Of a stretch of 64,000 nt of DNA, positions 1 to 64,000 are shown piece after piece. Source of the stretch: Chitinophaga pinensis (GTDB lineage Bacteria > Bacteroidota > Bacteroidia > UKL13-3). Each line of letters begins with the position of its first letter. The first letter of the stretch is position 1. Both the position numbers and the translations under genes were made by a program. The stretch is taken from assembly GCA_945861965.1 (NCBI GenBank), contig CAMAWM010000001.1, positions 43,565-107,564 on the forward strand, written 5' to 3'. The notes beneath the pieces are model-generated. The model saw only the letters and a list, made by a program, of their open reading frames with translations, made no database searches and was not told where the DNA came from.

Positions 1-2975
1 AGCAGAAAACTAGTAAGCTGAAACCTATTTCTTTTAATGCAGCTATTGATTTGAGAAACAATTTGAAGTATCTGCGTTATGCTGTTTTGCCTGTATTGGT
101 GTATGTTTTAATTTTAATTGTCTCGCCAAGTATGATTAGTGATAGCGGAGAAAGAATTATAAAATACAATCAAACATTTGCGGTAAATGCTCCTTTTAAT
201 TTTGAACTTAAAAATAAAATTCTTGAAGTTGATCAATTCAACGATTTTGAATTGAAAGTAAAATTATTTGGCAATGAAATTCCTGCCGATATTTTTTTAA
301 TGATAGATGGCAATGCATACAAAATGAAGAAAAATGACCTCTTGAATTTTTCATACACATTCAAAAATATTCAACACAATACTAAGTTCCAATTTTTTGC
401 AGATGAATTTTATAGCAAGGATTATTTGATTGAAGTTTTACCCAAACCATTGATGTTAAATTATCAAATTGTTTGTGATTATCCTGAATATACAGGCAAA
501 AAAGATGAAGTGCTAACTAGTCCAGGAGATGTTGTTGTACCTGCAGGAACAGCAATGAAATGGAAGTTTCTAACAAAACAAACCGAGCAGGTGATTTTGG
601 GTTTTGGAAATAAAATAGTGCAAGCCGAAAAAATTGACGATGCGAAATTTATCTTTTCTAAAAAAGTTTTTGAAAGCGAAAATTATTACATAAAAAATGT
701 AAACACAAAAGTTAAAAATAGCGATTCGATGCAATTTGTAATTTCTGTCATCGAAGACGCATATCCTGTTTTGACGGTGGATGAAAAATCGGATTCAATA
801 AGCAAAAAACAGTTTTATTTTATTGGCGATGCAAGCGATGATTATGGATTAACCAAACTTAATTTTAATTATAGATTTATTAAATCAGCAGATAAAATTA
901 AGACAGAAAAAGGAGTTCAACAAAAACAAATTTTGTTTGAAAAGCGCCAAAATCCGCAACGCTTTTATCACTACTTTAATTTGCATGAAATTAATTTACA
1001 AGAAGGAGATGAAATTGAATATTATTTTGAGTTGTGGGACAACGATGGCGTTCGTGGAGCTAAATCTATTCGATCTAAAACTTCGTTGTACAAAGCTCCA
1101 AGCATTAATGAACTAAAAGATGAAACCAATAAGAATAGTGAAATATATAAAAAAAATCTAAAAGAAACACTAAATGAAGCAAAGGAATTACAAAAGGAAT
1201 TGAAGGATCTTCAGCGAAAAATAAAGGAAAAAAATTCATTGACTTGGGAAGAGAAAAGAAAAGCAGAACAACTACTTCAGCGCGAAAAAGATTTAAATAA
1301 AAAGATGGATGAATTGCAAAAAGAGTTGAAGCTAAACAATCAAAAAGAGCAAGATTATAAGCAGCAAGAGGAAAGAATAGTTGAAAAACAAGCACAGTTA
1401 GAGAAAATGTACAAGGAAATAATGAATGATGAGATGAAGGAGTTGCTTAAGAAAATGGAAGACATGCTGAAGTTGCAAAACAAAGATTTATTGAAAAATG
1501 AAATGGAAAAACTGCAGCTTGAAAACAAAGATGTGGAGAAGGAATTGGATAGAATGTTGGAAATGTACAAGCAATTGGAACTTGAAAAAAAGCTTGAAGA
1601 CGTTAAAAACAATTTAGATAAATTATCAGAAAAACAAGAACAATTAGAAAAGAAAAATGATGACAACACTGCGAAAGAAACTGATTTGAAAACAGAGCAG
1701 GATAAGTTGAATAAAGAATTTGATGACATTAAAAAGGAGTTGAATGAAATAGAAAAACTGAATGAAAAATTAGAAGAAAAACAGGAATTGTCGGATACCA
1801 AAACGGATGAAAAGGAAATAGAGCAAGAGATGGAAAACAGCAGCAATGAACTTAGCAAAGGCAACAAGAAAAAAGCAAAACAGTCGCAAAAGAAAGCTGC
1901 AGAAAAAATGCAGCAGCTAAGCGAAAAAATGAAACAAAAAAGTTTGGAACAAGAGAAAGAGGAGCAAGAAGAAGATGTAAATGCTTTGCGAGAAATACTG
2001 GAAAATTTAGTTGAATTAAGTAAAGAGCAAGAAAATTTGATGCAGCGTTTTGGTGAGGTTAATAGCTATAGTCCGCAATTTGTTCAAATGGCACAAGAGC
2101 AAAAAAACCTAAAAGACAATGCAAAAATAATTGAAGATAGTTTGACAGCATTGAGCAAGCGTGTTGCAGAAATTAGATCATTTATAAACAAAGAAATGAC
2201 GGCAATGATTAATCACATGGATAAATCCAACAAAGGTTTTTCAGAGAGGAATATGCATCATACCAGAGTGGAACAACAAAGTGCAATGACCAATATGAAC
2301 AACCTAGCATTGATGTTGAGTGAAGCATTGAAAAAAATGCAACAGGATATGCAAAGTCAACAAAATTCGGACAAATCAGGAGATGGAAAAAGTAAAAAAA
2401 CTGGAAAAGGAAAGGGTGGAAAAAGCGGCAAGATGAGCATGAGCAAATTGAAAAAAATGCAAGAGGAAATGAATAAACAATTGCGCGAAGGGATGAATAA
2501 ACAAGAAGGAAAAGGACAAAAACAAGGTGAGAAAGGAATGGGAAGCGAATCGTTTGCACGAATGGCATCGCAACAAATGGCAATAAGACAAGCCATGCAA
2601 AAAATGTTGAGTGAGATGGGAGCAAAAGAAAAAGAAGGATTAGGTGGAAACAAACAACTTGGCGATTTGCAAAAACAAATGGAACAATCGGAAAAAGAAT
2701 TATTCAATAAAAAACTTACAACGGAAACATTGATGCGGCAACAACAAATTTTGACTCGTTTATTGGAAAGTGAAAAAGCCGAAAAAAAGCAGGAACAAGA
2801 TACAAAACGCGAAGCAGAACAAGCGCAAGAAAAAGAACGAATTGCGCCACCGCCAAATTTTGATAAATACCTGCAACAAAAAAATAAAGAAACAGAATTG
2901 TTAAGAACCGTACCTGCAGAAATGAAACCATATTTCAAACAAAAAGCAAACGAATATTTAAAAGGAATTCAATAA
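1..2975 (+). CDS. Large K/E-rich coiled-coil membrane-associated protein; 5' end lies outside the window. Possibly DUF4175-like, but this is uncertain.
   Basis: The reading frame is open from the window start; the first in-frame start shown by the ORF track is a TTG at 51. A hydrophobic segment (AVLPVLVYVLILIVS) lies near the N-terminus. A ~330-aa globular region is followed by ~500 aa of heptad-like K/E/L/Q-rich sequence, then M/Q/N-rich and G/K-rich low-complexity tracts. Confidence 0.5.
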   Translation, partial: QKTSKLKPISFNAAIDLRNNLKYLRYAVLPVLVYVLILIVSPSMISDSGERIIKYNQTFAVNAPFNFELKNKILEVDQFNDFELKVKLFGNEIPADIFLMIDGNAYKMKKNDLLNFSYTFKNIQHNTKFQFFADEFYSKDYLIEVLPKPLMLNYQIVCDYPEYTGKKDEVLTSPGDVVVPAGTAMKWKFLTKQTEQVILGFGNKIVQAEKIDDAKFIFSKKVFESENYYIKNVNTKVKNSDSMQFVISVIEDAYPVLTVDEKSDSISKKQFYFIGDASDDYGLTKLNFNYRFIKSADKIKTEKGVQQKQILFEKRQNPQRFYHYFNLHEINLQEGDEIEYYFELWDNDGVRGAKSIRSKTSLYKAPSINELKDETNKNSEIYKKNLKETLNEAKELQKELKDLQRKIKEKNSLTWEEKRKAEQLLQREKDLNKKMDELQKELKLNNQKEQDYKQQEERIVEKQAQLEKMYKEIMNDEMKELLKKMEDMLKLQNKDLLKNEMEKLQLENKDVEKELDRMLEMYKQLELEKKLEDVKNNLDKLSEKQEQLEKKNDDNTAKETDLKTEQDKLNKEFDDIKKELNEIEKLNEKLEEKQELSDTKTDEKEIEQEMENSSNELSKGNKKKAKQSQKKAAEKMQQLSEKMKQKSLEQEKEEQEEDVNALREILENLVELSKEQENLMQRFGEVNSYSPQFVQMAQEQKNLKDNAKIIEDSLTALSKRVAEIRSFINKEMTAMINHMDKSNKGFSERNMHHTRVEQQSAMTNMNNLALMLSEALKKMQQDMQSQQNSDKSGDGKSKKTGKGKGGKSGKMSMSKLKKMQEEMNKQLREGMNKQEGKGQKQGEKGMGSESFARMASQQMAIRQAMQKMLSEMGAKEKEGLGGNKQLGDLQKQMEQSEKELFNKKLTTETLMRQQQILTRLLESEKAEKKQEQDTKREAEQAQEKERIAPPPNFDKYLQQKNKETELLRTVPAEMKPYFKQKANEYLKGIQ

Positions 2976-2984
2976 TTCTAATCA

Positions 2985-3341
2985 ATGCCTAAACCAAAAA
3001 TCAATAAAACTGAGTACACTTTTTTTGATGACGTGTACGATGTTGTGCGGTTAATTCCTAATGGCAGAGTTACAAGTTATGGTGCCATTGCAAAATATTT
3101 GGGAAGTGCCCAAAGCAGTCGATTGGTTGGATATGCAATGAATGCGTCTGGTAAGGAAATGCCAGAGGTGCCAGCGCACCGAGTTGTTAATAGAAACGGT
3201 TTGTTAACGGGCAAACATTTTTTTAATAACGAAAATGAAATGCAAAGATTATTGGAATTGGAAGGTGTGAAAGTGAAAGAGGACAAAATTGCAGATTTCA
3301 AATTGCATTTTTGGGATCCAATTTTAGAACTTGATTTGTAA
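2985..3341 (+). CDS. Alkyltransferase-like (ATL) protein, MGMT/Ogt DNA-binding fold without the catalytic cysteine
   Basis: 118 aa. It carries an MGMT C-terminal-domain signature (NGRVTSYGAIAKYLG ... PAHRVVNRNG). The canonical PCHRV active-site Cys is replaced by Ala, as in ATL/YbaZ-type proteins. Confidence 0.7.
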   Translation: MPKPKINKTEYTFFDDVYDVVRLIPNGRVTSYGAIAKYLGSAQSSRLVGYAMNASGKEMPEVPAHRVVNRNGLLTGKHFFNNENEMQRLLELEGVKVKEDKIADFKLHFWDPILELDL

Positions 3342-3399
3342 ATAGACCACAGTATTTTTAAATTTAAGGTAAAGTTTTTAGCTAATTTGTGAGCAATAA

Positions 3400-5838
3400 A
3401 TGAAAATAATTTTTAACTGTCTTTTTTTAATTAGCATAAATTTATTATGTAATAATTTAGCTTTTTCTCAAGGCGAAGAGGATAGTTTGCAATTGTTGTT
3501 GCCATTCTCAAAAGACGAACAAAGGGTTGATATTTTAAATGCACTTTCTTTTTCGCAGAATGAAAACGACAGCTCAAAAAAAATTGATTATGCAAAACAG
3601 GCATTATCCATTTCAAATAAGCTCAATTATACTAAAGGATTAGCACAAGCGCACATTGCATTTGGAATAGTTGAAAATAACCGACAGCGATATAATTTAG
3701 CAAGAACAGAATTGTTGCACGGTTTGTTTTTGGCTTTAAAATCAACTGATTTGGCCACAATTGGAATAGCTTACGAACATTTAGGAAACCTTTATTTTTC
3801 TACAACTGATTACACAAAATCATTGCGCTATTATTCAGGTGCATTAAAAATTGCAGACCAAAGATTTGATATAAAAAATAGTGCTAATGTAACTTTTGAG
3901 ATAGGTGCACTTTATTTTGAATTGCAAGATTTGAATAAGGCAACAAGCTATTTTTTGCGTTCGTATAAATTATTCAAAAAATTAAAAAATGAATTAATTG
4001 CTGCAAGAATTGAAAACAAACTGGCAATTATTTATCAATCGAAAGGATACGATTTGAACGCGTTGCATCATTACATGCAATGTATAGAAGTATTTAAAAA
4101 GTTTGCAAGTTCAAGCGATATTTCATCGGTTCGAAATAATATTGCAACAATTTATTTAAAACGCGAACAGCCACAAAAAGCAGTAAAAATTCTTGCAGAA
4201 GCATATAAAATGGATGATGCTGTGAAAGATTATAAATCGGCAACAATTTCAGCAACAAATTTATCGTATGCATTTCTACAACTTCGAAAATTTGATTCTG
4301 CGATTTATTATGGTATTACGGCTTTTGAGATTGCAAAAAACAATAAATTTAAAAAGGAATATGCCTTTGCGGCATTTGCGTTAAATTCAGTTTGCAAACT
4401 AAAAGGAGACAATCAGAAGGCATTGTTTTATAAAAACGAATACGAGAAAATTAACAATGAATTGCTAGTAGAAAAAAAGTTGAATTTAGCAAAGCTTCAA
4501 GTAAAAGATGAAGCAGAAAAAAAAGCAGAGCCAATTGATTTATTGAAGAATGAAGATGCTAAATTGAACGAAATTAGTGGCAAACAAAATGCACCATTTA
4601 TACAATCAAATGGCAGTTTGTATTCTGTAATTGGATTGCTAATTGTTGTTGTTATTTCGCTGTTGTTTTTTATTTTTATTTCAAATAAAAAACGAAAAAA
4701 ACAGTTCAAGTCAGACTCAAATCAACTAGGTAGTATTAATAAATTGAATAGCGAAATTAGAACTCCGCTTAATTCGATTTTAGGTATGAGCAACTTGGCT
4801 TCACACAGTAAAAATATTCACGAGCTTCGCCAATATCTTTTAGGGATTAACCAATCGGGAGATGACTTGTTATTTGTTATAAATAATTTCAATTTGTATG
4901 TTCAAATTACAACAAAAAACGATAAATTAATTTCAACACAATTTGAATTTACAGAAAGCTTACGATTGCTTTTTAAATCCTTTGAAATGCAATGCAAACA
5001 GAAAGGAATTTTGTTCAATTCTGCACTTGCAAATGATATTCCGTTGATTGTAAATGGAGACAAAATAAAATTGCTGGCCATCATTCAAAACTTGTTAAAC
5101 AATGCATTGAAATTTTCTGAAAAAGGAGAAGTTAAAGTAGATGTAAAAACCATACAAATATCAAAAACGAAAGTTCATAAAATTCAAATAAAAGTAAGTG
5201 ATGAAGGAAAAGGAATTGATAAAAAAGTTGCAAATGAAAACAAGTTTGGAATAGGATTATTTATTGTAAAACATTTTGCCGAAAAGATGAATGGTGATTT
5301 TGAAATTAAAAATAATGAAACTGGATGTTCAGCTATTGTTAGTTTTGAGTTAAAAGCTATCACAGAAAATATTATTGATTCAATCGAAAAAAAATCAGCA
5401 GCAACTAATTCTTCATCCAAATCAATGTATCGGAAGCAAATTTTGTTGGTTGAAAGCAATCTATTAAATCAGAAAGTGTTGTTGCAGATTTTAAGAAATC
5501 ACGGATATATTGTAACAACAGCCAACAATGGAAAAGAGGCTTTGAGTTGCCTTCGACAATACAATTTTGATGTTATACTTATGGAAATTCAAACACCCAT
5601 TATGGATGGATTTGTTGCAACAAAACACATTAGAAACGATAAAGAATTTGAATGCGATAGCAATTTGCCGATTGTTGCCATGTCATCAAGTAACGACCCA
5701 TTAGAAATGCAGCGATGTTTTGAATTTGGTTTCAACGAGTATCTTATTAAACCGATAAATAAAGAAGTGCTTTTGAAAAAATTAGATGCATTGTGCACTA
5801 ATTATCAATCGTATTTATCAGAAACTAAAGGCAGATAA
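3400..5838 (+). CDS. TPR-repeat hybrid sensor histidine kinase / response regulator with atypical phospho-acceptor residues
   Basis: Signal peptide, ~380 aa of TPR-like repeats and one TM segment (LLIVVVISLLFFIFI). The HisKA-like box reads SEIRTPLNSILGM. The HATPase has an N-box (LLNNALKFS), a G1 box (DEGKG) and a G2 box (GIGLF). The C-terminal receiver reads LLVESN ... DVILMEIQTPIMDG ... YLIKP. Confidence 0.8.
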   Translation: MKIIFNCLFLISINLLCNNLAFSQGEEDSLQLLLPFSKDEQRVDILNALSFSQNENDSSKKIDYAKQALSISNKLNYTKGLAQAHIAFGIVENNRQRYNLARTELLHGLFLALKSTDLATIGIAYEHLGNLYFSTTDYTKSLRYYSGALKIADQRFDIKNSANVTFEIGALYFELQDLNKATSYFLRSYKLFKKLKNELIAARIENKLAIIYQSKGYDLNALHHYMQCIEVFKKFASSSDISSVRNNIATIYLKREQPQKAVKILAEAYKMDDAVKDYKSATISATNLSYAFLQLRKFDSAIYYGITAFEIAKNNKFKKEYAFAAFALNSVCKLKGDNQKALFYKNEYEKINNELLVEKKLNLAKLQVKDEAEKKAEPIDLLKNEDAKLNEISGKQNAPFIQSNGSLYSVIGLLIVVVISLLFFIFISNKKRKKQFKSDSNQLGSINKLNSEIRTPLNSILGMSNLASHSKNIHELRQYLLGINQSGDDLLFVINNFNLYVQITTKNDKLISTQFEFTESLRLLFKSFEMQCKQKGILFNSALANDIPLIVNGDKIKLLAIIQNLLNNALKFSEKGEVKVDVKTIQISKTKVHKIQIKVSDEGKGIDKKVANENKFGIGLFIVKHFAEKMNGDFEIKNNETGCSAIVSFELKAITENIIDSIEKKSAATNSSSKSMYRKQILLVESNLLNQKVLLQILRNHGYIVTTANNGKEALSCLRQYNFDVILMEIQTPIMDGFVATKHIRNDKEFECDSNLPIVAMSSSNDPLEMQRCFEFGFNEYLIKPINKEVLLKKLDALCTNYQSYLSETKGR

Positions 5839-5911
5839 AAAAAATCAGTAATTTGTAAATCGTAATTTATCTGCTTATTTCTGCACCTTAAAAATAGTAT
5901 CACAAAAAAAT

Positions 5912-6784
5912 ATGTCAGTTTTAGTCGATAAAAATTCAAAAGTAATTGTTCAAGGATTTACTGGCGGAGAAGGAACTTTTCATTCCCAGCAAATGATTGA
6001 ATACGGAACCAATATTGTAGGTGGAGTAACGCCAGGAAAAGGCGGACAACTACATTTAGAACGGCCAGTATTTAATACCGTTGCAGATGCTGTAAAATCA
6101 ACATCAGCAAATGTTTCAATCATATTTGTTCCGCCTGCATTTGCTGCAGATGCAATAATGGAAGCAGCCGATGCAGGAATCGAAGTTATCGTCTGCATTA
6201 CAGAAGGCATTCCGGTTAAAGATATGATACCAGTTAAAGAATATATCAAATCAAAAAATTGCACTTTAATTGGACCAAACTGCCCCGGAGTTATTACCCC
6301 TGGCCAAGCAAAGGTTGGAATTATGCCAGGATTTGTTTTTAAACAAGGAAGAATAGGAATTGTTTCTAAATCAGGAACACTTACATACGAAGCGGCCGAT
6401 CAGGTGGTGAAAGCTGGCTTAGGTATTTCTACCGCAATTGGAATTGGAGGAGATCCAATAATTGGAACACCTACAAAAGATGCTGTTGAGTTACTGATGA
6501 ACGATACGGAAACCGATGCAATTGTTATGATTGGTGAGATTGGAGGAAGCTATGAAGCAGATGCTGCACGTTGGATAAAAGCAAATGGAAATAAGAAGCC
6601 AGTTGTTGGATTTATTGCTGGACAAACCGCTCCTGTTGGGCGAAGAATGGGACATGCTGGCGCAATAATTGGTGGAAAAGACGATACAGCTGCAGCCAAA
6701 AAACAAATTATGGCTGAGTGCGGAATATTTGTGGTGGAATCACCTGCTGATATTGGAGAAAAAATAAAAGAAGTATTGGAATAA
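5912..6784 (+). CDS. sucD: Succinate--CoA ligase [ADP-forming] subunit alpha
   Basis: 290 aa with a SucD-typical N-terminus ([35 protein letters not shown]) and a CoA-binding/ligase fold throughout. Confidence 0.93.
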
Positions 6785-6838
6785 AAATTCTATCTGAAGA
6801 TTTTATATAGTTTTAATTAGGTTTGCAGTAATAACAAT

Positions 6839-8125
6839 TTGAAAATAAATATGTCAGAAAATGTAATTAAGCATAGCTCAGAAAATCCATTCCAATCTAT
6901 GATTTCTAGATTTGATAAAGCAGCTAAACTAATAGGATTGGATGAGAGCGATTACAATGTTTTAAAAGCCCCTCAAAAAACGGTGATTGTTAATATTCCA
7001 GTAACAATGGATGATGGAAAAGTTCGCGTGTTTGAAGGATTTCGTGTGGTGCACAATGCAAATCTTGGACCTTCAAAAGGTGGAATTCGTTATTCGATGG
7101 ATGTTAATTTAGATGAAGTAAAAGCACTTGCAGCTTGGATGACATGGAAATGTGCAGTTGTCGGAATTCCATATGGAGGTGGAAAAGGTGGAATTAAGTG
7201 CGATCCACGCAGTATGAGCAAAGGCGAATTAGAAAGATTGACTCGATCATACACAGATTTAATGTTTAATGTTTTTGGTCCTGACAAAGACATTCCAGCC
7301 CCGGATATGGGAACCGGCCAACAAGAAATGGCTTGGATAATGGATGAATATTCTAAGTTGATTGGCTATTCAAGCCCAGCAGTGGTAACGGGAAAACCAA
7401 TCGTTTTAGGAGGTTCTTTGGGTAGGGTTGAAGCAACAGGTAGAGGTGTCATGGTTTCAACGCGTTCTGCATTGGGAAAACTTGGAATTAGTCCTGTTGG
7501 ATCAACTTGTGCAGTTCAGGGATTTGGAAACGTAGGATCAATCTCAGCAAAGCTTTTAGCCATGCAAGGATTGAAGGTGCTAGCTATTTCTGATATTTCG
7601 GGAGCGTATTATAATCCAAACGGATTAGATGCCGAAGAAGCAATTGCTTATAGAGACAGCAACAATGGAACTTTAGAGGGTTATAAAGGCGGAGAAAAAA
7701 TTACGAATAACGAGTTGTTAGAATTAGATGTAACTGTTCTGGTTCCTGCTGCTATGGAAGATCAAATTACAGAAGAAAATGCTGAACGAATAAAAGCAAA
7801 ATTGATAGTTGAAGGTGCAAACGGACCAACCAGCGCAAGTGCAGACGATATTCTGAATAAAAAAGGAATTATGATTGTACCTGATATTTTGGCAAATGCC
7901 GGAGGGGTTACAGTAAGTTATTTTGAGTGGGTACAAAATCGTTTGGGATATTTTTGGACTGAAGAAAGAGTTTATCGCAGAGCAGATAGAGTAATGAAAA
8001 CTGCTTTTGAATCTGTGTATGCTGCTTCAAAAGAATACAATTGTAGTTTAAGAATTGCTGCTTATGCGGTAGCTATAAAAAAAGTAGCAGAAGTAGAAAA
8101 ACTTAGAGGAAAATTTGGAGTATAA
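6839..8125 (+). CDS. gdhA: Glu/Leu/Phe/Val-family glutamate dehydrogenase
   Basis: 428 aa with the catalytic glycine-rich motif GIPYGGGKGGI and a Rossmann segment (GFGNVGS). Confidence 0.88.
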   Translation: MKINMSENVIKHSSENPFQSMISRFDKAAKLIGLDESDYNVLKAPQKTVIVNIPVTMDDGKVRVFEGFRVVHNANLGPSKGGIRYSMDVNLDEVKALAAWMTWKCAVVGIPYGGGKGGIKCDPRSMSKGELERLTRSYTDLMFNVFGPDKDIPAPDMGTGQQEMAWIMDEYSKLIGYSSPAVVTGKPIVLGGSLGRVEATGRGVMVSTRSALGKLGISPVGSTCAVQGFGNVGSISAKLLAMQGLKVLAISDISGAYYNPNGLDAEEAIAYRDSNNGTLEGYKGGEKITNNELLELDVTVLVPAAMEDQITEENAERIKAKLIVEGANGPTSASADDILNKKGIMIVPDILANAGGVTVSYFEWVQNRLGYFWTEERVYRRADRVMKTAFESVYAASKEYNCSLRIAAYAVAIKKVAEVEKLRGKFGV

Positions 8126-8142
8126 AATTTAAAAAACAAGAA

Positions 8143-8793
8143 ATGATTCATCGCGAAGGCAAAGCCACCATACTAATTACTTTGATTGTATTATTTGCAA
8201 TCAATTATTCTGTTAGTTTTTGTCAAATCGAGTGGATACAAAATATTTCAACTGCAGTTTCAATCTTATTTTTAATAATTATTTTGCAGTTTTTTCGCAA
8301 TCCATCTGTTCATACAGAGCAAAACGAAAACCATATTATAAGTCCAGCCGATGGAAAAATTGTTGTAATTGAAGAAGTAGAAGAAACGGAATTTTTTAAA
8401 GATAAACGCATTCAAATTTCCGTTTTTATGTCGCCATTTAATGTGCATGTAAACCGCAATCCAATTTCAGGAATTGTAAAATATTTTAAATACCATCGCG
8501 GACTTTATTTAGTTGCGTGGCATCCAAAATCTTCGACAGAAAACGAACGCACAAGCTCTGTTATTGAATCAAAAAATGGAACTGCAATACTTTTCCGTCA
8601 AATAGCCGGAGCATTGGCAAAACGAATAGTTTCGTATTTGCACGAAGGGCAAAATGTACAACAAGGTGCCGAAATGGGATTTATTAAATTCGGTTCCAGA
8701 GTGGATGTTTTTTTGCCATTAAATTCCAAAATAAATGTTTCGCTTAATCAAAAAGTAAAAGGCGGAAAAACAGTTTTGGCAGAATTGAATTAA
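8143..8793 (+). CDS. psd: Phosphatidylserine decarboxylase family proenzyme (short archaeal/Bacteroidetes type)
   Basis: 216 aa with a membrane anchor and an FGSR self-cleavage-type motif (IKFGSRVDVF) near the C-terminus. Confidence 0.75.
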   Translation: MIHREGKATILITLIVLFAINYSVSFCQIEWIQNISTAVSILFLIIILQFFRNPSVHTEQNENHIISPADGKIVVIEEVEETEFFKDKRIQISVFMSPFNVHVNRNPISGIVKYFKYHRGLYLVAWHPKSSTENERTSSVIESKNGTAILFRQIAGALAKRIVSYLHEGQNVQQGAEMGFIKFGSRVDVFLPLNSKINVSLNQKVKGGKTVLAELN

Positions 8794-9064
8794 TTAACTC
8801 ATTCGCTATTCCCTAATATATTGTGAGTATTTATTTATCAAATGTTCAGGACGTTATACATTAATTATATTTTTTTACCAACCACTTAATACACATTGAA
8901 GTCATTACCAATATAAAACTAAATAACTTTGCTTTTCTTTCATACTTTTCCGGAATTCTAATAACGAATATATTAAGTAAAAATTAAGTATTAAAATGTT
9001 GTCGTACATTTACTAATTTACTATAATTGCTTCTTTAGTTATTTCAAAAAAACATTAAATTACC

Positions 9065-12000
9065 ATGAAACAGAATAAACTAATTTCAAATTTTTTTTTC
9101 TTGTTTCTATTCGTAATTTCTTTTCAAACTATAAAAGCACAACGCTGGGGCGATTATACTCTTTACAGCGCGCTTAATAGTACCAGCACCTATTTATTAG
9201 ATACAGCAGGAAATGTATTTAGAACTTACAATACAAATGGTGCGCCAACTGGAGCACAATGTTATTTAATGCCTGGTGGAATTTTGTATCGCGCAGCAAC
9301 AACAAATAATTCATTCAATGGAAGTGGAACTACTGGAAGATTTCAAAGACTTAGTGCTAATGGAACTGTTAATTGGGATGTAACCTATTCGTCAAGCACC
9401 TATTGTGCACACAATGATTTTCATGTAATGCCAAATGGAAATGTTTTAATTATGGCTTATGAATTAAGATCGGCAAGTGAGGTAGTTGCAGCCGGAAGCT
9501 CAGTTAATCACGCAATGTGGATGGAGAGAATTATTGAAGTACAGCCAACTGGAGGAGGAGGAAATATCGTTTGGCAATGGAGTTCGTTTAATCATCTTTC
9601 ACAAAATTACGATTCAACAAAAGCGAATTATTTACCTCTCATTTGGGCGAAACCTGAATTGTTAGATATTAATTTTAATAATAATGCAAATACATCTGAT
9701 TGGTTACATTTTACAGGTATTGATTACAATGCTGAATTGGATCAAATAGTTGTTAGTTCTCAAAATATGAATGAATTTTATGTAATTGATCATAGCACAA
9801 CAACGGCTGTAGCTGCAACACATTCGGGTGGTAATTCGGGAAAAGGAGGAGATATTCTTTACAGATGGGGAAATCCTGCAGCCTATTCAGCAGGCAATAA
9901 CAGCAATCGAATTTTTAATGGAATAAACGATGCACATTGGGTTCCTAAAAATTGTCCAAGAGGAGGATATTTAGTAGGATTTAACAACAATACAACAGCA
10001 ACTGCATCATCCATTGATATGGCAAATCCTCCTTATTTTGGATACAATTATTCATTGAGTGGAATAGCATATTCTCCTTCAACATATAGTTATCGTAGAT
10101 TGTGTAATGGTAAAACAAATTCTTTAGGAATTTCACAACAATTACCCAACGGAAACACATTGATTACAATGTCTAATTTAGGCGTTATTTACGAAATAGA
10201 TTCGAATGGCACCACTGTTTGGTCAAAAACCATAACGGGAGGAACAGGAGTTCCAAATGTTCCACAAGCATTACGTTATGCTGCATGTTATGTAAATGGT
10301 ACTCCAACTATAACAGCAACAACAAACAAACCCTCGATTTGTGCAGGAACAATTGTTAGTTTAGGTGCAAATCCAGCTGGTGGTTCAAATTATACTTACG
10401 CATGGAAATCATCGCCAGCTGGTTTAATTTCAACCTCACAAAATCCAGTAGTGAATCCTACAGTTACTACAACATATACAGTAACTGTTACTAGTGGTTT
10501 ATGTACGGCTTCTTCATCAGTAACAGTTACAGTCATACCTCAACCAGTAGTCAATGTGTTATCAAATCCAACAACTATTTGTTTAGGAACTTCCTCTCAA
10601 TTATCAGCCACCATGTCGGGTACAGGAACCTATACCTATTCATGGGTTGCAACACCAGGGACCTTTACTTCAAACAATCAATATCCTATTGTTTCACCTT
10701 CAGTAAATACAACGTATTTGGTTACAGCAACAGGAACAACAAATGGTTGCACTGATACTGGAATTGCTTTGGTTAATGTTGGTGCAAATCCAGTTGTTAC
10801 TATCAATAATAGCAATCCAACAATATGTGTTGGAAATTCTACTCGCTTAACGGCAACAGCAAGTGGAGGAGGAAATGTTTATACGTATTCATGGACTTCA
10901 TTACCCGTTGGATTTACTTCAACTGCACCCAATCCGTTGGTAACACCAACTGGAACTACTATTTATACAGTCAAAGTTAAAAGCGCTTTATGTACTGATT
11001 CAACTTATCAAAGTATTACTGTTACTGTAAATACGTATCCAACTGTAGTTGGAAGTTCAGATTCAAATAATTTTTGTGCAGGTGGATCAACTCAATTACG
11101 TAGCATAGCAAGTGGAGGAGATTCAACTTATACTTATTCATGGACTTCAAATCCAACAGGATTTACATCAACACTTCAGAATCCAATTGTTACACCAACA
11201 ACAAGCACAATATATATTATTCGAGTTACTAGTGGTGGATGCACATCAGCTCCATATAATGTTGCTGTTACGGTTAAAAGAATTCCTTCATTTAGTATTT
11301 CAACAACAACGCCTACTATTTGTTATGGTGCATCAGCTCAATTAAATATTACAATAGTTGGAGATACACCATTTGTTTATAATTGGTCGTCAAATCCATC
11401 TGGGTTTTCATCAAATTTAAAAAACCCAATAGTATCTCCTTTAGTAAATACAGTTTATTCGGTTTTAGTTACAAGTGGATTAAATTGTTCAGCTACATCA
11501 AGTATTACGATTAATATTAAACCGAGACCAACAGTAACTGCAAGTGCAACTTCAACTCTTATTTGTTCTGGTGGATTAGCAAGATTAAATGCTGAAGTAA
11601 CTGGTGATGCACCTTATACATATTCTTGGACTTCCATACCAGCGGGATTCACTTCTACTATTTCCAATCCATTTGTAAACCCAATTGTAAATACAAGCTA
11701 TAAAGTTGTTGTTACAAGCGGTGGATGTACAGATACAGCTTCAAATACAGTTTCTATTAATTTAATAAATTTGACGGTAAATGCTACAGCAAATAATACG
11801 AATATTTGTCCGGGAACGAGTACATCATTGAATGCTTCGCCAAGTGGTGGTTCAATTTACTCATACAATTGGAGATCTGTTCCACTAGGATTTAATTCTA
11901 CTCAACAAAATCCAAATATCAATCCTGCAATTACAAGAACATATTTTGTTAGAGTAACAAGTGTAGGATGTAGCGATACTGCAACCTCATCTGTTACTGT

Positions 12001-13216
12001 AAATGTCAAATCATTGCCATCTGTTAGTGCATCAGCGAGTAGTAATTCTATTTGTAGTGGATCTTCCTCAACATTAAATGCAACAGTTATTGGCGATACG
12101 CCTTATACCTATTTATGGTATTCAATTCCAGCAGGATTTACATCTAGTATTCAAAATCCAACGGTTACTCCAACAGCAAACACTGTGTACAGAGTTATTG
12201 TAAGAAATGCGGGTTGCAACGATACAGCTGGAGCAAGTATAGCAATAACTGTTACTTCTGCACCAACTGTTACAGCCGTTGTTACTTCTAATATTATTTG
12301 TGCCGGATCATCAACACAATTAAATGCAATACCTAGTGGTGGTAATGGTGGATATTCTTATATTTGGTATTCAAGTCCAGGAGGCTTTACTTCTACACTT
12401 CAAAATCCGACTGTAAGTCCAATGCTTTCTTCTACTTATACGGTTATCGTAACAAGCAATAATTGTACTGGAACTTCAAATGTAAGTGTTACTGTAAATG
12501 CAATTCCATACGTTACAGCAGTATCCGAATTTAATCCGCTTTGTATTGGATCCTCAACACAATTGAATGCGTTATCGCCATTTCAAGATTCAAGCGCTTA
12601 TAGCTACTTGTGGTCGTCTATTCCATCAGGATTTACATCGTCTTTAAAAAGTCCGATTGTTGCACCAAGTATTCCAACAACATACAATGTCATTGTAAAT
12701 AATAATGGATGTGTGGCATCGTCTGGTGTTTATATTACCATTGCTCAATTACCTCCAACCCCAACTATTTCTCAAACTGGCAATATGCTTATATCAAGTG
12801 CAATTAATGGCAATCAATGGTATTTTGGAACTACATTAATTTCAAACGCAACTTCTCAAACCTATTCGCCAAGTATAAATGGAAAATATTCAGTTCAAGT
12901 TACTGATAACAATAAATGCAACTCTCCAATGTCAGCAGAACATCAATTTACCAGTGTTGGCGTCAACGATATTTTGAGTAATAATAATGTGAAAATTTAT
13001 CCCAATCCTAGCAACGGAATTTTGAATATTGAAAGCGATGTTTTGAAAAACACTAACTTCAGTATTGTTGTTTTTGATGCAATGGGAAAATGTGTTTATA
13101 CATTTAAAAATACATCAACAATAAATCTATCTGATTTAAGAGACGGCTTATATTCCGTTACCATTAAGTTAGAAAACGGAAGCACATACAATAAAAATAT
13201 TTTGTTGTATAGATAA
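9065..13216 (+). CDS. Giant secreted T9SS cargo protein: ASST-like beta-propeller N-domain, ten tandem ~80-aa Ig-like repeats and a Por_Secre_tail C-terminal sorting domain
   Basis: Signal peptide ending ...FQTIKAQ. The N-terminal ~400 aa resemble the arylsulfotransferase (ASST) family (HNDFHVMPNGNVLIM, WLHFTGIDYNAELDQIVVSSQNMNEFYVIDHSTT). The C-terminal ~80 aa match the T9SS type-A CTD (KIYPNPSNGILNIE ... DLRDGLYSVTIKLENG). Confidence 0.8.
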   Translation: MKQNKLISNFFFLFLFVISFQTIKAQRWGDYTLYSALNSTSTYLLDTAGNVFRTYNTNGAPTGAQCYLMPGGILYRAATTNNSFNGSGTTGRFQRLSANGTVNWDVTYSSSTYCAHNDFHVMPNGNVLIMAYELRSASEVVAAGSSVNHAMWMERIIEVQPTGGGGNIVWQWSSFNHLSQNYDSTKANYLPLIWAKPELLDINFNNNANTSDWLHFTGIDYNAELDQIVVSSQNMNEFYVIDHSTTTAVAATHSGGNSGKGGDILYRWGNPAAYSAGNNSNRIFNGINDAHWVPKNCPRGGYLVGFNNNTTATASSIDMANPPYFGYNYSLSGIAYSPSTYSYRRLCNGKTNSLGISQQLPNGNTLITMSNLGVIYEIDSNGTTVWSKTITGGTGVPNVPQALRYAACYVNGTPTITATTNKPSICAGTIVSLGANPAGGSNYTYAWKSSPAGLISTSQNPVVNPTVTTTYTVTVTSGLCTASSSVTVTVIPQPVVNVLSNPTTICLGTSSQLSATMSGTGTYTYSWVATPGTFTSNNQYPIVSPSVNTTYLVTATGTTNGCTDTGIALVNVGANPVVTINNSNPTICVGNSTRLTATASGGGNVYTYSWTSLPVGFTSTAPNPLVTPTGTTIYTVKVKSALCTDSTYQSITVTVNTYPTVVGSSDSNNFCAGGSTQLRSIASGGDSTYTYSWTSNPTGFTSTLQNPIVTPTTSTIYIIRVTSGGCTSAPYNVAVTVKRIPSFSISTTTPTICYGASAQLNITIVGDTPFVYNWSSNPSGFSSNLKNPIVSPLVNTVYSVLVTSGLNCSATSSITINIKPRPTVTASATSTLICSGGLARLNAEVTGDAPYTYSWTSIPAGFTSTISNPFVNPIVNTSYKVVVTSGGCTDTASNTVSINLINLTVNATANNTNICPGTSTSLNASPSGGSIYSYNWRSVPLGFNSTQQNPNINPAITRTYFVRVTSVGCSDTATSSVTVNVKSLPSVSASASSNSICSGSSSTLNATVIGDTPYTYLWYSIPAGFTSSIQNPTVTPTANTVYRVIVRNAGCNDTAGASIAITVTSAPTVTAVVTSNIICAGSSTQLNAIPSGGNGGYSYIWYSSPGGFTSTLQNPTVSPMLSSTYTVIVTSNNCTGTSNVSVTVNAIPYVTAVSEFNPLCIGSSTQLNALSPFQDSSAYSYLWSSIPSGFTSSLKSPIVAPSIPTTYNVIVNNNGCVASSGVYITIAQLPPTPTISQTGNMLISSAINGNQWYFGTTLISNATSQTYSPSINGKYSVQVTDNNKCNSPMSAEHQFTSVGVNDILSNNNVKIYPNPSNGILNIESDVLKNTNFSIVVFDAMGKCVYTFKNTSTINLSDLRDGLYSVTIKLENGSTYNKNILLYR
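10300..12760 (+). repeat. Ten tandem in-frame coding repeats (period ~240 nt, about 78-82 aa) inside the adhesin gene
   Basis: Each unit contains ICxGxSxxLxA ... SGG..YTYSW.S.P.GFTS...NP.V.P...T.Y.V.VTS..C; the ICxG motif recurs at 10337, 10577, 10823 and so on. The repeats are diverged at the nucleotide level and resemble SprB/PKD-like beta-sandwich repeats. Confidence 0.8.
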
Positions 13217-13238
13217 TCTATACAACAAAATATTTTCT
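13202..13238 (+). terminator. Rho-independent terminator with the adhesin stop codon in the hairpin loop
   Basis: Perfect 12-bp stem (ttgttgtataga at 13202-13213 paired with tctatacaacaa at 13217-13228). The loop taa is the stop codon at 13214-13216. The hairpin is followed by aatattttctt. Confidence 0.65.
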
Positions 13239-13348
13239 TAATAAATCTACTTGCAAATAGATAGGTTTAAGCAATATTATTTTTTAATGAAGCTTAAATC
13301 CAAACTCCTTTCATCATTTAAAACAAATCTGCTATCTTGCCGCCCTGT

Positions 13349-15283
13349 ATGAGTGAAATTAAAATTACTTTACCGGATGGCTCTGTTCGTTTGTATGCAC
13401 GGGGTTCGACATCCTTAGAAATTGCAAAATCAATTAGCGAAGGTTTAGCGAGAAATGTATTAGTTGCAAAAATTGGAAGTGAAGTACGCGATGCATCACA
13501 ACCAATTAACGAAGATGCAAATTTAACTTTACTAACTTGGAACGATGGCGAAGGTAAATCGACATTGTGGCATTCGTCAGCGCATATCATGGCTGAAGCT
13601 TTAGAGTTTTATTTTCCTGGAGTAAAATTTTGGGTTGGCCCTCCAGTCGATAATGGTTTTTATTACGATGTAGATTTGGGTGGACAAAATTTAAGCACAG
13701 ACGACTTTAAAAAAATTGAAGACAAAATGTTGGAACTTGCCCGCCAAAATAATTTGTTTCAACGCAAAGAAATTCCAAAACAAGAAGCCATTCAATATTT
13801 TACCGATAAAGGCGATGAGTATAAATTAGATCTACTTCAAAATTTAGAAGATGGAAATATTACCTTTTATACACAAGGAAATTTTACCGATTTGTGTCGT
13901 GGTCCACACATTCCAAATACAAGTTTTATCAAAGCTGTAAAACTAACAGCACTTGCTGGTGCTTATTGGAAAGGAGATGAGCGCAACAAACAACTTACAC
14001 GAATTTATGGAATAGCCTTTCCAAAAAAATCGGAGTTGGACGAATATTTATTGATGCTTGAAGAAGCCAAAAAACGCGACCACCGTAAGCTCGGAAAGGA
14101 ATTAGAAATATTTACTTTTGATGACGATGTTGGTCCAGGGTTGCCTTTGTGGTTGCCAAATGGCGCAGCAATTATTGAACGCTTGGAAGAGTTTGCAAAA
14201 AAAACAGAAGCCGAAGCTGGATACGTTAGAGTAAGAACTCCTCATATAGCCAAAGAAAGTATGTATCTGAAGAGTGGGCATTTGCCATACTATGCCGAAA
14301 GCATGTTTCCGCCCATGGAAATGGATGGCGATAAATACTATTTAAAGGCGATGAACTGCCCACATCATCACAAAATATTTGCTGCAACACCCAAAAGTTA
14401 CCGCGATTTACCTTTGCGATATGCCGAATACGGAATGTGTTATCGATACGAACAAAGTGGCGAATTATTTGGCCTGATGCGTGTGAGAAGTTTGAGCATG
14501 AACGATGCACATATCTACTGCACCGAAGCACAATTTGAAGAAGAATTTAAAAATGTAAACGACCTATACTTAAAATATTTTAAAGTTTTTGGAATTGAAA
14601 AATACGTGATGCGTTTTAGCAAACACGATCCCAAAAAATTAGGACAGAAGTATATTGACTCGCCCGAACTTTGGATTAAAACTGAAGAGATGGTTCGCAA
14701 AGTGTTGCAAAATTTGAATCTAAATTATATTGAAGTAGAAGACGAAGCAGCGTTTTACGGACCAAAGATTGATATTCAAATTTGGAGCGCAATCGGAAAA
14801 GAGTTTACATTGGCTACAAATCAGGTTGATTTTGCTCAAGCAGAACGTTTCGACCTTACTTTTACCAATGAGAAAAATCAGAAAGAACGACCATTAATCA
14901 TACATAGAGCACCTTTAAGCACACACGAAAGATTTATCGGTTTTCTGCTTGAGCATTACGCAGGCAACCTACCACTGTGGCTTTCACCTACTCAGTTTGC
15001 ATTATTGCCCATCAGCGACAAGTATTTAGATTACAGTAAAAAAGTTTTAGAATTGCTGAATTTTTCAGATATTCGCGGCTCGTTTGACAATCGTAGTGAG
15101 AAAATTGGCAAGAAGATACGTGATGCAGAAATGAAGAAAGTGCCTTATATGCTGATAGTTGGAGAGCAAGAAGCGAATGAAGAATGCGTTTCGGTTCGAA
15201 AACACGGAGGCGAAGATTTAGGAAAAATGAAGTTAGACGACTTTGTAAGCTATTTTAAAGAACAAGCAAAAATAAAAATTTAA
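13349..15283 (+). CDS. thrS: Threonine--tRNA ligase
   Basis: N-terminal TGS domain ([30 protein letters not shown]), a class II synthetase core and a C-terminal anticodon-binding domain. The ORF track begins at a TTG at 13337; the ATG at 13349 (MSEIK) is the more likely start. Confidence 0.93.
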
Positions 15284-15293
15284 TAAAAAACGA

Positions 15294-15902
15294 TTGGCAC
15301 TACCACCAAAAAAACCACCATTTAAAAAACCATCAGGAGGATTCGGAGGCGGAAGACCTTTTTTTCGCAAACCACCTTTAAAACCAGGAGAGGGGGAATT
15401 TAACATAAACCATCAGATTCGCGCAAGAGAGGTGAGATTGGTCGGTGAGGGAGTTGAACCCAAAGTATATACCATTGGTGATGCTTTGAGATTAGCTGAA
15501 GAAGCAGGAGTTGATTTGGTTGAAATATCGCCCAATGCTGATCCACCGGTTTGTAGGGTAGTTGATTATAAAAGATTTTTATACGAGCGTAAAAAGAAAG
15601 CAAAAGAAGCAAAAGCAAATCAGGTTAAGCAAGATATAAAAGAAATTCGTTTTGGACCAAATACTGACGAACATGATTTTGAATTTAAGTTGAAGCATGC
15701 CGAAAACTTTTTAAAAGAAGGACATAAAATTAAAGCCTTTGTTTTTTTTAGAGGTCGTTCAATTGTTTATGCTGAAAGAGGGGAAGTGCTTTTATTACAA
15801 TTTGCTCAAAAGTTAGCAGATTGGGGAAAGGTAGATATGTTGCCAAAATTGGAAGGTAAAAAAATGAATTTAGTAATGAGCCCGAAAGGGAAAAATAAAT
15901 AA
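15294..15902 (+). CDS. infC: Translation initiation factor IF-3
   Basis: IF-3 core ([16 protein letters not shown] ... [19 protein letters not shown] ... [16 protein letters not shown]). The tracked start is a TTG; IF-3 genes commonly use atypical starts. A Gly/Pro/Lys-rich N-terminal extension is present. Confidence 0.85.
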
Positions 15903-15911
15903 GTAAAGAAA

Positions 15912-16112
15912 ATGCCAAAAGTAAAAACAAACAGTTCAGCAAAGAAAAGATTTAAACTTACTCCTAGCGGAAAAATTAAACGCGGTAATGCCTACAAGAG
16001 TCACATTTTGACTAAAAAAACAACCAAGCAAAAACGCAATTTAACGGGAGTATCGTATATTAGTAAACCAGATTCTGGTTTAATAAAAAATTTGTTGGGT
16101 GTTGGAAAATAG
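15912..16112 (+). CDS. rpmI: 50S ribosomal protein L35
   Basis: 66 aa beginning [24 protein letters not shown]. Confidence 0.92.
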
Positions 16113-16240
16113 TTGATTCAGTTCAACTCTAACCTTACTCAATAAAGTTTCGGTTTTAAAATTATAACCCGAACAAAAGCTCATCAAGTGTCAACCAACC
16201 GATTGGCCGCTTAGGTTCAAAAAAAAACAAAAACAAAAAA

Positions 16241-16594
16241 ATGCCACGTTCAGTCAATTCAGTCGCATCGCGCAGGCGCAGAAAAAAACTCCTAAAACTT
16301 GCAAAAGGTTATTGGGGATCGCGAAACAATGTGCTTACAGTTGCTAAGCACGCCATCGACAAAGGTTTGGGATACGCATACCGCGATCGTAAAACCAAAA
16401 AACGCAATTTCCGTTCGCTATGGATTATTCGTATCAATGCAGGTGTGCGCGATTTTGGAATGAGCTATTCGCAGTTTATCGGATTAGCCAATAAAAAAGG
16501 TTTGGGATTAAATCGTAAAGTACTTGCCGACATGGCAATGAACGAACCCGATACCTTTAAATCCATTGTTGAGCAGGTAAAAGCTACAGCATAG
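16241..16594 (+). CDS. rplT: 50S ribosomal protein L20
   Basis: 117 aa beginning [30 protein letters not shown]. Confidence 0.93.
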
Positions 16595-16627
16595 ATATTT
16601 CTATTTTGAACTAAAGAGTTTATTTTA

Positions 16628-16668
16628 AAAACCAAAAACCCGCTTCCAAATAGAAGCGGGTTTTTTTA
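16628..16668 (+). terminator. rplT rho-independent terminator; left copy of a 41-bp direct repeat
   Basis: Stem cccgcttc/gaagcggg, loop caaata, then TTTTTTT. The sequence is aaaaccaaaaacccgcttccaaaTagaagcgggttttttta. Confidence 0.8.
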
Positions 16669-16808
16669 TTTTTGTAGTTTAATTTCCAATTCAAAAAATA
16701 ATCATTTGTTTCAAATTTAATTCCTGTTTTTGCCACAAAGCTTTACCTGCAAACTTTGAAAAAATTGATAACTGCCAACGGAACAGCATGAAATAGCGTT
16801 TAACATTA

Positions 16809-16928
16809 TTATACCCGTAAGGGGCGAAATAAAAATAAATATAATATATTATACCCGAGCGGTACATTATAATGATTTTCGATTATATTTGTACCCGTAA
16901 AGGTATAATACAAAATGAATAGTATTTC
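16809..16928 (+). promoter_or_regulatory. Three operator/promoter-like units upstream of the hipB-like gene, phased 40 bp apart
   Basis: ttatacccgtaagggg at 16809, ttatacccgagcggta at 16849 and ttgtacccgtaaaggta at 16889 are spaced exactly 40 bp apart. Each unit is followed by a tataat-like element and contains partial TACC..GGTA dyads. The ATG of the next gene is at 16915. Confidence 0.45.
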
Positions 16929-17346
16929 AGCATTTATCCGGTATCAGAGAAAAAAACTCGGAATAACTCAAGAGGAACTTGCAGCAAAAGCAGGTGTAGG
17001 TCTTCGCTTTGTTCGGGAGTTGGAACAAGGCAAGGCGACATTACAAATGGACAAAGTTGAACATGTGCTTCATTTGTTCGGATTTCAATTAACACCTAGC
17101 AGACAACGGATTGATCCATATACTATTTTTTGGAATTATTTGAATACGGGTGTAAAAATTAATCTCTCTAACAAGTCAATAAAATATGGAATTATAGTAG
17201 AAGAAATTATTGATCGAAATGAAAATAAAATTAGCGCATGGAAATTTGTTTCAAACAACAATGCAATCAAATACCAGCAAAAGCCCGATGATAAACTAAC
17301 AGAAACAATTATACATGCTGATATAATTGCAATTGAAAATCAGTAA
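16915..17346 (+). CDS. hipB: HipB-like XRE-family HTH regulator with an ~80-aa C-terminal extension
   Basis: N-terminal XRE-type HTH (LGITQEELAAKAGVGLRFVRELEQGKATLQMDKVEHVLHLFG). Its stop overlaps the next gene's start as ATGA. Confidence 0.7.
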   Translation: MNSISAFIRYQRKKLGITQEELAAKAGVGLRFVRELEQGKATLQMDKVEHVLHLFGFQLTPSRQRIDPYTIFWNYLNTGVKINLSNKSIKYGIIVEEIIDRNENKISAWKFVSNNNAIKYQQKPDDKLTETIIHADIIAIENQ

Positions 17347-17681
17347 TGCACTTTAATATGAAACAAGGATTCGTTTATAAAAAAAATAAAATGATCGGAT
17401 TGGTTTGGGAAGACGAAAACGGCTACTCTTTCCAATACAATGAAGACTATTTGCCCAATCCAATTTATGGAGAAGTAAGTAGAACTTTACCATTACGTTC
17501 AGAGGTTTTTACGGATAAAAATATGCTGCCTTTTTTTGACGGATTAATACCCGAAGGGTGGCTATTACAAATTGCCATTGAAAATTGGAAACTCAATCCA
17601 AGTGACAGAATGAGTCTATTATTAACACTTTGCAACGATTGTATTGGCGATGTTTCAATTTTTAAAGACAAGAAAAAATGA
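17346..17681 (+). CDS. hipS: Stand-alone HipA N-terminal-subdomain protein (HipS-like)
   Basis: 111 aa matching the HipA N-terminal 'couple_hipA' region (GLVWEDENGYSFQYNEDYLPNP ... LPFFDGLIPEGWLL). Start and stop are translationally coupled to both neighbours through overlapping ATGA sequences. Confidence 0.7.
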   Translation: MHFNMKQGFVYKKNKMIGLVWEDENGYSFQYNEDYLPNPIYGEVSRTLPLRSEVFTDKNMLPFFDGLIPEGWLLQIAIENWKLNPSDRMSLLLTLCNDCIGDVSIFKDKKK

Positions 17682-18613
17682 AATGCTTACTGTGCTATAA
17701 ACCTTTGGCCAATGATGAAATTGACTACCACTCAAAATGTGTAATCAAAGTTTTTGGTTTGAATCAAATGCCCGAATTTGAATTGGATGAAAATAAATTA
17801 AGCGATTATGCGAAGAGAATGATCTCTGCAAATACAACGATAACAGGCGTTCAGCCAAAACTGAGTTTATGGCTAGAAAACTCAAAAAAAAATACTCGAT
17901 TTACAATTGTTGACAATAAAAGCAACTATATCATTAAGCCGCAAAGTCAAACGTATTTATCGTTGCCAGAAAATGAAGATTTATGTATGCACTTAGCTGA
18001 AGCATTAGGAATTGAGGTGGCTAGACATAGTTTGATTCGACTTAAAAATGGAAAACTTGCTTACGTTACAAAACGATTTGATAGAGAAGCAGAGGATAAA
18101 ATTGCATGTGAAGATTTGTGCCAACTTTCCGAAAGTCTAACAGAACATAAATACAGGGGCAGTTATGAAAAAATAGGTAAAACCATTAGTCAATTTTCAT
18201 CGCAGCCCGGATTAGATGTTTTACATTATTATCAACTGGTTTTGTTTAGTTTTATTATTGGTAATGCAGACATGCACTTGAAAAATTTTTCTATGATTGA
18301 AAAAAAGAATGGAACGTTTTGCTTGAGCCCTGCATACGACTTACTTAGTACACACCTCGTAATAAAAAATGAAACTGAGCAAATGAGTTTAAACTTAAAT
18401 GGAAAGAAAAATAAACTTGCAAAAAGAGACTTCGACATCTTAGGTTCAAGTTTGCAATTGACTGAAAAACAAATTCAGAATTGCTATAAATCTATAATTG
18501 ACAGTTTTGATAAATTTTATTGGTGGATAGACAATTCCTTTCTACATGAACAGCAAAAAGACATTTTGAAAAAGTTGTTTACTAAAAGAATTGATTTGCT
18601 ATTACACAAATAA
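17678..18613 (+). CDS. hipT: HipA C-terminal-domain Ser/Thr kinase toxin lacking N-subdomain 1 (HipT-like)
   Basis: 311 aa. P-loop-like TITGVQPKLS; catalytic motif NADMHLKNFS (DxHxKN); a YDLLST motif equivalent to the Mg-binding DFG of HipA. Confidence 0.75.
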   Translation: MKCLLCYKPLANDEIDYHSKCVIKVFGLNQMPEFELDENKLSDYAKRMISANTTITGVQPKLSLWLENSKKNTRFTIVDNKSNYIIKPQSQTYLSLPENEDLCMHLAEALGIEVARHSLIRLKNGKLAYVTKRFDREAEDKIACEDLCQLSESLTEHKYRGSYEKIGKTISQFSSQPGLDVLHYYQLVLFSFIIGNADMHLKNFSMIEKKNGTFCLSPAYDLLSTHLVIKNETEQMSLNLNGKKNKLAKRDFDILGSSLQLTEKQIQNCYKSIIDSFDKFYWWIDNSFLHEQQKDILKKLFTKRIDLLLHK

Positions 18614-18657
18614 AATCGTTGGCGTGAAGTTAAAATTTACAGATTTGAAATGAAATT

Positions 18658-18698
18658 AAAACCAAAAACCCGCTTCCAAACAGAAGCGGGTTTTTTTA
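18658..18698 (+). terminator. Rho-independent terminator; right copy of the 41-bp direct repeat
   Basis: aaaaccaaaaacccgcttccaaaCagaagcgggttttttta, identical to 16628-16668 at 40 of 41 positions. Confidence 0.8.
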
Positions 18699-18757
18699 TG
18701 AAATTGTATTTTTTTTTTTAAAAAACTATTTAATTGCAGAACTAATTAATAAAAATC

Positions 18758-20074
18758 ATGAAAAACATTTTGCTAATCTTAAGTATTTTACTTTCGCATT
18801 TTGCGCAAGCACAAGTAGGAATTGGTACAAGCTCGCCCAATTCAAAAGCAGTGTTAGATTTAACATCTACCACCAAAGGATTGTTGGTGCCGAGAATGTT
18901 AGCTTCAGAAAAAACGGCCATTTCATCACCAGCAACCGGACTTTTAATTTACCAAACCGATGGCACAGCTGGGTTTTATTATTATACGGGTTCAGCCTTG
19001 ATACTTATTAGTTCCGAACTATTAAGTAAAACAGAAGGAACAAATTTTACAAGCAGTTTATTGGTTGGACATAAAACTGCAAGCGGAATAAGTAATGCAA
19101 ATAATAATACGGGTATTGGTATTGATGCATTAAGTTCGCTAACTACTGGAGATGAAAATGCTGGAGTTGGGTTTACTGCTTTGGGTTCAAATACAGGCGG
19201 AAATTATAATACTGCAAATGGTGCTTACGCGCTTGGTTTAAATACAAATGGGTCTAATAATGTTGCTGTTGGCAACTCTTCACTTTACAATAATGCCACA
19301 AGCGATAATGTTGCAGTTGGTTATAAATCACTTTTTACAAATACATCAGGTTCATCTCATGTTGCAATTGGTGCAAACGCACTTAAGTCAAATACAGTAG
19401 GGTTATATAATACAGCATTGGGCTGCAGTACTTTATATTCAAATACAAATACAGGTTTAAATACCGCTTGTGGTTATAAAGCGTTATTTTTAAGTATGGG
19501 GAATAATAATACTGCACTTGGAGCTGAAGCTGGATATGATATAACAACAGGCTCTAACGTAACATGTATAGGTTATAATGCACAGCCTTCTTCTGCAACC
19601 GTATCAAACCAATTTGTATTAGGTAATTCTTCTGTTACAGATTTAAGATGTGCGGATCAAGTGATTGCTGCTTTATCAGACAGAAGAGATAAAGCAGAAA
19701 TTAAAAATATTACCGAAGGAATTGATTTTGTAAAAAAATTAAATCCAGTAACCTTTACATGGAACACACGCGATAAAGCTAAGGTTGGGATTCCTGATGT
19801 AGGATTTATTGCACAAGAATTATTGGCATTGCAAAACAACTCAAAAATAGGCAAAAATTTAGCTTTGGTTAATGCCAGCAATCCTGAGAGATTGGAAGCA
19901 CAATATGGCAATCTGTTGCCGGTATTGGTAAAAGCAATTCAAGAATTGAGTGCGCAAAATGAGACACAAAAGAAATTGAATGAATTGCAGCAAAAACAAA
20001 TTGAAAGGCAACAAAACGAATTGGCTGAATTGAAAAAAAGTATAAACAATTCGCAAGAAAGTGCTAAGAAATAA
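18758..20074 (+). CDS. Secreted tail-fibre-like protein with a C-terminal intramolecular-chaperone (Peptidase_S74) domain and a coiled-coil tail
   Basis: Signal peptide. The N-terminus (VGIGTSSPNSKAVLDLTSTTKGLLVPRM) is typical of Bacteroidetes tail-fibre-domain proteins. The central region carries degenerate NTA.G/SNT.G repeats, followed by an S74 chaperone-like segment (DRRDKAEIKNITEGIDFVKKLNPVTFTWN) and a Q/E/L coiled coil. Confidence 0.6.
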   Translation: MKNILLILSILLSHFAQAQVGIGTSSPNSKAVLDLTSTTKGLLVPRMLASEKTAISSPATGLLIYQTDGTAGFYYYTGSALILISSELLSKTEGTNFTSSLLVGHKTASGISNANNNTGIGIDALSSLTTGDENAGVGFTALGSNTGGNYNTANGAYALGLNTNGSNNVAVGNSSLYNNATSDNVAVGYKSLFTNTSGSSHVAIGANALKSNTVGLYNTALGCSTLYSNTNTGLNTACGYKALFLSMGNNNTALGAEAGYDITTGSNVTCIGYNAQPSSATVSNQFVLGNSSVTDLRCADQVIAALSDRRDKAEIKNITEGIDFVKKLNPVTFTWNTRDKAKVGIPDVGFIAQELLALQNNSKIGKNLALVNASNPERLEAQYGNLLPVLVKAIQELSAQNETQKKLNELQQKQIERQQNELAELKKSINNSQESAKK

Positions 20075-20088
20075 TCAATAAAAATGCA

Positions 20089-21816
20089 TTAATCAACATT
20101 GTCGTGCAAAAACGAATTGTTGGTTTTCATTTCCGATTTTCCGTTGGCATCTTCAAATAAACTCAAGCGCGATAATTGTTGTTCGCTGCTATGTGGCACC
20201 TCGTCTAATCTTTTGTTTCTGCGTTTGTAAGCGGGTTCTTTTTCCAAATCGCGCAATCCCTGTGGACTGGCTATGGTTATGTTTAGGTTTTTTAATTCTT
20301 TGATGCGCAATATGTGTTTTTCAATTCTTTTATCTTGATCTTCATTTATTGGCTCGCTTGTATTTAAATTAGAAGTTGTTTCTGTAGTGCTATACATAAT
20401 TTGTTGAACATGGCTGCTAATTTCGGTTTCTTTGTTTGATGTCATTCCAAAAGTATCAAATTCCAATTCTTCTGTATTTTCCATTTCTTCTTCTATTTCT
20501 GGAACATCGTTCGGAAAATCATAGATTTCAGTTTCTTCGCTTTCGTCAAATGCTTCGATAGAATTGACAATTTCAGTGCTTTCAACTTCTGCTATTGCTT
20601 CCTCTTCGTTTTGCATAAATTTTAGCAATTCCGAATTCGGATCTATTTCATTATTAACTTCCGAAATAATTTCCAAATCAATGCTTGATTCAGTTTCTAT
20701 TTCCGATTCAACAGTGTCATTGATTACAAATTCAATGTCATCGCTCTCGTTATTTATTTCAGGAATAAATTCAATTTCTTCCATTTTATTTTCAATAGGA
20801 AATTGTTGGAATGAATTTTCAGTAGCACCAATAATAATTTTATTTTCACGAGGTTCAAATCCAGTTGCAATTAAAGTAACAGAAATTGATTTGCCCAAAT
20901 TTTCATCGAAACTTGTACCAAAAATCAATTCAGCAGTTAATCCACTTTCTTGTTGAATATAAGCTGAAATTTGCTCCACTTCTTCCATCAATATTTCATC
21001 AGTTCCTGAAGTGATATTGAGCAAAATATTTTTAGCTCCAGTTATTTGATTGTCGTTTAATAATGGCGAAGCCAATGCTGCTTTTACTGCATTGATTGCT
21101 CTGTTTTCTCCCTGAGCAGTTGCACTTCCCATCAATGCTACTCCACTTGATTTCATTACGGTTTTTACGTCTTCAAAATCTACGTTTATATATCCAGGAT
21201 GAGTAATTATTTCTGCAATGCCTTTTGCAGCGGTTGTTAAAATATTATTGGCGTGTCCAAATGCTTCGCGCAATGCAAGATTGCCAAACATTTCTTTAAT
21301 TTTATCGTTGCTAATAATAAGTAAACAATCAACAGATCTTTTTAAATTTTCGAGCCCTTCATTTGCGTATGATTTTCTGCGTTTGCCTTCAAAATTAAAT
21401 GGTGTGGTTACAATACCAACAGTTAAAATGTCCATTTCTTTTGCAGTTTTAGCAATAATTGGTGCAGCACCAGTTCCGGTTCCGCCACCCATTCCGGCAG
21501 TAATAAAAAGCATTTTGGTATTTACGCCCAACATATCAATGATGTCTTCAATGGCTTCCATTGCAGCTTTTTTGCCAACTTCGGGGTTTGCTCCAGCGCC
21601 TAATCCTTGAGTAAGATTTGCGCCCAATTGTATTTTATTTACAATTGTACTCGCTTCCAATGCTTGTAAATCGGTATTGCAAACAATAAAATCTACACCT
21701 TTAATTCCTTGTTCTTGCATATGATTTACAGCGTTGCATCCGCCACCACCTACGCCAATAACTTTTATAATTGACGATCTTTCTTTAGGCATCATAAATT
21801 TGAAATTTGTTTCCAT
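20089..21816 (-). CDS. ftsZ: Cell division GTPase FtsZ with a long acidic C-terminal linker
   Basis: IKVIGVGGGGCNAVNHM and the tubulin signature GGGTGTGAAP. About 230 aa of D/E-rich low-complexity sequence precede the conserved C-terminal peptide. Confidence 0.95.
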   Translation of the reverse strand: METNFKFMMPKERSSIIKVIGVGGGGCNAVNHMQEQGIKGVDFIVCNTDLQALEASTIVNKIQLGANLTQGLGAGANPEVGKKAAMEAIEDIIDMLGVNTKMLFITAGMGGGTGTGAAPIIAKTAKEMDILTVGIVTTPFNFEGKRRKSYANEGLENLKRSVDCLLIISNDKIKEMFGNLALREAFGHANNILTTAAKGIAEIITHPGYINVDFEDVKTVMKSSGVALMGSATAQGENRAINAVKAALASPLLNDNQITGAKNILLNITSGTDEILMEEVEQISAYIQQESGLTAELIFGTSFDENLGKSISVTLIATGFEPRENKIIIGATENSFQQFPIENKMEEIEFIPEINNESDDIEFVINDTVESEIETESSIDLEIISEVNNEIDPNSELLKFMQNEEEAIAEVESTEIVNSIEAFDESEETEIYDFPNDVPEIEEEMENTEELEFDTFGMTSNKETEISSHVQQIMYSTTETTSNLNTSEPINEDQDKRIEKHILRIKELKNLNITIASPQGLRDLEKEPAYKRRNKRLDEVPHSSEQQLSRLSLFEDANGKSEMKTNNSFLHDNVD

Positions 21817-21849
21817 TTTGGTTTAGCTGTTTAACTAAATTATTTTTAT

Positions 21850-23160
21850 TTAAAAATCTTTCATGTCGTCTTCTTCGTACAACCAATTTTTTCCGCGTTC
21901 GATTAATTTTTTTAGAAAACCATTGCTTCCAACTTTTTCTTTTTGCTTTTCGGTAGATTTCAAGCGTGTTGTATTTTCATCCTCTGAACTTTGAAATCCT
22001 TTCATCACCAAACCAACACCGGTTGCATACATTGGGCTTTTTATTCCTTCGATTTCGCTTTTAGCCAAATGTTCGTTTGCATATCCAATACGCGAATCGA
22101 ATCCAGTTACTAGCTCAACCAACATGCTAAGATGCTTTAGTTGCGAACCGCCACCAGTAATTACAATACCAGCATTTAATTTTTTTTCAATTCCCGAGCT
22201 TTTTATTTCGTATAAAACAGATTCGAAAATCTCAGTAATTCTTGCTTCAATTACATGAGCAAGGTTTGTTACCGAAACTTCTTTTGCTGCACGTCCATGA
22301 AATCCTGGGATGCAAACAATTTCGTTTGAGTTGTTTTGTTCTGCTAATGCAGATCCGTATTTTATTTTAAGTTCTTCAGCTTGAATTTTTAATACTGCAC
22401 AGCCTTCAATTACATCTTCAGTTATTATATTTCCACCGAAAGGAATTACTGCAGTATGCCTAATAATACCATTTTTAAAAATGGCAACATCCGTTGTTCC
22501 ACCGCCAATATCAACTAAGCAAACACCTGCTTCCATTTCTTCTGGAGTAAGTACGGCTTCTGCTGATGAAAGGGGTTCTAAAATTAAATCTGCAATTTCT
22601 AGGTTTGATCTTTTAATGCATTTGTAAATATTTTTTATTGCATCTACGTGTCCAGTTATAATATGAAAATTGCTTGATAATCTAACACCGGTCATTCCAA
22701 TTGGATCGGTAACATCTAACACATCGTCAACCGAAAATTCTTGAGGCAATACATGTATTATTTCATCGCCATGTGGAAGTCGCAAATTGTAGGTGTCTTT
22801 AATCAATGCATCCACATCAGCTTTAGTAATTTCATCTTCTTTGTTGCTCCTGCTAATGCTATTCTTGTGTTGTAAACTTTTAATGTGTTGTCCAGCAATA
22901 CCAACATGAACACTTCCAATTTCAATTCGCATGTTTGCATTTTTGCTCATGCTTTCTTTTGCTTTTGCAATAGCTTCAGTAATGGCTCTTACGGTTTTGT
23001 CAATATTTCGAACTTCGCCTCTAATTACTCCTAAACTTTCGGCTTTACCCATTCCGAGTATTTCAATTTTTCCGTGTTCGGTTTTTGAGCCTACAATGGC
23101 ACATACTTTTGTAGTTCCAATATCTAAACCTACTACTACTTTTAATTCGCCTTGTTGCAT
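21850..23160 (-). CDS. ftsA: Cell division protein FtsA
   Basis: Actin-like ATPase fold (VVGLDIGTTKVCAIVG ... DIGGGTTD). Confidence 0.93.
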   Translation of the reverse strand: MQQGELKVVVGLDIGTTKVCAIVGSKTEHGKIEILGMGKAESLGVIRGEVRNIDKTVRAITEAIAKAKESMSKNANMRIEIGSVHVGIAGQHIKSLQHKNSISRSNKEDEITKADVDALIKDTYNLRLPHGDEIIHVLPQEFSVDDVLDVTDPIGMTGVRLSSNFHIITGHVDAIKNIYKCIKRSNLEIADLILEPLSSAEAVLTPEEMEAGVCLVDIGGGTTDVAIFKNGIIRHTAVIPFGGNIITEDVIEGCAVLKIQAEELKIKYGSALAEQNNSNEIVCIPGFHGRAAKEVSVTNLAHVIEARITEIFESVLYEIKSSGIEKKLNAGIVITGGGSQLKHLSMLVELVTGFDSRIGYANEHLAKSEIEGIKSPMYATGVGLVMKGFQSSEDENTTRLKSTEKQKEKVGSNGFLKKLIERGKNWLYEEDDMKDF

Positions 23161-23205
23161 GATATTATTTCAATTTTTTTAAAACTTTTTTTGCTTGAAT
23201 TTATT

Positions 23206-23994
23206 TTACTGCTTACAAACAACTTGACCTTTAAATCTCAAATCAATGCTTTTGTATTTATTCCAACCCACTCTATTCAATCCTTCTTTATAAAATATAA
23301 AAAGCTTTTCTAACTTTAGTTCAGCATCTTCTGCACTGCCAAAAAGTATTACATGTTTTCCAATATTTGGAACCAGAATAAACTCACTTTCAGCTGTTAC
23401 AAATATCTGATGTATCTGTGCTTTCCAGAACGCATGTTTATCAACAATTGTGGCTAAGTTGTATAGTTGTTCGCCCACGTATGAATAAAGTGAATCTTCT
23501 TTTTTATACCGCTCAAAAATATTTCCATTTGCAATAAGTACACGTGCAGTAAATTCATTTGACAATGGCATTTTTATTCCTTTTTTATCAATGTAATACT
23601 CGCTTCCATCGTATCTGATTATACGCAATAATGGAATTCGTTGATTGGTTTTTATAAAAATATTTCCACTTAAATCGCTGTAAACTTTTGCGTTTTCAAT
23701 ATGGCTTTGCTTGATAAGCAACTGCTCTAATTTTGCTGTATTAATTTCATTGATTCGTTTGCCTACAAGTTTATTTCCATCGTAATTTTCTATCGTATTT
23801 AATACGCTTTCGTTAGTAAAAAAACCAATTCCAAGCGGTTCGTTTTTAATTGTTATTTTTTTGCAAACAAGTTTTTCCTCCATATTGTTTACAAAAGCCA
23901 AGCAAAAAAATAATCCAGAAACCAGAACACACCACATAATTGTGATGGCGATTTTTTTAATAATTTGAATGGTTTTTCTATTAAATAATTTCAT
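23206..23994 (-). CDS. ftsQ: Cell division protein FtsQ/DivIB
   Basis: 262 aa with an N-terminal TM segment and a POTRA-like domain; its position between murC and ftsA in the dcw cluster supports the call. Confidence 0.75.
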   Translation of the reverse strand: MKLFNRKTIQIIKKIAITIMWCVLVSGLFFCLAFVNNMEEKLVCKKITIKNEPLGIGFFTNESVLNTIENYDGNKLVGKRINEINTAKLEQLLIKQSHIENAKVYSDLSGNIFIKTNQRIPLLRIIRYDGSEYYIDKKGIKMPLSNEFTARVLIANGNIFERYKKEDSLYSYVGEQLYNLATIVDKHAFWKAQIHQIFVTAESEFILVPNIGKHVILFGSAEDAELKLEKLFIFYKEGLNRVGWNKYKSIDLRFKGQVVCKQ

Positions 23995-24009
23995 TTTATA
24001 CTTGCTCAG

Positions 24010-25398
24010 CTACTTGCTTTTATTTGCTAAAAATATTTTTTTTAGAGGGTCTACTAACATATCGATATCGCCAGCGCCCAATGTTAAAAATATTTCAGGT
24101 TTGTTAAATTTTATTCTGTTTAATAACTCCTCTTTCGAGCAAAGTGATTTCGATTTCGATTTAATTTTATCGTAAAGTATTTTTGATGTTACACCTTTAA
24201 TTGGAAGCTCACGAGCAGGATAAATATCTAATAAAAAAACCTCATCGGCTAATGATAAACTTACAGCAAATTCTTTCGCGAAATCCCGAGTTCGTGAAAA
24301 CAAATGCGGTTGAAAAGCAACAGTAATTTTTCTTCCTTTGTACATATTTTTTACTGATGAAATAATTGCTTTAAGTTCTTCTGGATGGTGAGCATAATCG
24401 TCAATAAAAATTTGATTTTTATTTTTAACAATGTATTCAAACCTGCGCTTCACGCCCAAAAAACTCTTCAATGATTTTCTCAATTCTGTTATTGAAACTC
24501 CAAGCATCAAGCAAGCTGCACTAGCAGCTACTGCATTTTCTACATTGTGCAAACCTGGCATTCCAAGTTTAAGTTTTTTGTAAATTTTGTTTTTGTAATT
24601 AAGATCAAAAATGTATTCGCCATTTTTAATAATAATATTAAAAGCATACACATCTGCCTTTTCATTTATCGAATAAGTTATATATGAAACTTTTAATTTC
24701 TTTAGAATATCCAACTCCTTTTTAACAATTAGAGTTCCTCCACTAACTAAGCAATTAGAAAAATCTAAAAACGATTTTTTTAATTCCTTATGCTTACCAT
24801 AAATATCCAAATGATCAGCATCGGTTGAAGTAATAATTGATAAGTAAGGGCTAAGAGTAAGAAATGAGCGATCAAATTCATCAGCCTCAACAACCATTAA
24901 AGGATCTTTAGATTTTCTTTCGTTAAGCAATAAATTTGTATTGTAATTTGTTGAAATACCACCGAGAAAAGCTGAACAATCCAAACGGCTTTGTTTCAAT
25001 ATATGCGCTATCAAAGTTGATGTTGTTGTTTTCCCATGTGTGCCTGCAACTGCAATTGATTTCTGCTGTTTGCTAAGCAATCCTAATATTTCTGATCGTT
25101 TAAAGATTTCAAAATTATTTTTTATAAACCAAGCTAATTCCATGTTTTCTTTTGGAATTGCAGGCGTTAAAACAACAAAACAATTTGTATTGTCAATGTT
25201 GTATTTTAGTATTTGTTTGTAATTGTCGTCATAATGTATTTGTATGCCTTCGCTTTGCAATTTTTTAGTCAGATCAGTTTCAGTCTTATCGTATCCATAA
25301 ACTTTTAAGCCAATATGATTGAAATATCTTGCAATGGCACTCATGCCTATTCCACCTATTCCTAAAAAATAAATTTTATATTTAATGTGGGATATCAT
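24010..25398 (-). CDS. murC: UDP-N-acetylmuramate--L-alanine ligase
   Basis: IYFLGIGGIGMSAIARYF and a Mur ligase P-loop (GTHGKTTT). Confidence 0.92.
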   Translation of the reverse strand: MISHIKYKIYFLGIGGIGMSAIARYFNHIGLKVYGYDKTETDLTKKLQSEGIQIHYDDNYKQILKYNIDNTNCFVVLTPAIPKENMELAWFIKNNFEIFKRSEILGLLSKQQKSIAVAGTHGKTTTSTLIAHILKQSRLDCSAFLGGISTNYNTNLLLNERKSKDPLMVVEADEFDRSFLTLSPYLSIITSTDADHLDIYGKHKELKKSFLDFSNCLVSGGTLIVKKELDILKKLKVSYITYSINEKADVYAFNIIIKNGEYIFDLNYKNKIYKKLKLGMPGLHNVENAVAASAACLMLGVSITELRKSLKSFLGVKRRFEYIVKNKNQIFIDDYAHHPEELKAIISSVKNMYKGRKITVAFQPHLFSRTRDFAKEFAVSLSLADEVFLLDIYPARELPIKGVTSKILYDKIKSKSKSLCSKEELLNRIKFNKPEIFLTLGAGDIDMLVDPLKKIFLANKSK

Positions 25399-25414
25399 TT
25401 TCTATCAATTAAAT

Positions 25415-26524
25415 TTATACTTTATTTTTTGTTGCAATTAATTCTAGAACTTCATTTGCAATCATTTCTGCTGCGTTTGGAATTGAAAATTTTGCAATGT
25501 TATTTTTCAAAATATTTTGTTTTTCTGTATCATTCAATAGTTGAATAGCTTCATCAATTAATACATGTTTTGCATCTAAATCTTTAATAAGAATTGCTGC
25601 ATTTGCTTCACTCAATGATGTTGCATTTTTAGTTTGATGGTCTTCAGCAACATTAGGCGATGGAACTAATATTACTGGCTTTTCAACTAAACACAATTCG
25701 GCAATTGAAAGTGCGCCTGCTCTTGAAATGACGACATCTGCAGCCGAATAAGCAAGATCCATTTCATAGATAAAATTTTGAATAGCGAAATTTGGAAAGT
25801 GAATATTTTTTGCTTTTGAAAAGCTTTCTCCAGTTTGCCAAATCAAGTTGATGTTGGCTTGTTTTATTTTTTCAATGCCTTGAAAAATACTTTCATTAAT
25901 TGGCCTCGCACCTAAACTTCCACCAATTACCAGCAATGTTTTTTTATTTGGATCTAAATTGTAAAATGCAATGGCTTTATCTTTTTTATTAGAAATATTT
26001 TGCAAGTCTTCTCTTATTGGATTTCCTGTTTTTACAATTTTTTCTTCCGGAAAAAATCTTTGCATTCCATCGTAAGCAACACAAATTTTATCCACTCTGT
26101 TTTTTAAAATTTTATTGGTAATTCCTGCATAAGAATTTTGTTCATGAATAAGTGATGGGATTTTTTTTAGCGTTGCAGCATACAGCATTGCACCACTTGC
26201 ATATCCACCAAAACCAATGGCTACATCTGGTTTAAATTGTTTAATTATAGATAGTGATTTGACAACACTATAAATAATTTTGAATGGGAATAGAAAATTT
26301 TTATATGTAATTCTTCTTTGAAGTCCGCTGATCCATAAACCAATAATTTTATATCCAGCTTTTGGAATTTTTTCCATCTCCATTCTATCACTTGCTCCGA
26401 CAAATAAAAATTCCACATTTCCCTGCAGCATTTTTTGCAACGATTGAGCAACAGCAATAGCCGGATAAATATGACCACCTGTGCCACCACCTGAAATTAT
26501 TATTTTAATTTTTTTCATTAACAA
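25415..26524 (-). CDS. murG: Undecaprenyldiphospho-muramoylpentapeptide beta-N-acetylglucosaminyltransferase
   Basis: N-terminal motif IIISGGGTGGHIYPA and a GT28 fold. Confidence 0.92.
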   Translation of the reverse strand: MLMKKIKIIISGGGTGGHIYPAIAVAQSLQKMLQGNVEFLFVGASDRMEMEKIPKAGYKIIGLWISGLQRRITYKNFLFPFKIIYSVVKSLSIIKQFKPDVAIGFGGYASGAMLYAATLKKIPSLIHEQNSYAGITNKILKNRVDKICVAYDGMQRFFPEEKIVKTGNPIREDLQNISNKKDKAIAFYNLDPNKKTLLVIGGSLGARPINESIFQGIEKIKQANINLIWQTGESFSKAKNIHFPNFAIQNFIYEMDLAYSAADVVISRAGALSIAELCLVEKPVILVPSPNVAEDHQTKNATSLSEANAAILIKDLDAKHVLIDEAIQLLNDTEKQNILKNNIAKFSIPNAAEMIANEVLELIATKNKV

Positions 26525-27689
26525 CTACGGTTTCATTTAAATTATCTTCTGATTCAATATGTCGGCTTACGCTCATAATTATTCCAAATGCAACACTTGT
26601 AAATAATATGGAGGTTCCTCCTTTGCTTACTAATGGTAATGTTAAGCCAGTTACAGGAAAGAAATTTACAGCAACCGCCATATTTATTAATGCTTGAAAT
26701 ACTAAAGCAAAACTTAGCCCAACAGCAATCAAAGCGCCAAATGCTTTGGGTGCTTTTAAAACAATTCTAATGGCTCGCCATAAAAAAAACATATATAACA
26801 TCAACATAGCTACGGCTCCAATAAAACCATATTCTTCTGCAATAATTGCGTAAATAAAATCTGAATACGCTTCTGGCAAAAAATTTCTTTCAGTACTATT
26901 TCCTGGTAGTTTTCCAAATATTCCACCAGATGCAATAGCTATTTTAGCATGATCGTTTTGGTAACTAATGTCAGAATTGTAAACTGGATTTGTAAAATTT
27001 TCAATGCGGTGTTTCCAGGTTAATAATCGTGCTACATGTTTTAAATATTTTTCGGGTGTGTTGAATGCAATCAACAACATAAATGTGATAAGTAAAGAGA
27101 CTGCAGCTGTTAATGCAAGCAAGTGTTTTAAGCTTACACGGCCAATAAACATGATAAGCATACATGTTGAAAATAGTAAAGCTGCAGTCGAAAAATTTTC
27201 TGGCGCTATCAAAGCACATGTTACAGAAACATGAATTAGTATAGGCCAAAATCCTTTTTTGAAATCTTTAATTTCATCTTGCTTTTTAGCTAAAGTTCTT
27301 GTTACATATAATATAATAGCAACTTTAGCAAAGTCAGATGATTGAAGTGTGAAACCCAATATTGAAATCCATCTTTTGGCGCCATTAAATTCCAGTCCAA
27401 AAATTAAAGTGTATATCAACAAAGCGTACGAACACCAAAGCAATACTCTTGAAATGCTAATAAAATATTTATAATGAATGGTGTGTAAAAGCAACATTAT
27501 AAAAAATCCACTGAGCAAAAACATAAATTGATTAAACAAATATATCTCTGTATTTCCATTCGTTTTTTTATAGGCAAGTGCTCCTGTAGAACTGTATACA
27601 GCAAGCAATCCCCAAACAGAGAGAATTAAGATAATCAACCACATTAGTTGATCGCCACGAGGTTTTATTTTTTGCCAAACGCTTAGCAT
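26505..27689 (-). CDS. ftsW: Peptidoglycan glycosyltransferase FtsW (SEDS family)
   Basis: Polytopic membrane protein of the FtsW/RodA family, positioned between murD and murG in the dcw cluster. Confidence 0.88.
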   Translation of the reverse strand: MLSVWQKIKPRGDQLMWLIILILSVWGLLAVYSSTGALAYKKTNGNTEIYLFNQFMFLLSGFFIMLLLHTIHYKYFISISRVLLWCSYALLIYTLIFGLEFNGAKRWISILGFTLQSSDFAKVAIILYVTRTLAKKQDEIKDFKKGFWPILIHVSVTCALIAPENFSTAALLFSTCMLIMFIGRVSLKHLLALTAAVSLLITFMLLIAFNTPEKYLKHVARLLTWKHRIENFTNPVYNSDISYQNDHAKIAIASGGIFGKLPGNSTERNFLPEAYSDFIYAIIAEEYGFIGAVAMLMLYMFFLWRAIRIVLKAPKAFGALIAVGLSFALVFQALINMAVAVNFFPVTGLTLPLVSKGGTSILFTSVAFGIIMSVSRHIESEDNLNETVVVNEKN

Positions 27690-27751
27690 AAATTCAATTA
27701 TTAATTAATAACAACAACTTGTTTTAACTAATATTTATTTTTAATTTTTAA

Positions 27752-29098
27752 TCAAAGATTTCGAACTGCATTTTTAAATTGACGTCCACGATCTTCGTAG
27801 TTTTTAAATAAATCAAAACTTGCACAAGCAGGCGAAAGCAAAACTGCCTCACCTGATTTTGATAATTTAAATGCAACGTGTACCGCTTCTTGAGCACTGG
27901 TTGTATTTATTATCATGTCTACATCTTTGCCAAATGCCTCATGAATTTTAGAATTATCTAAGCCAAGACAAACAATAATTCTTACTTTTTCTTTGACCAT
28001 TTCTTTAAGCATAGTGTAGTCGTTTCCTTTGTCAGTTCCACCAGCAATCCATATTGTTGGTTTGTCCATACTTTCTAAAGCATACCAAGCAGAGTTTACA
28101 TTGGTCGCTTTCGAGTCGTTAATAAAATCAATGCCTCTAATGGTTGCTACTTTTTCAAGTCGGTGTTCCACATTTTGGAAATCCATTAGTGCTTCGCGAA
28201 TGGTTTCATTGCGAATGTCTAATGATTGTCCGATGATGGCTGCGGCCATTGAGTTGTAGGTGTTGTGCCTACCGCGTAATGCAAGTTCTGATGTTAACAT
28301 AGTTAAAGGATTTAATTGATTAGTTTTTATTGTTGAGAAAATTTCCCCGTCAGCCACATAAGCGCCAATTGCAAGTTTTTGGCTGTAGCTGAAAGGAATT
28401 GGATTCGAAGAAAAATTATGATTTGATAAATTATTTATGGTTAATTCGTCATCGGCACAGTAGATGAAATTATCTTTCTCTGTTTGATTTTGAGTGATGC
28501 GAAATTTTGAATCAACATATTTCTGAATACTGTAATCGTATCTGTCAAGATGGTCGGGAGTAATGTTTGTTAGCACAGCAGTTTCAGCTTTAAAATCATA
28601 CATATCATCCAACTGAAAACTGCTAATTTCTAAAACATAGTAATCGTAATTTTTTTGTGAAACCAATCTGGCAAAGCTGGTTCCAATGTTACCAGCAGCA
28701 GCTACATTCAAGTTTGCTTTTTTTAATAAATGTGTAACAAGCGTTGTTGTAGTTGTTTTTCCGTTAGTGCCAGTGATGCAAATTTTTTGTGCATTTGTAT
28801 AACGAGCTGCGAATTCAATTTCGCTGATGATTTTTATTTTTTTCTCGCGGATTTTTTTTACTAAACTATTTTTTTCGTCAATGCCAGGACTTTTTATTAT
28901 TTCAATTGCTGATAAAATAATTTCTTCAGAATGTCCATTTTCTTCAAATGGAATTTCATTTGTGATTAATTCTGATTTGTAATTTTCAGAAATTTTACCT
29001 GCATCAGAAACAAACACATTCAATCCTTTTTGTTTGGCTAAAATGGCTGCGCCTGTTCCGCTTTCACCGCTACCTAATATGATTAAATTATTTTCCAA
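27752..29098 (-). CDS. murD: UDP-N-acetylmuramoylalanine--D-glutamate ligase
   Basis: Mur ligase P-loop ([14 protein letters not shown]); its length and cluster position support the call. Confidence 0.9.
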   Translation of the reverse strand: MENNLIILGSGESGTGAAILAKQKGLNVFVSDAGKISENYKSELITNEIPFEENGHSEEIILSAIEIIKSPGIDEKNSLVKKIREKKIKIISEIEFAARYTNAQKICITGTNGKTTTTTLVTHLLKKANLNVAAAGNIGTSFARLVSQKNYDYYVLEISSFQLDDMYDFKAETAVLTNITPDHLDRYDYSIQKYVDSKFRITQNQTEKDNFIYCADDELTINNLSNHNFSSNPIPFSYSQKLAIGAYVADGEIFSTIKTNQLNPLTMLTSELALRGRHNTYNSMAAAIIGQSLDIRNETIREALMDFQNVEHRLEKVATIRGIDFINDSKATNVNSAWYALESMDKPTIWIAGGTDKGNDYTMLKEMVKEKVRIIVCLGLDNSKIHEAFGKDVDMIINTTSAQEAVHVAFKLSKSGEAVLLSPACASFDLFKNYEDRGRQFKNAVRNL

Positions 29099-29105
29099 CT
29101 TAATT

Positions 29106-30032
29106 TTATATTTTTAAATAATTTTTAATCCAATTCATTAATTCTTTTTCATCTACAATCGACCATGAATGAGGATTACGTGTTCCATTTATTCTATACC
29201 CTTTTCCACTTGTAACAATTAATTCTGCTTGTTTATTTCCGAGTATTCTTAAATCATTAATCATGGCTGAACAATCAGATGAATTCAAATCATAAAAATC
29301 TCTTGCACGATTTTCAATTTGCCAGTTGATGTCAGGTTCTGTATAAAGTCTTACAGGAATATTTTTTAATGATGCGATATGCTTATTCGTATTGTCTGTG
29401 TATGTATATGCAGAATATTTTCTTAATTCTTCATTTGATTTTCCAAATAAATCCTTCATTTTTTCTTTGATAAACTTTGCTTCTTTAACACTTGCTTCTG
29501 ATGAATTACGGACAATTGCTTTATCAATAGAAATTAACATTCGTTCTAAATCAAGTGGAGGATCAATACCAAAAAGCATAGCAGGATTTGGTAATTTGCT
29601 TTCAGCTTGTAAAGCTCTTTCAGCATATTTAACTGCACCAGATGCACCAAGAGAAAATCCGCCAATAATGAATGGTTTGTTTTGAAGGTTATATTTTGAA
29701 ACTACTTCAATTATTATTGATGATAAAATATTTTGAGAGGTAGAATCAAGATAAAAAGTATCCCAATTTTTTAATGATGGAAGAATCAATAAAATATTTT
29801 CTGCTGCGGCAGAATTTGTTATTTTAGAGTCATTAAAAACATTTGAAGGAGCCTCGCCATATCCTGGCAGAAGAACCATCCATGCTTTAATTTCTTTTTC
29901 AGGAATTACAGCAAAATAAAAATTTCTTGAACTATCGGGAGCACTTCTAAAAGTCATTTCAAACTTTTGCGCAAAACTTAAAAGAGAAAAAATTAATGAA
30001 ACTATAAATAAAAAAGTTTTTTTGTTTTTCAT
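29106..30032 (-). CDS. Secreted alpha/beta-hydrolase-type esterase inserted between murD and mraY
   Basis: Signal peptide MKNKKTFLFIVSLIFSLLSFAQ. Nucleophile-elbow motif GGFSLGASG (GxSxG) and a conserved His near the C-terminus (NPHSW). Confidence 0.6.
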   Translation of the reverse strand: MKNKKTFLFIVSLIFSLLSFAQKFEMTFRSAPDSSRNFYFAVIPEKEIKAWMVLLPGYGEAPSNVFNDSKITNSAAAENILLILPSLKNWDTFYLDSTSQNILSSIIIEVVSKYNLQNKPFIIGGFSLGASGAVKYAERALQAESKLPNPAMLFGIDPPLDLERMLISIDKAIVRNSSEASVKEAKFIKEKMKDLFGKSNEELRKYSAYTYTDNTNKHIASLKNIPVRLYTEPDINWQIENRARDFYDLNSSDCSAMINDLRILGNKQAELIVTSGKGYRINGTRNPHSWSIVDEKELMNWIKNYLKI

Positions 30033-30033
30033 G

Positions 30034-31302
30034 TTATCTTACTTTCATTGTTAAAATTGTAACTATAGCAAGCATGATTCCTATAATCCAAAAACGCGTT
30101 ACGATTTTTGATTCGTGATATCCAATTTTTTGATAATGATGATGCAGTGGCGACATTTTGAACAATCTGTTTGATCGTGCATATTCAATTCCGTGTTTGC
30201 GTTTTCGGTATTTGAAAAAATATACCTGCAATACCACTGATAAAATTTCAACTAAAAATATTCCACACAAAATTGGAATGAGCAATTCTTTTCGAACCAT
30301 GATTGCGAATGTTGCAATGATTCCGCCAAGCGATAATGAGCCCGTATCGCCCATAAATACCTGAGCTGGAAAAGCATTGTACCAAAGAAATCCAACACAA
30401 GCACCCACAAAAGCTCCTGCAAAAACAACCATCTCTCCCAGATGTGGTATGTACATGATGTTTAAATAATCCGAGAAAACGAAATTGCCGCTTACATAAG
30501 CCAGTATCCCAAGTACGGTTCCAATAATTGCTGAAGTTCCAGCAGCTAAACCATCCAATCCATCCGTAATGTTTGCTCCATTTGAAACAGCTATTACTAT
30601 AAATGTTACAACAAGAAGGAAAATAATGTAGTTGTATTTTTCAAAACCATCGCCTAAAAATTTTAATAAATCTTTGTAGTCAAATTCGGTTGATTTAAAA
30701 AATGGAATTGTTGTAGTTGTTGCTTTTTCATCTTTTGAATACATCAATTCGCCATCAACAACAACTGGTTTTAAATTGTTTTCTTGAATGTATTCGTTGC
30801 TAACATTTGTTGATTTGAAAAACTCTTTGGTTTTTACATGTTCATTAAAGTACAAAGTAGTGGCTACAATTATTCCCAAACCAATTTGTCCAGCAATTTT
30901 AAAACGACCAGCTAAACCTTCTTTATTTTTTTTGAAAACTTTAATGTAATCATCTAAAAACCCAACAGCACCAAGCCACACAGTAGCAATTAATGCAAGT
31001 ATTATGTATACATTATTAATTCTTGCAAAAAGCAAAGTAGGAATTAAAATAGCGGCAAGTATTATAATTCCGCCCATTGTTGGAGTCCCTGATTTTTGTT
31101 TTTCTCCGGCCAATCCAAGATCGCGAATTTCATCTTCAACTTGCATTCTGCGCAATTTTGCAATCAAGTTTTTTCCATACACCATCGAAATGGTTAATGA
31201 TAAAATAATTGCAAGTGCCGCTCTAAACGAAATGTATTGAAACATTCCCGCTCCCGGAAAGTTGAATTCGTTGTTTAAATAGTCAAATAGATAGTATAAC
31301 AT
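30034..31302 (-). CDS. mraY: Phospho-N-acetylmuramoyl-pentapeptide-transferase
   Basis: Polytopic membrane protein with MraY motifs ([14 protein letters not shown] ... [15 protein letters not shown] ... [13 protein letters not shown]). Confidence 0.92.
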
Positions 31303-31307
31303 ATTAT

Positions 31308-32771
31308 TTATTTATTAAATATTTTTAGCAATTCGATTAAAGTTTCTTTGTCGTTAAAATGTTTTTTAACTCCATTTATTTCTTGATAATTTTCGTGGCC
31401 TTTCCCAGCTAATAGTATGATGTCGTTTTTATAGGCAATGCTTACAGCAGTTTTTATGGCTTCATATCTATCAGATACTCGCAATGTTTTTTTGTAATGC
31501 AATGCTTGAACACCTTTTTGCATTTCGTCAATTATTGTCTCAGGATTTTCGTTTCGTGGATTGTCTGAAGTGAAAATTACTTTGTCGCTAAGTTCGCTTG
31601 CAACACTTGCCATTTCTGGTCTTTTGGCTGCATCGCGATTCCCACCACAACCAACCACAGTAATTAATTGTTCGTTGCGAGAGCGTATCTGATTTATTGA
31701 ACTTAAAATATTTTTTAGCGCATCGGGAGTGTGCGCATAATCAACAACACCTGTTATTCCATTAGTTGATTTAATGAAATCAAATCTGCCAGTTGGCGCT
31801 TCTATATTGCTTAATTTTGTAATTATTTCATGCTTTGATTTTCCAAGAAGTATGGCTGCACCATATGCAGCTAGCAAGTTGTAAGCATTAAATTTACCAA
31901 CCAATTTAAACCAGGCCTCTTGCGAATCAATACTTAAAAGTGTACCATTAAAATCGCTCTCTATAATTTTTGCTTTAAAGTCAGACATCGACTGAATAGA
32001 GTAGGTGCAGCGTGTGGCTTTTGTGTTTTGTAGCATCACCAATCCATTTCGGTCGTCTTTGTTTACAAGTGCAAATGCATCTGAGTTTACTTCATCAAAT
32101 AATTTCTTTTTGGCTTTTATGTAATTGTCAAATGTTTGATGGTAATCCAAATGATCGTGTGTGATGTTTGTAAAAATTAATCCGGCAAAATGCAAACCCT
32201 TAATTCTGTTTTGATGAATTGCATGTGAGCTTGCTTCCATAAAACAATACTCGCAACCGCGATGAATCATTTCATTTAGCAATTCGTTTATTTTTATTGC
32301 ATCGGGTGTTGTATGTGTTGAAGGAATAATTTCTTCATCAATTTGATTTTGTACCGTAGATAATAATCCCACATGATGCCCAAATGCTCTGAACAGTTTA
32401 AAAAGCAAACTTGCAACTGTAGTTTTTCCATTGGTTCCGGTAATGGCTACAATTTTTATTTTTTGTGATGGATGATCAAAAAATTCTGAAGCAATCAAAG
32501 CCATTGCTTCAGTACTATCTGCAACTTTTATGTAACAAATATTTTCATGTATGATAGCTGGAAATTTTTCGCAAACAATAGCCGTTACATTTTTCGTTAT
32601 AACATCATCAATAAAAATATGGCCATCAACTGTGGTTCCCATAATCGCAAAAAACAAAGAATCTGAATTCGCATTTCGCGAATCGAAAGTTAAGTTTGAG
32701 ACAACAACATCGCTGTTGCCCTTAACTTCAACGCCTTTAATTCCTTGTATTAATTGATAAACAGTTTTCAT
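31308..32771 (-). CDS. murE: UDP-N-acetylmuramoyl-L-alanyl-D-glutamate--2,6-diaminopimelate ligase
   Basis: [12 protein letters not shown]-loop; the DNPRNE motif (DNPR, meso-DAP specificity) is present. Confidence 0.92.
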
Positions 32772-32797
32772 TTATTTTTATCTCGCAATAGTTTTAT

Positions 32798-34936
32798 TTA
32801 ACCTAATTGTAAATTCACTATTGAACCTTTATAAATTTTTTCGCCAGTTTTAATAGATTGACTTTTTACTTTTCCAAATCCTTGAATTTTTGTTTTAACG
32901 CCAATGTTTTCTAATAATAAAATGGCATCCTTTGCGCTCATATTTTTTAAATTGGGCATTTCGTTTTTTGAAATAATAACAGGAATTAATGCAACAGAAT
33001 TGTCTTGTTTCACTGCATTCATCCAATCGGTTTCATGCTCACTAATCGAGTCGTTGTGCAAATGAGACGAGATGCTCAACTTGTCTAAAATTATTTTCAC
33101 ATCGTCTTTATTGATCTTTTCGATTGCCGGTAAATCATTGTTGATTGAAGTGTGGTAATATTTTAATTCTTTGTGTAGTTGGACCGAATTAGCATAAACT
33201 TTATCTGCCAAATCTTTAAAAATAGGACCAGCGATATCCGCACCGTAATACAATCCTTTAGTTGGATTGTGCACTATTACATAACAAGTATATTTAGGAT
33301 TTTCTGCAGGGAAGTAGCCGCAAAAAGATGCACGATAAAGTTTGTTTTTATAACCGTTTTTTCTATCTGCAACCAACGATGTTCCTGTTTTCCCGGCAAC
33401 ACTGTAGTTGATGTTTTTTAATTTTGTTGCGGTTCCTCTTAACACAACACCTTCCAACATATTTCTTAACTTTTTAAGGTTCTCATCGCTGCAAATTTTT
33501 TCAACCATTGTTTCGCTTTTGTATTCTTTCAAAAGCATTCCATTGTTCATTATTTTTTTAACAAAAAATGGTTTTACCATTTTACCATTGTTAGCTACTG
33601 CATTGTATAAAGTAACTATTTGTAGTGGTGTAACCATTACTTCATAACCTATGCTCATCCAAGGAAGCGAAGGGCATGACCAAGTTTTATCGTCCGGAGT
33701 TTTTATATAGGATAATCCTTCACCTTTAATTTGCAAGCCAATTTTTTGATCTAGTTTTAATTTCTTAAAGTATTTTGACATTTCTTCAGGATGGTTTTGA
33801 AACGCCATTACTACAGCTTTTGATGTGGCAACATTTGATGATAATTCAAAGCATTGTTGTAGGTTTAATTTTCCTTTTCCGTGCTTTTCTGATTCATACA
33901 TTACTTCTTTGCCACAGTAAGTATGAGAGCCATCTTCCGTATCAAATAAATCGCTTGACTTTACTTTTCCATCTTCTAATACAGCAAGCATTGAAACTAA
34001 TTTAAAAGTAGATCCTGGCTCTAATGCTTCGCCAACTGCGTAATTAAAACGCTCTTCGTATTTATGTTCTGCTGTTTTGCAAAGGTTTGCAATGGCTTTT
34101 ATTTCACCAGTTGAAACTTCCATTAAAATGACTGAACCCCAATCTGCATTATTCGAATCAAGTACTTGCATAAGAGAATTTTCAGCAACATCCTGAAGAT
34201 TTATATCGATGGTTGAAATTATGTCATTCCCGTGTTCTGCAGCTATTTGTTCATCATCGTTAATTGGTATCCAAGTTCCTCCGGCAATTCGTTGCATTAC
34301 ACGTTTGCCACTTTTTCCCGAAAGGTATTTATCGTACGCGCCCTCAATACCAACTTTTGCTACATTTTTTTGTGAGAAACCTATTGTACGTTCAGCCAAT
34401 TGTGAAAATGGTTTTTCGCGTCTGTTTCTTTCCTCAAGTATTAGTCCTCCTTTGTATCTGCCTTTTACGAAAATCGGAAATTTCTCAATTTTACGCATCT
34501 GTTTATAACTGATTTTTTTCTTTAATACATAATATCGCTCACCTACTTTTCTCAGATTTGTAAATAGTTTTTTATACTCATTTGCGGTCTTGTCTTTAAA
34601 TTCATCTGAAAGTTTTTCTGACAAAGAATTGATATACGTATTGAAGGTGTCTTCCTTCGAAAATCCAATAGCTTTTGCATCAATAATTACATCGTAGATT
34701 GGCAATGAAGTAGCAAGCAAATTGCCATTGATATCAAATATATTTCCTCGAACTGGATCAATCTCAAACTCCTTTGTGCTTAGGCTGTCAGCCATTGCAA
34801 TCCATTTTTTGTTTTCAATGAATTGTATTTTTATTAAGTAGCATAATATAATACAAGCAAACACACACATACCTGCATAAGCAAAATAAGTGCGCATCAA
34901 AATAACTTTGCGTGTATTTGTATTAGTTGTGTTCAC
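32798..34936 (-). CDS. ftsI: Penicillin-binding protein 3 / FtsI transpeptidase
   Basis: N-terminal TM segment and transpeptidase motifs (GSTFK, SSN, KTGT). Confidence 0.9.
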   Translation of the reverse strand: MNTTNTNTRKVILMRTYFAYAGMCVFACIILCYLIKIQFIENKKWIAMADSLSTKEFEIDPVRGNIFDINGNLLATSLPIYDVIIDAKAIGFSKEDTFNTYINSLSEKLSDEFKDKTANEYKKLFTNLRKVGERYYVLKKKISYKQMRKIEKFPIFVKGRYKGGLILEERNRREKPFSQLAERTIGFSQKNVAKVGIEGAYDKYLSGKSGKRVMQRIAGGTWIPINDDEQIAAEHGNDIISTIDINLQDVAENSLMQVLDSNNADWGSVILMEVSTGEIKAIANLCKTAEHKYEERFNYAVGEALEPGSTFKLVSMLAVLEDGKVKSSDLFDTEDGSHTYCGKEVMYESEKHGKGKLNLQQCFELSSNVATSKAVVMAFQNHPEEMSKYFKKLKLDQKIGLQIKGEGLSYIKTPDDKTWSCPSLPWMSIGYEVMVTPLQIVTLYNAVANNGKMVKPFFVKKIMNNGMLLKEYKSETMVEKICSDENLKKLRNMLEGVVLRGTATKLKNINYSVAGKTGTSLVADRKNGYKNKLYRASFCGYFPAENPKYTCYVIVHNPTKGLYYGADIAGPIFKDLADKVYANSVQLHKELKYYHTSINNDLPAIEKINKDDVKIILDKLSISSHLHNDSISEHETDWMNAVKQDNSVALIPVIISKNEMPNLKNMSAKDAILLLENIGVKTKIQGFGKVKSQSIKTGEKIYKGSIVNLQLG

Positions 34937-35300
34937 TGGTTATTTTTTGTGGTGGTTTTTTTGATTCTTTTATGCCTGATGGATTCAATTTTTTGGCTAT
35001 TTCGCTTTGCATACTCTGGCTCATCATCTCACTCATTACACTTATATATTCGCTTCTCAACGCTTTATTTTCTTTTGTCATCGTGTCTGTATAGCGAATC
35101 AATTTTTCAGTGCTATGACCATTCCAAATTGTTAGAATTATTAACAGACAGCAGTAAAACATAAATGGCAACTGGTTAATTACGGCACTTCGCGAGATAT
35201 TAAAATCAAAGTCGGCAACTTTTTTTACGGTCTCAGTAAACACTGTATTGTCTACATTGTTTTCCTGATTCTCGTTTTCAATAATTATTTTGTTGCCCAT
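34923..35300 (-). CDS. ftsL: FtsL-like small bitopic cell-division protein
   Basis: 125 aa with a single TM segment (LPFMFYCCLLIILTIW). It sits between rsmH and ftsI and overlaps the ftsI start by 14 nt. Confidence 0.5.
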   Translation of the reverse strand: MGNKIIIENENQENNVDNTVFTETVKKVADFDFNISRSAVINQLPFMFYCCLLIILTIWNGHSTEKLIRYTDTMTKENKALRSEYISVMSEMMSQSMQSEIAKKLNPSGIKESKKPPQKITSEHN

Positions 35301-35323
35301 CTATTAATTTCTTTACAGTTCAA

Positions 35324-36232
35324 TTATGAAACATCGTTCCGTTCTGCAATTCTCAATTTTGCACTTCGTGCTCGCGTGTTTTTATCCAATTCTTTTTCGT
35401 TTGCTACAATGGTTTTTTTATTTAGCGCATCAAATGGTCGATTGATATTGCCATAAAAATCTTTGTTTAATTTCCCGTCAAAATTTCCGCTGTTCATGAA
35501 GTTTTTTACCAATCTGTCTTCAAGTGAGTGATAACTCATTACTACCAATCTTCCTCCTGGTTTAATGATTTCGGGGCATTGACTAAGTAAATTTTTAAGC
35601 GCGTTTATTTCGCCATTCACTTCAATGCGTAATGCTTGAAACACTTGTGCTAAAAATTTCCAATCTTTAATTTTTGGAGTTTGATCTATTATGGCATTTT
35701 TTAAATCAATAACAGTTTCGATTTTTTTTGATTTGCAATACATTTTTATTGCAGATGCCAAACGCCTGCTATTTTTTAATTCACCGTATTGAAATAAAAC
35801 ATCTGCTAATTCTTTTTCACTGTAGTTGTTTAATATTTCTGATGCGCTTTTCGAAGCTGATTGATTCATCCGCATGTCAAGTTTTGCATCGTCAAATCGA
35901 AAACTAAATCCTCGTCCTCCTTCGTCAAACTGATGAGAACTAACACCTAAATCAGCAAGCAATCCATCTACTTTATCATATCCTTGATACTGCAAATGGT
36001 TTTTTACAAACTCAAAATTCTGATCTATAAAAAGTAGTTTTTTGTCGATTGGCAAATTGGGTATCGCATCGTCATCTTGATCAAAAGCAATTAGTTTTCC
36101 TTTTGAATTCAGTTTTTCTAAAATAGCTTTTGAATGCCCTCCACCGCCAAATGTTACATCAACATAAACACCATCAGGTTTTATTTTTAAACCCTCTATG
36201 CACTCATTTAGCATTACTGGAGTGTGGTACAT
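35324..36232 (-). CDS. rsmH: 16S rRNA (cytosine1402-N4)-methyltransferase
   Basis: MYHTPVMLNECIEGLKIKPDGVYVDVTFGGGGHS. Confidence 0.93.
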   Translation of the reverse strand: MYHTPVMLNECIEGLKIKPDGVYVDVTFGGGGHSKAILEKLNSKGKLIAFDQDDDAIPNLPIDKKLLFIDQNFEFVKNHLQYQGYDKVDGLLADLGVSSHQFDEGGRGFSFRFDDAKLDMRMNQSASKSASEILNNYSEKELADVLFQYGELKNSRRLASAIKMYCKSKKIETVIDLKNAIIDQTPKIKDWKFLAQVFQALRIEVNGEINALKNLLSQCPEIIKPGGRLVVMSYHSLEDRLVKNFMNSGNFDGKLNKDFYGNINRPFDALNKKTIVANEKELDKNTRARSAKLRIAERNDVS

Positions 36233-36291
36233 TTTTTTACTTGTGTTTATTAAGAATATTTATTTTCTTATCAACTTGAAAACTCAATTAA

Positions 36292-36750
36292 CTACTTATC
36301 ATCCCTTCTTTTTGTCATCACTTCTTCTGCCATTGCACTAAAATCAACTGGTTGCTCTTTCAACATTTTATCGTACTGTTTCTGGCTCCATATTTCTATT
36401 TTATTGCCATAGGCCAAAAGCACTACATCAACTTTTATTTCTGCATAATCCTGCAATTGTTTTGGCAATAGAATACGTGAAGAAGTATCCATCGAAAGTT
36501 TATGAGCTCCACGTAAAAAATATCTTTTAAACTCCCTCTCTCTTTTAATGTAATCGCTCAGTTTGTTTATGTCTTCAACTGTTGTAGCCCATTCGTTGCT
36601 TGGATAAAGTATGCAACATTTTTCGAAGCCGCGGTTGATGAAAAACGAATTCTTAGCAGCTTTAGATAGCTGCTTTTTCAATGCTGCAGGGATGATAAGC
36701 CTGCCTTTGGCATCCATCGTACAAGGGTATTCTCCGTTTAACTGCGACAT
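36292..36750 (-). CDS. mraZ: Transcriptional regulator MraZ
   Basis: MSQLNGEYPCTMDAKGRLIIPAALKKQL with a duplicated SpoVT/AbrB-like fold. The ORF track starts 15 codons earlier at 36795, but that extension would read through the putative operator repeats. Confidence 0.85.
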   Translation of the reverse strand: MSQLNGEYPCTMDAKGRLIIPAALKKQLSKAAKNSFFINRGFEKCCILYPSNEWATTVEDINKLSDYIKREREFKRYFLRGAHKLSMDTSSRILLPKQLQDYAEIKVDVVLLAYGNKIEIWSQKQYDKMLKEQPVDFSAMAEEVMTKRRDDK

Positions 36751-36791
36751 CTTTTTGTTTTGTATTGCGATGTAAAACAAATTAAAAAAAT

Positions 36792-36822
36792 CCACTTTTC
36801 TCCACTTTTCTCCACTTTGTGG
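36792..36822 (-). promoter_or_regulatory. Putative MraZ operator: three direct GTGG-containing repeats at 10-bp periodicity
   Basis: Plus strand reads tccacttttc tccacttttc tccactttgtgg, so the minus strand reads AGTGG-AGAAA-AGTGG-AGAAA-AGTGG. The site lies 42-72 nt upstream of the mraZ ATG at 36750. Confidence 0.5.
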
Positions 36823-37121
36823 AAAAATAAATTTTAAAACTACGCGATGTGCTTTTTATAAATACTCGTAAATGCTTGTAAGTAAAGGCTTTGTTGGCAT
36901 TTGCAATCTCAAATTGTTTATTTGAGCTATCCACCAAAAAAAGATTTATAAATCAAAAAGTTGTTAATTATTTAAATAACTGCTATGAAAAATTTTAAAA
37001 AATTCGATGGATTTGTTTTATTTTAATCCTATCGTTTTATGATTTCACTACATTCAAACAATGCGTTTCGCTAAACCAAGCTTTTTGTTATTTTCGCTGC
37101 TCTGTTTTTTAAAATCAAATA

Positions 37122-38021
37122 ATGAGTGTTGTAGTTAATCAGCTTACAAAAACATATGGCCAACAAAAGGCCCTTGATAACATTAGTTTTGAATTAAGTT
37201 CAGGCGAAGTGCTTGGTTTTTTAGGCCCAAATGGTGCAGGCAAATCAACTACAATGAAAATTTTATGCGGTTACATACAGCAAACTAGTGGAGCTGCTAA
37301 TGTTTGTGGTTTTGATGTTCAGGAGCAAAGCATTCATGCAAGAAAAAATATTGGCTATTTGCCTGAACTTAATCCTTTGTATGGCGACATGTTTGTTAGA
37401 GAATATTTGCTTTTTATAGCCGACATTCAGCAAATGGGTAAACAATCAAAACGTGCTGTTGATGAAATGATTTCGAAAACAGGATTAAGTGTTGAGCAAA
37501 AGAAAAAAATAAGTCAACTTTCTAAAGGATTTAAACAGCGAGTTGGATTAGCGTCTGCATTGATTCATAATCCTAAAGTTTTGATTCTGGACGAACCGAC
37601 AAGCGGATTAGATCCAAATCAGGTTGTCGAAATTCGTAATTTGATAAAGGAAATTGGAAGAGATAAAACGATCATTCTTTCAACACATATTATGCAAGAA
37701 GTTGAAGCCATGTGCAATCGAGTTATAATTATTAATAAAGGAAAAATTGTTGCTGATGATAAAATTGAAAAATTGCAACAGCAAGCGAAAAAAGAATTTA
37801 TTATTTCAGTAACTTTCAAAAACAAACCCGATAAAAAAATAGTAGAACAAATTCAATCGGTAAATTCAGTTATTGAAAAAGCAGATTTGTTTATTGTCAA
37901 ATCTAAAAATGACATCCGTGAAGAGTTGTCAATGATTGCTTCAAAAAATAATTTATTAATTCTTTCAATGAGTCTTGAAGAAAACTCATTGGAAGAAGTT
38001 TTTCAAACTTTAACAAAATAA
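37122..38021 (+). CDS. gldA: ABC transporter ATP-binding protein, gliding-motility GldA-like
   Basis: Walker A (GPNGAGKST), ABC signature (LSKGFKQRV) and Walker B (LILDEPTSGLD); followed directly by gldF- and gldG-like genes. Confidence 0.65.
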   Translation: MSVVVNQLTKTYGQQKALDNISFELSSGEVLGFLGPNGAGKSTTMKILCGYIQQTSGAANVCGFDVQEQSIHARKNIGYLPELNPLYGDMFVREYLLFIADIQQMGKQSKRAVDEMISKTGLSVEQKKKISQLSKGFKQRVGLASALIHNPKVLILDEPTSGLDPNQVVEIRNLIKEIGRDKTIILSTHIMQEVEAMCNRVIIINKGKIVADDKIEKLQQQAKKEFIISVTFKNKPDKKIVEQIQSVNSVIEKADLFIVKSKNDIREELSMIASKNNLLILSMSLEENSLEEVFQTLTK

Positions 38022-38022
38022 A

Positions 38023-38754
38023 ATGCTTTCAATCCTTAGAAAAGAAATTCGCAGTTTTTTAAGTTCACTAATAGCCTATGTGGTCATCATAGTTTTTTTA
38101 ATAGCAATTAGTTTGTTCATGTGGGTTTTGCCGAATTACAATGTGTTTGATATGGGTTATGCTAACATGGACACCTTGTTCAGTATGGCTCCATGGGTTT
38201 TTATTTTTTTAATTTCAGCTATTACAATGCGAAGTTTTAGTGAAGAAAAAAAATCAGGGACGATTGAAATTTTAACAACAAAACCTTTGAGTGATATGCA
38301 AATTATTTTAGGTAAATATTTTGCTGGAGTACTGCTTGTTTTATTTTCATTGATTCCCACTTTACTTTATTTTTATACTATTTATAAATTAGGATTGCCA
38401 GTTGGTAATATTGATTCAGGCGCAACGTGGGGATCTTATTTGGGTTTATTATTTATGGCAAGTTGTTTTGTTTCAATTGGAATATTTTCATCTGCAATCA
38501 CCGACAATCAAATTGTTTCATTTATTGTCAGTATGTTTTTATGTTATGTTTTTTACAACGTATTCGATCTGTTTGCTGACTTTAAAATGCTTGGTAGTTT
38601 TGATTCTTTAGTGGCATCAATTGGAATTAATTTACACTACCAAAGTATTAGCAGAGGCGTTATAGATTCCAGAGACCTCCTATATTTTATAAGCTTTATA
38701 ACTGTTTTTATTTATGCAACAAAAACAGTTTTTGGATCAAGAAAATGGCAATAG
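38023..38754 (+). CDS. gldF: ABC-2-type permease, GldF-like
   Basis: 243-aa six-TM permease immediately downstream of the ATPase, separated by a 1-nt gap. Confidence 0.6.
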   Translation: MLSILRKEIRSFLSSLIAYVVIIVFLIAISLFMWVLPNYNVFDMGYANMDTLFSMAPWVFIFLISAITMRSFSEEKKSGTIEILTTKPLSDMQIILGKYFAGVLLVLFSLIPTLLYFYTIYKLGLPVGNIDSGATWGSYLGLLFMASCFVSIGIFSSAITDNQIVSFIVSMFLCYVFYNVFDLFADFKMLGSFDSLVASIGINLHYQSISRGVIDSRDLLYFISFITVFIYATKTVFGSRKWQ

Positions 38755-38777
38755 TTAACTTTAGATTGAAATAAATT

Positions 38778-40469
38778 TTGAAAAAAATTAAAAATATAAA
38801 ATCACAATCATTGATTGAATTATGCTTAGTAATAATTCTTGCTTTCTTGTTGAATTTTGTTTTAAGCAATTATTTTTTCAGAATTGATTTAACAAAAGAG
38901 AATAGATTTTCCTTATCAAATGCGAGTAAAAATTTAGCAGCCAAAGTTGTTGAACCAATGTATGTGAAAGTTTATCTTGAAGGTGAATTTCCTGCTGATT
39001 TTAAAAGATTGCAACGATCGGTAAAAGAAATGTTAGATGAGTTTAGTGTTTATTCAAACGGAAATATTCAGTATGAATTTATTGATCCATTTGTAGATGC
39101 TAATGATAAAAAATCAAACGACATTATTCAAGAACTTGGTGGAAAAGGTTTGCAAGCTACAAGTGTTCAAGTAAAAAAGGATGATGAATTTTCGCAAAAA
39201 ATAATTATTCCGGGAGCGCTGATTTTATATAAACAAAGAGAGATTCCACTTAATTTATTGAAAGGTCAATTTGGTGCTGCTCCAGAAGAAACAATAAATT
39301 CATCTATCGAATTGTTGGAATATGAAATTGCAAATGTGTTACGCAAATCAGTTCAAACCAAAGCAAATAAGTTGGCACTTTTGCGTGGTCATGGCGAATT
39401 AGAAAAGTGGGATATTGCTGATGGACGTGCAGAACTTGAATTGTTTTATGATGTTGAGGATTTAGATGTGACACAAGTTCCACCTCAAACTTTAAATGAA
39501 TATGTAGGAATAATAATAGCAAAACCAACAATTCCATTTACAGATTTCGATAAATTTAAAATTGATCAATACATCATGAATGGTGGCAAAGTGTTGTGGT
39601 TGATGGAATCTCAATCAGCCGAAATGGATAGTTTGATGAAAACCAATATGTTTTTTACTTCTTCATTCAATCATAATCTTGACGACATTTTATTTAAATA
39701 TGGTGTTAGAATAAATCAAAATATTGTACAGGATTTGCAATGCGAAGCCATTCCCATTTTAAGTGGAATGAAAGATGGAATGCCACAGCAAAAACTTTTG
39801 CCATGGGTGTTTTATCCAGTAACACCGCCATCTGGTGTGCATCCAATAATTAAAAACATTGACCATATCTGGTTTCAATTTGCATCATCAATTGATACGA
39901 TTCCAAATTCAAAAATAAAAAAAACAGTTTTGCTTCAATCCTCATCCTATTCTCGAGTTGTGCCAGCGCCAGTTCGCATAGATTTGGAAATTGCACGATT
40001 GAATCCCGAACCAGAGTTGTTTAGGACAGGAGGAAATAAAATTCTTGCGGTATTGTTAGAGGGCGAATTCAACTCGATTTTTCAATACCGATACGATGCA
40101 ACAAAAAATCCAGAATTGCCTTTCAAAGAAAAAATTGAAAACGGAAAAATGATTGTGGTAAGCGATGGAGACATTATTAAAAATCAACGTAAAAAAACAA
40201 CAGGTGAAATTTTTCCTTTGGGTTTCAATCGATTTACTCAACAACAATTTGGCAACAAAAGATTTCTGTTAAACTGCGTTGATTATTTATGCGATGAAAG
40301 TGGAATCATTGAAATTCGTAGTAAAGAAATTACACTTCGTCAGCTTGATAAAGCTAAAGTAAAAAAAGAAAAGAAAATGTGGCAACTTGTAAATATTGCC
40401 GTTCCCATCGTTTTGGTTTTATTATTTGGATGGATGAACAGATTAATACGAAATAAAAAATACGCATAA
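38778..40469 (+). CDS. gldG: GldG-like gliding-associated ABC transporter accessory protein
   Basis: 563 aa with an N-terminal TM segment and a C-terminal TM segment (IAVPIVLVLLFGWM). Size and gene context match GldG. Confidence 0.6.
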   Translation: MKKIKNIKSQSLIELCLVIILAFLLNFVLSNYFFRIDLTKENRFSLSNASKNLAAKVVEPMYVKVYLEGEFPADFKRLQRSVKEMLDEFSVYSNGNIQYEFIDPFVDANDKKSNDIIQELGGKGLQATSVQVKKDDEFSQKIIIPGALILYKQREIPLNLLKGQFGAAPEETINSSIELLEYEIANVLRKSVQTKANKLALLRGHGELEKWDIADGRAELELFYDVEDLDVTQVPPQTLNEYVGIIIAKPTIPFTDFDKFKIDQYIMNGGKVLWLMESQSAEMDSLMKTNMFFTSSFNHNLDDILFKYGVRINQNIVQDLQCEAIPILSGMKDGMPQQKLLPWVFYPVTPPSGVHPIIKNIDHIWFQFASSIDTIPNSKIKKTVLLQSSSYSRVVPAPVRIDLEIARLNPEPELFRTGGNKILAVLLEGEFNSIFQYRYDATKNPELPFKEKIENGKMIVVSDGDIIKNQRKKTTGEIFPLGFNRFTQQQFGNKRFLLNCVDYLCDESGIIEIRSKEITLRQLDKAKVKKEKKMWQLVNIAVPIVLVLLFGWMNRLIRNKKYA

Positions 40470-40507
40470 CAATAAACTCATTACTAAAAATAGTTATATA
40501 AACTTTC

Positions 40508-41512
40508 ATGAATCGTTCAATTAAAATCCTGCTAATACTATTTATAGCAACTGTCGCAATTTATTTTTTATTTGTTCGTAAACCTTGGACAACAATTAAA
40601 GGAGAGTTGAAAGATTTTGCAATTAAAGACACTTCAAACGTTACACAAATTTTTATTGCAGACTTGAATCATCAATCAGTTACACTTATAAAACAACAAA
40701 ACAATACTTGGAAATTAAACAAAAATTATATTGCAGATAATTCTAAAATAAAGTTGTTGTTGCAAACCATTCACGATGTAAATGTATTGCGTCCTGTATT
40801 TCCAAAAGAACACAATACTGCCATTGCGGATTTAACAACTCGCGGATTAAAAGTAATTTTTTATAAAGGTGAAAATGTGCTAAAGACAATTTATGTTGGC
40901 TCGGCAACACCTGAACAAACCGGCACTTACATGTTAATTGATGGCAGTGCATCTCCTTATGTAACACATATTCCAGGATTTGTCGGTTTTCTAACTCCTC
41001 GATTTTTTGCCGAAGAACTTAAATGGAGAAACAAATTAATTTTTGATTACAAACCGGAAGAAATTAGGTCGATAAAAGTAAGCTTTGGAAATTCTGAAGG
41101 AAGTTTTTCAATTGATAATTCGGAGAATGAATTTCCGATTTTAAAAGATGGTAATGGAAACATAAAACAAATTTTGGACCTGAAATATTTAAAATATTAT
41201 GTTGCAAGTTTCAATCAACTTTATTGCGAAGGTTTTGATGTTGAACACAACATGGAGTTTAAAGATTCTGTTTTTAAAACACCTGTTTTTTGCACTTTGA
41301 TTGTAACAGATAAAAACGGGAAAAGCAATAAACTTCAACTTCACTTAAAAGCAAGTGATATAAAAACGAAAGAACAATTTGATGAAAATGGTTATCCAAT
41401 TTCAAACGATCCGGAAAAGTATTTTGGATTTATAAATGATGATAAAAATGTAGTTTATATTCAGAAGTATAACTTCGGAAAAATAGTGTTAAAATCTACA
41501 GATTTTAAATGA
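40508..41512 (+). CDS. DUF4340-like protein commonly found downstream of gldG
   Basis: 334 aa with an N-terminal TM anchor; positioned directly after the gldG-like gene. The family assignment is from recall only. Confidence 0.4.
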   Translation: MNRSIKILLILFIATVAIYFLFVRKPWTTIKGELKDFAIKDTSNVTQIFIADLNHQSVTLIKQQNNTWKLNKNYIADNSKIKLLLQTIHDVNVLRPVFPKEHNTAIADLTTRGLKVIFYKGENVLKTIYVGSATPEQTGTYMLIDGSASPYVTHIPGFVGFLTPRFFAEELKWRNKLIFDYKPEEIRSIKVSFGNSEGSFSIDNSENEFPILKDGNGNIKQILDLKYLKYYVASFNQLYCEGFDVEHNMEFKDSVFKTPVFCTLIVTDKNGKSNKLQLHLKASDIKTKEQFDENGYPISNDPEKYFGFINDDKNVVYIQKYNFGKIVLKSTDFK

Positions 41513-41557
41513 TAATTAATCTTGTCTTTTTATGAGCCAAAACTTATGTTTGCCTAA

Positions 41558-42628
41558 ATGAATTTTAAATCCGATTGCATACATTTTAAAGGACATATTC
41601 CTTGCAAACCGCACAAACAACATGGATATCATTGCGATGATTGCAAGGTTTACGAGAAAGTTTCGAAACGAATTTTAATTATTAAACTTGGTGCAATTGG
41701 CGATGTAATACGTACAACTCCGCTTGTAGTTAAGTTCAAAGAATTGTATCCATTATGCAAAATTACTTGGCTTACTTGGACGCCAGATATTCTGCCTCAA
41801 AGTAAGATTGATGAAATTTTGAAATGGGATTTTAATTCAATTTTATATGCTCAAAATTCAAATTGGGATATCGCCATAAACTTAGATAAAGAAAAAGAAG
41901 CTGGAGCACTTTTAAAAATAGTAAACGCCAAAGAAAAGTATGGATTTGTTTTGAATGAAAATGAAATTCAACCATTGAATGACTTAGCAATTCATAAATT
42001 TTCGACAGGTGTTTTTGACGATGTAAGCAAAGCAAATACAAAAAGCTACCTGCAGGAAATATTTGAGATTTGTGGTTTAACACACAATGGAGAACCGTAT
42101 CTTATAGATGCTCACGATGACAAAGGGTATAAGTGGGATTTGCCATTAGACAAAAAAATTATTGGATTAAATACTGGTTGTGGTGGCAGATGGACTACAA
42201 GATTGTGGAGTATTGAAAAGTGGGTTGAATTGATAAAAATTTTAAGAAAACAAGAACCAAATGCTGAGATTTTATTGTTAGGTGGAGAAGCAGAAGATGT
42301 AAGAAACAAAGAAATTCAGAAACTCAGCGGAGCAAAATATTTGGGTTATTTTAGTTTGAATGAGTTTATTAATTTAGTTAATCGTTGCCACTTAATAATT
42401 ACTCAGGTAACAATGGGAATGCATATAACACTTGCGCTGGGAAAGAAAATAATTTTGATGAATAATATTTTTAATCCCTACGAGTTTGATTTATTTGGAA
42501 ATGGAGAAATTGTAATGCCAAATAAAGAATGCAAATGTTTTTACCGCGGAGCCTGTGTTGATGGAACAAGCTGCATGGAAGAACTACCTGCTCAAAAAAT
42601 TGCAGATGCAGTTGCTAGGCATTATTGA
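41558..42628 (+). CDS. Glycosyltransferase family 9 (heptosyltransferase-like) with terminal Cys clusters
   Basis: GT9 N-terminal motif ILIIKLGAIGDVIRTTPL. An extra N-terminal C-x7-C-x10-C-x2-C segment and a C-terminal CKCFYRGACVDGTSC segment are present. Confidence 0.75.
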   Translation: MNFKSDCIHFKGHIPCKPHKQHGYHCDDCKVYEKVSKRILIIKLGAIGDVIRTTPLVVKFKELYPLCKITWLTWTPDILPQSKIDEILKWDFNSILYAQNSNWDIAINLDKEKEAGALLKIVNAKEKYGFVLNENEIQPLNDLAIHKFSTGVFDDVSKANTKSYLQEIFEICGLTHNGEPYLIDAHDDKGYKWDLPLDKKIIGLNTGCGGRWTTRLWSIEKWVELIKILRKQEPNAEILLLGGEAEDVRNKEIQKLSGAKYLGYFSLNEFINLVNRCHLIITQVTMGMHITLALGKKIILMNNIFNPYEFDLFGNGEIVMPNKECKCFYRGACVDGTSCMEELPAQKIADAVARHY

Positions 42629-42636
42629 TAGCGATT

Positions 42637-43269
42637 TTAAGGGGTAAATTGAAACTCGTTTTTCAATTCCGTCAAGGTTTTATTTACAACATTTACATAC
42701 ATATTTATATTTGTAAAAGGTCTGTTGTTTGAGTTTTTAGGTTGGGCAGCAATGATGTCTGCAATGTTCATTCCGCCAATTATTTTTCCGAAAACAGTGT
42801 ACTCGCCATCCAAACTTTTTTGCCCTAAAGTATTTACAACAATATAAAATTGAGATCCACTAGATGCTCTCAAAGGATTGCTTGAATTCCCTAAACGAGC
42901 AGCACCAACAGCCCCATAAATGTGTTTGAATTTTGATGAATCAATTTCTGCAGGAATTGTATATCCAGGGCCACCTTGGCCGTCATTATTTGGGTCGCCA
43001 TCTTTACTGTTTGGATCTCCACCCTGAATTACAAAATTTGGAATGATTCTGTGAAATGTTGAATTGTCAAAATAATGTGTATCCGCAAGTGCTAAATAAT
43101 TATTTCTATGCAAGGGCGTTTCTTTGTAAAGCCACATATACATATTGCCAAAGGAAGTTTTTATTTCTAAAATTTTTTCGGTTGGTCCTGCTGTAGGATT
43201 GTTTTCTTCTTTGCTACACGATAAAAACGCACTTGAAAAAACAAGAATCAAATAAGATAATTTTCTCAT
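42637..43269 (-). CDS. Cyclophilin-type peptidyl-prolyl cis-trans isomerase lipoprotein
   Basis: Lipobox AFLSC and a cyclophilin signature (FHRIIPNFVIQGGDP). Confidence 0.88.
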   Translation of the reverse strand: MRKLSYLILVFSSAFLSCSKEENNPTAGPTEKILEIKTSFGNMYMWLYKETPLHRNNYLALADTHYFDNSTFHRIIPNFVIQGGDPNSKDGDPNNDGQGGPGYTIPAEIDSSKFKHIYGAVGAARLGNSSNPLRASSGSQFYIVVNTLGQKSLDGEYTVFGKIIGGMNIADIIAAQPKNSNNRPFTNINMYVNVVNKTLTELKNEFQFTP

Positions 43270-43443
43270 AAGTATAAAATTTTCTCAAATCTAATTTTTT
43301 ATTGTAAAAATCAAATTGCAATAAAAATTTAAGTCATCCAATTACTTTTTCAAACTTTTTTATTTATGCGTTTAGAATTTTACATTTGCATACTTTTTCA
43401 CCCCCGCAGTTCATTCTTCGGGGGCTAATTTATTTTTACTGAT

Positions 43444-46400
43444 TTGAAAATACAAGAGCTTTTATCGCTTTATAGTACAAGCGAAAAAATACAAAATTTA
43501 AATAGCAGGATTAATCAAAAATCCAGAAATCGAATTTGTCTAAGTGGGCTAATTGGCTCGGTTGATGCAATTGTTGCAGCATCTACTTTTCAATTAAATT
43601 CTCGTACTCAACTCTTTATTTTTAACGATGCAGAGGAAGCAAAATATTTCCAAAACGATTTGGAAAACTTGTTAGAAGGCAAAAAGATTTTATACTTTCC
43701 GCCATCCTACAAACGAAGTTTTCAAATTGAAACTTTAGACAACAACAATGTTCTTGAAAGATCAGAAGTTCTCAATAAATTGACATTAAAATTGTCAAAA
43801 GGCGATTTGATTTGTACAACTGCCGAAGCATTGTCTGAATTGGTAATTAGCGAAGAGGATTTAACAAAAAATACCTATGAATTAAAAGTTGGAGATAAAT
43901 TTGATTTAGAATTTTTCATCGAATTTTTAACAGAACATTCGTTTGAAAGAAAAGATTTTGTATACGAAGCCGGTGAATTTAGTATTCGTGGAGGAATAAT
44001 AGATGTGTATTCATATAGCAACGAACATCCTTACCGAATCGAATTGAATGGCGATTTTGTTGAATCTATCAGAACTTTTGATACGTATAATCAATTATCA
44101 ATTAAAAAAGTTGAACGATTTTTTATTATTCCTAATATTCAGAAAGATATAGATACAACAGCTAAAAAAACTTTTTTTAATTATCTGAAGAACGATACAA
44201 TCATCTGGACAAAGGAATTACAACTTAGCATTGATTTGATAAAAAATGCAGAAGAAAAGTTGATCGTTAATGAAAAGTCTAAACGGGATTCAACATCAAA
44301 AAAATACGCGACTGATTTCATCAATTCCGAACAATTCATTAATTCAATAAAGAATTTTTCGATTGTTGAATTTGGGCTGCGAAATTATTTTAAAGACGAT
44401 CAGAAAATTGTATTTGAAATTTCGCCACAACCTACATTCCATAAAAATTTTGTTTTGTTGAATGAAAACTTAAAAAAAAATCAATCTGAAAACTTCAAGA
44501 ATTTAATTTTTAGTGATAGCGCGCGGCAAATTGAAAGACTCTATAGTATTTTTGATGACCTTGATAAAACCATCGAGTTTGCTCCAGTTTATCATGCTTT
44601 AACAAATGGATTTGTCGATAAAAATTTAAAAATTGCTTGTTATACCGAACATCAAATATTTGATCGATTTTATCGTGTAAGGTCAAGAAAGTATTTCAGC
44701 AATTCAAAAATAATTACACTAAAAGAGTTAAGCGAATTAAAACCTGGAGATTTTGTAACTCACATAGATCATGGCATTGGAAAGTTTGCAGGATTGGAAA
44801 AAATTGAAATCAATGGACGAATTCAAGAAGCCGTTCGATTGGTTTATAAAAACGATGATTTACTTTATGTAAGTATTAATTCGCTGCACAAAATTACTCG
44901 TTATACGGGAAAAGATGGTGTTGAACCACGATTGCATAAACTTGGAAGCGACACTTGGGAAAAATTGAAATCACAAACCAAGAAAAAAGTAAAAGACATA
45001 GCTCGTGATTTAATTAAATTGTATGCTGCACGAAAAGCTCAACCAGGATTTCAATTTAATCCAGATAGTTATTTGCAAGCCGAACTTGAAGCAAGTTTTA
45101 TTTATGAAGACACACCCGATCAAATATTAGCAACACAGGATTTTAAAAAAGACATGGAATCTCCGCATCCAATGGACAGATTAGTTTGTGGTGATGTTGG
45201 ATTTGGAAAAACGGAAATCGCTATTCGAGCAGCATTCAAAGCGGTTACAGATAGCAAACAAGTTGCTGTGTTGGTTCCAACAACAATTTTGGCCAATCAA
45301 CATTTTCGCACTTTTAAAGAGAGATTAAAAGATTTTCCATGTACAGTTGATTACATCAATCGCTTTAGAAGCTCTGCTGAGCAGAAACAAATTTTTGGAA
45401 AAGTACAGCAAGGTAAAATTGACATTTTGATTGGGACGCATCGAATGTTGAGCAAAGATGTAAAATTTAAAGATTTAGGATTGTTAGTGATTGATGAAGA
45501 ACAAAAATTTGGAGTAAGTTCAAAAGAAAAAATTAAATCATTAAGAACAAATGTAGATACGCTTACGCTCACTGCAACGCCAATTCCACGCACTTTGCAT
45601 TTTAGTTTAATGGGAGCTCGCGATTTGTCAATCATAAATACAGCACCTGCCAATCGACAAGCAGTTTCAACCGAATTGCATAATTACAACGATGACCTGA
45701 TTAAAGAAGTTGTATTGAAAGAAGTAGAGCGAGGCGGTCAAGTTTTTGTTGTACATCATCGTGTCAAAGACATTTATGATTTTGCAAATAGAATTTCAAC
45801 ATTGTGTTCAGGAGTAAAAGTTGGTGTTGCACACGGGCAATTGGAAGGAGACAAATTGGAAGATGTAATGATGAAATTTATTGAGGGCGAATACGATGTG
45901 TTGGTTGCTACAACTATTATTGAAAGTGGATTAGATATTCCCAATGCAAATACTATAATAATTAATAATGCGCACATGTTTGGACTTAGCGATTTGCACC
46001 AAATGCGTGGTCGTGTGGGTAGAACAAATAAAAAAGCATTTTGTTATTTAATGGTTCCTAGTATTTCAACTTTAACTGCTGATGCCAAAAGAAGATTGCA
46101 AGCCATTGAAGAATTTAGTGATTTGGGAAGCGGGTTTAATGTTGCTATGCGTGATTTGGATATTCGTGGTGCTGGAAATTTATTGGGGGGAGAACAAAGT
46201 GGATTTATTGCTGAAATAGGATTTGAAATGTATCACAAAATATTGGATGAAGCAATTCGCGAACTTAAAGAAGAGGAATTCAACAGCTCTCCAATTAGTG
46301 AAAATGAAGAAACAAGTTTTAATGAAAGAGGCAGTAAAAATATAAATACAAGTTCTGCTTCATTATTGAATAAAAATTATTCGGTTGAAACAACAATTGA

Positions 46401-46854
46401 AACAGATTTTGAAGCATTAATTCCGGATGAATATGTTAGAAATATTGGTGAGCGCTTGGCGTTGTATAAACAATTATCAGCGACACAAAATAAAGACGAG
46501 TTAATTAAAATTTCGAATGAAATGCGAGATAGATTTGGGCCGCTTCCTTTACAGGTTTTAGATTTAATTGAAGTAATTAGCTTACGAGATATTGCGAAAA
46601 ATCTTGGATTCGAAAAGTTGGTTTTAAAGAATAAGAGGCTAATTGCAACATTCCCAAACGAAAAAAATCAAAACTATTATCAAAGCGAATTATTCAGCGA
46701 AATAGTAGAATTTGTTCAATCAAATTCAATGCGATGTAAATTAAAACAATCAGATAAAATACTTCAGTTGTTAGTTAACGGAGTGGATGAAATAATTGTC
46801 GGAAAAAGATTTATGGAAAATATTTTACAACAAATAAATTCTAATAGGCCTTAG
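43444..46854 (+). CDS. mfd: Transcription-repair coupling factor
   Basis: 1136 aa with a UvrB-homology N-terminus, a RecG-like translocase ([31 protein letters not shown]) and a TRG/CarD domain. The start is a TTG. Confidence 0.93.
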
Positions 46855-48319
46855 CAAACAAAACCCTTTGTGTAGAAGGGTTTCCGCTAAAAATACATTT
46901 GCCATTTTCTTGATGATTATTTAATGGAATACAACGAATAGTTGCTTTTGTTTTTTCCTTTATTTTTTCTTCAGTTTCGCTTGTTTCATCCCAATGTGCC
47001 GAAACAAAACCAGTTTTATTTTCAAGTGCATCAATAAATTCATCCCAAGTATTTACTGTAGTGATATACTCTTCGCGGAAATCGAGCGCTTTTTGATAAA
47101 TATTTTTTTGAATTTGTTCAAGCAAGTGTTCAATTTTATGATCTAAATCTGAAGCACTCATCACTTGTTTTTCTTTGGTATCTCTACGTGCAACTTCAAC
47201 CGTCTCGTTTTGTACATCGCGAGGTCCAATTGCAATTCTAACAGGAACGCCTTTTAATTCATACTCTGCAAATTTATATCCAGGCGAAATGTTTTCACGG
47301 TCATCAATCTTTACAGAAATATTTTTTGCGCGCAATGCTTTTACATACAAATTCACTTTTTCTAAAACCAATATTCGTTCATCTTCTTTTTTTGCAATTG
47401 GAATTATTACAACTTGAAAAGGTGCGAGTTTTGGCGGCAAAACCAAACCTTCGTCATCGCTATGGCTCATAATTAATGCGCCCATTAATCGTGTTGAAAC
47501 TCCCCAAGAAGTTGCCCAAACAAACTCTTGTTTATTTTCTTTTGTTAGATATTTTACATCAAATGCTTTTGCGAAATTTTGACCTAAAAAATGAGATGTT
47601 CCCATTTGCAAAGCTTTTCCATCTTGCATCAATCCTTCAATACAATAAGTTTCCAATGCGCCTGCAAACCGCTCCTTGGCTGTTTTCACACCTTTAATAA
47701 CTGGAACTGCCATTACATTTTCTGCAAAGTCAGCATAAACATCCAGCATTTGTTCTGTCTCTTTTATTGCCTCATCGGCTGTTGCATGTGCCGTATGTCC
47801 TTCTTGCCATAAAAATTCTGTGGTTCGTAAAAACAATCGCGTTCTCATTTCCCATCTTACCACATTTGCCCATTGATTAATTAAAATGGGTAAATCGCGA
47901 TACGATTTTATCCAGTTTCTGTAGCTGTTCCATATTATTGTTTCAGAGGTTGGTCTAATGATAAGTTCTTCTTCCAACTTTGCTTCAGGGTCAATTACAA
48001 TTTGTTTTGTGTTTTCATCAACCTTCAATCGGTAGTGAGTAACAACAGCACATTCTTTTGCAAATCCATCTACATGACTTGCTTCTTTACTGAAAAATGA
48101 TTTCGGAATAAATAGCGGAAAATATGCATTTGAATGTCCAGTTTCTTTAAATCTTCTATCTAATTCGGCTTGCATTTTTTCCCAAATTGCATACCCATAA
48201 GGTTTAATAATCATACAGCCTTTTACATCTGAATGCTCAGCTAAATCAGCATCCTTCACCAGATTGTTATACCACTCCGAATAATTTTCGCTGCGTTTTA
48301 TTTTTTTAAATTCTGCCAT
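46841..48319 (-). CDS. proS: Proline--tRNA ligase (archaeal/eukaryote-like type)
   Basis: [50 protein letters not shown]. Its 3' end overlaps the mfd 3' end by 14 nt, convergently. Confidence 0.92.
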
Positions 48320-48440
48320 TTTCCTATTGATTTCACTTTAATAAAAAAGTGTTGCGAAAATAAGAATTAACTCTGAAGAAAAACACAATAATTAAAGCGT
48401 AAAAAGTTTGTTTGCTAAAACCAATTCTGCATGAATGCAA

Positions 48441-48863
48441 TTATTTAAGATTAAATATTTCTTTTGTTTGATCAATAGAAAATTCAATAAGCTGTTTTAA
48501 AATTTTCATGTCAATGTCTTTAAGTTTATTGACATAGAGACAACTCACTCCAATTTTGTGTTTGCCTAGTTTTTTCAAAAGTTCAAAGGATTCAATTTTA
48601 AAACAAGTCAGGTAAAAGGAGATGCTTTGTTTGCGAGGTGAAAATGCAACAATTGGCCAATCTCCTTCTCTGCCGCTAGCAAATTTGTAATGATAGTTTC
48701 CAAAGCCAATAATGCTGCTTCCCCACATCACAGGATTTTCTTTTGTAATTTTTTTCATGAGTTCTAAAATAACAAAACTGTCTTTTCGTTTTTCTTCATC
48801 CGTTATTTTATTTATAAAATCCACAACATTTTCTTTTTCGGGTTTGGTTTTATTTTCAGCCAT
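48441..48863 (-). CDS. DUF1801 (YdhG-like) domain protein
   Basis: PVMWGSSIIGFGNYHYKFASGREGDWP is typical of DUF1801. Confidence 0.55.
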   Translation of the reverse strand: MAENKTKPEKENVVDFINKITDEEKRKDSFVILELMKKITKENPVMWGSSIIGFGNYHYKFASGREGDWPIVAFSPRKQSISFYLTCFKIESFELLKKLGKHKIGVSCLYVNKLKDIDMKILKQLIEFSIDQTKEIFNLK

Positions 48864-48874
48864 TGTCGTTTTAT

Positions 48875-49396
48875 TTATAATTTGTTTTTCATTGCTTCGT
48901 TCATCATTTTGTAATCAATTTTTCCATTGTTTTCTTTCAAATGATTTAGTATAGCGATTGCTCTTCGAATTCGAATGTCCATTCCTTTTGGCAACCCAAT
49001 AATGTGAAGCAATGTTCTTTGCTTTCCTGGTGTAAGTGAATGAAAAAGCTCATTCCCTTCATCGTCTAATTTTAGTAATTCTGCTAACTCCTCAGGCATT
49101 GGCAATCCATACTTGCTGTCGTCTTTTGTTAATTGTACATTTATCTCAGAACTGGAATTCAGTTTTAATTTATCCCGCGTTTTTTTATTCACATTAATAA
49201 AAAAACCACCGCCTTTTTTATGCATCAAAGCGCATTGAATTTTTTCTGAATCATTAATTATACAAACCACTCTTTTTGATTTTTCAGACACAAAAACAGT
49301 TGCAATTTCATTAGGCACTAAAAAATAATAATACAAAAGGTGTGAGTCGAATTTTTCTAAAACGGCAGTGAAGGTATTTTTAGGTGCTTTTTTCAT
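48875..49396 (-). CDS. DUF1905 / YdeI-OmpD-associated family protein
   Basis: N-terminal DUF1905-like beta domain and a C-terminal YdeI-like helical region (LFHSLTPGKQRTLLHIIGLPKGMDIRIRRAIAIL). Confidence 0.5.
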   Translation of the reverse strand: MKKAPKNTFTAVLEKFDSHLLYYYFLVPNEIATVFVSEKSKRVVCIINDSEKIQCALMHKKGGGFFINVNKKTRDKLKLNSSSEINVQLTKDDSKYGLPMPEELAELLKLDDEGNELFHSLTPGKQRTLLHIIGLPKGMDIRIRRAIAILNHLKENNGKIDYKMMNEAMKNKL

Positions 49397-49494
49397 CCTG
49401 CAAAATTTAAATGCAAATATATCTTAATCCAATAAAAGTTTGTTTCAGGTTTAAATCAATTTTTTAACTTCGCCCAATAAAAATTTTTAAATAA

Positions 49495-51180
49495 ATGTCT
49501 CAACTTATCGAATGTGTTCCCAATTTTAGCGAAGGGGACGATATGAATTGTATTAAACAAATAACCGATGCAATTGAAAGTGTAGAAGGAATAAAACTTT
49601 TGGATGTTGATCCTGGAAAAGCAACAAACAGAACAGTAGTTACTTTTGTGGGTAAGCCAGAGGATGTTATTGAAGCGGCATATAGAGGAATACAAAAAGC
49701 AGCCGAGCTTATTGATATGAGTAAACACAAAGGCGAACATCCACGAATGGGCGCAACAGATGTTTGTCCATTAATTCCGGTTAGTGGAATTACGATTGAA
49801 GAAACAGTTTTGTATTCGCAAAAATTAGCCAAAAGGGTAGGAGAGGAATTAAAAATACCTGTTTATTTATACGAATATTCGCAACAGAATACGGAACGAA
49901 ATAATCTTTCGATTATTCGAGCTGGTGAGTACGAAGGATTTTTTAAAAAAATTAAATTGCCAGAATGGAAACCGGATTTTGGTCCTTCTGATTTTTCATT
50001 AAAAAGTGGAGCTACAGTAATTGGTGCAAGAGATTTCTTGATTGCTTACAACGTAAATTTAAATACTAAATCTGTTCGTTTGGCAAATTCAATTGCATTT
50101 GATATTCGCGAAGCAGGAAGAGTAAAACGTGAAGGAGATTTGTTAACGGGTAAAATTATAAAAGATGAAAACGGAAATGATGTTCGCATACCTGGAACAC
50201 TGAAAGCCTGCAAAGCTATTGGTTGGTTTATTGATGAGTACAATGTTGCTCAGATTTCAATAAATCTTACAAACTTCAAGATTACTTCTGTTCATCAAGC
50301 ATTTGAAGAAGTTTGCAAAAGTGCTGAAAGAAGAGGAATGCGAGTTACCGGTAGCGAATTGGTTGGATTGATTCCGCTTGAATCAATGCTTGATGCGGGA
50401 AAATATTTTTTACAAAAACAGAATCGATCAATTGGAGTTAGTGAAGAAGAGCTAATTCACATTGCAATAAAATCATTGGGATTGGATGAACTTTCTTCAT
50501 TTGACCCGAATAAAAAAATCATTGAATATAACTTGAAAAACACAATGGATGAAAAATTAATCAGTATGAATTTGCGTGCATTCGCAAATGAAACAGCAAG
50601 TGAAAGTCCTGCACCTGGAGGCGGTTCAATTTCAGCTTATGCTGGCAGCTTGGGTGCAGCATTAGGTGCAATGGTAGCAAACCTTTCGGCTGGTAAACGT
50701 GGTTGGGAATCGCAGATTGATTTCTTTAGCACTTGGGCCGAAAAAGGTCAAAAAATTAAAGATGCATTGTTAAAATATGTTGACGAAGATACTCGGGCTT
50801 TTACTGAAATAATGAAAGCATTTGCTTTGCCAAAAACAACCGATGAAGAAAAATTAAAACGTAGCGAAGCTATTCAAATTGCCACAAAATATGCATGCGA
50901 AGTTCCATTAAAAGTTATGAAGACTGCACATTCAACAATTGAATTGTTGCAAGCAATGATTGAAAAAGGAAATCCAAATTCAGTAACAGATGCAGGAGTT
51001 GGAATTTTGTGTGTGAAAGCAGCTGTGCATGGTGCGTATTTAAATGTTATGGTTAATTCAAAAGACTTATTGGATAAAAAATTGTCGGATGAAATTATGA
51101 TTGAAGCAAAAGACATTTTTTATAAAAACAGTAAAATTGCAGACAAATTACTATTGAAAGTGGAGCAATCTATTTCTTAA
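49495..51180 (+). CDS. ftcD: Bifunctional glutamate formimidoyltransferase / formimidoyltetrahydrofolate cyclodeaminase
   Basis: MSQLIECVPNFSEGDD ... formiminotransferase N- and C-subdomains followed by a cyclodeaminase helical domain (SPAPGGGSISAYAGSLGAALGAMVANLS). Confidence 0.9.
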   Translation: MSQLIECVPNFSEGDDMNCIKQITDAIESVEGIKLLDVDPGKATNRTVVTFVGKPEDVIEAAYRGIQKAAELIDMSKHKGEHPRMGATDVCPLIPVSGITIEETVLYSQKLAKRVGEELKIPVYLYEYSQQNTERNNLSIIRAGEYEGFFKKIKLPEWKPDFGPSDFSLKSGATVIGARDFLIAYNVNLNTKSVRLANSIAFDIREAGRVKREGDLLTGKIIKDENGNDVRIPGTLKACKAIGWFIDEYNVAQISINLTNFKITSVHQAFEEVCKSAERRGMRVTGSELVGLIPLESMLDAGKYFLQKQNRSIGVSEEELIHIAIKSLGLDELSSFDPNKKIIEYNLKNTMDEKLISMNLRAFANETASESPAPGGGSISAYAGSLGAALGAMVANLSAGKRGWESQIDFFSTWAEKGQKIKDALLKYVDEDTRAFTEIMKAFALPKTTDEEKLKRSEAIQIATKYACEVPLKVMKTAHSTIELLQAMIEKGNPNSVTDAGVGILCVKAAVHGAYLNVMVNSKDLLDKKLSDEIMIEAKDIFYKNSKIADKLLLKVEQSIS

Positions 51181-51183
51181 ATT

Positions 51184-51483
51184 ATGCTCAAATCTATCGT
51201 AGTAAAAATACTTGTTATTGCATTGATGATTGTAACGCCAATTGTTGCTGGCATTGCTTTTTACGAATATTACAAAGTCAGTATTTTAAATATAAAACCG
51301 GCTTATCCATTTGGTAAATATTTAAATTTTGTAGAAATAAATTACGCTAAACAAATGTTAGTGATTGGAAGTTTAAGTTTAGCATTTGCTGTACTCTCAT
51401 ACCTAACTTTACTTATAAAAAGTTTAATTAAGTTGCTACTGATTGCAGTAATTGTAGCTGTAATTTATTTTTTGTTTCAATAA
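51184..51483 (+). CDS. Small three-TM membrane protein, hypothetical
   Basis: 99-aa hydrophobic ORF starting 3 nt after ftcD; no recognisable domain. Confidence 0.35.
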   Translation: MLKSIVVKILVIALMIVTPIVAGIAFYEYYKVSILNIKPAYPFGKYLNFVEINYAKQMLVIGSLSLAFAVLSYLTLLIKSLIKLLLIAVIVAVIYFLFQ

Positions 51484-51486
51484 AGA

Positions 51487-52173
51487 TTACTTAGTAAAAT
51501 CTGGTTCAGTTATTAATTTATATCCAGAAGGAAGTTTGAATAATGTTTCAGGAACATCCTCAACAACAATTTTTCGCACACTCATTTTAATTTTAGTTCC
51601 GTTTTGGTCTGCGGTGTATTCCATCAAAAATCCATTAATTTCTTCAAATAATTTATCAGATTCATTACCAGATTTTATTTTAGGCAAATCTTCGCAATAC
51701 CAACAAATATTTGCTAAGGTATCGCCATTTATAATTGTATTTATTGTTGCTTTTTTACATTGAAAACCTGCAATAATTTTTGTGTCGCTTGAGTAAGTAA
51801 TTGAAATTTTCGGAATTTTGTTCTGAGGATAAATTTCGTTTTGCATTTTTTGTATTTCCTGCTCCGACTTTTGCATTGCAATTTTTTCGCCCATTCTATT
51901 CATACAAAGTAAAAATGATTTGCTTTCAGGGTCTGATATGATAATCATTTTGCCATCAGCTATTGGAATTTCAACTCGCGATTTTCCGCTTCTAAAATAA
52001 ACAGTTGCATTTGATGGAAGTGTACTGCCCATTTTTGCAATTTCAGGTGTTAAATTCAAATAAGAAATTTCGTAAAATGCTTTGCCGCTCGATATTTTTG
52101 TTTTTTGAGCAACAACTAAATTGCTCAAAAATAACAATGCTAAAACACAATGAATTTTCTTTTTGATAAGCAT
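51487..52173 (-). CDS. Secreted hypothetical protein
   Basis: Signal peptide MLIKKKIHCVLALLFLSNLVVAQ; no recognisable catalytic motif. Confidence 0.45.
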   Translation of the reverse strand: MLIKKKIHCVLALLFLSNLVVAQKTKISSGKAFYEISYLNLTPEIAKMGSTLPSNATVYFRSGKSRVEIPIADGKMIIISDPESKSFLLCMNRMGEKIAMQKSEQEIQKMQNEIYPQNKIPKISITYSSDTKIIAGFQCKKATINTIINGDTLANICWYCEDLPKIKSGNESDKLFEEINGFLMEYTADQNGTKIKMSVRKIVVEDVPETLFKLPSGYKLITEPDFTK

Positions 52174-52207
52174 CTTACTTGTTAAAAAAATAGTATTAAT
52201 TCAACAA

Positions 52208-52984
52208 TTACCAACTGAATTTTTCTTTATTTAAAAATGCTGAAACGCCTTTTTTGCAATCTTCTGTTTTTCGAGCAAATGCATTCATTTCCGCAGCATA
52301 ATCCAATGCGTTATCCAAAGATTTGTTTTGAATTTCATTAATCATTTGTTTTGTCAAGGTCAAACTTTGAGCAGAAGTATTTTTGCATAATTGAGTTGCA
52401 AAATTAAAGACGGTTTCATCAATCAATTCTGTAGAGCAAACAGTATTTATTAAATTATAATTTTTCGCTTCTTCTGCATTCAATGATTCGCCAGTTAATA
52501 AAATTTCTTTTGAGTTTTTCTCTCCAGTTTTTCTTACTAAAAATACCATTACGATGGCTGGCACAAAACCAATTTTTACTTCGGTGTATGCAAAAGTAGC
52601 ATTTTCACTTGCAAAACAAAAGTCGCAAACGCTTGCCAGTCCGCAACCTCCGGCTAAAGCAAATCCTTCAACTTGTGAGATGGTAACTTTTGAGGATGTA
52701 TAAATTAATTTGAAAAGTTCAGCTAAGTTTTTACTGTCATTTAAATTTTCTTCGTGTGTGTTGTTTTGAAGTTTTTGCAAACTTGATAAATCAGCTCCAC
52801 TGCAAAAAGTTCCGCCATTTGCTTTGATGACAATTACTTTGCAATTGCTATCGTCAAGTGCATTTTTATACACGCTTTTAATTTCAGTAACCATTTCGAA
52901 ACTAAGCGCGTTGCGTTTTTCAGGACGGTTAAGCGTAATGTAAGCAACTCGCTCCTTTACTTCGTATAAGACTAAATTTTCCAT
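52208..52984 (-). CDS. Enoyl-CoA hydratase/isomerase family protein
   Basis: VAYITLNRPEKRNALS ... GGCGLASVCDFCFAS crotonase fold. Confidence 0.85.
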   Translation of the reverse strand: MENLVLYEVKERVAYITLNRPEKRNALSFEMVTEIKSVYKNALDDSNCKVIVIKANGGTFCSGADLSSLQKLQNNTHEENLNDSKNLAELFKLIYTSSKVTISQVEGFALAGGCGLASVCDFCFASENATFAYTEVKIGFVPAIVMVFLVRKTGEKNSKEILLTGESLNAEEAKNYNLINTVCSTELIDETVFNFATQLCKNTSAQSLTLTKQMINEIQNKSLDNALDYAAEMNAFARKTEDCKKGVSAFLNKEKFSW

Positions 52985-52987
52985 GGT

Positions 52988-55054
52988 TTAAAAATCATTC
53001 AATGATAAAGTAATTGCTCCGTTTTCGCCAACATCAATTATTTTACTTTTTGTTTTTGATAGTTTTTGTTTGATAAAATCTTTTCTTGTTTTTGAAATAT
53101 CTGAGGCGAGAATAATTTTATTCAATTGCTTGTTTTCGGTTAATTTATTTATGTCAATAAAATTATTTCCGTACAACAAAATGTTTTTTTCATTGCCAAT
53201 CACATGATTGGTAATAGAAATAATTTTATCGTTAAAACGCAAGTCCATTGCTTTGTTTAAATCAATTGAATTTGTTTTTGTTATTCCACTTGCCCAAATG
53301 TGTTGTTGCAAATGAAATCGATATTTGTATTCGTTTTCTAACAATAATTTATCAGCAATAATTGTTGAGTTTTCGCCATCAACCAATTGCAAAGCGACAT
53401 GATTTTTGATGTTGTATATTGTAATAAATTTTTGATTGTGAATTTTTATACTTTCAAATATTTGAATTGAAAAAAACAAACAACATGCAATTAATCCATT
53501 CCTAAAAAATCTTTGTTTTCGAGTTGCAAAATAAACAATGAAATAGGCGATTAAAATATAAAGTAAAATGCTTTCAACAATAGAAATATGTATTCCATTG
53601 ATGTAAGAACCTGGCAGATCATTTAACAAAATGACAATGTTATTGGTAAGCCAAATAAGCTTGTTCATAATGAGTCCAAGTATTGCGGGAATCCAAGAAA
53701 AAATACTTGCTAAAGATGCTGAAAGTATCAATGCAATTCCTATAAAAATAATTAAAGTGGTAATTGGAATGATAACTAAATTACTGATTGGAAAGTAAAC
53801 CGGAAATTGATGAAAATACAACATTCCAATAGGAAATGTTGCCAATTGAGCAGCGATTGAAACAGAAACTATTTTCCATAATTCCTCCATAAAACCATTG
53901 TTGAAATAAAACCATTCGTTGAAATATTTTTGCAAAGCAACAATTCCAATTACAGCACAAAAGCTGAGTTGAAAACCGACATTTGCCAATGTGTTGCTAT
54001 CAAACAAAAGCAATACAAGTGCAGATGCCGCAAGTGTGTTATAGATATTGGATGAAGATTTTATGGCACTTGCAACTGCTACAAAACTGAACATAACACT
54101 TGCTCGTAATATTGATGGCGATAAACCACAAATTAAGGAGTAAACCCAAATTACGGAGAGCGAAATGGTGACTTTAATAATTCGTTGGTATTTTCTTTTA
54201 TCAAAATATTTTAACAATAAATTTATCAGCCAAAAAACCAATCCAACATGCATGCCGCTTACAGCCAAAACATGCAGCGTTCCTGTGTTTGAATACGCTT
54301 TAACAACATCTGCATCAATGTCGTCATCGTAACCAAAAAGCAATGCTTGAGCGACAGCAATTTCATTTTTTGTTTGAACATATTGGTGTAATATTTTATT
54401 AAAATATTTCTGAGATGAATAAGCAAATGCCCAAAAAATATTTCCTTCGTTTTTATTCAATTGCACAAAATCTTTGTTTCGCAAATACGATTGATTGTAA
54501 ATTTGGTTGAATGCTAAATATCGTTTGTAATTAAATTCATTTGGGTTTTGTGGAGCTGAAATTTCATGCGAATTATTTTTTATCAAAATCAAATCGCCAT
54601 AATTAAGTTGTGTAAAAAGTAAAGAGTCTTTTTCAAAATATAAAATCATTAAACCACTAACAGGTGTTTGCGAATTCAAACTGTCAATACAGCTTAATAC
54701 TTTAGCTTTAGCTTTAAATGATTTAGCTCTTTTAAGCGGCTGTTCATCGAGTTGTACAACAAAGTAGTTCGCTTGATGATGACTGAAATGGCTTTTAAAA
54801 ATTAATTGATTGTGAAACGTATTTAATGCAAATCCAAAGCTCAAACAAAGCAAGTTCAATGGAATTCCTTTTAAATGGGTTTTATGTGGATTTACTTTAA
54901 TGAAATGAAGTAAAATATTTATCGAAAGCAAAAATCCAAAAGCAATAAATGCAACATGAGTCGGTAATGGATAAAACATATTTATTCCAATTCCGATGAT
55001 TACTGGAACTGTAATTCGAACGAGTGGAACTTTATGCCAAAAACCCGCAAACAT
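52988..55054 (-). CDS. comEC: ComEC/Rec2-family DNA internalisation channel protein
   Basis: 688-aa polytopic membrane protein with a ComEC core (LSPSILRASVMFSFVAVA ... GFQLSFCAVIGIV). Confidence 0.8.
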   Translation of the reverse strand: MFAGFWHKVPLVRITVPVIIGIGINMFYPLPTHVAFIAFGFLLSINILLHFIKVNPHKTHLKGIPLNLLCLSFGFALNTFHNQLIFKSHFSHHQANYFVVQLDEQPLKRAKSFKAKAKVLSCIDSLNSQTPVSGLMILYFEKDSLLFTQLNYGDLILIKNNSHEISAPQNPNEFNYKRYLAFNQIYNQSYLRNKDFVQLNKNEGNIFWAFAYSSQKYFNKILHQYVQTKNEIAVAQALLFGYDDDIDADVVKAYSNTGTLHVLAVSGMHVGLVFWLINLLLKYFDKRKYQRIIKVTISLSVIWVYSLICGLSPSILRASVMFSFVAVASAIKSSSNIYNTLAASALVLLLFDSNTLANVGFQLSFCAVIGIVALQKYFNEWFYFNNGFMEELWKIVSVSIAAQLATFPIGMLYFHQFPVYFPISNLVIIPITTLIIFIGIALILSASLASIFSWIPAILGLIMNKLIWLTNNIVILLNDLPGSYINGIHISIVESILLYILIAYFIVYFATRKQRFFRNGLIACCLFFSIQIFESIKIHNQKFITIYNIKNHVALQLVDGENSTIIADKLLLENEYKYRFHLQQHIWASGITKTNSIDLNKAMDLRFNDKIISITNHVIGNEKNILLYGNNFIDINKLTENKQLNKIILASDISKTRKDFIKQKLSKTKSKIIDVGENGAITLSLNDF

Positions 55055-55189
55055 GATTTTTTAAAATTAAAGCAAGTATAATTTTTTTTACTGTCTTATA
55101 CGTTTGCACATCAAACTGTGCATATATCTTTCTGCCAAATGTTTTTTGCAATTAAATTTTACGATATTTGAACTCTAAAATTAAAAACT

Positions 55190-55642
55190 ATGTATAACAA
55201 TTTATTACACATTCATAGTTGGTTGCGCTGGGCATTTTTGCTTGCCGCTTTATATCCAATAGTTCGTTCGTTTTACGGAATGATGTACGGAAAACAATTT
55301 ACAAAACAAGATAATACAGCTGCAACAATTTTACTTGCGTTGGCACATACGATGTTATTGCTCGGAATAATTTTGTTTTTTTTAAGTCCTACAATCCAAG
55401 GAGCATTAGAGCAAGGAATGTCTGCAATTATGAAAGACCCAACTTTGCGTCCTCTTGTGATTGAACATCCAGCTTGCATGATTATTTCTGTGGCGTTAAT
55501 TCAAATTGGAAGGATAAAAAGCAAATCTGCTTACGAAGACAGAGTAAAACACCGCAGAACTTATATGTATTACGGAATTGCCTTAATAATTATTCTTTCG
55601 ATGATTCCATGGGAAAGTGCTCCGCTGATGCGAGGAGTTTAA
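55190..55642 (+). CDS. Four-TM membrane protein, hypothetical
   Basis: 150-aa hydrophobic ORF; no recognisable domain. Confidence 0.4.
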   Translation: MYNNLLHIHSWLRWAFLLAALYPIVRSFYGMMYGKQFTKQDNTAATILLALAHTMLLLGIILFFLSPTIQGALEQGMSAIMKDPTLRPLVIEHPACMIISVALIQIGRIKSKSAYEDRVKHRRTYMYYGIALIIILSMIPWESAPLMRGV

Positions 55643-55649
55643 TTTACTA

Positions 55650-55701
55650 AAAATACTTAATCAAAAAAGCAAAAGCTCTTTCTTCACTCCAATATTTTGT
55701 T
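55650..55701. repeat. Left copy of a ~55-bp direct repeat (degenerate duplicate of the 58547..59563 hydrolase 3' end)
   Basis: aaaatacttaatcaaaaaagcaaaagctctttcttcactccaatattttgtt, about 48/52 identical to 58603-58657. It begins 8 nt after the stop of the 55190..55642 ORF. Confidence 0.7.
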
Positions 55702-55779
55702 AGAAATGTAAAAAAAACACTCAACTATTTGTTTAATTGGGGTTTTTAATATTCTTTTGAAATTCAAAATATACATAGT

Positions 55780-57030
55780 ATGAGATTACAAATTCTGTGC
55801 TTACTTGTAGTTTTTGGAATAATAATTACAAGTTGTAAAAGGAGGCTGTCAACAGATTACGATTCGCCTTCTGCGAAAGTTCTTCAAAATTCTGCTGAAC
55901 AACAAAAATTGTTAAATAGAATAATTTGTTTACATGATTTATTTAAAGAAAACAGTCGGTTAGGTAAATCATCTTGGTCAGGCTCATATTCAATAGATTC
56001 AGCTATTATTTATGTTGAAGGGGCTTTAAATTACGAATGGGGTGATGCGCAATGTGATTTGCATGAATATATTAGTTATGAGACTGATGAATTTGAAGTG
56101 GAAATTAATAATAATACTGTGGCAGCAAGTGAAATGGATATATTATATGATTACTTAAACAATTATTCAGCAACAAATTATTATAGTGATTCTTCAGATA
56201 AGCATATACATTCAATAGACTTAGATATTAGTGATATTGAATCGTCAGCGAGCAATAAGCAACGGTTATTTGTGAGAATATTAGTTGCACAAAGAGCACA
56301 TGCTAATCCGGAATCAACCCAATCTAGTAATCCATTTAGTAATTTTAGTTACCGATATAATTATAATGGGGCTTTGTGCGCTGACCAGCCCTATTATTCT
56401 GAACTAGATTTTGGAATTTCTCGATCAGGACGTTGGCAAGATGTACATTTTGCTTGGCATGGCTTTGAATATGGCGGAGCTTTCCTTTTGGAAAGACAAG
56501 TAACAATGGATGAACAATACGTTCCAATTCCACCTCAAGGAAGTGCATATGATTATAGAGTTATTTTTATAAATATTGGTTATAATAATAATGGTGTCAG
56601 CCCGAATGGATTTATAACAGATAAAGACGAACCATTACCATCAAATACTTCAATGCCTAATGGTTCAACATTGGGTACTATTAATACCTCTAAACTCTAT
56701 TCGTATAGTTTTATCACTTCGCAAACTCAACAAAATAGACAAGATGCACATAACAATCTACCATGTTTATATGGAAATGATTTGTATTTTTACTATGGAT
56801 TTTTCCAAAACAATAATAACCTGATCGACAGATACAAACCATCGGCTGGTAAAGAGTTTCATAGTGTATTAGTTTATTCAAGATTTAAGAGATATACTGA
56901 TATACCACCAACTATTGCCTCAACTAAATTAAAGACAATTTCCTTAAATAGTGTTAATAAAGATATTTATTTCTGCCATGACTACAGATTATACTATGGA
57001 ATGCTTGTTTTTGGGCAAGGCTCTAATTAG
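55780..57030 (+). CDS. Lipoprotein of unknown function (N/Y/S-rich)
   Basis: Lipobox IITSC; no recognisable domain. Confidence 0.5.
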   Translation: MRLQILCLLVVFGIIITSCKRRLSTDYDSPSAKVLQNSAEQQKLLNRIICLHDLFKENSRLGKSSWSGSYSIDSAIIYVEGALNYEWGDAQCDLHEYISYETDEFEVEINNNTVAASEMDILYDYLNNYSATNYYSDSSDKHIHSIDLDISDIESSASNKQRLFVRILVAQRAHANPESTQSSNPFSNFSYRYNYNGALCADQPYYSELDFGISRSGRWQDVHFAWHGFEYGGAFLLERQVTMDEQYVPIPPQGSAYDYRVIFINIGYNNNGVSPNGFITDKDEPLPSNTSMPNGSTLGTINTSKLYSYSFITSQTQQNRQDAHNNLPCLYGNDLYFYYGFFQNNNNLIDRYKPSAGKEFHSVLVYSRFKRYTDIPPTIASTKLKTISLNSVNKDIYFCHDYRLYYGMLVFGQGSN

Positions 57031-57047
57031 ATAATAGTATAGACTTA

Positions 57048-58604
57048 ATGAAAACAATAGTTTATAGAAAAATAGCAAACAAGAATTTCTTCTTATTTGT
57101 TATTTTTTTATTCAGTCTGAGTATTATTTATGCTCAATCATTCATTAAGCAAAATTATAATGGTATATCTAATGGTTTGGCTGATATAGTTGAAATAAAT
57201 GAGAACTACTATTTCGCGGGATTTAGGTTTGATAGTTCCATTTACAGTATGAATTTATTGTTTCTTAAAGTATCCCAAAAAGGCGATGTAATTAAAAATA
57301 AAGAATTTGAAGTCAAGGATTCATTATTTTATCCTAAGAAATGGCTATTCTTTAAAAATAATTTTTACTATATTGGTTATAAAATACACAGCCATTATGA
57401 CGATACTAACAATTTTGATTTGAAATTTAAACGTTGGCTTTGTTTTTATAAACTTGATACCTTTTTTAATTTAATTCATTACAATGAAATATTAATAGAT
57501 TCCGTTGTAGATAATCCTCCTTACAATGATAACTTTGGGGTTGAAGTTATTAACGATAAAATATTTGTTGTGGCATGTATTAGTAGGGTAATCCCTAAAG
57601 ACACAATTTACTCATCAAATTGGGCAAGTTTTATTTTTACTATTGAAGAATCAGAAAATATTCAACTTTTTAAAAAATATCTTAATTTTAATGATAGTAC
57701 AGAATCAAAATTTTTATCAAAAATTATTTCTGTCAAAAACCAAATATACTTATATTCAGGGGGTTATTTTTTTATAACGGATTCTACTTTCGATAAATTA
57801 TCTTATGTGCCTATGGGTGGTTTGGAATCATATCCCCAAAGTCCTTTTGATATTCCTATTACTATAAAAAAATACGCTGATGATAAGTTTTTAATTGCTG
57901 GTATTTGTTTCTGGTTTCCTAATCCAGGTATCCCGGTTGGAGGCGACCAATATACTTTGTCGATTGCATACGTTGATAGTTCGGCACATTTTATAAATAA
58001 GAATATTATTAATCCAAATGGCATCAGAGACTTTAAACCTTATGATAATAGTGAAAGCCCATTGTCACTTATTGATTATTATGATAAAAACAATATTTAC
58101 GTTTCAATGAGTAATACTAACAATCAATTGTATGTGGTAAATCTTGATTCTAATTTTACTAAAAAATGGGAACGATTAATACCAATTTCAAATTTTGACA
58201 ATGCCGTATGTATTAAATTGTATAATACTGTAGCCACAAGTGATGGAGGGGTTTTAATACTTACAGTAATATTTAAAAAAATAAATAATGTAACCAAGGC
58301 ATCACATTATGTTTTAAAATTTGATAATAAAGGCAAAAGTAGTTTCCTTAAAGAAATTATTCATGCAAAGGATGTATTTCAGATTTATCCTAACCCATTT
58401 AGTAAGAAATTACTTTTAAAAAACGAAACGAATTCACTATGTATAATTCATATTTTTAATATGATGGGTAAAGAGGTATATACTATTATTGTAAATGATT
58501 CAGAGGGCTTTATTGATACCTCATATTTAAGCGAAGGTTTATATTTTTACGAAATTAAGAATAACAATGGACTCATAACTAAAGGGAAATTAATAAAAGA
58601 ATAA
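57048..58604 (+). CDS. T9SS cargo protein of unknown function with a Por_Secre_tail C-terminal domain
   Basis: Signal peptide; the C-terminal ~80 aa read QIYPNPFSKKLLLKNETNSLCIIHIFNMMGKEVYTI ... LSEGLYFYEIKNNNGLITKGKLIKE. Confidence 0.65.
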   Translation: MKTIVYRKIANKNFFLFVIFLFSLSIIYAQSFIKQNYNGISNGLADIVEINENYYFAGFRFDSSIYSMNLLFLKVSQKGDVIKNKEFEVKDSLFYPKKWLFFKNNFYYIGYKIHSHYDDTNNFDLKFKRWLCFYKLDTFFNLIHYNEILIDSVVDNPPYNDNFGVEVINDKIFVVACISRVIPKDTIYSSNWASFIFTIEESENIQLFKKYLNFNDSTESKFLSKIISVKNQIYLYSGGYFFITDSTFDKLSYVPMGGLESYPQSPFDIPITIKKYADDKFLIAGICFWFPNPGIPVGGDQYTLSIAYVDSSAHFINKNIINPNGIRDFKPYDNSESPLSLIDYYDKNNIYVSMSNTNNQLYVVNLDSNFTKKWERLIPISNFDNAVCIKLYNTVATSDGGVLILTVIFKKINNVTKASHYVLKFDNKGKSSFLKEIIHAKDVFQIYPNPFSKKLLLKNETNSLCIIHIFNMMGKEVYTIIVNDSEGFIDTSYLSEGLYFYEIKNNNGLITKGKLIKE

Positions 58605-59563
58605 AAGTACTTACTCAAAAAAGCAAAAGCTCTTTCTTCGCTCCAATAATTTTTGTTGGGAAAACTTTTTGAAAATCCAACATGCCCACCTTGTTGAGTT
58701 GCTTCTAAATAAAAATATTCAGATTTTTTTGCGATTTCAAAAGGAAAACATTCTTCAGAAAGAAAAGGATCATTTAAAGCATTTACCAGCAAAGTTGGAA
58801 TTTTAATTTGATGTAAAAATTGTTTGCTGCTGCATTTTTGGTAATAATCAGTCGAATCGATAAATCCGTGAATTGGTGCTGTAAAGCGAGAATCCCAATC
58901 TGCAAAAGTTTTTATTTTTTCAATTCCTTCAGTATTTAATTTTTCGGAAAATAGTTTCGCTTTTTTTAGAATTTTTTTGTTCATGCTTTTTAAAAAGCGG
59001 TGCATATAAATTTTGTTTGAACCTTTAGCCAATGCTTTTGAACTTGCTGCCAAATCAACAGGAACTGAGAATGTAGCTGCGGATTTTATTTTTAAATTAA
59101 TGTTTACTGACTCCTCGCCCAAATATTTTAAAAGTGCATTTCCACCCAGACTAAAGCCACACAAAAAAATAGATTCATACAAATTGTCGGAAGAAATTTG
59201 ATTGATAACTTCTGAAATATCATCGCTCGCACCGCTGTGGTAGCTTCTTAGTTTTAAATTCATTTCGCCACTGCAGCCTCTAAAGTTTACTACACATACA
59301 TCAAAATTCCGCTCGCTGAAATATTTCGAAAACCCTTTGATATACTGAGATTGCGAACTTCCTTCCAATCCATGAAAAAGAATCAATAAATTTTTTGAGG
59401 AATTTGTAATCCAATCCAAATCTAAAAAATCGCCATCAGCTAATAATATTCGTTTGCGTTTGAAATGAATAGAAACATATCGAAATAAAGTTGGAAGTAT
59501 TGTTTCTACATGTTTGTTTTTAAAAAAACGATTGCCTTTAAAATTGGATTGTAGAATTGGCAT
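58547..59563 (-). CDS. Alpha/beta-fold hydrolase (YheT/ABHD-like)
   Basis: HGLEGSS ... GFSLGGNALLKYL (GxSxG) ... GGHVGF. The last ~15 codons may be read-through into the repeat. Confidence 0.7.
   Translation of the reverse strand: MPILQSNFKGNRFFKNKHVETILPTLFRYVSIHFKRKRILLADGDFLDLDWITNSSKNLLILFHGLEGSSQSQYIKGFSKYFSERNFDVCVVNFRGCSGEMNLKLRSYHSGASDDISEVINQISSDNLYESIFLCGFSLGGNALLKYLGEESVNINLKIKSAATFSVPVDLAASSKALAKGSNKIYMHRFLKSMNKKILKKAKLFSEKLNTEGIEKIKTFADWDSRFTAPIHGFIDSTDYYQKCSSKQFLHQIKIPTLLVNALNDPFLSEECFPFEIAKKSEYFYLEATQQGGHVGFSKSFPNKNYWSEERAFAFLSKYFYSFINFPLVMSPLLFLIS
58603..58657. repeat. Right copy of the ~55-bp direct repeat (authentic 3' end of the hydrolase gene)
   Basis: aaaagtacttactcaaaaaagcaaaagctctttcttcgctccaataatttttgtt. 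On the minus strand it encodes ...NKNYWSEERAFAFLS of the hydrolase. Confidence 0.7.
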
Positions 59564-59580
59564 TCGTATTTTTTATTTAA

Positions 59581-60510
59581 TTAGGAATTCGTTTCGGTAA
59601 GATTGAAATGCACTAATTTTTTAAAAACTTCAATTCGTTGGCTTAATACATTTTCATTCAAATCCACTAATCGTTCGGTCCCAAATTTCTCGACACAAAA
59701 ACTAGCCATAGCCGAGCCATAAATTACTGCATTTTTCATGTTTTCAAAACTTATGTCATCGGTTTTGGCTAAGTAGCCAATAAAGCCACCAGCAAATGTA
59801 TCGCCTGCACCGGTTGGATCAAATACTTCTTCGAGTGGCAATGCCGGAGCAAAGAAAACTTCCTTGCCATGAAACAGAAGTGCACCGTTTTCGCCCTTTT
59901 TTATGATTAAATATTTAGGGCCCATTTCCTGAATTTTAACTGCTGCTTTTACCAATGAGTATTCGCCCGAAAGTTGTCGAGCTTCTTCGTCATTAATTGT
60001 CAAAACATCAACCATCGAAAGTGTTTTTTTCAAATCATCCATGGCTATTTCCATCCAAAAATTCATCGTATCCATTACAATCAATTTTGGACGAGTTGTC
60101 AATCGTTCAATCACGGTTTGCTGTACTTTTGGTGTCAAATTCCCAAGCATTAAATACTGACAGTTTTGATACGAATCGGGAATTATAGGATCAAAATCAC
60201 CCAGTACATTTAATTCAGTAATTAACGTATCGCGGCTATTCATATCGGTATGGTATTTTCCGCTCCAGAAAAAAGATTTTTCGCCTTTTTTTATTTGCAA
60301 TCCTTCTGTATCTACTCCATGATTGTTTAAATGCGAGATAAATTCATGCGGAAAATCATCTCCGACAACGCCAACCAAGTTTACATTTTTGGTAAAGTAT
60401 GAAGCGCAAAGAGAAATGTAAGATGCTGCTCCACCAACGATCTTGTCTGTTTTTCCAAAGGGAGTTTCAATGGCATCAAATGCAACACTACCGACAACTA
60501 ATAGACTCAT
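59581..60510 (-). CDS. PfkB-family carbohydrate/nucleoside kinase
   Basis: PfkB signature DPTGAGDTFAGGFIGYLA. The likely start is MSLLVVGSVAFD at 60510; the tracked ORF extends to 60549. Confidence 0.8.
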   Translation of the reverse strand: MSLLVVGSVAFDAIETPFGKTDKIVGGAASYISLCASYFTKNVNLVGVVGDDFPHEFISHLNNHGVDTEGLQIKKGEKSFFWSGKYHTDMNSRDTLITELNVLGDFDPIIPDSYQNCQYLMLGNLTPKVQQTVIERLTTRPKLIVMDTMNFWMEIAMDDLKKTLSMVDVLTINDEEARQLSGEYSLVKAAVKIQEMGPKYLIIKKGENGALLFHGKEVFFAPALPLEEVFDPTGAGDTFAGGFIGYLAKTDDISFENMKNAVIYGSAMASFCVEKFGTERLVDLNENVLSQRIEVFKKLVHFNLTETNS

Positions 60511-60592
60511 AAATATTTTTTTAAATTTTTTTTGCCGCGAATATTGCATAATAAATCTGCAAAACCTATCATTGCAGCCCCATTAACAAAAT

Positions 60593-60666
60593 TCCTTGGT
60601 AGCTCAGCTGGTTAGAGCACATGACTGTTAATCATGGGGTCGCTGGTTCGAGCCCAGCCCAGGGAG
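60593..60666 (+). tRNA. tRNA-Asn (anticodon GTT)
   Basis: 74-nt cloverleaf: acceptor stem tccttgg/ccaggga, D-arm gctc-agctggtta-gagc, anticodon arm catga-ctGTTaa-tcatg, 5-nt variable loop, T-arm gctgg-ttcgagc-ccagc. CCA is not encoded. Confidence 0.85.
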
Positions 60667-60670
60667 CAAA

Positions 60671-60705
60671 AAGCCAATCGTAAATTACGGTTGGCTTTTT
60701 TATTT
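60671..60705 (+). terminator. Rho-independent terminator after tRNA-Asn
   Basis: Stem agccaatcg/cggttggct with one G-U pair, loop taaatta, followed by ttttttattttg. Confidence 0.65.
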
Positions 60706-60728
60706 TGTTTCAAGCATATTTTGCATTT

Positions 60729-60756
60729 GTAGAGACGATGCATGCAACGTCTCTAC
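60729..60756. repeat. REP-like perfect palindrome
   Basis: gtagagacg-atgcatgcaa-cgtctctac: 9-bp perfect stem and 10-nt loop. Confidence 0.7.
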
Positions 60757-60778
60757 AGGGAATCATTTCATCATTATT

Positions 60779-61007
60779 TCAAACATAATAGTCATCTTCT
60801 TTCCAATTTACAGGATTATTTATGATATAATTTCTGATGTTTTCAAATGACCGAGCATCGCGAATGATGTGGTCGTAAAATCGGGGTTGCCATTCAAAAT
60901 CAGGGTTTATTTTTCGGCATTCTTTGCTGACTGCTGATTTGAATGACCTGATAATAACTGATAGTGAATATGCCTTTGGGCTAATATTCTGAAAATGCTA
61001 ATTTTAT
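60779..61007 (-). pseudogene. N-terminally truncated RAYT / IS200-like (HUH Y1) transposase remnant
   Basis: The minus-strand frame opens directly after an in-frame stop with no initiator and reads HFQNISPKAYSLSVIIRSFKSAVSKECRKINPDFEWQPRFYDHIIRDARSFENIRNYIINNPVNWKEDDYYV*. This matches the Y1 transposase C-terminus (SFKS..., WQ.RFYDH.IRDE..., YI.NNPV.W). The N-terminal HUH motif is missing. Confidence 0.7.
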
Positions 61008-61016
61008 TCGAATTAT

Positions 61017-61043
61017 GTAGAGACATTACATGCAACGTCAGAG
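61017..61043. repeat. Second, degenerate copy of the REP-like element
   Basis: gtagagacattacatgcaacgtcagag shares gtagagac..catgcaacgtc with the 60729 copy. Confidence 0.55.
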
Positions 61044-61121
61044 TGTGAAAAAACTATTCACAAACAGGATGTAAACATGAGGATAAAAGTAGAAAAAACA
61101 AAGCAAATAAGATTGTTCATT

Positions 61122-61373
61122 TGAGTATTCAAAACACATGGAATACATCACACCAATTTAATGGGACTAAAAAAAGTAAATGGAGAGTTTGCCTTAATCA
61201 TGATGGTTTATAACATGAAACGCTGCATGAATATTTTAGGAATGGATGATTTGATAGAAAAAATAAAAAACTGGGTACCCAATTACAAAGGGACAACTCC
61301 TATTTTTAATAAATCGACCTTTATAAAAGCCATTACAGCACACTTTTTTCGCCAACAAAAATTAGCAGCTTAA
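61122..61373 (+). pseudogene. C-terminal fragment of an IS5/IS1182-family DDE transposase
   Basis: ...GLKKVNGEFALIMMVYNMKRCMNILGMDDLIEKIK... resembles the conserved C-terminal helix (E..L...AYNLKR..N) of IS4/IS5/IS1182 transposases. No upstream DDE domain is found in any frame. Confidence 0.5.
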
Positions 61374-61489
61374 AAATCAAGTATCGTATAATCGAAGCAA
61401 ATCGAACAATACCCTATGCTATAAAATAATTTGTACCCTTTTTTTATGAAAAACTGAGTTTTTTCACAGCCTGACGCCTCTAATATAAA

Positions 61490-64000
61490 TTACATATTCC
61501 GTCTGTACTGTCCACCAACCTCAAACAATGCATTTGTTATTTGTCCAAGCGAACAATATTTTACGGTTTCCATTAATTCGGCAAAAATATTTTTGTTGTG
61601 AATGGCTGTTTGTTGTAATTTTAAAAGCATTTCTGCTCCTTTTTCTGTGTTGCCTTTTTTCAATTCATTCAACATTTCAATCTGATATTCTTTTTCATCG
61701 GCCGTACTTCTAATAATTTCTTTGGGCAAAACAGTGGGCGAACCCTTGCTGCTTAAAAAAGCATTGACACCAATAATCGGAAATTCGCCCGAGTGTTTTA
61801 GCGTTTCGTAATAAATGCTTTCCTCTTGTATTTTATTGCGTTGGTACATGGTTTCCATTGCGCCCAAAACGCCACCTCGTTCGCTTATTTTATCAAACTC
61901 AGTCAACACAGCTTCTTCAACCAAGTTGGTCAATTCTTCAATAATAAACGAACCTTGTAAAGGGTTTTCATTTTTTGCCAATCCCAATTCGCGGTTTATA
62001 ATTAACTGAATAGCCATTGCTCTTCGCACACTTTCTTCGGTTGGCGTTGTGATGGCTTCATCGTAGGCATTTGTATGAAGTGAGTTGCAGTTGTCGTAAA
62101 TGGCGTACAATGCTTGTAGCGTTGTACGAATATCGTTGAAATCAATTTCCTGAGCATGCAAACTTCGTCCGCTGGTTTGAATATGGTATTTCAGCATTTG
62201 ACTTCTTTCGTTTGCAGCGTATTTCAGTTTCATGGCTTTTGCCCAAATTTTTCGAGCTACACGCCCAATCACTGAATATTCGGGGTCTATTCCGTTTGAG
62301 AAAAAGAAAGAAAGATTGGGAGCAAAATCATCAATGTGCATTCCACGACTTAAGTAATACTCAACAAAAGTAAAACCGTTAGAAAGCGTAAGCGCTAACT
62401 GCGTAACGGGATTTGCTCCGGCTTCGGCAATGTGATATCCGCTAATGGAAACCGAATAAAAATTTCGTACGGCTTGGTCAATAAAATATTGTTGCACATC
62501 GCCCATCAAACGCAAACTGAATTCGGTTGAAAAAATGCAAGTGTTTTGTGCTTGATCTTCTTTCAAAATATCTGCTTGAACAGTCCCTCGAACTTGACTC
62601 AAAGTTTCGGTTTTTATTTTCTCGTACACGTCTTTTGGCAAAACCATTTCGCCCGAAATGCCAAGCAACATCAATCCAAGACCGTCATTTCCTTCTGGTA
62701 ATTCTTCGTTGTATTTTGGTCGTTTTGTGCCTTTCGTTTTAAAAATTTCTTCTGTCTTTTTATTGACCTCATTTTCCAAATTATTTTGTTTGATATACAA
62801 TTCGCATTGTTGATCAATAGCAGCATTCATAAAAAATGCACAAATAATTGCAGCAGGTCCGTTAATGGTCATCGAAACTGAGGTTTTTGGATCAGCCAAA
62901 TTAAAGCCTGAATACAATTTTTTTGCGGCCTCAAGACTCCAAACACTTACACCCGAATTGCCAATTTTGCCATAAATATCGGGCCTGTGATCGGGGTCGT
63001 TACCATACAGAGTAACCGAATCAAAAGCAGTAGATAATCTTTTGGCGGGCATTCCTATGCTAACATAATGAAAGCGTTTGTTGGTGCGTTCAGGTCCGCC
63101 TTCACCGGCAAACATTCTGGTTGGATCTTCGCCCTCTCTTTTAAACGGATAAATTCCGGCAGTGTAAGGAAAATCGCCAGGCGAATTTTCTTGCAACATC
63201 CAACTAAGCAAATCGCCCCAACCTTTAAATTTGGGTAATACAACTTTTGGGATACGCTGTTGCGACAGACTAGTAGAAAAAGTTTTTAGCGAAAGCACTT
63301 TGTTTCTAACTTTGAATTTATATTCATCATCGCTGAATAGTTTTTTCTTTGCATTCCAATCTTCTAAAAGTTTTTTGTTTTTTGGATCGAGTTCTAATTT
63401 TATGCTTTCGTATTCGGCAATCAATACTTTTATTGCATTCTTTTTTTCATCGTCTTTAACATTTTTCAGAATTTTTTCAAACTGTTCGGCAGCGGCAATG
63501 CTCATATCCAATTGTGTATCCGAAAGAGTTTGTATGGAGTAAAAAAGCGAATACATTTTATCGGCTACTTTGCTTTGATGGATGGCCCAATTGTCGTAGC
63601 CACGATTGTTTTCCGAAATTTCAGAAAGGTAACGTGTGCGATGAGGAGGAATGATGTAAATTTTTTCGCTCATCTCTTCACTTATGGCATAGTTTGATTT
63701 TAAATCGGCATCGGTTATTTCAACTATTTTATCCATCACGGCTTTGTACAAACTGTTCATTCCTGGATCGTTGAATTGAGATGCAATCGTGCCATAAACT
63801 GGCATTTGATTGCTGTCTATGTCAAACATTTTATGATTGCGTTGGTATTGTTTTTTTACATCTCGCAAAGCATCAAGAGCGCCTTTTTTGTCAAATTTGT
63901 TGATAGCAATAATGTTTGCAAAATCCAACATGTCAATTTTTTCAAGTTGTGTTGCGGCTCCGTATTCTGGTGTCATTACATACAAAGCCACATCGCTGTG
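61490..64000 (-). CDS. icmF: Fused isobutyryl-CoA mutase (IcmF-like: MeaB-type G-domain plus B12-dependent acyl-CoA mutase substrate domain); 5' end lies outside the window
   Basis: The N-terminal part inside the window carries the MeaB/ArgK G4-region ([31 protein letters not shown]). It continues into a methylmalonyl-CoA-mutase-type TIM-barrel domain ([20 protein letters not shown] ... [22 protein letters not shown]). The ORF remains open at the window edge. Confidence 0.8.

Follow-up and report, generated by a model that had tools for sequence, protein, structure and literature searches.

Gene content and protein architecture

Here we analysed a gene encoding a TPR hybrid histidine-kinase-like protein, which lies directly upstream of sucD in a 64-kb stretch of DNA (the whole of which is hereafter called the window). 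The features of the gene and of its product are collected in Table 1. A protein sequence identical over all 812 amino acids was also found in public assemblies. Pfam searches recognised three TPR_12 repeats, a HisKA domain (residues 452-504; 30.2 bits against a cut-off of 26.9), a HATPase_c domain (residues 553-650; 53.9 bits) and a Response_reg domain (residues 681-795; 75.8 bits). Residues M1, K2 and D28-F36 are invariant across five close orthologues, and the N-terminal segment resembling a signal peptide is presumably cleaved. The TPR region is continued by a coiled-coil-like linker that extends to about residue 400, and it is predicted to be periplasmic from the signal peptide, the single transmembrane helix and the basic NKKRKK stretch that follows this helix.

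Table 1. Positions in the window of the gene, of the domains and catalytic positions of its product, and of the surrounding block
Feature	Position	Strand	Basis or remark
Divergent recombination block	3000..7000	.	DNA_binding_1 3' part, kinase gene, sucD, gdh 5' end
Whole gene, TPR hybrid histidine-kinase-like protein	3400..5838	+	812 aa, stop codon included; single intact ORF
Signal-peptide-like hydrophobic N-terminus, aa 1-24 (...NNLAFSQ), then conserved DSLxxLLPF	3400..3471	+	Hydropathy
TPR sensor region, aa ~54-304 (TPR_12 x3 / TPR_MalT-like)	3559..4311	+	Pfam
Single transmembrane helix, aa 406-428	4615..4683	+	Kyte-Doolittle maxima
DHp / HisKA domain, aa 446-515	4735..4944	+	Pfam HisKA; two long helices in AF2 model; dN/dS 0.14
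S451, codon AGC, at phospho-accepting His position	4750..4752	+	Profile and structure-based alignments
CA / HATPase_c domain, aa 516-655	4945..5364	+	N box and G1 kept; F-box, ATP lid and first G2 glycine lost
G1 box to G2 remnant, aa 601-621, DEGKGIDKKVANENKFGIGLF	5200..5262	+	Site of 17-residue lid/F-box deletion
Pseudo-receiver (receiver-fold domain), aa 679-800	5434..5799	+	Pfam Response_reg; (beta-alpha)5 pattern in AF2 model; dN/dS 0.10
E685-S686 acidic pair, codons GAA AGC	5452..5457	+	Second, Mg-binding Asp replaced by S686
E729, codon GAA, at phospho-accepting Asp position (end of beta3)	5584..5586	+	Alignment
S762 (conserved T/S position, kept) and S763 (T+1)	5683..5688	+	Alignment of relatives
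K784, conserved receiver Lys, kept	5749..5751	+	Alignment of orthologues

The AF2 model of residues 430-812, computed as a monomer, had a pLDDT of 90.4. Its DHp domain is built of helices H2-40 and H44-75 (model numbering), and the CA domain stays folded, with a pLDDT of 76-85 in the remnant of the ATP lid. The DHp helical hairpin and the alpha/beta fold of the CA domain are accordingly present by Pfam, by AF2 and by Foldseek matches to structures of histidine kinases (HKs). The best structural matches include RetS and DivL, which are HKs without kinase activity, and the top match both by fold and by sequence was ShkA (6qrj).

Catalytic positions of the transmitter and the receiver

A sequence-only reading of this DNA had proposed that the phospho-accepting His is replaced by Ser, while allowing that the His of a downstream NIHELR motif (H474) might be the true acceptor. 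The register of the H box was fixed in favour of the Ser by alignment to the HisKA profile and by phmmer alignments against solved structures. In the canonical sister orthologue, P0003, the His (H457) occupies position 11 of the profile, and the match of the window protein begins at position 12 with E452, so that S451 stands at the His position; phmmer likewise aligned lnSEIRTPLN of the window protein to vsHEIRTPMN (7p8e) and to lsHEFRTPLN (6qrj). The codon at this position is AGC in the window, AAT (Asn) in a second allele of the gene, P0002, and CAT or CAC (His) in the canonical orthologues. H474 had to be discarded as the acceptor, being T, N and N in orthologues, as had H469, which is E in them; since neither is conserved, the DHp domain holds no conserved substitute His. 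The phosphatase-type E/D-x-x-T/N motif that follows the His position is kept as E452-x-x-T455 (S-E452-I-R-T455-P), and E452, R454, T455 and P456 are invariant across five close orthologues.

The ATP-binding domain had been described as intact, which held for the N box (NLLNNALKF, with N564/N568) and for the DxGxG of the G1 box (D601-E-G-K-G) but not for the remainder of the nucleotide-binding site. Taking P0003 as the reference, a deletion of 17 residues has removed the F-box and the ATP lid, leaving 10 residues between G1 and the GxGL of G2; among 245 kinases this spacing is 24 residues in 210 and between 18 and 27 in all others outside the clade to which the window protein belongs. The G2 box itself reads K-F-G-I-G-L where GxGxGL is expected, its first glycine (the equivalent of G615, Gly in 20 of 21 relatives) being K in the window protein and N in P0002. 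Given the retained Asn of the N box and Asp of G1, the CA domain may still bind nucleotide to some extent.

In the receiver the residues are as the sequence-only reading had assigned them, with the register now set by profile and structure alignment: a Glu at the phospho-Asp, a Ser as the second acidic residue, and the T/S and Lys positions kept. Position 729 is Asp in all 21 other family and outgroup sequences (ILMEIQTP of the window protein aligns with FMDIQMP); of the acidic pair E685 is kept, and the second, Mg-binding position is Asp in 18 of the 21 relatives, Asn (AAT) in P0002 and Ser in the window protein. The T+1 position, S763 here, is Ala in 20 of the 21. D724 and D736 were considered as alternative acceptors and rejected, both being N in P0002, and there is for that reason no conserved substitute Asp in the receiver. 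A domain that scores 75.8 bits with Response_reg and carries neither the phospho-accepting Asp (D) nor the second acidic Asp (DD2) falls within the definition of a pseudo-receiver (PsR) given in PMC12632262. According to the same source, the substitutions most often seen in pseudo-receivers are Glu at D and Asn at DD2, and Glu at the phospho-Asp site partly activates many, although not all, response regulators. It is therefore plausible that E729 might act as a phosphomimic.

With the His, the Asp, the Mg-binding Asp, the lid and F-box and the first glycine of G2 all gone, it is very likely, as far as activity can be judged from residues, that the protein is not a phosphorelay enzyme and, in agreement with the earlier proposal, no longer works by His-Asp phosphorelay. 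Lacking the His and the lid, it corresponds at the sequence level to a pseudo-HK as defined by Collins and Childers, whom PMC12632262 quotes as applying the term to HK-like proteins without at least one of the HK functions of ATP binding, autophosphorylation and phosphodonor.

Distribution of the losses among relatives

Comparison of orthologues, to which the sequence-only reading had pointed, revealed a loss of the His (to S or N, depending on the allele) and of the Asp throughout a clade, with canonical orthologues outside it. Each of the 13 sequences in the window clade carries the lesions, and neither P0003 nor any of nine orthologues from clade B does; P0003 and nine further positional orthologues are fully canonical. 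The window clade comprises two alleles, that of the window and P0002, which are 62% identical, and the substitutions were found in 9 of the 9 members of the 90% cluster of the window protein and in 3 of the 3 members of the P0002 cluster, across many independent assemblies. In a neighbour-joining (NJ) tree the clade groups with the canonical P0003 with 96% bootstrap. The gene order is [DNA_binding_1-CMD-]HK-sucD in all relatives, with the kinase gene always directly upstream of sucD, and because the orthologues at this same locus are canonical the losses in the window clade are derived. The His is missing in 0.9% of HisKA domains and the Asp in 2.0% of receivers (PMC12632262); a chance coincidence is ruled out by the fact that the joint loss and the deletion of the lid are common to a clade. 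The closest match among GTDB representatives was a 38%-identical orthologue from a MAG labelled 'Bacteroidia bacterium'.

The same orthologous gene is also without the His in four other lineages (P0132, P0134/L018, P0135 and P0136), which are His-less only. The phospho-His has been lost in five of about 10 sampled lineages, the replacements being S/N, Q, S, K and R. Under equal-weight parsimony on the NJ tree, where P0135 and P0136 are placed with poor support and perhaps through long-branch attraction, one early loss of the His followed by two regains takes 3 steps as against 5. Such a history is nevertheless unlikely, because the members that bear the His keep all the other catalytic boxes and because the replacements differ from one lineage to another.

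The gene lies within a block that occurs in two haplotypes, which share about 54-90% nucleotide identity and stand between flanks that are otherwise 100% identical.

Comparison with known systems

RetS of Pseudomonas aeruginosa resembles the window protein in being anchored in the membrane and in having a periplasmic sensor domain and fused receiver(s); its HK region neither binds ATP nor autophosphorylates, as is predicted for that of the window protein. RetS controls GacS by formation of a DHp-DHp heterodimer and by transmitter phosphatase activity (PMC8498467). The HK region of RetS ranks with the best matches both by sequence and by fold, at an identity of only about 22%, which is the generic level for HKs. 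RetS differs in that its H-box His is kept, it carries a pair of receivers of which one can accept phosphate, and its sensor is not of the TPR type, whereas the window protein has lost His, Asp and lid and carries a single receiver and a TPR sensor. No GacS-like gene was found near the kinase gene within the 64-kb window.

PsmA of Streptomyces venezuelae, a pseudokinase of the hybrid-HK type, needs neither His nor Asp for its function and acts by protein-protein interaction (PMC12963549). It shares with the window protein a hybrid-HK-like organisation, the absence of the H-box His, with a variable residue in its place among orthologues, and the loss of key ATP-binding residues (PMC12963549). 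PsmA is a cytoplasmic protein of much greater size whose N-terminus binds DivIVA, and it retains the Asp of the receiver but not the E/DxxT/N motif. The window protein is a TPR sensor in the membrane, in which the Asp is lost and ExxT retained; the two are homologous in their shared domains only. DivL of Caulobacter crescentus is likewise a HisKA-type protein without the phospho-His, which is Tyr instead, and its structure (4q20) was matched by fold with a TM-score of 0.78, normalised to the target. Its DHp-CA module has been reused to sense the state of a response regulator, with the flow of the signal reversed (PMC4211667). DivL differs in being alphaproteobacterial, in having PAS inputs and no receiver, in binding DivK~P and in controlling CckA.

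The receiver can be compared with the Glu-type pseudo-receivers (plant PRRs, Rim15p of Ascomycota and many bacterial PsRs), in which the PF00072 fold is combined with the replacement of D by Glu and of DD2 by Asn or Ser (PMC12632262); those are of the response-regulator type or attached to eukaryotic kinases, whereas this one is fused to a dead transmitter. ShkA and CikA also hold an HK and a pseudo-receiver in one chain, and in them the pseudo-receiver contacts and regulates the HisKA domain (PMC12632262); both differ in being active kinases with the His intact, whose pseudo-receivers bind ligands (c-di-GMP, quinone). FimS of Porphyromonas gingivalis (NCBIfam NF053520) shares with the window protein its origin in Bacteroidota and the series of N-terminal TPR sensor, transmembrane helix, HisKA and HATPase, but it lacks a fused receiver, and its annotation is that of a sensor histidine kinase. 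Identity with the FimS equivalog was rejected, the profile matching only in part (residues 150-651) and with 89.3 bits, far under its curated cut-off of 600. Pseudo-HKs and pseudo-receivers form a recognised category of which few members have been studied, and the window protein is a clean further example of it.

Proposed signalling by contact with a partner protein

The reading that we favour, to which we assign a probability of roughly 0.6, is that the protein is a TPR membrane sensor consisting of a pseudo-histidine-kinase fused to a pseudo-receiver, and that it signals through contacts with partner proteins. A signal sensed by the TPR region would pass through the single transmembrane helix to the helical bundle of the DHp domain, and the Glu-bearing receiver would stay in a state that is independent of phosphorylation and possibly 'on-like'. 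The readout would then come from contact with a two-component partner encoded elsewhere, which might be a kinase, as in the DHp-DHp heteromer of RetS and GacS, or a response regulator, as in the pair DivL-DivK. That the window protein has a specific partner-binding output we put forward tentatively. A search of all open reading frames of at least 70 amino acids in the 64-kb window, with phmmer and with canonical DHp-CA, REC and Hpt sequences as queries, matched only the gene itself and thus found no further protein with HisKA/HATPase, receiver or Hpt domains. A sigma-54 activator encoded 8.7 kb upstream in longer contigs was considered as a partner and set aside: it begins directly with the AAA+ domain, and because it is without a receiver no link to it can be drawn.

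Alternative explanations and selective constraints

A rather unlikely alternative is that the protein is a phosphatase-only transmitter, in which kinase activity has been lost and the DHp domain dephosphorylates a partner receiver in trans under the control of the TPR region. The intact E/D-x-x-T/N motif and a dN/dS of the DHp domain that is the second-lowest (0.14) speak for such a function, and the HK region of RetS does dephosphorylate the receiver of GacS (PMC8498467); PsmA, judged to be without phosphatase activity, has lost the motif that the window protein keeps. The role of the His is debated. It is reported not to be essential for the phosphatase activity of HisKA proteins (PMC12632262), which counts for this alternative, and yet HK853 with the H260A mutation is a weaker phosphatase, and a mechanism of the HxxxT type has been put forward (PMC5727384), so that a contributor to catalysis is absent from the window protein. 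Its own receiver, moreover, offers no Asp to dephosphorylate, and ExxT could have been kept for helix-kink or structural reasons. The Thr has been lost in the His-less P0134 (ELRVP), P0135 (EIKKP) and P0136 (ELKSA), and phosphatase activity cannot therefore be the function shared by the His-less forms. Because the His aids phosphatase chemistry and these His-less relatives have lost the Thr, we demoted phosphatase activity alone as the main mechanism.

We also considered that the gene may be a decaying relic, that is, a recently dead kinase gene that drifts toward a pseudogene with no role left. The loss of three catalytic centres together would suit such a fate, as would the difference between S and N at the H position of the two alleles, expected of an unconstrained site, and the excess of substitutions in the TPR region and the receiver (REC), about 2-4 fold over the canonical sister. 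The reading frame, however, is unbroken in 13 sequence variants, which come from many assemblies, and the alleles have diverged to a dS of about 1.1 (about 1.07 for the kinase gene and 0.93 for sucD in the same block) and yet show dN/dS values of 0.14 in DHp, 0.26 in CA and 0.10 in REC, where the alleles are 71% identical, values of 0.6-1.0 being reached only in the linkers. Furthermore, the rates of DHp and CA are not raised over those in the active sister (8 against 7 changes and 18 against 16 changes, respectively), and the AF2 fold is confident. Purifying selection thus acts between two dead alleles, and the protein must therefore be still in use. Judged on these substitution patterns the gene is likely to be functional and not a pseudogene, and its being a relic is very improbable. 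Such selection speaks to the use of the gene and is silent on its mechanism.

Phosphotransfer through non-canonical acceptors (H474 or H469, S451 in the manner of a Ser kinase, or another Asp of the receiver) is scarcely credible. Some plant HK-like proteins have Ser/Thr kinase activity, the N box and G1 are kept, and H469 and H474 do lie within the DHp domain of the window allele; none of H474, H469, S451, D724 and D736 is conserved, however, S451 being N in the other allele, and the ATP lid, the F-box, the first glycine of G2 and the Mg-binding Asp of the receiver are gone. Finally, the chance that sequencing or assembly errors in one metagenome contig produced the substitutions or the short lid is negligible: although the source is metagenome-assembled and the locus lies within a mosaic region, the same residues and lid length recur in 9 + 3 cluster members from different samples in NCBI, ENA and Logan assemblies, on contigs of up to 131 kb, and the S451 codon AGC is at least two bases away from any His codon.

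The locus as a series of states

Returning to the pseudo-histidine-kinase joined to a pseudo-receiver, one gene at one chromosomal position is found in three states, namely fully canonical (in clade B and P0003), lacking the His alone, and dead at all catalytic centres. It is possible, although we would not press the point, that the sucD-adjacent gene is a hotspot for the conversion of kinases into pseudokinases, with the window clade as the end state and recombination exchanging its two alleles inside a single population. In such a scenario the core function of the family would never have depended strictly on phosphotransfer and could be, for example, that of a scaffold or an allosteric co-sensor, and the lineages would offer a natural series of intermediates between a two-component enzyme and a pseudoenzyme. 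The fully dead form being under constraint, the series could show what a transmitter-receiver module does without phosphochemistry, which of its surfaces stay conserved and whether the Glu at the Asp site matters.

Between positions 2900 and 6000 of the window, sites resembling sigma-70 promoters were no commoner than in shuffled sequences, and the five terminator-like sites found there all lie on the minus strand and inside genes. An Rfam scan of the 64-kb window returned one tRNA only. The host of the window protein belongs to an uncultured MAG lineage of Bacteroidota, an assignment that is supported by neighbouring genes for proteins with the T9SS Por_Secre_tail and with CHU_C.

The acceptor positions and the ATP-binding domain

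The protein encoded by the kinase-like gene has the folds of a hybrid histidine kinase, and its catalytic centres are all missing. The gene is one unbroken reading frame with an ATG start, without an Rfam match inside it and with only one minus-strand ORF (91 aa); its architecture would place the TPR domain in the periplasm and the kinase-like and receiver-like parts in the cytoplasm. Matches to the NCBIfam hybrid-kinase models TorS, BarA, LuxQ and ArcB were all sub-threshold, as was that to FimS, the Porphyromonas TPR kinase (89 bits, cut-off 600). The AlphaFold2 model of residues 430-812 (mean pLDDT 90.4, pTM 0.80) retains the two helices of the His-bearing DHp domain, the sandwich of the ATP-binding CA domain and the (beta-alpha)5 receiver, its confidence dropping (76-85) solely at the lid remnant, and the protein, its lid gone, is predicted to have kept its fold. 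The top PDB matches of the model in Foldseek, ShkA, RetS, GacS and DivL, are generic histidine-kinase folds, and two of them are classic non-kinase histidine kinases.

Features of the kinase-like gene and of other loci in the window
Feature	Residues	Window position	Basis or product
Kinase-like gene	1-812	3400-5838 (+)	812 aa
Signal-like N-terminal segment	1-24		hydropathy
TPR_12 x3	~54-304		Pfam
Single strong TM helix, then NKKRKK	406-428		hydropathy
Phospho-His position	S451	4750-4752	HisKA profile, phmmer alignments
HisKA	452-504		Pfam, 30.2 bits
HATPase_c	553-650		Pfam, 53.9 bits
Response_reg	681-795		Pfam, 75.8 bits
Acidic pair	E685-S686	5455-5457 (S686)	alignments
Phospho-Asp position	E729		alignments
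T/S position	S762		alignments
T+1 position	S763	5686-5688	
Conserved receiver Lys position	K784		alignments
Upstream gene		51-2975	very Lys/Glu-rich protein
T9SS surface-protein gene		9065-13216	1383 aa
tRNA gene		60593-60666	Rfam

Residues 448-504 of P0003, the canonical sister orthologue, match HisKA profile positions 2-58, with H457 at position 11, and in the window protein the match begins with E452 at position 12, so that S451 occupies the phospho-His position. Phmmer alignments to solved structures paired lnSEIRTPLN with vsHEIRTPMN (7p8e) and lsHEFRTPLN (6qrj, ShkA) and, in the receiver, ILMEIQTP with FMDIQMP or ILMDVQMP and LLVESN with LVVDDN, LLAEDN or LLVEDN. The sequence-only reading had put Ser at the phospho-His, Glu at the phospho-Asp and Ser at the second acidic residue, with the T/S and Lys positions retained, and all of these assignments are borne out. 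The other acceptor that it had offered, the NIHELR His (H474), drops out, since the three nearest orthologues have T, N and N there; H469 (Glu in orthologues) and, in the receiver, D724 and D736 (both Asn in P0002) were also rejected, and there is no conserved alternative acceptor.

The ATP-binding domain, previously read as intact, is not: the N box (NLLNNALKF) and G1 (DEGKG) are kept, and the F box and lid are deleted. Between G1 and G2 only DKKVANENKF is left, 17 residues having been deleted relative to P0003 (…TDKELKNAFRGITGRNRSEQSKNYGGFGVGL). In the 245 kinases whose N, G1 and G2 boxes could all be placed, G1 and G2 were exactly 24 residues apart in 210, 18-27 in the remaining ones outside the window clade, and 10 solely in the 13 window-clade sequences. 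At the first glycine of G2, which 20 of 21 relatives have, the window protein carries Lys and P0002 Asn.

Distribution of the lesions in the family

A collection of 5.8 billion proteins contained only four close clusters (99, 62, 48 and 38% identity), the next standing at about 25%; six more full-length family clusters (P0131-P0136) came from profile searching over 1.84 billion representatives, and genome and metagenome scans contributed loci L006 and L018-L024. Assembly error as the source of the lesions is ruled out by the spread of these sequences over different samples in NCBI, ENA and Logan assemblies, with contigs as long as 131 kb.

Motif states in the family (lid in residues; the value 11 is counted between the last G1 Gly and the first conserved G2 Gly)
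Sequences	Phospho-His	Lid	Acidic pair	Phospho-Asp	Remarks
Window's 90% cluster (9 members)	S	11	ES	E	
P0002 cluster (3 members)	N	11	EN	E	
P0003, P0004/L006/L021, P0131/L019/L023, P0133/L020/L022	H	21-28 + F box	ED	D	
P0134, L018	Q				67% identical to each other
P0132	S		QH instead of ED		
P0135	K				EIKKP motif; receiver Lys lost
P0136	R				RELKSA; no HisKA match whatever

The window clade alone has lost the phospho-Asp, the Mg-binding Asp and the lid as well, and the phospho-Asp is D in 21 of 21 other sequences. Of the two acceptor substitutions, E729 is shared by both dead alleles (the window protein and P0002), and S451 is Asn in P0002. The His-site codon is CAT or CAC in canonical members, AAT in P0002 (L001) and AGC in the window; that of the Mg-binding Asp is GAT or GAC, AAT and AGC respectively, which suggests one common path, from His or Asp through Asn to Ser, at two catalytic sites. 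The phospho-Asp codon went from GAT/GAC to GAA in both dead alleles. In general, His is absent from 0.9% of HisKA domains and Asp from 2.0% of receivers (PMC12632262).

Because sucD lies directly downstream of every family member with flanks available, P0003 excepted, we regard the members as positional orthologues. A DNA_binding_1 (MGMT-like) gene precedes most of them, with or without a CMD gene, the exceptions being L018, without a DNA_binding_1 match, and P0132, with a biotin/lipoyl-domain gene. The bootstrapped NJ tree supported the family (100%), the pair of dead alleles (100%) and their grouping with P0003 (96%), so that the dead clade has a fully canonical kinase as its closest relative; P0135 and P0136 are weakly placed in this tree, with long-branch attraction possible. 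Equal-weight parsimony would allow a single early loss of His followed by two regains; we infer instead several independent losses, from the variety of the replacements and the intact state of every other box in the His-bearing members. Four lineages besides the window clade lack the His; in one of them, P0134 with L018, the Gln is stable, the pair being 67% identical. At the orthologous loci L036, L037, L039 and L018 the phospho-His is replaced by S, R, K and Q, and the receiver Asp is kept.

A maintained gene in a mosaic locus

The two dead alleles are embedded in otherwise identical DNA. The window is 100% identical in nucleotides to L001 or L031 over 1-3000 and 7200-8000 and about 100% identical to L002 or L031 over 8400-12200; over approximately 3000-7000 identity between these strains is just 54-90%. 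This block of about 4 kb runs from the 3' part of DNA_binding_1 through the kinase gene and sucD into the 5' end of gdh (dS 1.07 for the kinase gene, 0.93 for sucD, 0.018 for gdh), and both haplotypes encode a dead kinase. Strains with the P0122 variant (L032-L035) are the reverse case, with identity of about 99.6% in the kinase gene and 75-85% in the T9SS gene. The latter, a second hypervariable block encoding a T9SS-tailed, Ig-repeat/arylsulfotransferase-like surface protein, is about 100% identical in L031, a strain with the divergent kinase allele; further small patches of 75-90% identity, in strains that otherwise match, lie at 8100-8400 (gdh/psd junction) and 12400-12600 (close to the T9SS gene's 3' end). 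The divergent tracts look like imports by homologous recombination within one population, which implies that the two alleles act in the same cellular background.

Between the dead alleles, Nei-Gojobori dN/dS was 0.23 in the TPR domain, 0.14 in DHp, 0.26 in CA, 0.10 in the receiver, 0.61 in the TM-proximal linker and 0.97 in the CA-receiver linker; conservation is highest in the receiver (71% identity). Since the kinase-gene dS of about 1.1 is matched by that of sucD (dN/dS 0.04), the allele divergence is old and the kinase-like gene has been moderately constrained throughout; these values indicate a dead gene that is maintained under selection. Tajima relative-rate tests of the dead clade against P0003 with six outgroups detected no speed-up in DHp or CA (8 vs 7 and 18 vs 16 changes, for instance), and extra change in the dead clade of about 1.5-3.5 fold in the TPR domain (such as 57 vs 22) and 1.4-5 fold in the receiver (such as 20 vs 5). 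Ten receiver changes, D729E and A763S among them, are common to both dead alleles and were therefore fixed before the allele split, a pattern that fits a receiver remodelled and then constrained anew. The T+1 position, which affects active-site access, is Ser in both dead alleles vs Ala in 20 of 21 relatives.

A pseudo-hybrid kinase and its possible mode of action

With His, phospho-Asp, Mg-binding Asp and lid all replaced or deleted, the earlier proposal that the protein has abandoned His-Asp phosphorelay is supported at the sequence level, and it is probably incapable of autophosphorylation or phosphate relay; its output would therefore have to be by protein contact. The gene has no HisKA/HATPase, receiver or Hpt companion anywhere in the 64 kb and is an orphan there. 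In such a scheme the periplasmic TPR domain would detect a signal, which would pass through the TM helix and the DHp bundle, and the conserved DHp/CA/receiver surfaces would engage a partner, either a kinase or a regulator, whose gene lies elsewhere, with the receiver held in a fixed, phosphorylation-independent state. There are precedents: RetS, in which ATP binding is absent, controls GacS by forming DHp-DHp heterodimers and by acting as a transmitter phosphatase (PMC8498467), DivL reads response-regulator state with its DHp-CA (PMC4211667), the hybrid-kinase pseudokinase PsmA functions independently of His and Asp (PMC12963549), and the pseudo-receivers of ShkA and CikA dock onto and regulate HisKA domains (PMC12632262). 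The commonest pseudo-receiver substitutions are Glu at the phospho-Asp and Asn at the second Asp, and Glu partly mimics phosphorylation in many, not all, response regulators (PMC12632262). A narrower, phosphatase-only role would find its motif, E452-x-x-T455, intact and invariant, but the His, absent here, plays a part in HisKA phosphatase chemistry (PMC5727384), and the Thr is lost in other His-less relatives.

Compared with known systems, the protein lacks the His, F box/lid and G2 of active HisKA kinases and the phospho-Asp and Mg-binding Asp of phosphorylatable receivers, and falls within the published sequence definitions of pseudo-histidine kinases and pseudo-receivers; as a conserved pseudo-hybrid kinase it is well supported, its evolutionary context is informative, and the category is an already recognised one. 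It stands outside the RetS, DivL, PsmA and FimS families by architecture, partners or scores. What is unusual is the loss of every catalytic centre in a single hybrid protein whose sensor is a periplasmic TPR domain, the availability of canonical positional orthologues for direct comparison, and the probable repeated loss of His within one orthologue group.

Other observations

The upstream gene continues beyond the edge of the window, encoding 1123 aa on longer contigs, and is 100% identical between strains; its coiled-coil-like product is without a Pfam match, and its low complexity gives rise to several long spurious antisense ORFs. The tRNA gene is the sole Rfam match in the window. Outside it, L031 (98-1333), some 8.7 kb upstream of the kinase gene, encodes a 411-aa sigma-54 activator that begins at its AAA+ domain. 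It lacks an N-terminal receiver and any other sensor domain at that end, and an unassigned linker of about 100 residues precedes its HTH_8.

Follow-up and report, generated by a model that had tools for sequence, protein, structure and literature searches.

A strain-variable hipBST cassette between two copies of the rplT terminator, probably gained by insertion with long target duplication

Based on our data we propose, at a probability of roughly 0.7, that positions 16670-18699 of the window (the whole stretch of 64,000 nucleotides that was analysed) are a strain-variable hipBST cassette of an uncultured Bacteroidota-type bacterium, made up of a 1,988-bp insert and an extra terminator copy, that came to lie directly behind the rplT terminator through insertion with long target duplication. 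That the cassette is an accessory, strain-variable unit is shown by an insertion/absence polymorphism with exact junctions and a single-copy target, while the direction of the event, gain rather than loss, is what we infer from the comparisons below. The rplT gene is the final gene of the thrS-infC-rpmI-rplT operon, the synteny of which is kept in contigs L001-L009 and in the sister-species contigs L229-L235. The first-pass annotation had taken the segment for a discrete accessory unit inside a core operon; accessory it is, being absent from four contigs, but it lies at the 3' boundary of the operon, past the terminator, rather than inside. The features of the locus are as follows.

16241-16594, + strand: rplT (ribosomal protein L20), conserved left flank (Pfam Ribosomal_L20, E=2e-41)
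16628-16669, + strand: direct repeat copy 1, the rplT intrinsic terminator hairpin (stem 16634-16646 / 16653-16665, loop CAAATA)
16670-16807, + strand: 5' spacer of the insert, 138 bp, lacking at the empty site and unconserved in hipBST relatives of other contexts
16808-16914, + strand: putative promoter/operator region with three operator-like repeats (repeat-family analysis)
16915-17346, + strand: hipB-like gene, 143 aa (Pfam HTH_3, E=8e-9)
17346-17681, + strand: hipS-like gene, 111 aa, inferred antitoxin (Pfam Couple_hipA, E=2e-21)
17678-18613, + strand: hipT-like gene, 311 aa, HipA kinase core, inferred toxin (Pfam HipA_C, E=2e-49)
18614-18657, + strand: 3' spacer of the insert, 44 bp, unconserved in relatives, with the terminal hexamer GAAATT
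18658-18699, + strand: direct repeat copy 2 (loop CAAACA), at the position of a hipBST terminator and upstream of the tail-fibre-like gene
18758-20074, + strand: tail-fibre-like gene, 438 aa, right flank (Pfam PTL_trimer and Peptidase_S74, an intramolecular chaperone)

Repeat analysis of the 64-kb window gave a 42-bp direct repeat with 41 of 42 positions identical between its two copies, one base longer than the 41-bp repeat (40 of 41) recorded in the first pass; the sole mismatch is a T/C difference in the hairpin loop (16651/18681). Allowing up to three mismatches, the 42-mer is present in exactly two copies in the window, which disposes of the concern that it is an abundant repeat there, and in none of 100 dinucleotide-preserving shuffles. 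The rplT stop codon (16594) and the start of copy 1 are 34 nt apart. Both copies have the build of a full terminator hairpin, as had been supposed, with a stem of 13-14 bp containing six G-C pairs, an A-tract before it and a T-tract after it, and the dyad, which is perfect, is nearly central in the repeat, leaving 6 nt to the left of the stem and 4 nt to its right. On either strand the copies fold at -19 to -23 kcal/mol (z-scores -4.6 to -6.3), and terminator-like calls were obtained on the minus strand for both copies and on the plus strand for the left copy too. Across 15500-19000, Rfam gave nothing but sub-threshold matches of attenuator and sRNA models to the two hairpins, of the kind that any terminator would give. 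As the two-copy structure is also found in the independent assemblies L009, L010 and L011, we dismiss an assembly artefact.

The alignment with related genomes that had been suggested as a check recovered a single-terminator empty site in four metagenomic contigs of the same species (L001, L003, L004 and L006; flank nucleotide identity 98.8-99.0%), in which rplT is followed by one terminator copy, identical in sequence to copy 1, and then by the tail-fibre-like gene. Homology to the window breaks off exactly at 16669 and restarts at 18658, and these breakpoints support the earlier suggestion that the cassette was inserted at the rplT terminator with the target duplicated. The cassette is present in six contigs, and of these L005 and L008 have the same left-flank SNP haplotype as the empty contigs, indicating that presence and absence of the cassette segregate on one background; the cassette of L005 differs from that of the window by no SNP. 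The sister species (90.5% identity over thrS-rplT) has a single rplT terminator of different sequence, no cassette, and another gene set between rplT and ftsZ. Relatives that all carry two copies without the cassette, the pattern expected of convergent terminators, were thus not found, one copy being the state in both the empty-site contigs and the sister species. In the empty-site strains the tail-fibre-like gene is 77% identical over 18658-19261, with no alignment reported over 19262-19663, and 98.7% identical from 19664 onwards; with its 5' half so divergent, the alleles differ beyond a clean indel. As this adjacent 5' kilobase differs in the empty strains, it is conceivable that the cassette arrived within a larger imported block and that the original duplication was made in another lineage.

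The three genes between the repeats encode HTH_3, Couple_hipA and HipA_C proteins and, judged by their sequences, form a complete hipB-hipS-hipT operon of the tripartite toxin-antitoxin type; the three toxin-antitoxin genes and phased motifs of the first-pass annotation are this operon and its operator-like repeats. The hipB-like product has an N-terminal HTH (residues ~6-58), matching HipB(Lp) of PDB 8EZT at E=1e-6 over residues 3-59 only, whereas the hipS-like product is the N-terminal subdomain of HipA encoded as a protein of its own (HI_0666, 7CZO, 2e-12; HipS(Lp), 7VKB_B, 3e-11; E. coli HipS, 7AB3_B, 2e-7). The hipT-like product matches HipT(Lp) (8EZR/7VKB, 2e-48) and E. coli HipT (7AB3_C, 3e-16), and the end of hipS and the start of hipT share 4 nt. 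In the printed alignment its GNADMHLKNFS and SPAYDLL stand opposite GNEDMHLKNFS and SPAYDLL of the HipT(Lp) chain, its TGVQPKLS is also aligned with the HipT(Lp) counterpart, and all three motifs are invariant among 25 homologs. We take GNADMHLKNFS and SPAYDLL to be the catalytic-loop and Mg-binding motifs of HipA kinases and TGVQPKLS to be their Gly-rich loop; so read, all three elements are intact in HipT. By homology with the HipBST systems of E. coli and Legionella, HipT is predicted to be a Ser/Thr kinase toxin that HipS neutralises, with HipB repressing the operon.

The gene order, the overlapping stop and start codons, HipS as HipA N-subdomain, HipT as kinase core with the common motifs and HipB as an HTH protein are all shared with HipBST of E. 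coli O127:H6 (PDB 7AB3-5), Legionella pneumophila Lpg2368-2370 (7VKB/8EZR) and H. influenzae HI0665/0666. Unlike these, HipB of the cassette has a C-terminal extension of ~85 aa, which gave no family match, and the operon is preceded by three operator-like repeats (TATACCCG..GGTA type) that begin at 16810, 16850 and 16890, a spacing of 40 bp. The third overlaps a TAtaTTTG box ~20 nt 5' of the hipB ATG, and the same three-repeat arrangement is found 5' of hipB in L214, L215 and L216; promoter and HipB-operator roles are presumed for 16808-16914. The GC content of the cassette is 0.30-0.34 and that of the flanks 0.32-0.41, a gap too small to be used as a sign of foreign origin.

We propose that the 42-bp target, the entire terminator hairpin, was left on each side of the insert by a host-driven process independent of the cargo. 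Copy 1 would keep terminating the highly expressed thrS-infC-rpmI-rplT operon, transcription of the cassette would start at a promoter of its own, which has three operators and is repressible by HipB, and copy 2 would terminate hipBST before the next gene. As both copies would terminate, the insertion would be transcriptionally self-insulating, and regulatorily harmless to the ribosomal-protein operon and the downstream gene alike. How the duplication was made may be envisaged in two ways: the joining of a linear fragment, with staggered breaks flanking the hairpin being filled in, comes close to an even chance, while the more doubtful option is that the cassette, as a circle with its own copy of the terminator, recombined with the chromosomal one in a Campbell-style single crossover of RecA type. 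The flanking repeats would permit precise loss or circle formation and, as recombination between the copies would regenerate the exact empty site, part of the empty alleles may have arisen by later loss. Cells that lose the cassette would be selected against through post-segregational killing, which would account for the over-representation of addiction modules among persisting insertions of this type. The hexamer GAAATT is found just 5' of copy 2 and also just 3' of the target repeat; we considered it as a microhomology junction and rejected it, as a simple microhomology join would not place it there and AT-rich DNA may contain it by chance.

The same window holds a second event.

55648-55698, + strand: repeat copy 1, the orphaned 3' end of a convergent hydrolase gene
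55699-58601, + strand: insert with two genes and no mobility gene
58602-58652, + strand: repeat copy 2, 47 of 51 positions identical to copy 1

Its cargo, described as two secreted-protein genes, consists of a 416-aa gene without family match (55780-57030) and a gene for a 518-aa Por_Secre_tail protein (57048-58604). Copy 2 still lies within the alpha/beta-hydrolase gene (58547-59563, minus strand), the product of which has 338 aa in the window and 320 aa at the empty site, which is found in the sister-species contigs L239-L242. The repeats (~51 bp) are non-palindromic and unrelated to the 42-mer. This is an independent long-target-duplication insertion, and its cargo is neither restriction-modification nor toxin-antitoxin.

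The nearest HipT outside the species is 77% identical, and the five closest relatives of the cassette (74-77% amino-acid identity) reside in five unrelated contexts, nucleotide homology with relatives being confined to 16808-18601 (blastn against L211-L217, with alignments that begin at 16808-16810). These five have no flanking repeats, no shared terminator after hipT and no like hairpin at their ends, and duplication is thus not an obligatory signature of the cassette family; a conserved terminator or att site carried by the cassette itself was dropped as a candidate on the same grounds. Among more distant hipBST loci, tight flanking repeats of local sequence were found in 6 of 62 as against none of 92 shifted controls (Fisher p=0.004), and by a looser test in 7 of 57 as against 2 of 217. 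Several independent repeat-flanked cases share a compact spacing of 1.8-2.2 kb. Nested in the operator region of one of the tightly flanked cassettes is a KilA-N gene with 64-bp repeats of its own. The repeats at the other events are of unrelated sequence and measure 42-676 bp; those of the second event and of other hipBST cases, 51-676 bp long, come from the 3' ends of a hydrolase gene and a DbpA-domain gene, from part of mnmE and from a whole HU-HIG gene. Together, the window's second event, the 6 of 62 hipBST loci and the nested KilA-N gene suggest a mechanism that is independent of cargo. In L167 and L172 the repeats occur in more than two copies or form part of longer repeated ORF-like stretches; as these may be dispersed repeats and not duplicated targets, we give them low weight. 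At L164 the second mnmE fragment is without the last 84 bp of the gene, which is not what a simple target duplication would leave, nor a simple Campbell integration.

Could the hairpin instead be the core site of a tyrosine/Xer-type recombinase acting in trans, the cassette being a non-autonomous element of the CIME/IMEX/pdif type and the two copies its attL and attR? The 13-bp inverted arms, the 6-nt spacer and the almost centred dyad resemble the arm-spacer-arm geometry of recombinase core sites. Moreover, in L207, one of the distant cases, the repeats on either side of a ~2.0-kb hipBST cassette without internal integrase are the 3' 43 nt of a tRNA-Met, from the anticodon loop on, and a tRNA 3'-end repeat beginning there is the classic footprint of a tyrosine integrase, so that the repeat-flanked set is probably mechanistically mixed. 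Nevertheless we hold the trans-acting recombinase to be quite unlikely, as no integrase or transposase was found in the cassette or among the Pfam-annotated genes ~6 kb to either side and no recombinase in 20 further ORFs of the window, which bears out the absence of an integrase noted at first; as the ends of the closest relatives bear no similar hairpin; and as the second event and other hipBST cases have unrelated, non-palindromic repeats that a single att specificity cannot explain. When the 42-mer was read by eye, neither attC boxes (GTTRRRY/RYYYAAC) nor an Xer/dif-like consensus was seen. An eroded remnant, that is, a plasmid or island that integrated at the terminator and then suffered internal deletions sparing only the toxin-antitoxin operon, is very unlikely. 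HipT relatives of 42-48% identity do reside on Bacteroidota plasmids (Persicobacter, Runella, Phocaeicola, Bergeyella, Bacteroides, Parabacteroides, Hymenobacter), and the 138 bp and 44 bp of non-conserved insert sequence could be leftovers, yet these amount to merely 182 bp of non-operon sequence, without pseudogene fragments, the repeats lying 245 bp (5') and 44 bp (3') from the operon; independent hipBST cases are equally compact, and repeated trimming that spares both repeats each time is not parsimonious. As for phage, viral contigs hold HipT relatives of 45-48% identity only, phage records gave no meaningful HipT match, and these contigs did not contain the exact sequence of a 27-nt probe taken from the 138-bp spacer; as \"these contigs\" the viral contigs are meant.

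Two further readings concern the repeats themselves. The cassette-bearing state might be the older one in the species and the empty alleles recent, precise deletions between the 42-bp repeats, a proposal about the direction of the polymorphism and not about the first origin of the repeats. Such recombination would yield exactly the single-copy site observed, and filled (L005, L008) and empty (L001, L003, L004, L006) contigs do share one left-flank haplotype; but the sister species lacks the cassette and has a single terminator, hipBST relatives reside in unrelated contexts, the empty alleles carry a different tail-fibre allele instead of the filled allele minus the cassette, and addiction would be expected to counter-select loss, which together make this polarity unlikely. 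The other reading, that the cassette's own terminator only resembles that of rplT and nothing was duplicated, starts from the stem AAACCCGCTTC-N6-GAAGCGGGTTT, which a pattern scan of the genome collection found exactly at at least 119 loci in many phyla, with no rplT-adjacent locus among the 103 scanned of the at least 119 matches listed; this shows the stem to be that of a generic terminator, convergent across taxa. Over the full 42-mer, however, the best matches at these 103 loci have at least four mismatches, in loop and flanks, whereas the copies in the window differ at 1 of 42 positions with the loop and 10 non-stem bases included. As, in addition, such a terminator is missing downstream of hipT in the closest relatives of the cassette and the homology of the empty site stops exactly at the repeat borders, convergence is effectively refuted.

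Insertion with long target duplication, the reading that we prefer, has been described for restriction-modification complexes (Nobusato et al. 2000, Gene 259:99; Furuta, Abe & Kobayashi 2010, NAR 38:2428, PMC2853133), where target duplications of 45-420 bp, often across a stop codon, accompany insertions without mobility genes (Furuta et al. 2010, PMC2853133). The definition used there comprises repeats >30 bp, an insert <20 kb without mobility genes, a one-copy empty site in a close relative with both flanks aligned, and a repeat that is not multi-copy; in repeat length, empty site, and insert size and gene content the hipBST insertion falls within it. Its 42-bp repeat is close to the listed cases of 45-47 bp (PMC2853133) and likewise resides at a gene 3' end or stop region, so that the target stays functional, and its cargo is again of the addiction type. 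Unlike the restriction-modification insertions, the target is a whole intrinsic terminator hairpin in a Bacteroidota-type host, the same window contains a second event with another cargo class, and the cargo is a kinase toxin-antitoxin without DNA-cleaving activity. Furuta et al. 2010 suggest breakage by the restriction enzyme as the driving force (PMC2853133), an idea that cannot apply to a cargo that cannot cut DNA; a host process is indicated instead. The literature that we searched contained no report of a toxin-antitoxin cassette with long target duplication, nor of terminator duplication.

Other classes of small elements resemble the cassette in part. CIMEs and tRNA 3'-end islands are also short, integrase-free elements between direct repeats, one of which restores the target, but the hipBST repeat is a terminator, no integrase was found nearby and the att core is not reused; L207 alone has the typical tRNA-Met 3'-half repeat. 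Integron attC cassettes, Xer-dependent IMEX and Acinetobacter pdif modules are small, with or without a promoter, recombinase-less and dyad-bounded, and frequently carry toxin-antitoxin genes, whereas the bounding sites here are host-terminator copies in direct orientation and the locus has no integron integrase or cassette array, its context being a ribosomal-protein operon that adjoins a cell-division gene cluster. A direct target duplication around the insert is shared with classical transposons; their duplications are usually <10 bp, or 19-26 bp for IS1630 (Furuta 2010, PMC2853133), in contrast to 42 bp at the cassette, which also has no transposase and no terminal inverted repeats, no pairing being found between 16670-16720 and 18600-18657.

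Gene gain by long target duplication without a recombinase has seldom been documented, the cases described so far being those of restriction-modification genes, and how small modules such as toxin-antitoxin and defence genes enter chromosomes without visible mobility machinery is poorly understood; here the states before and after are seen at single-base resolution in a natural population. We suggest, as a tentative and rather doubtful generalisation, that cargo-independent long target duplication is a general recombinase-free route by which Bacteroidota-type genomes gain small cassettes, with hairpins and gene 3' ends as preferred entry points, and that the unit between the repeats could alternate with a circular form and enter related genomes afresh by short-homology recombination. 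The association with restriction-modification and toxin-antitoxin genes would then reflect survivorship, as flanking repeats make inserts prone to loss and only addictive or beneficial cargo persists. The observations cited for such a route are two events in one 64-kb window, the nested KilA-N gene and ~10% of the sampled hipBST loci; the preferred entry points would comprise terminators, tRNA 3' halves and stop regions. Were the wider pattern true, repeats >30 bp that match a single-copy site in a sister strain would be a cheap finder of recent gene gains in metagenome-assembled genomes. The locus itself offers a simple experimental system, in the form of a 2-kb circle or linear fragment with one terminator copy.

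The 1,988-bp segment carrying hipB, hipS and hipT lies between two direct copies of a sequence that repeat finding and mismatch-tolerant pattern search showed to be 41/42 identical; the 41-bp repeat pair described around the cassette in the first-pass annotation is thus real and extends to 42 bp.

16628-16669: copy 1, the rplT terminator hairpin, which begins 34 nt past the stop codon of rplT
18658-18699: copy 2, whose sole mismatch to copy 1 is a C for a T in the hairpin loop

Each copy is a complete terminator hairpin, as had been claimed, with a stem of 13-14 bp that includes six G-C pairs, an A-tract 5' and a T-tract 3' of it, and a folding energy of -19 to -23 kcal/mol (z-scores between -4.6 and -6.3 for either strand). 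A terminator-like score was obtained for both copies on the minus strand and also for the left one on the plus strand, and the only Rfam hits of the hairpins, sub-threshold attenuator and sRNA models, are generic terminator matches. The 42-bp repeat occurs exactly twice in the 64-kb window and in none of 100 shuffles. We rejected convergent terminators as its origin: the stem by itself is unspecific, at least 119 exact matches to it being spread over many phyla, but in a full-length comparison of 103 of the matches listed the nearest still differed at 4 or more of the 42 positions, as against 1 of 42 between the window copies.

Pfam and sequence searches against proteins of solved structure identify the three genes between the copies as hipBST, in agreement with the toxin-antitoxin assignment made at first pass.

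16915-17346: HTH_3 protein, 143 aa (ORF and Pfam; matches Legionella HipB 8EZT in the HTH part only)
17346-17681: Couple_hipA protein, 111 aa (ORF and Pfam; matches HI_0666, HipS(Lp) and E. coli HipS)
17678-18613: HipA_C protein, 311 aa (ORF and Pfam; matches HipT(Lp), E=2e-48, and E. coli HipT, 3e-16)

The HipT protein contains GNADMHLKNFS, SPAYDLL and TGVQPKLS, which align with their counterparts in HipT(Lp) and which we take to be the catalytic, Mg-binding and Gly-rich-loop motifs of HipA kinases. Judged by sequence, the three-gene unit is a bona fide hipBST-type operon, for which toxicity and a kinase target may be presumed. Upstream of hipB lie three operator-like repeats (starts at 16810, 16850 and 16890), a layout also present 5' of hipB in relatives. 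HipB carries a C-terminal extension of ~85 aa (residues ~60-143; window 17090-17346) that has no match in Pfam or PDB; the protein is 143-173 aa long in the closest relatives (74-77% HipT identity) and ~70-97 aa in the more distant hipBST loci examined.

The cassette is preceded by thrS-infC-rpmI-rplT and followed by a 438-aa PTL_trimer/Peptidase_S74 ("tail-fibre-like") gene, beyond which ftsZ and ftsA lie on the opposite strand; it is therefore placed past the terminator of the operon, at its 3' boundary, and not inside a core operon as originally proposed. Among same-species metagenomic contigs, found by exact-sequence look-up of the L20 protein, four (L001, L003, L004 and L006) follow the window at 98.8-99.0% identity as far as 16669 and from there join straight onto the sequence 3' of copy 2. 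Alignment of related genomes thus reveals an empty site, with a single terminator copy between rplT and the tail-fibre-like gene that has the T loop of copy 1. The cassette is present in L002, L005, L008, L009, L010 and L011, and those contigs that cover both copies have T in the left and C in the right one. Several contigs end at or inside a repeat copy (e.g. L007 at 16669 and L005 within copy 2), which is the expected behaviour of an assembler when both alleles coexist in one sample. The sister species, 90.5% identical across thrS-rplT, also has one rplT terminator, of different sequence. Because the empty contigs and the sister species carry one terminator copy, a terminator pair that exists in relatives without the cassette does not explain the arrangement; within the 64-kb window, with its two copies, the repeat is not an abundant generic one either, and the earlier interpretation of an insertion with target duplication is supported.

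Between rplT and ftsZ, two conserved blocks evidently enclose a variable spot. It is occupied in the sister-species contigs L229-L235 by a 134-aa gene and one for a 1,392-aa Por_Secre_tail protein, and in the window (16582-20089) by hipBST and the tail-fibre-like gene, the entire content being different. The tail-fibre-like gene of the empty-site strains also diverges from that of the window over its 5' half (77% identity over 18658-19261, no alignment over 19262-19663 and 98.7% from 19664), and therefore the filled and empty alleles do not differ by a clean indel; the cassette could have arrived inside a larger imported block. In these strains the gene is split into ORFs of 90 and 321 aa, by a frameshift near the equivalent of window 19010 (L001 6499-7775 compared with window 18700-19663), and its 5' region exists in the population as two very divergent alleles (77% or unalignable). 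A SNP table of the left flank showed that the haplotype of the empty contigs at 13909-15773 is common to the filled contigs L005 and L008, another haplotype being common to the window, L002 and L009. Presence and absence of the cassette thus segregate on one background, which implies recent recombination, gain or loss. The cassette of L005 has 0 SNPs relative to the window, and 15774-16669 likewise has 0 SNPs that could mark the position of a crossover.

Outside the species the closest HipT is 77% identical, and relatives occur in five unrelated contexts, among them 3' of a relE/HTH pair, 3' of DUF4249 and Por_Secre_tail genes, 3' of uvrD and 3' of prs-rplY-pth-YCII, in none of which were flanking repeats or a similar hairpin found. 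Nucleotide homology of these relatives to the window covers 16808-18601 only, that is, the operators and the operon. The 138 bp that follow copy 1 and the 44 bp that precede copy 2 are specific to the window insertion.

A second insertion in the window is flanked by repeats whose sequence is unrelated to the terminator repeat.

55648-55698 and 58602-58652: second repeat pair, 51 nt, 47/51 identical, spaced 2,954 bp, formed by the 3'-terminal stretch of a convergent alpha/beta-hydrolase gene

The insert carries two genes, one for a 416-aa protein that matches no family and one for a 518-aa Por_Secre_tail protein. In the sister species (L239-L242) the site is empty and the hydrolase has 320 aa, compared with 338 aa in the window. 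Both copies have at least six derived states in common relative to the sister species and therefore come from one lineage, which fits duplication in place or a circle kept within the lineage.

Flanking repeats were also found at distant hipBST loci from metagenomes and viral contigs (HipT identity 45-68%). In a uniform test, tight repeats flanked 6 of 62 loci and 0 of 92 controls, which were shifted positions in the same loci (Fisher p=0.004), and a looser test gave 7/57 and 2/217, respectively. These repeats are pieces of local sequence.

L207, 1482-3596: ~2.0-kb hipBST unit; repeat formed by the last 43 nt of tRNA-Met, anticodon loop through 3' end (100%)
L152: repeat formed by a DbpA-domain gene's 3' end
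L164, 3806-6313: hipBST between an intact mnmE and an internal mnmE fragment (292-296 bp, 90% identity) that lacks the last 84 bp of the gene
L176: the repeat is a 676-bp stretch (94%) with a whole HU-HIG gene inside
L137: repeats of ~170 bp around the whole unit

The set is probably mixed. L207, with no integrase between its tRNA-Met repeats, looks like a non-autonomous integrative element bearing the footprint of an integrase, and dispersed repeats may be involved in L167 and L172. The arrangement in L164 matches neither plain target duplication nor the outcome of one simple crossover. Within L137 a KilA-N gene (3443-4255, minus strand) is nested in the hipBST operator region (locus 3336-4424) and is flanked by its own 64-bp repeats of that region, 92% identical. 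The second window event, the distant hipBST repeats and the nested KilA-N event are evidence for a more general process.

The closest match for the cassette is "insertion with long target duplication", known for restriction-modification genes, whose inserts lack mobility genes and whose flanking repeats of 45-420 bp, often spanning a stop codon, are single-copy sequence in the sister strain; DNA breakage by the restriction enzyme was suggested to be involved (Furuta et al. 2010, PMC2853133). Of four criteria that we drew from that study, the cassette has three in common with the reported cases: repeats of >30 bp, an insert of <20 kb without mobility genes, and an empty site. For the fourth, uniqueness of the repeat in the genome, the search covered the 64-kb window. 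The literature searched yielded no paper linking toxin-antitoxin systems to this little-studied kind of insertion, of which the cassette, with its toxin-antitoxin cargo, terminator target and Bacteroidota-type host, is a new member. A ComEC-type competence protein (DUF4131 and Competence domains; 52988-55054, minus strand) is encoded next to the second insertion and matters only because the reported cases are mostly from naturally competent species (PMC2853133).

The insertion duplicated the whole hairpin without a cis-encoded recombinase, and independent events use unrelated repeats; a host-driven, cargo-independent process would seem to lie behind the duplication. Our preferred route, to which we tentatively assign a probability of about 0.45, is that staggered breaks to the left and right of the hairpin would be joined to a linear fragment and then filled in, which would account for fresh insertions into unrelated target sites. 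A weaker candidate is that a circular form of the insert, bearing a copy of the site, would recombine with the chromosomal one by a single crossover; this route would account for spread among relatives and for imperfect repeats (90-98% identity) and is consistent with the ComEC homolog, and its first event would need a separate origin.

A transposon footprint was rejected, as the insert lacks terminal inverted repeats and as much as 42 bp was duplicated, and so was an integrase-bearing island: in keeping with the first reading of the cassette, neither the insert nor the Pfam-annotated genes of the flanking contigs nor 20 further window ORFs yielded a recombinase. The sole mobile-element trace is a 70-aa transposase-like remnant (61161-61373) beside tRNA-Asn (60593-60667). 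The remnant resembles the C-terminus of a DDE transposase, and the equivalent place in the sister species (L239 and L240) holds DDE_Tnp_1_6 ORFs of 141-146 aa. A recombinase supplied in trans and working on the hairpin dyad is improbable, and erosion of a larger element is more doubtful still.

After the insertion, copy 1 would go on terminating the ribosomal-protein operon, the cassette would run from its own repressible promoter and the downstream gene would be shielded by copy 2, and therefore neither neighbour would be disturbed. The flanking repeats would permit precise loss of the insert and post-segregational killing would counter-select that loss, and survivorship may thus plausibly explain the recurrence of addiction modules among insertions of this class. 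An AT-rich perfect palindrome with a 20-bp stem (13194-13237), placed between thrS and a 1,383-aa arylsulfotransferase-like Por_Secre_tail gene, is 95-98% conserved in all related contigs, including those of the sister species.

Follow-up and report, generated by a model that had tools for sequence, protein, structure and literature searches.

The locus raises the question of what kind of system is encoded by three co-directional, tightly packed genes at positions 16915-18613, and whether their place directly behind thrS-infC-rpmI-rplT has a meaning. The window, that is the whole stretch of 64,000 nucleotides that was analysed, carries here with high probability a chromosomal, strain-variable tripartite toxin-antitoxin module of the HipBST type, from the Legionella-type subclade. 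A preliminary description of this DNA had proposed a HipBST module, and gene order, domain content, split-HipA geometry, motifs and best PDB matches all agree with that assignment. The module adds little to the knowledge of the HipBST family and is ordinary, save for an uncharacterised extra domain in its HipB.

Three proteins of a split HipA system

The open reading frames, all on the forward strand, follow each other in the order hipB (16915-17346, 143 aa), hipS (17346-17681, 111 aa) and hipT (17678-18613, 311 aa), as read from their coordinates in the sequence. With hardly an exception, the 80 related species-level Bacteroidota loci examined have the same order. Both junctions had been described as ATGA overlaps, at 17346 and 17678. 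This is correct for hipS and hipT, which share positions 17678-17681, but not for hipB and hipS, where the hipB stop codon (17344-17346) and an ATG at 17346 form TAATG. The true hipS start probably lies at 17358, 11 nt past the hipB stop, giving a protein of 107 aa (17358-17681), because among the aligned HipS sequences (the window and 78 homologues) a methionine is common at the position of M5 (65 of 79) and residues 1-2 are mostly absent (72 of 79). Strong purifying selection acts on all three genes, with pN of 0.08-0.21 versus pS of 0.54-0.86 for each gene and for both HipB domains.

Profile searches, which the preliminary description had suggested as a check, matched each protein to its expected family. 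HipB has an XRE/Cro-type helix-turn-helix (HTH) domain at aa 1-60, found by HTH_3 (8e-9) and, over aa 3-59, by TIGR03070 couple_hipB (4.6e-23). HipS, the predicted antitoxin, is a stand-alone homologue of HipA N-subdomain 1, matched by Couple_hipA (1.6e-21) and TIGR03071 (3e-24) and covering HipA residues 7-105 in alignment. Its stretch FFDGLIPEGWL, which includes the PEGW motif, is invariant in all 79 HipS sequences. HipT, the predicted toxin, is the core of a HipA-type Ser/Thr kinase without N-subdomain 1. It matches HipA_C at 2e-49 over aa 54-276, and it aligns to HipA itself (1e-9) only from about residue 165-199 onward.

The kinase motifs quoted in the preliminary description, G57-V-Q-P-K61, D198-M-H-L-K-N203 and Y220-D221, proved invariant or nearly so in 80 relatives. 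The catalytic D198xHxKN203, the Mg-binding D221 and the Gly-rich loop are all intact. In this loop, G57 is preceded by T54-I55-T56; T56 is kept in 73 of 80 sequences, position 54 holds either T or A, and T54 and T56 are likely autophosphorylation sites. HipT also has a conserved N-terminal region of about 50 aa, unmatched in the alignments to HipA chains, with the conserved motif C3-x2-C6…H18-x2-C21 (CxxC…HxxC). In a profile search this CCHC region was not aligned to HipT(Lp) chains and was aligned to non-Cys/His residues in HipT(Ec), which has Ser and Gly at the H18 and C21 positions of the Bacteroidota profile. A PDB search with the HipT N-terminus alone returned no HipT match. The motif is a probable zinc-binding knuckle.

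The C-terminal extension of HipB, already noted as uncharacterised in the preliminary description, is real and forms a folded, conserved domain of about 83 aa (aa 61-143, positions 17095-17343). Searches of Pfam and NCBIfam with this domain gave no match, and a PH/PTB-like fold is weakly suggested. It is confined to two HipT clades, and co-inherited with them. From sequence comparison, the domain appears to be without counterpart in any studied HipBST, and HipB may therefore do more than repress transcription.

All three proteins are nearer to HipBST of Legionella pneumophila (Lpg2368-2370; PDB 7VKB, 8EZR, 8EZT) than to HipBST of Escherichia coli O127:H6 (PDB 7AB3-5). HipT matches HipT(Lp) at 2e-48 (40% identity) versus 3e-16 for HipT(Ec), HipS matches HipS(Lp) at 2e-11 (35% identity) versus 2e-7 for HipS(Ec), and HipB matches only the Legionella structure 8ezt, with an HTH 35% identical to that of HipB(Lp). 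These similarities place the cassette in the Legionella-type subclade of Lin et al. 2023, already reported there as widespread in Bacteroidota (FCB). The Bacteroidota branch to which it belongs is very large and strongly conserved, and an expression system with this variant, in E. coli or in a tractable Bacteroidota host, could help to find the cellular target of the clade.

The tripartite order and the 4-nt hipS/hipT overlap are shared with Legionella. In contrast, HipB has 143 aa here, with the extra folded domain, and 72-76 aa in Legionella, and the Legionella HipT chains have no segment aligned to the CxxC…HxxC motif. Furthermore, the Gly-rich loop reads T-I-T, with two possible phospho-sites, instead of S-V-Q, and HipS keeps the Trp of PEGW where HipS(Lp) has Ile/Met. 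By sequence alignment, neither the extra domain of HipB nor the CCHC motif of HipT has a counterpart in the two structurally characterised systems, and both may reveal an added regulation.

The much more distant E. coli O127:H6 system follows the same three-part logic. The essential W65 of HipS(Ec) has its aligned counterpart in HipS W72, and in the Gly-rich loop of HipT dual Ser/Thr positions flank an aliphatic residue here as in E. coli. The T-I-T of the module corresponds to the T[IV][TP] group; this group and the W65 mechanism were described by Bærentsen et al. (PMC10627512). The same authors describe the N-terminus of HipB(Ec) as disordered and report no special residue at its C-terminus. 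Neutralisation by HipS(Lp) is independent of the Trp position, so that a role for W72 can only be extrapolated from E. coli, whose system is more distant. The best single HipS match comes from Haemophilus influenzae HI0665/HI0666 (HI_0666, HipS 7CZO; 3e-12, 33% identity, PEGWL included), a gammaproteobacterial system of the E. coli-type clade that is rescued by TrpS (PMC10653801).

The TrpS target of the E. coli system is not transferable to this module. Because the toxicity of HipT(Lp), the nearest characterised relative, is not rescued by TrpS, GltX or PheST (PMC10653801), an aminoacyl-tRNA synthetase as target would be an extrapolation, and should not be assumed.

Promoter, operators and predicted regulation

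Upstream of hipB, three palindromic sites were read from the sequence on the forward strand. O1 (16890-16907, TGTACCCGTAAAGGTATA) is the best conserved and ends 7 nt short of the hipB ATG. O2 (16850-16866, TATACCCGAGCGGTACA) has similar sites in related loci, and O3 (16810-16827, TATACCCGTAAGGGGCGA) is a degenerate palindrome. Sites of the TATACC-N5-6-GGTATA type, spaced by about 40 nt, precede hipB in nearly all related loci, and the three operators with their 40-nt spacing are kept across divergent loci despite unrelated surrounding DNA. We had considered that the spacing might be tied to the type of HipB. This was rejected, as the three-operator layout is identical for short and long HipB proteins.

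The first bases of O1 are overlapped by a Bacteroidetes-type -7 promoter box, TAtaTTTG (16884-16891, forward strand). The Bacteroidetes -7 consensus is TAnnTTTG, and tatatttg or close variants adjoin O1 in many relatives. The box was picked out by eye and by conservation; a sigma-70 promoter scan was uninformative (8 sites versus 11 expected). With a 24-mer that covers the -7 box and O1, exact matching pulled out 33 further metagenome loci, most of them with hipB/hipS/hipT.

Palindromic operators of like design are known from canonical HipBA, which in E. coli has TATCC-N8-GGATA operators. O1-O3 are predicted HipB operators, analogous to the O1-O3 sites to which HipB of Legionella binds in EMSA (PMC10653801). 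In both systems the three operators are evenly spaced, and O1 is the best conserved and adjoins the promoter. They differ in distance, with 40 nt from start to start here and inter-operator gaps of 53 bp in Legionella.

By homology to the characterised systems, we propose that free HipT would phosphorylate an essential cellular protein, probably one acting in translation, and thereby arrest growth. HipS, the split-off N-subdomain 1, would neutralise it. Dimers of HipB would bind the three operators and, because O1 overlaps the -7 box, would repress the operon. HipB would also recruit HipS-HipT into a DNA-bound complex, as HipBST(Lp) forms both HipB-HipT-DNA and HipB-S-T-DNA complexes (PMC10653801). 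The C-terminal domain of HipB could modulate this core, acting in toxin binding, oligomerisation or signal sensing, and the probable zinc knuckle of HipT could be a second, likewise clade-specific modulator.

Insertion at the rplT terminator

The 2030-bp cassette is a presence/absence polymorphism within one population, bounded by a duplication of the 42-nt rplT terminator. The left copy (16628-16669, forward strand) is the intrinsic terminator of rplT, with an A-tract, a 13-bp stem and a T-tract; it was found by a terminator scan and folds at -19.3 kcal/mol. The second copy (18658-18699, forward strand) marks the right boundary and serves as the hipBST terminator, with one mismatch (T>C) in the loop. 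This direct repeat occurs only twice in the 64 kb, where no second copy is expected by chance. In the empty allele (L085) the terminator is single-copy, and the sequence past the second copy (gaaattgta…) runs on as it does in that allele. In a comparison with integron gene cassettes, which are promoterless ORFs followed by an attC site in an array next to intI, the unit was seen to carry a promoter and operators, and the repeat flanking it is an ordinary intrinsic terminator, present also in the empty allele.

Between the repeats, 44 nt (18614-18657) separate the hipT stop from the second terminator copy. On the left, a segment of 138 nt (16670-16807) is absent from the empty alleles and has no recognisable function or relatives. 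Homology to the cassettes of other species begins only at about 16808. A search for the donor of the left segment gave no match outside the same population among the loci compared, and an exact 28-mer from it was absent from metagenome contigs; the segment is probably a flank carried along from a donor. The insert shows no compositional anomaly (GC 31.9% versus 33% for the window). An Rfam scan of 15800-19000 detected no RNA gene, with sub-threshold matches over both terminator hairpins and a weak miRNA-family match at 16086-16153.

The preliminary description had drawn attention to the unusual location behind thrS-infC-rpmI-rplT. The location is confirmed, and the empty allele in the same population identifies it as an insertion. 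A functional link to thrS was considered and rejected, as related cassettes have other neighbours and not every strain carries one at this site. The nearness to thrS is incidental, because related cassettes occupy unrelated genomic contexts (e.g. locus L005) and DNA homology between cassettes stops at their edges. The genes named within about 5 kb are thrS, infC, rpmI, rplT, a gene with an S74 domain, ftsZ and ftsA. The S74-domain gene, which is hypervariable and whose S74 domain is tail-fibre-like, adjoins the cassette.

The whole unit of promoter, three genes and terminator has been gained or lost at the rplT terminator, with the 42-nt duplication marking the junctions. Its natural presence and absence alleles and the duplicated terminator offer a clean case for the movement of small toxin-antitoxin cassettes without mobility genes. 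A more far-reaching reading sees the Bacteroidota hipBST cassettes as mobile units without a recombinase of their own, which would integrate and excise precisely at short host stretches, often terminator hairpins, and leave a target duplication of variable length (42 nt here, 21-470 nt elsewhere). This could happen by a single crossover that integrates a circular form, or through a structure-specific recombinase supplied in trans. Jointly, the C-terminal domain of HipB could, as a PH-like sensor or adaptor, couple a signal to the release of the kinase. We regard this joint reading as speculative and improbable; if the mobility part were true, the rplT site would be a reversible 'cassette dock'.

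Biological role and alternative readings

The main role of the module could be phage defence by abortive infection, instead of persistence or addiction, with the kinase released upon infection and the HipB C-terminal domain as a possible sensor. This concerns the role and not the mechanism, and is compatible with a HipBST module. HipT matches HipA-like components of the PADLOC candidate system PDC-M03A (1.6e-11), the cassette is accessory and strain-variable and lies beside the hypervariable S74-domain gene, and a phage-triggered activation was proposed for other Hip kinases by Gerdes et al. (PMC8262856). However, the cassette is not part of a defence island, its neighbours being thrS-infC-rpmI-rplT and ftsZ/ftsA. 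The PADLOC search gave only generic HTH and HipA-like kinase matches, the latter reflecting a shared kinase fold, and the HipB C-terminal domain was without a viral structural match. Phage defence as the main role is conceivable, yet rather unlikely.

A second possibility is that HipB itself, through its extra domain, binds the toxin directly as an antitoxin, either alongside HipS or in its place. The folding of this domain, its strong conservation under purifying selection, its almost exclusive fusion to HipB HTH domains and its inheritance with particular HipT clades would fit such a function, and HipB(Lp) is able to bind HipT by itself (PMC10653801). On the other hand, no conserved interface motif is missing from HipS, its PEGW being invariant, and HipB alone fails to neutralise HipT in both HipBST systems tested so far (PMC8262856, PMC9325769). 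We consider it unlikely that HipB acts as such an antitoxin, and HipS remains the predicted antitoxin of the module.

Even less probable, and in our opinion very doubtful, is that the operon has been domesticated and now encodes a non-toxic regulatory kinase, with nothing but the architecture left of a toxin-antitoxin module. Mobility genes are lacking next to the cassette in all family members examined, and protein identity is high across orders, the HipB search having returned 972 clusters, of which the best 120 listed are 70-84% identical. Nevertheless, the patchy presence in one population and the varied contexts across species are typical of selfish toxin-antitoxin cassettes, and toxicity is known for both homologous systems that have been characterised (PMC6581861, PMC10653801).

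Lastly, HipS and HipT jointly span the HipA fold and their frames overlap by 4 nt, which might suggest that a frameshift has turned one hipA gene at 17346-18613 into a pseudogene. This reading has a negligible probability and is effectively refuted. In essentially all 80 loci, at 45-77% protein identity, HipS and HipT are encoded apart, each between a start and a stop codon, and HipT carries a conserved N-terminal region, with the CCHC motif, that is particular to it. Both frames are under strong purifying selection, and the closest matches are the HipS and HipT proteins of known structure. The canonical HipBA systems of E. coli K-12 and Shewanella share with the HipBST module the kinase fold, the catalytic motifs and an HTH-type HipB with palindromic operators. 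There, HipA is a single polypeptide including N-subdomain 1 and HipB is the antitoxin, whereas here a distinct open reading frame, bounded by a start and a stop codon, encodes this subdomain, as it does in the relatives.

A HipBST module of the Legionella type

Directly downstream of thrS, infC, rpmI and rplT lie three open reading frames on the plus strand, hipB (16915-17346, 143 aa), hipS (17346-17681, 111 aa) and hipT (17678-18613, 311 aa), as proposed in the preliminary description. The domains it expected were all recovered with Pfam and NCBIfam models: HTH_3 (Pfam, 8e-9) and TIGR03070 couple_hipB (NCBIfam, 4.6e-23, aa 3-59) in HipB, Couple_hipA (1.6e-21) and TIGR03071 (3e-24) in HipS, and HipA_C (2e-49, aa 54-276) in HipT. 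Two ATGA overlaps had been described; the one at the hipS/hipT junction (17678-17681) stands, whereas the ATG at 17346 and the stop codon of hipB make up TAATG. The hipS gene likely starts at 17358 (107 aa), 11 nt past hipB, because, when the window HipS is aligned with 78 homologues, Met occupies the M5 position in 65 of the 79 sequences, and residues 1-4 are missing in most.

Among solved structures, the kinase is closest to HipT of Legionella pneumophila, HipT(Lp) (8ezr/7vkb, 2e-48, 40% identity over 250 residues), followed by that of E. coli O127, HipT(Ec) (7ab3, 3e-16), and by HipA (1e-9), with which the alignment begins only at HipA residue 199. The 111-aa protein covers HipA residues 7-105 and matches HI_0666 of H. 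influenzae, a HipS (2e-12), HipS(Lp) (2.5e-11) and HipS(Ec) (1.6e-7), while the HTH of the first protein matches HipB(Lp) (1e-6). When one genome per GTDB species was scanned, at least 587 species proved to encode a relative, and essentially all of the 80 loci kept, mostly from Bacteroidota, have the order hipB-hipS-hipT. This recurrence excludes a frameshifted hipA. The tripartite assignment is borne out by domains, gene order and structural matches alike.

Lin et al. 2023 (PMC10653801) had already found the HipBST(Lp)-type systems to be a subclade separate from HipBST(Ec), with a wide distribution in the FCB superphylum. Judged by its sequence, the window module belongs to this subclade and has all the defining HipBST features that can be tested at this level. 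Such systems being already known in FCB, it adds one member, of modest interest.

Conserved features of the three proteins and their operators

Across 80 aligned HipT sequences, G57, Q59, K61, N196-A-D198-M-H-L-K-N203 and D221 are invariant. Directly before the Gly-rich loop stands T54-I-T56, the T[IV][TP] configuration of Bærentsen et al. (PMC10627512). In HipS, FFDGLIPEGWL is invariant (79/79 sequences), and its E70 and W72 correspond in the alignment to E63 and W65 of HipS(Ec), where W65 is wedged beneath the Gly-rich loop. HipS(Lp), with Ile/Met where W72 stands, does not rely on this position (PMC10653801), whereas the window HipS keeps Trp. In comparisons with three relatives at 66-74% HipT identity, pS was 0.54-0.86 (synonymous sites at or near saturation) versus a pN of 0.08-0.21, in all three genes and in both halves of HipB. 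No target should be assumed for the window HipT, because HipT(Lp), the closest characterised kinase, was not rescued by TrpS, GltX or PheST (PMC10653801).

The HipT N-terminus carries C3, C6, H18 and C21, each kept in 79-80 of the 80 sequences. When 22 diverse HipTs were combined into a profile, its alignment with the HipT(Lp) chains began no earlier than profile position 38-39; in its alignment with HipT(Ec), Ser and Gly stand opposite H18 and C21. A PDB search with the N-terminus alone matched no HipT, and zinc is not mentioned in the two Legionella papers. A putative zinc-knuckle-like minidomain, specific to this branch, may reasonably be inferred. Together with the T-I-T loop and the C-terminal domain of HipB, this CCHC motif sets the module apart from characterised HipBST systems.

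The HipB extension of ~80 aa, first noted as uncharacterised, is real: residues 61-143 are conserved to the same degree as the HTH (34 homologues, 70-84% identity) and match no Pfam or NCBIfam family. Full-length HipB retrieved 972 clusters. Nearly every one of the best 120 is exactly 143 aa long; the named entries among these come from Bacteroidia, Flavobacteriales and Chitinophagaceae MAGs, with 'y4mF family' or 'helix-turn-helix' regulator as their sole annotation. When the domain alone was searched exhaustively with phmmer against 1.84 billion representatives, only 33 clusters emerged, nearly all proteins of ~145-160 aa with an HTH in front, or fragments thereof. Modelled alone, the domain is confidently predicted to fold (pLDDT 82, pTM 0.69) into five β-strands, a helix, a strand and a helix. 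Only 13 of the 80 species loci encode it, in two HipT clades of a neighbour-joining tree; HipB in the remaining loci is 64-107 aa long, and the operator architecture is the same for both kinds. Candidate roles are toxin binding, the classic layout of type II antitoxins, oligomerisation and signal sensing.

Upstream of hipB lie three operators, O3 (TATACCCGTAAGGGGCGA, 16810-16827), O2 (TATACCCGAGCGGTACA, 16850-16866) and O1 (TGTACCCGTAAAGGTATA, 16890-16907), spaced exactly 40 nt start to start, O1 ending 7 nt before the hipB ATG. A -7 box (TATATTTG, 16884-16891) overlaps O1 and matches TAnnTTTG, the Bacteroidetes -7 promoter consensus. The TATACC-N5-6-GGTATA layout recurs upstream of hipB in nearly all related loci, within unrelated surrounding DNA, usually in three copies of which O1 is the most symmetrical. 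A search with the exact 24-mer that spans both -7 box and O1 added 33 metagenome loci, the majority of them with hipBST genes. HipB(Lp) likewise binds three evenly spaced operators in EMSA, and HipT and HipS-HipT supershift the complex (PMC10653801). Since the layouts mirror each other, autorepression of the operon by HipB is a well-supported inference. A 58-aa minus-strand ORF (16691-16867) overlaps O2 and O3; it is probably spurious, because it lies mostly in the non-conserved left part of the insert, which lacks homology to other cassettes.

Insertion at the rplT terminator

The module is flanked by a 42-nt direct repeat (16628-16669 and 18658-18699, one mismatch), a complete bidirectional intrinsic terminator present only in these two copies in the window. 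Among contigs encoding identical RplT, which appear to come from one population, L001-L004, L086 and L091 are filled, whereas L085, L087 and L088 are empty, continuing from rplT and a single terminator copy into the sequence past the window's second copy. These empty alleles confirm the insertion into the thrS-infC-rpmI-rplT locus that had been suggested. L089 is probably empty too, as its left flank aligns straight into that same sequence. The alleles differ by exactly 2030 bp, made up of 138 nt without relatives, the operators, the three genes, 44 nt and one terminator copy; no GC anomaly was found in the insert.

Filled and empty alleles share 98.5-99% identity in their flanks, and the left-flank SNP haplotype of the filled L002 and L091 is almost that of the empty contigs. 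The insert is identical in every filled contig covering it (0 differences in up to 2072 nt), while the L002 left flank differs from the window at 25 positions in 2868 nt. DNA homology to the cassettes of other species is limited to ~16808 to ~18540, and those cassettes lie in other contexts; the sequences therefore point to cassette presence as the derived state in this population and to an incidental thrS neighbourhood. The empty allele would be restored exactly if the two repeats recombined with each other; the filled allele would arise if a circle with one copy underwent a single crossover with the terminator on the chromosome.

Direct repeats (800-nt flanks, blastn-short, E < 1e-3) bracket the cassette in 7 of 59 GTDB loci, against none of the 302 control windows shifted within those loci (Fisher p = 2e-6). 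This enrichment is suggestive rather than proven, because the control windows were not confined to intergenic DNA. Repeat length ranges from 21 to 267 nt; several of the repeats are hairpins (L012, L052, L078), those of L025 and L046 are not, and the L046 unit holds extra sequence between repeat and hipB. In one group of metagenome cassettes with short HipB (L092, L093, L098, L104, L109, L110, L111, L121), direct repeats that are 43-468 nt long and 90-97% identical bracket the cassette, most including the same terminator hairpin, AAAAGGGCGTTAATTCGAATGGAATTAACGCCCTTTT, usually at the repeat end; L093 has only two copies in 14 kb, 2361 nt apart.

Neighbouring genes

The gene downstream of the cassette (18758-20074) encodes 438 aa with PTL_trimer and Peptidase_S74 intramolecular-chaperone domains and an N-terminus that, by eye, reads as a signal peptide. 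It is hypervariable between strains (compare L085 5499-6775): identity is 84.5% over 18658-19072, no alignment is obtained over 19072-19664, and 98.5% is reached thereafter. Gene calling in the empty-site strains splits it into ORFs of 90 aa and 321 aa, and L089 holds a third version, whose 5' end is 90% identical. Next come ftsZ (20089-21816, minus strand; 575 aa, extended at the C-terminus by a long acidic, low-complexity stretch) and ftsA (21850-23160); the cassette therefore sits at the edge of a cell-division gene cluster.

Upstream of thrS, a 1383-aa protein (9065-13216) has arylsulfotransferase-like and Por_Secre_tail (T9SS sorting) domain matches and a long repeat run (Ig_7, weak match); this protein confirms a Bacteroidota host. 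Some related loci carry an additional HTH gene that is divergent from hipB or, within a few kb of hipBST, another, distant HipA-like kinase gene (L013, L014, 5058-5273 and 7-222, minus strand; L026, 2716-3765; L052, 290-1405; L081, 1526-2791), which recalls an arrangement that Lin et al. 2023 (PMC10653801) mention, with HipBA(Bu) next to HipBST.

Follow-up and report, generated by a model that had tools for sequence, protein, structure and literature searches.

A two-gene islet between convergent core genes of a freshwater Bacteroidota species as a probable old allele exchanged by homologous recombination

Introduction

How does a segment of 2.9 kb, bracketed by two copies of the end of a neighbouring gene, come to be present in some strains of a bacterial species and missing from others? 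This question is raised by a site in a 64,000-nucleotide stretch of DNA (the window) from an uncultured low-GC freshwater Bacteroidota species, where two genes of the same orientation separate a convergent pair of core genes, one encoding a YheT-like α/β-hydrolase and the other a 150-aa membrane protein (Table 1). An earlier interpretation, made from the window alone and referred to below as the sequence-only reading, took the segment for a cassette that had been inserted at the 3′ end of the lineage's own hydrolase gene with duplication of its target. Comparison with conspecific strains allows that proposal to be weighed against others.

The filled and the empty site

The arrangement seen in the window (the filled site) is not an assembly artefact, because it is identical in six independent contigs, which were compared out of the 14 on record that carry the 338-aa form of the hydrolase and which stem from different samples and assemblers. 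These filled contigs are nearly clonal, with 0–2 differences in 2.6 kb. In at least 11 further contigs (L013–L022 and L031), from strains that are ~99.2% identical, the site is empty and holds a single repeat copy, with the stop codon of a 320-aa hydrolase lying 4 nt from the convergent 150-aa gene. The empty site that had been predicted from the window, in which the ORF at 55190–55642 adjoins the hydrolase gene, does exist in conspecific strains. In one of them (L013), positions 10907–10950 align to both repeat copies, designated A and B, and the flanks on each side are 99.1–99.3% identical to the window. Gene order on both sides of the cassette is the same in strains that are 99.2% identical, with or without the cassette, and a scan of metagenome contigs returned one contig of 1.1 kb, which is of the empty type. 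The insert is a strain-specific accessory segment, as had been surmised, and is cleanly missing from the sister strains. A tRNA-Asn gene nearby (60593–60667) marks a separate variable spot.

Table 1. Features of the filled site, in coordinates of the window
Feature	Coordinates	Strand	Remarks
Convergent 150-aa membrane protein	55190..55642	+	other flank; last 19 codons (55585-55642) in the diverged tract
Full allelic block	55585..58628		150-aa gene tail, copy A, cassette and distal 27 nt of copy B
Repeat copy A	55648..55701	-	displaced, non-functional remnant of the hydrolase 3′ end (..KYWSEERAFAFLIKYF)
Spacer, 78 nt	55702..55779	+	from copy A to the lipoprotein start codon; no counterpart in empty-site strains
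Lipoprotein, 416 aa	55780..57030	+	signal peptide and lipobox (..IITS before C)
T9SS cargo protein, 518 aa	57048..58604	+	signal peptide, ~400-aa predicted β-propeller, type A CTD
YheT-like α/β-hydrolase	58547..59563	-	338 aa here, 320 aa in empty-site strains
Repeat copy B	58602..58657	-	in-frame coding hydrolase 3′ end (..NYWSEERAFAFLSKYF), without stop codon

The repeats and the hydrolase tail

The two-copy direct repeat described around the insert is real: a gapped local alignment of A and B matches in 51 of 56 columns, with 3 substitutions and one 2-nt indel, while the ungapped repeat finder pairs 55648–55698 with 58602–58652 at 47 of 51 positions. Between the copies lie exactly two co-oriented ORFs, which is again what had been read from the window. 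Both copies contain an exact 25-nt core, TCAAAAAAGCAAAAGCTCTTTCTTC, which occurs precisely twice in the 64 kb even if 3 mismatches are allowed, at a chance expectation of 0 matches (100 shuffles), so that the repeat is not the common intergenic element it might have been. The duplication, of 54 nt in A and 56 nt in B, covers the last 17 hydrolase codons, and copy A is codon-for-codon collinear with the hydrolase tail of the empty-site strains. It retains the original TAG stop of the hydrolase (55647–55649), upstream of which its frame is broken by a 2-nt deletion relative to B. What the sequence-only reading had listed as an in-frame stop in copy A is just this original stop, separated by 4 nt from that of the 150-aa gene, as in the empty-site strains.

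At the other end, the first 3 nt of copy B are the TAA stop of the T9SS gene. The insertion removed the stop codon of the hydrolase, which gained 18 residues (YSFINFPLVMSPLLFLIS; tail and stop codon at 58547–58600). This added tail is hydrophobic, and its coding sequence overlaps the end of the T9SS gene in antisense. The earlier suggestion of a C-terminus altered at this end was right in that the stop is lost, but the gene does not end at 58603, as had been stated, its ORF reading on to 58547. Hydrolases with a normal stop are the family norm, measuring 317–327 aa in nearly all homologues. The protein matches PF00561 (52.6 bits, α/β fold) and scores 234.8 bits against NF008218, the YheT equivalog, which is below the curated cutoff of 267; judged by these profiles, it is YheT-like but not an equivalog. 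The filled-type tail reads AFAFL(I/S)KYF, as against AYSFFSSYL, in which all four distinct empty-type protein alleles end.

The diverged tract

The difference between the filled and the empty allele extends beyond the insert and its repeats. Outside the full allelic block the strains are ~99.2–99.6% identical, whereas in the tract 55585–55674 some 31 of 90 positions (~34%) differ from the empty allele, and differences at the junction amount to 27 per 200 nt against a baseline of ~1 per 200 nt. The tract takes in the 9 terminal codons of the hydrolase and the 19 terminal codons of the 150-aa gene, and the divergence goes 60 nt past copy A into the latter gene. It preserves gene length and the 4-nt distance from stop to stop, and many of the changes are synonymous; the tract has the appearance of an orthologous but old allele. 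Eight variants relative to the empty allele are common to both A and B. Because of these shared variants and of the tract beyond A, the sampled empty allele is neither the parent nor an excision product of the filled one. The tract is also mosaic, in that a second small cluster of differences is found at 55444–55450, after 134 identical nt, and more than one recombination event would therefore be needed. In the hydrolase gene tree the filled, main-empty and L031 lineages are arranged in a roughly star-like manner, with 7, 3, and 8 private changes, respectively.

Origin of the filled allele

Several explanations of this arrangement have to be weighed. The most dismissive one regards A and B as similar by chance, as two occurrences of a regulatory or terminator element, or as an artefact of assembly, and the comparative data refute it. 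The minus-strand transcript of either copy could fold into a small hairpin with a U-run behind it, which would suit a terminator; however, the folding energies are no better than those of shuffled sequence (z between −1.0 and +0.1), Rfam gives no match in the insert or its repeats, and scans for sigma-70 promoters, terminators, and the TAnnTTTG motif found nothing significant in the repeats or the spacer. The expectation of no chance match to the core, the collinearity of A with the hydrolase tail of the empty-site strains, and the junctions shared by all six filled contigs likewise speak against it. A more serious proposal is the recent de novo insertion of a mobile cassette into the lineage's own empty site, by an integrase, a transposase, or a Campbell-type event, with the 55-nt repeats representing a target duplication or attL/attR. 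As expected of an integrative element, direct repeats flank exactly the inserted genes and the empty site is single-copy, and the differences between A and B flank the identical 25-nt core as they would after a crossover between nonidentical att sites. Yet the eight variants common to A and B are absent from every empty allele, and the divergence 60 nt beyond A, in the neighbouring gene, could not have arisen by insertion; the filled/empty difference is not confined to the element and its att core, and the claim of an insertion into the lineage's own gene with duplication of the target is contradicted by both observations. The machinery is not seen either: the insert encodes neither integrase nor transposase and lacks terminal inverted repeats, its two ORFs match no tyrosine, serine, or other recombinase family in Pfam, NCBIfam, PHROGs, or PADLOC (the latter two giving no meaningful matches at all), no inverted repeat joining the insert ends was found, and the core is absent from the viral contigs searched. 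Target duplications made by transposases are short (2–15 bp), far shorter than the 54–56 nt seen here, so that the segment does not fit a transposon or IS element. A Campbell-type single crossover in the present lineage was considered separately and rejected, as it predicts a foreign 150-aa gene tail after B and a native distal half in A, neither of which is seen. Recent insertion is, on this evidence, very improbable.

The opposite polarity, in which the filled allele is ancestral and the empty allele came from the import, by homologous recombination, of a divergent cassette-free hydrolase/150-aa gene junction that deleted the cassette, is unlikely but carries some weight. The diverged tract is symmetric, so that either allele could be the one foreign to the clonal frame, and the root of the star-like hydrolase tree could lie on the filled branch. 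Set against this, empty alleles are found in at least three diverged lineages with four protein variants and the filled allele in one near-clonal lineage, and a hydrolase with a normal stop is what the family generally has. A further, weak pointer is that one F of the ..FF.. in outgroup hydrolase tails is matched by the empty type, while the filled type has L there. The database contains no hydrolase between 63% and 98% identity to that of the window, and a scan of genome contigs returned only relatives at 43–47% identity, with no close species; the relatives at 63% identity are not syntenic, which leaves no outgroup for polarising gain versus loss. The direction therefore rests on weak parsimony, the donor lineage being unsampled and the next relatives not being syntenic.

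The reading preferred here, to which a probability of about 0.7 is assigned, is that the filled block is an old alternative allele that has passed between strains by homologous recombination in the core genes on either side, making the segment a small accessory islet. Consistent with that, the segment is present or absent at a fixed site between syntenic core genes, and the breakpoints fall within these genes, at a local peak of divergence in an otherwise near-identical frame. The duplication and the cassette insertion would have taken place earlier, in a lineage whose two gene tails had already diverged by about one third from today's empty allele, and the block would subsequently have entered the present clonal frame, or survived in it, by a double crossover, one exchange probably lying in the hydrolase gene between 58629 and 58765 and the other no further right in the 150-aa gene than 55585. 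Speculatively, the original event would most resemble integration at the 3′ end of a protein gene, by analogy with e14 in icd, and its agent may have been a recombinase since lost or acting in trans, or else a Campbell-type integration of a circle that carried the gene tail. Recombination between A and B within the 25-nt core would delete the cassette and restore the 320-aa hydrolase. Neither the islet in other clonal frames nor a donor was found among the sequences searched, which hold one near-clonal filled lineage and no donor-type hydrolase allele. In codon usage and GC3 the cargo departs by no more than 1 sd from the remaining genes of the window, and the comparison with the flanks that had been proposed does not mark the insert as foreign; these values would fit a close donor, without being positive evidence of transfer.

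Comparison with known systems

Elements of the NBU1/NBU2 and CTn type in Bacteroidota integrate at tRNA genes. The present site resembles them in the use of a gene 3′ end as target and in the flanking direct repeats, and differs in having a protein gene as target, in its longer, imperfect repeats, and in encoding no tyrosine recombinase. A protein-gene target is known from E. coli, where e14 (and phage 21) reportedly integrates into the 3′ end of icd, as Hill et al. are said to have described in 1989. Integration of e14 left a hybrid icd gene and an icdC pseudogene (PMC13626634). The likeness to the present locus is close, in that an insert at the 3′ end of a protein gene is associated with a functional hybrid gene and a displaced, slightly diverged copy of its tail as direct repeats, recombination between which would restore a gene of normal length. 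However, e14, a prophage of 15 kb, brings its own integrase and excises site-specifically, whereas the insert described here measures 2.9 kb, contains two genes for surface proteins, and lacks a recombinase; in addition, the hybrid hydrolase gene loses its stop, in contrast to the seamless restoration at e14, and the difference between strains extends beyond the repeats.

The flexible islands that aquatic bacteria exchange by homologous recombination (Lopez-Perez et al. 2014, PMC4033161) offer a second comparison. As in these, the segment occupies a fixed position between core genes and is on or off among co-occurring conspecific strains, lacks mobility genes, carries cell-surface cargo, and has proximal flanks that are far more diverged than the clonal frame. 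Unlike them, it holds only two genes, it is seen in two alleles (on and off) instead of as a choice among alternative cassettes, and it contains a gene tail in duplicate, a feature atypical of such islands.

The cargo genes

The second cargo gene had been credited with a type IX secretion system (T9SS) sorting domain, and this is borne out by PF18962 (42.9 bits, cutoff 27) and TIGR04183 (49.9 bits, cutoff 23), the latter over residues 446–518 of 518. The protein has the sorting domain in full length at its C-terminus and a signal peptide at its N-terminus, as other type A CTD proteins do (Por_Secre_tail, TIGR04183), and differs from them in that its ~400-aa passenger is a β-propeller without family assignment. 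Its structure model (pLDDT 77.9) matches 7-bladed propellers, and a Foldseek search of the PDB returned generic β-propellers at ~10% identity, without a functional lead. The protein is probably exported via the T9SS and anchored at the cell surface. Of the compositional measures, only the overall GC of its gene stands out, at 26.3% as compared with 33.5 ± 2.7% for the other genes of the window. The contig with the best partial homologue of this gene (L023) had been suggested as a syntenic site by a neighbouring enoyl-CoA hydratase gene, and was rejected: the other neighbour is not the hydrolase (no tblastn match) and, from its translation, is taken to be a GpsA-like dehydrogenase.

The first cargo gene is preceded by the 78-nt spacer, presumed to be the promoter region of the cassette, although no consensus promoter was found in it. 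The lipoprotein is a divergent member of a family without a Pfam match; its lipobox reads MRLQILCLLVVFGIIITS followed by a Cys that is invariant in 5 of 5 full-length family members. Its single-sequence AlphaFold model reaches a pLDDT of only 30.5, a profile search of the PDB gave only noise matches to antibodies, and a word-indexed sequence search retrieved the protein itself alone. Homologues were reached only by way of the genes upstream of T9SS-family members: with the signal peptide removed, the lipoprotein matches L032_333 (E 8e-9), which links onward to L036_314 (E 4e-35), L037_359, L024_356, and L035. All of these precede, by 58–90 nt, a gene of the T9SS propeller family, for which a search gave 1478 hits and whose members combine ~500 aa of propeller and T9SS-sorting sequence. 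In 6 of the 9 contexts examined a gene of the lipoprotein family is found directly upstream of a gene of the propeller family. On this homology and gene order the two cargo genes are not unrelated unknowns but form a conserved pair, which would act as one functional unit. No description of a consistent pairing of a T9SS propeller with an upstream lipoprotein was found in the literature searched. A much bolder proposal, which must be rated a long shot, is that Bacteroidota widely carry the pair as a two-component surface module, one that evolves extremely fast and may act as a variable adhesin or phage-receptor decoy in which the lipoprotein anchors the secreted propeller or partners it. The on/off polymorphism of the pair in co-occurring strains would be kept by negative frequency-dependent selection, and the 55-nt duplication would serve as a recombinase-independent site of excision and reintegration, a cassette circle cycling between strains by its homology with the hydrolase tail.

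Significance

The strain-level variation in gene content at this site is an ordinary example of its kind, and neither the turnover of the islet nor the gene pair overturns current understanding. The locus does provide a clean, fully resolved case of the turnover of a tiny islet in natural freshwater populations without a mobility gene, in which the filled site, the empty site, and the breakpoints are all visible. It also illustrates that a “target-site duplication” read from one genome can be the inherited baggage of an old allele and not the scar of a recent insertion. The recurrent and uncharacterised pair of a Pfam-less lipoprotein and a T9SS-sorted β-propeller may, for its part, be a unit of strain-level surface variation in Bacteroidota.

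Distribution of the cassette

The cassette, whose two co-oriented genes are the only ORFs between the direct repeats A and B (see table), is a real strain-specific accessory element with a demonstrable empty site. All contigs recovered by exact look-up of proteins encoded in the window have the filled arrangement; they come from several samples and assemblers and include the MAG GCA_947485195.1. A homologue search led to P0001, a 320-aa hydrolase 98% identical to that of the window. The cassette is absent from ten contigs encoding P0001 (L013-L022) and from the JGI contig L031, in which the hydrolase stop lies 4 nt from the convergent gene of a 150-aa membrane protein and a single repeat copy is present, which is the empty site predicted by the sequence-only reading. 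Positions 10907-10950 of L013 align to both copies A and B, and L013 and the window are 99.1-99.3% identical across 15 kb of shared flank.

Features of the cassette site, of a second variable spot, and of related loci elsewhere
Feature	Position	Strand	Remarks
150-aa protein gene	55190-55642		convergent with the hydrolase gene
Copy A	55648-55701		minus-strand coding: ..KYWSEERAFAFLIKYF then TAG
Lipoprotein ORF	55780-57030	+	416 aa
T9SS-sorted protein ORF	57048-58604	+	518 aa
Copy B	58602-58657		minus-strand coding: ..NKNYWSEERAFAFLSKYF, no stop after
tRNA-Asn(GTT)	60593-60667		second strain-variable spot follows, region 60593-61373
Palindromic repeats	60729-60756; 61017-61039		GTAGAGACGATGCATGCAACGTC type, at the spot edges
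Swapped segment	60751-61149		different sequence in L013 (8498-8813)
70-aa ORF	61161-61373		tail of a DDE_Tnp_1_6 transposase remnant; remnant 146 aa in L013
Locus of the pair in L024	4873-11558		followed by 477-aa and 739-aa T9SS genes
Locus of the pair in L032	2939-7051		followed by a second T9SS gene, 487 aa
Pair in L036	1996-4473
Pair in L037	1835-4485

The repeats and the diverged tract

Without gaps, 55648-55698 and 58602-58652 are identical at 47 of 51 positions, and the gapped local alignment over the extents listed in the table contains 3 substitutions and one 2-nt indel, both bearing out the coordinates and identity estimated from sequence only. Both copies share, without a mismatch, the 25-nt core TCAAAAAAGCAAAAGCTCTTTCTTC, and the positions that differ lie on either side of it; this core has no further match in the 64-kb window with up to 3 mismatches allowed (0 expected by chance) and is absent from viral contigs. 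The divergence of A from B, at ~5-9%, is about ten times the strain difference in the flanking genes, yet far below the difference between the alleles, which suggests either that the duplication, though old, postdates the allele split or that the copies were never identical. The empty-site contig L022 carries at position ~2345 (GGAGTGAAG) the T variant that otherwise marks copy A (55686) off copy B, so that this difference is a polymorphism segregating in the population, not copy-A-specific decay.

Over the final 27 nt of the hydrolase gene, eight differences are common to A and B relative to every empty allele (TTTTGCTTTTTTGA(G/T)TAAGTA versus GTATTCTTTTTTTAG(C/T)AGCTA), and the divergence runs beyond copy A across the final 19 codons of the 150-aa gene, so that in all ~31 of 90 positions differ in 55585-55674. 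Strain differences number 27 per 200 nt at the junction, against ~1 per 200 nt away from it. Because gene lengths and the 4-nt stop-to-stop spacing are preserved and many changes are synonymous (L132, I134, I135, P140, S143, P145 and R148 of the 150-aa gene; A312, S317 and Y319 of the hydrolase), the tract is an orthologous but old allele and not mutational damage. A second cluster at 55444-55450, in codons T85, L86 and R87 of the 150-aa gene (each synonymous relative to all empty-site strains), is separated from the main tract by 134 identical nt, which makes the tract boundary mosaic; this cluster has the look of another, smaller patch of recombination.

The hydrolase

The hydrolase is an alpha/beta-fold, YheT-like protein, with a match to PF00561 and a score of 234.8 bits for NF008218, under the equivalog cutoff of 267. 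In filled strains its ORF continues past copy B to 58547 and encodes 338 aa, 56 nt beyond the end assigned in the sequence-only reading, which had nonetheless rightly anticipated an altered C-terminus; the in-frame TAG that it noted in the degenerate copy A is the original hydrolase stop codon. The 18 residues added after the stop-less copy B (YSFINFPLVMSPLLFLIS) are hydrophobic and are encoded antisense to the last codons of the T9SS gene. The profile match stops near residue 320 and nearly all homologues have 317-327 aa, so that the 338-aa protein is an odd form. Outside the diverged tract 4 of the 6 codons with private changes in filled strains are synonymous, on which basis purifying selection still seems to act on the protein. 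Codons 84-85 (59309-59314) are triallelic, encoding ER in filled strains, QQ in the main clade of empty strains and, in L031, KQ; they form a small hypervariable patch on the surface of a hydrolase that is otherwise conserved.

Among 5.8 billion clusters searched, no hydrolase of 63-98% identity to the window's was found, and the relatives at 63% are not syntenic, having completely different neighbours. The source lineage is therefore unsampled, and the same gap places the species on a long branch within the freshwater Bacteroidota from which few sequences are available.

The lipoprotein and T9SS-propeller pair

The 518-aa protein ends in a complete type A T9SS sorting domain (residues 446-518; PF18962, TIGR04183) and, identical copies aside, has relatives of only ~25% identity, forming a diffuse T9SS family of 470-525 aa; a Pfam scan of ten members found nothing besides the sorting domain. 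Its AlphaFold model (24-sequence alignment; pLDDT 77.9, pTM 0.73) is all-beta, and its structural matches, at ~10% identity, are 7-bladed beta-propellers, among them CylK and Photorhabdus lectins. The signal peptide of the 416-aa protein ends in a lipobox (..IITS before the C); the protein has no family match, and a word-indexed search returned only itself. The codon-usage comparison proposed from the sequence did not distinguish the insert from the host, the sole outlier being the GC content of the T9SS gene, low at 26.3% as a consequence of its richness in N, I, K, F and Y.

Upstream neighbours of T9SS-family genes were also read in other contigs. In L024, L032, L036 and L037 the gene 58-90 nt upstream encodes a lipoprotein of 314-359 aa without a Pfam match, and in L035 it is truncated; the contexts of L023, L034 and P0131 (a further family member) lack one, giving pairing in 6 of 9 contexts. 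These lipoproteins are homologous to one another (pairwise E down to 4e-35), and that of the window matches those of L032 (L032_333; E = 4e-11, 8e-9 after signal-peptide removal) and L037 (L037_359; E = 3e-4), with the lipobox Cys kept in all full-length members; the family profile has no match in the PDB. By these homologies, the cargo is a conserved gene pair, whose recurrence is a modest by-product. Judged by what is general for type A CTD cargo (PMC9143113), the predicted propeller probably either stays exposed at the cell surface or is released from it, and the linked lipoprotein is plausibly its partner or anchor. In other Bacteroidota, extra T9SS paralogues sometimes follow the pair, which suggests that such loci are expandable arrays of the module.

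Origin and probable exchange of the filled allele

The filled contigs are near-clonal (0-2 differences in 2.6 kb), whereas the empty alleles comprise a main clade and the more distant L022 and L031, with four protein variants that all end in AYSFFSSYL, and the hydrolase-gene tree of the three lineages is star-like (7, 3 and 8 private changes). This favours, without proving, a gain of the cassette by the filled lineage; the converse, in which a divergent empty allele was imported and the cassette thereby removed, is unlikely. A crossover joining the two copies within their identical core would delete the cassette and leave a 320-aa hydrolase ending in ..AFAFLIKYF, an allele with no representative in the database searched, and such excision as the origin of the empty allele cannot explain the diverged tract. 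Nor can local insertion with target duplication produce the variants shared by A and B together with divergence into the 150-aa gene. The proposal of insertion at the hydrolase 3' end thus holds for the strain-specific cassette and its empty site, but the repeats are not a fresh insertion scar in this lineage. A swap of the whole alternative allele (55585-58628) via double-crossover homologous recombination would account directly for the tract, and the repeats are most likely inherited parts of this old allele, exchanged in that way.

How the duplication first arose is a separate matter. Transposase target duplications are far shorter than 55 nt, which makes them an untenable source of the repeats, and the insert (55702-58601) lacks a recombinase, a transposase and terminal inverted repeats, and shows neither an RNA-family match nor significant secondary structure. 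The A/B differences flanking the identical core are such as a crossover between similar, non-identical sites would leave. The nearest parallel in anatomy is e14 at icd, where a functional hybrid tail lies at the gene and the displaced tail on the far side (PMC13626634); here, likewise, a functional hybrid hydrolase tail lies by the gene, and the displaced tail, which keeps the original stop, on the opposite side. Site-specific or Campbell-type integration at the hydrolase tail, in a source lineage that then lost any recombinase, is the leading but tentative account. Flexible genomic islands of aquatic bacteria are known for swapping by homologous recombination (PMC4033161), and the cassette is, on this comparison, a small flexible genomic islet that carries an e14/icd-like duplication of a gene tail.
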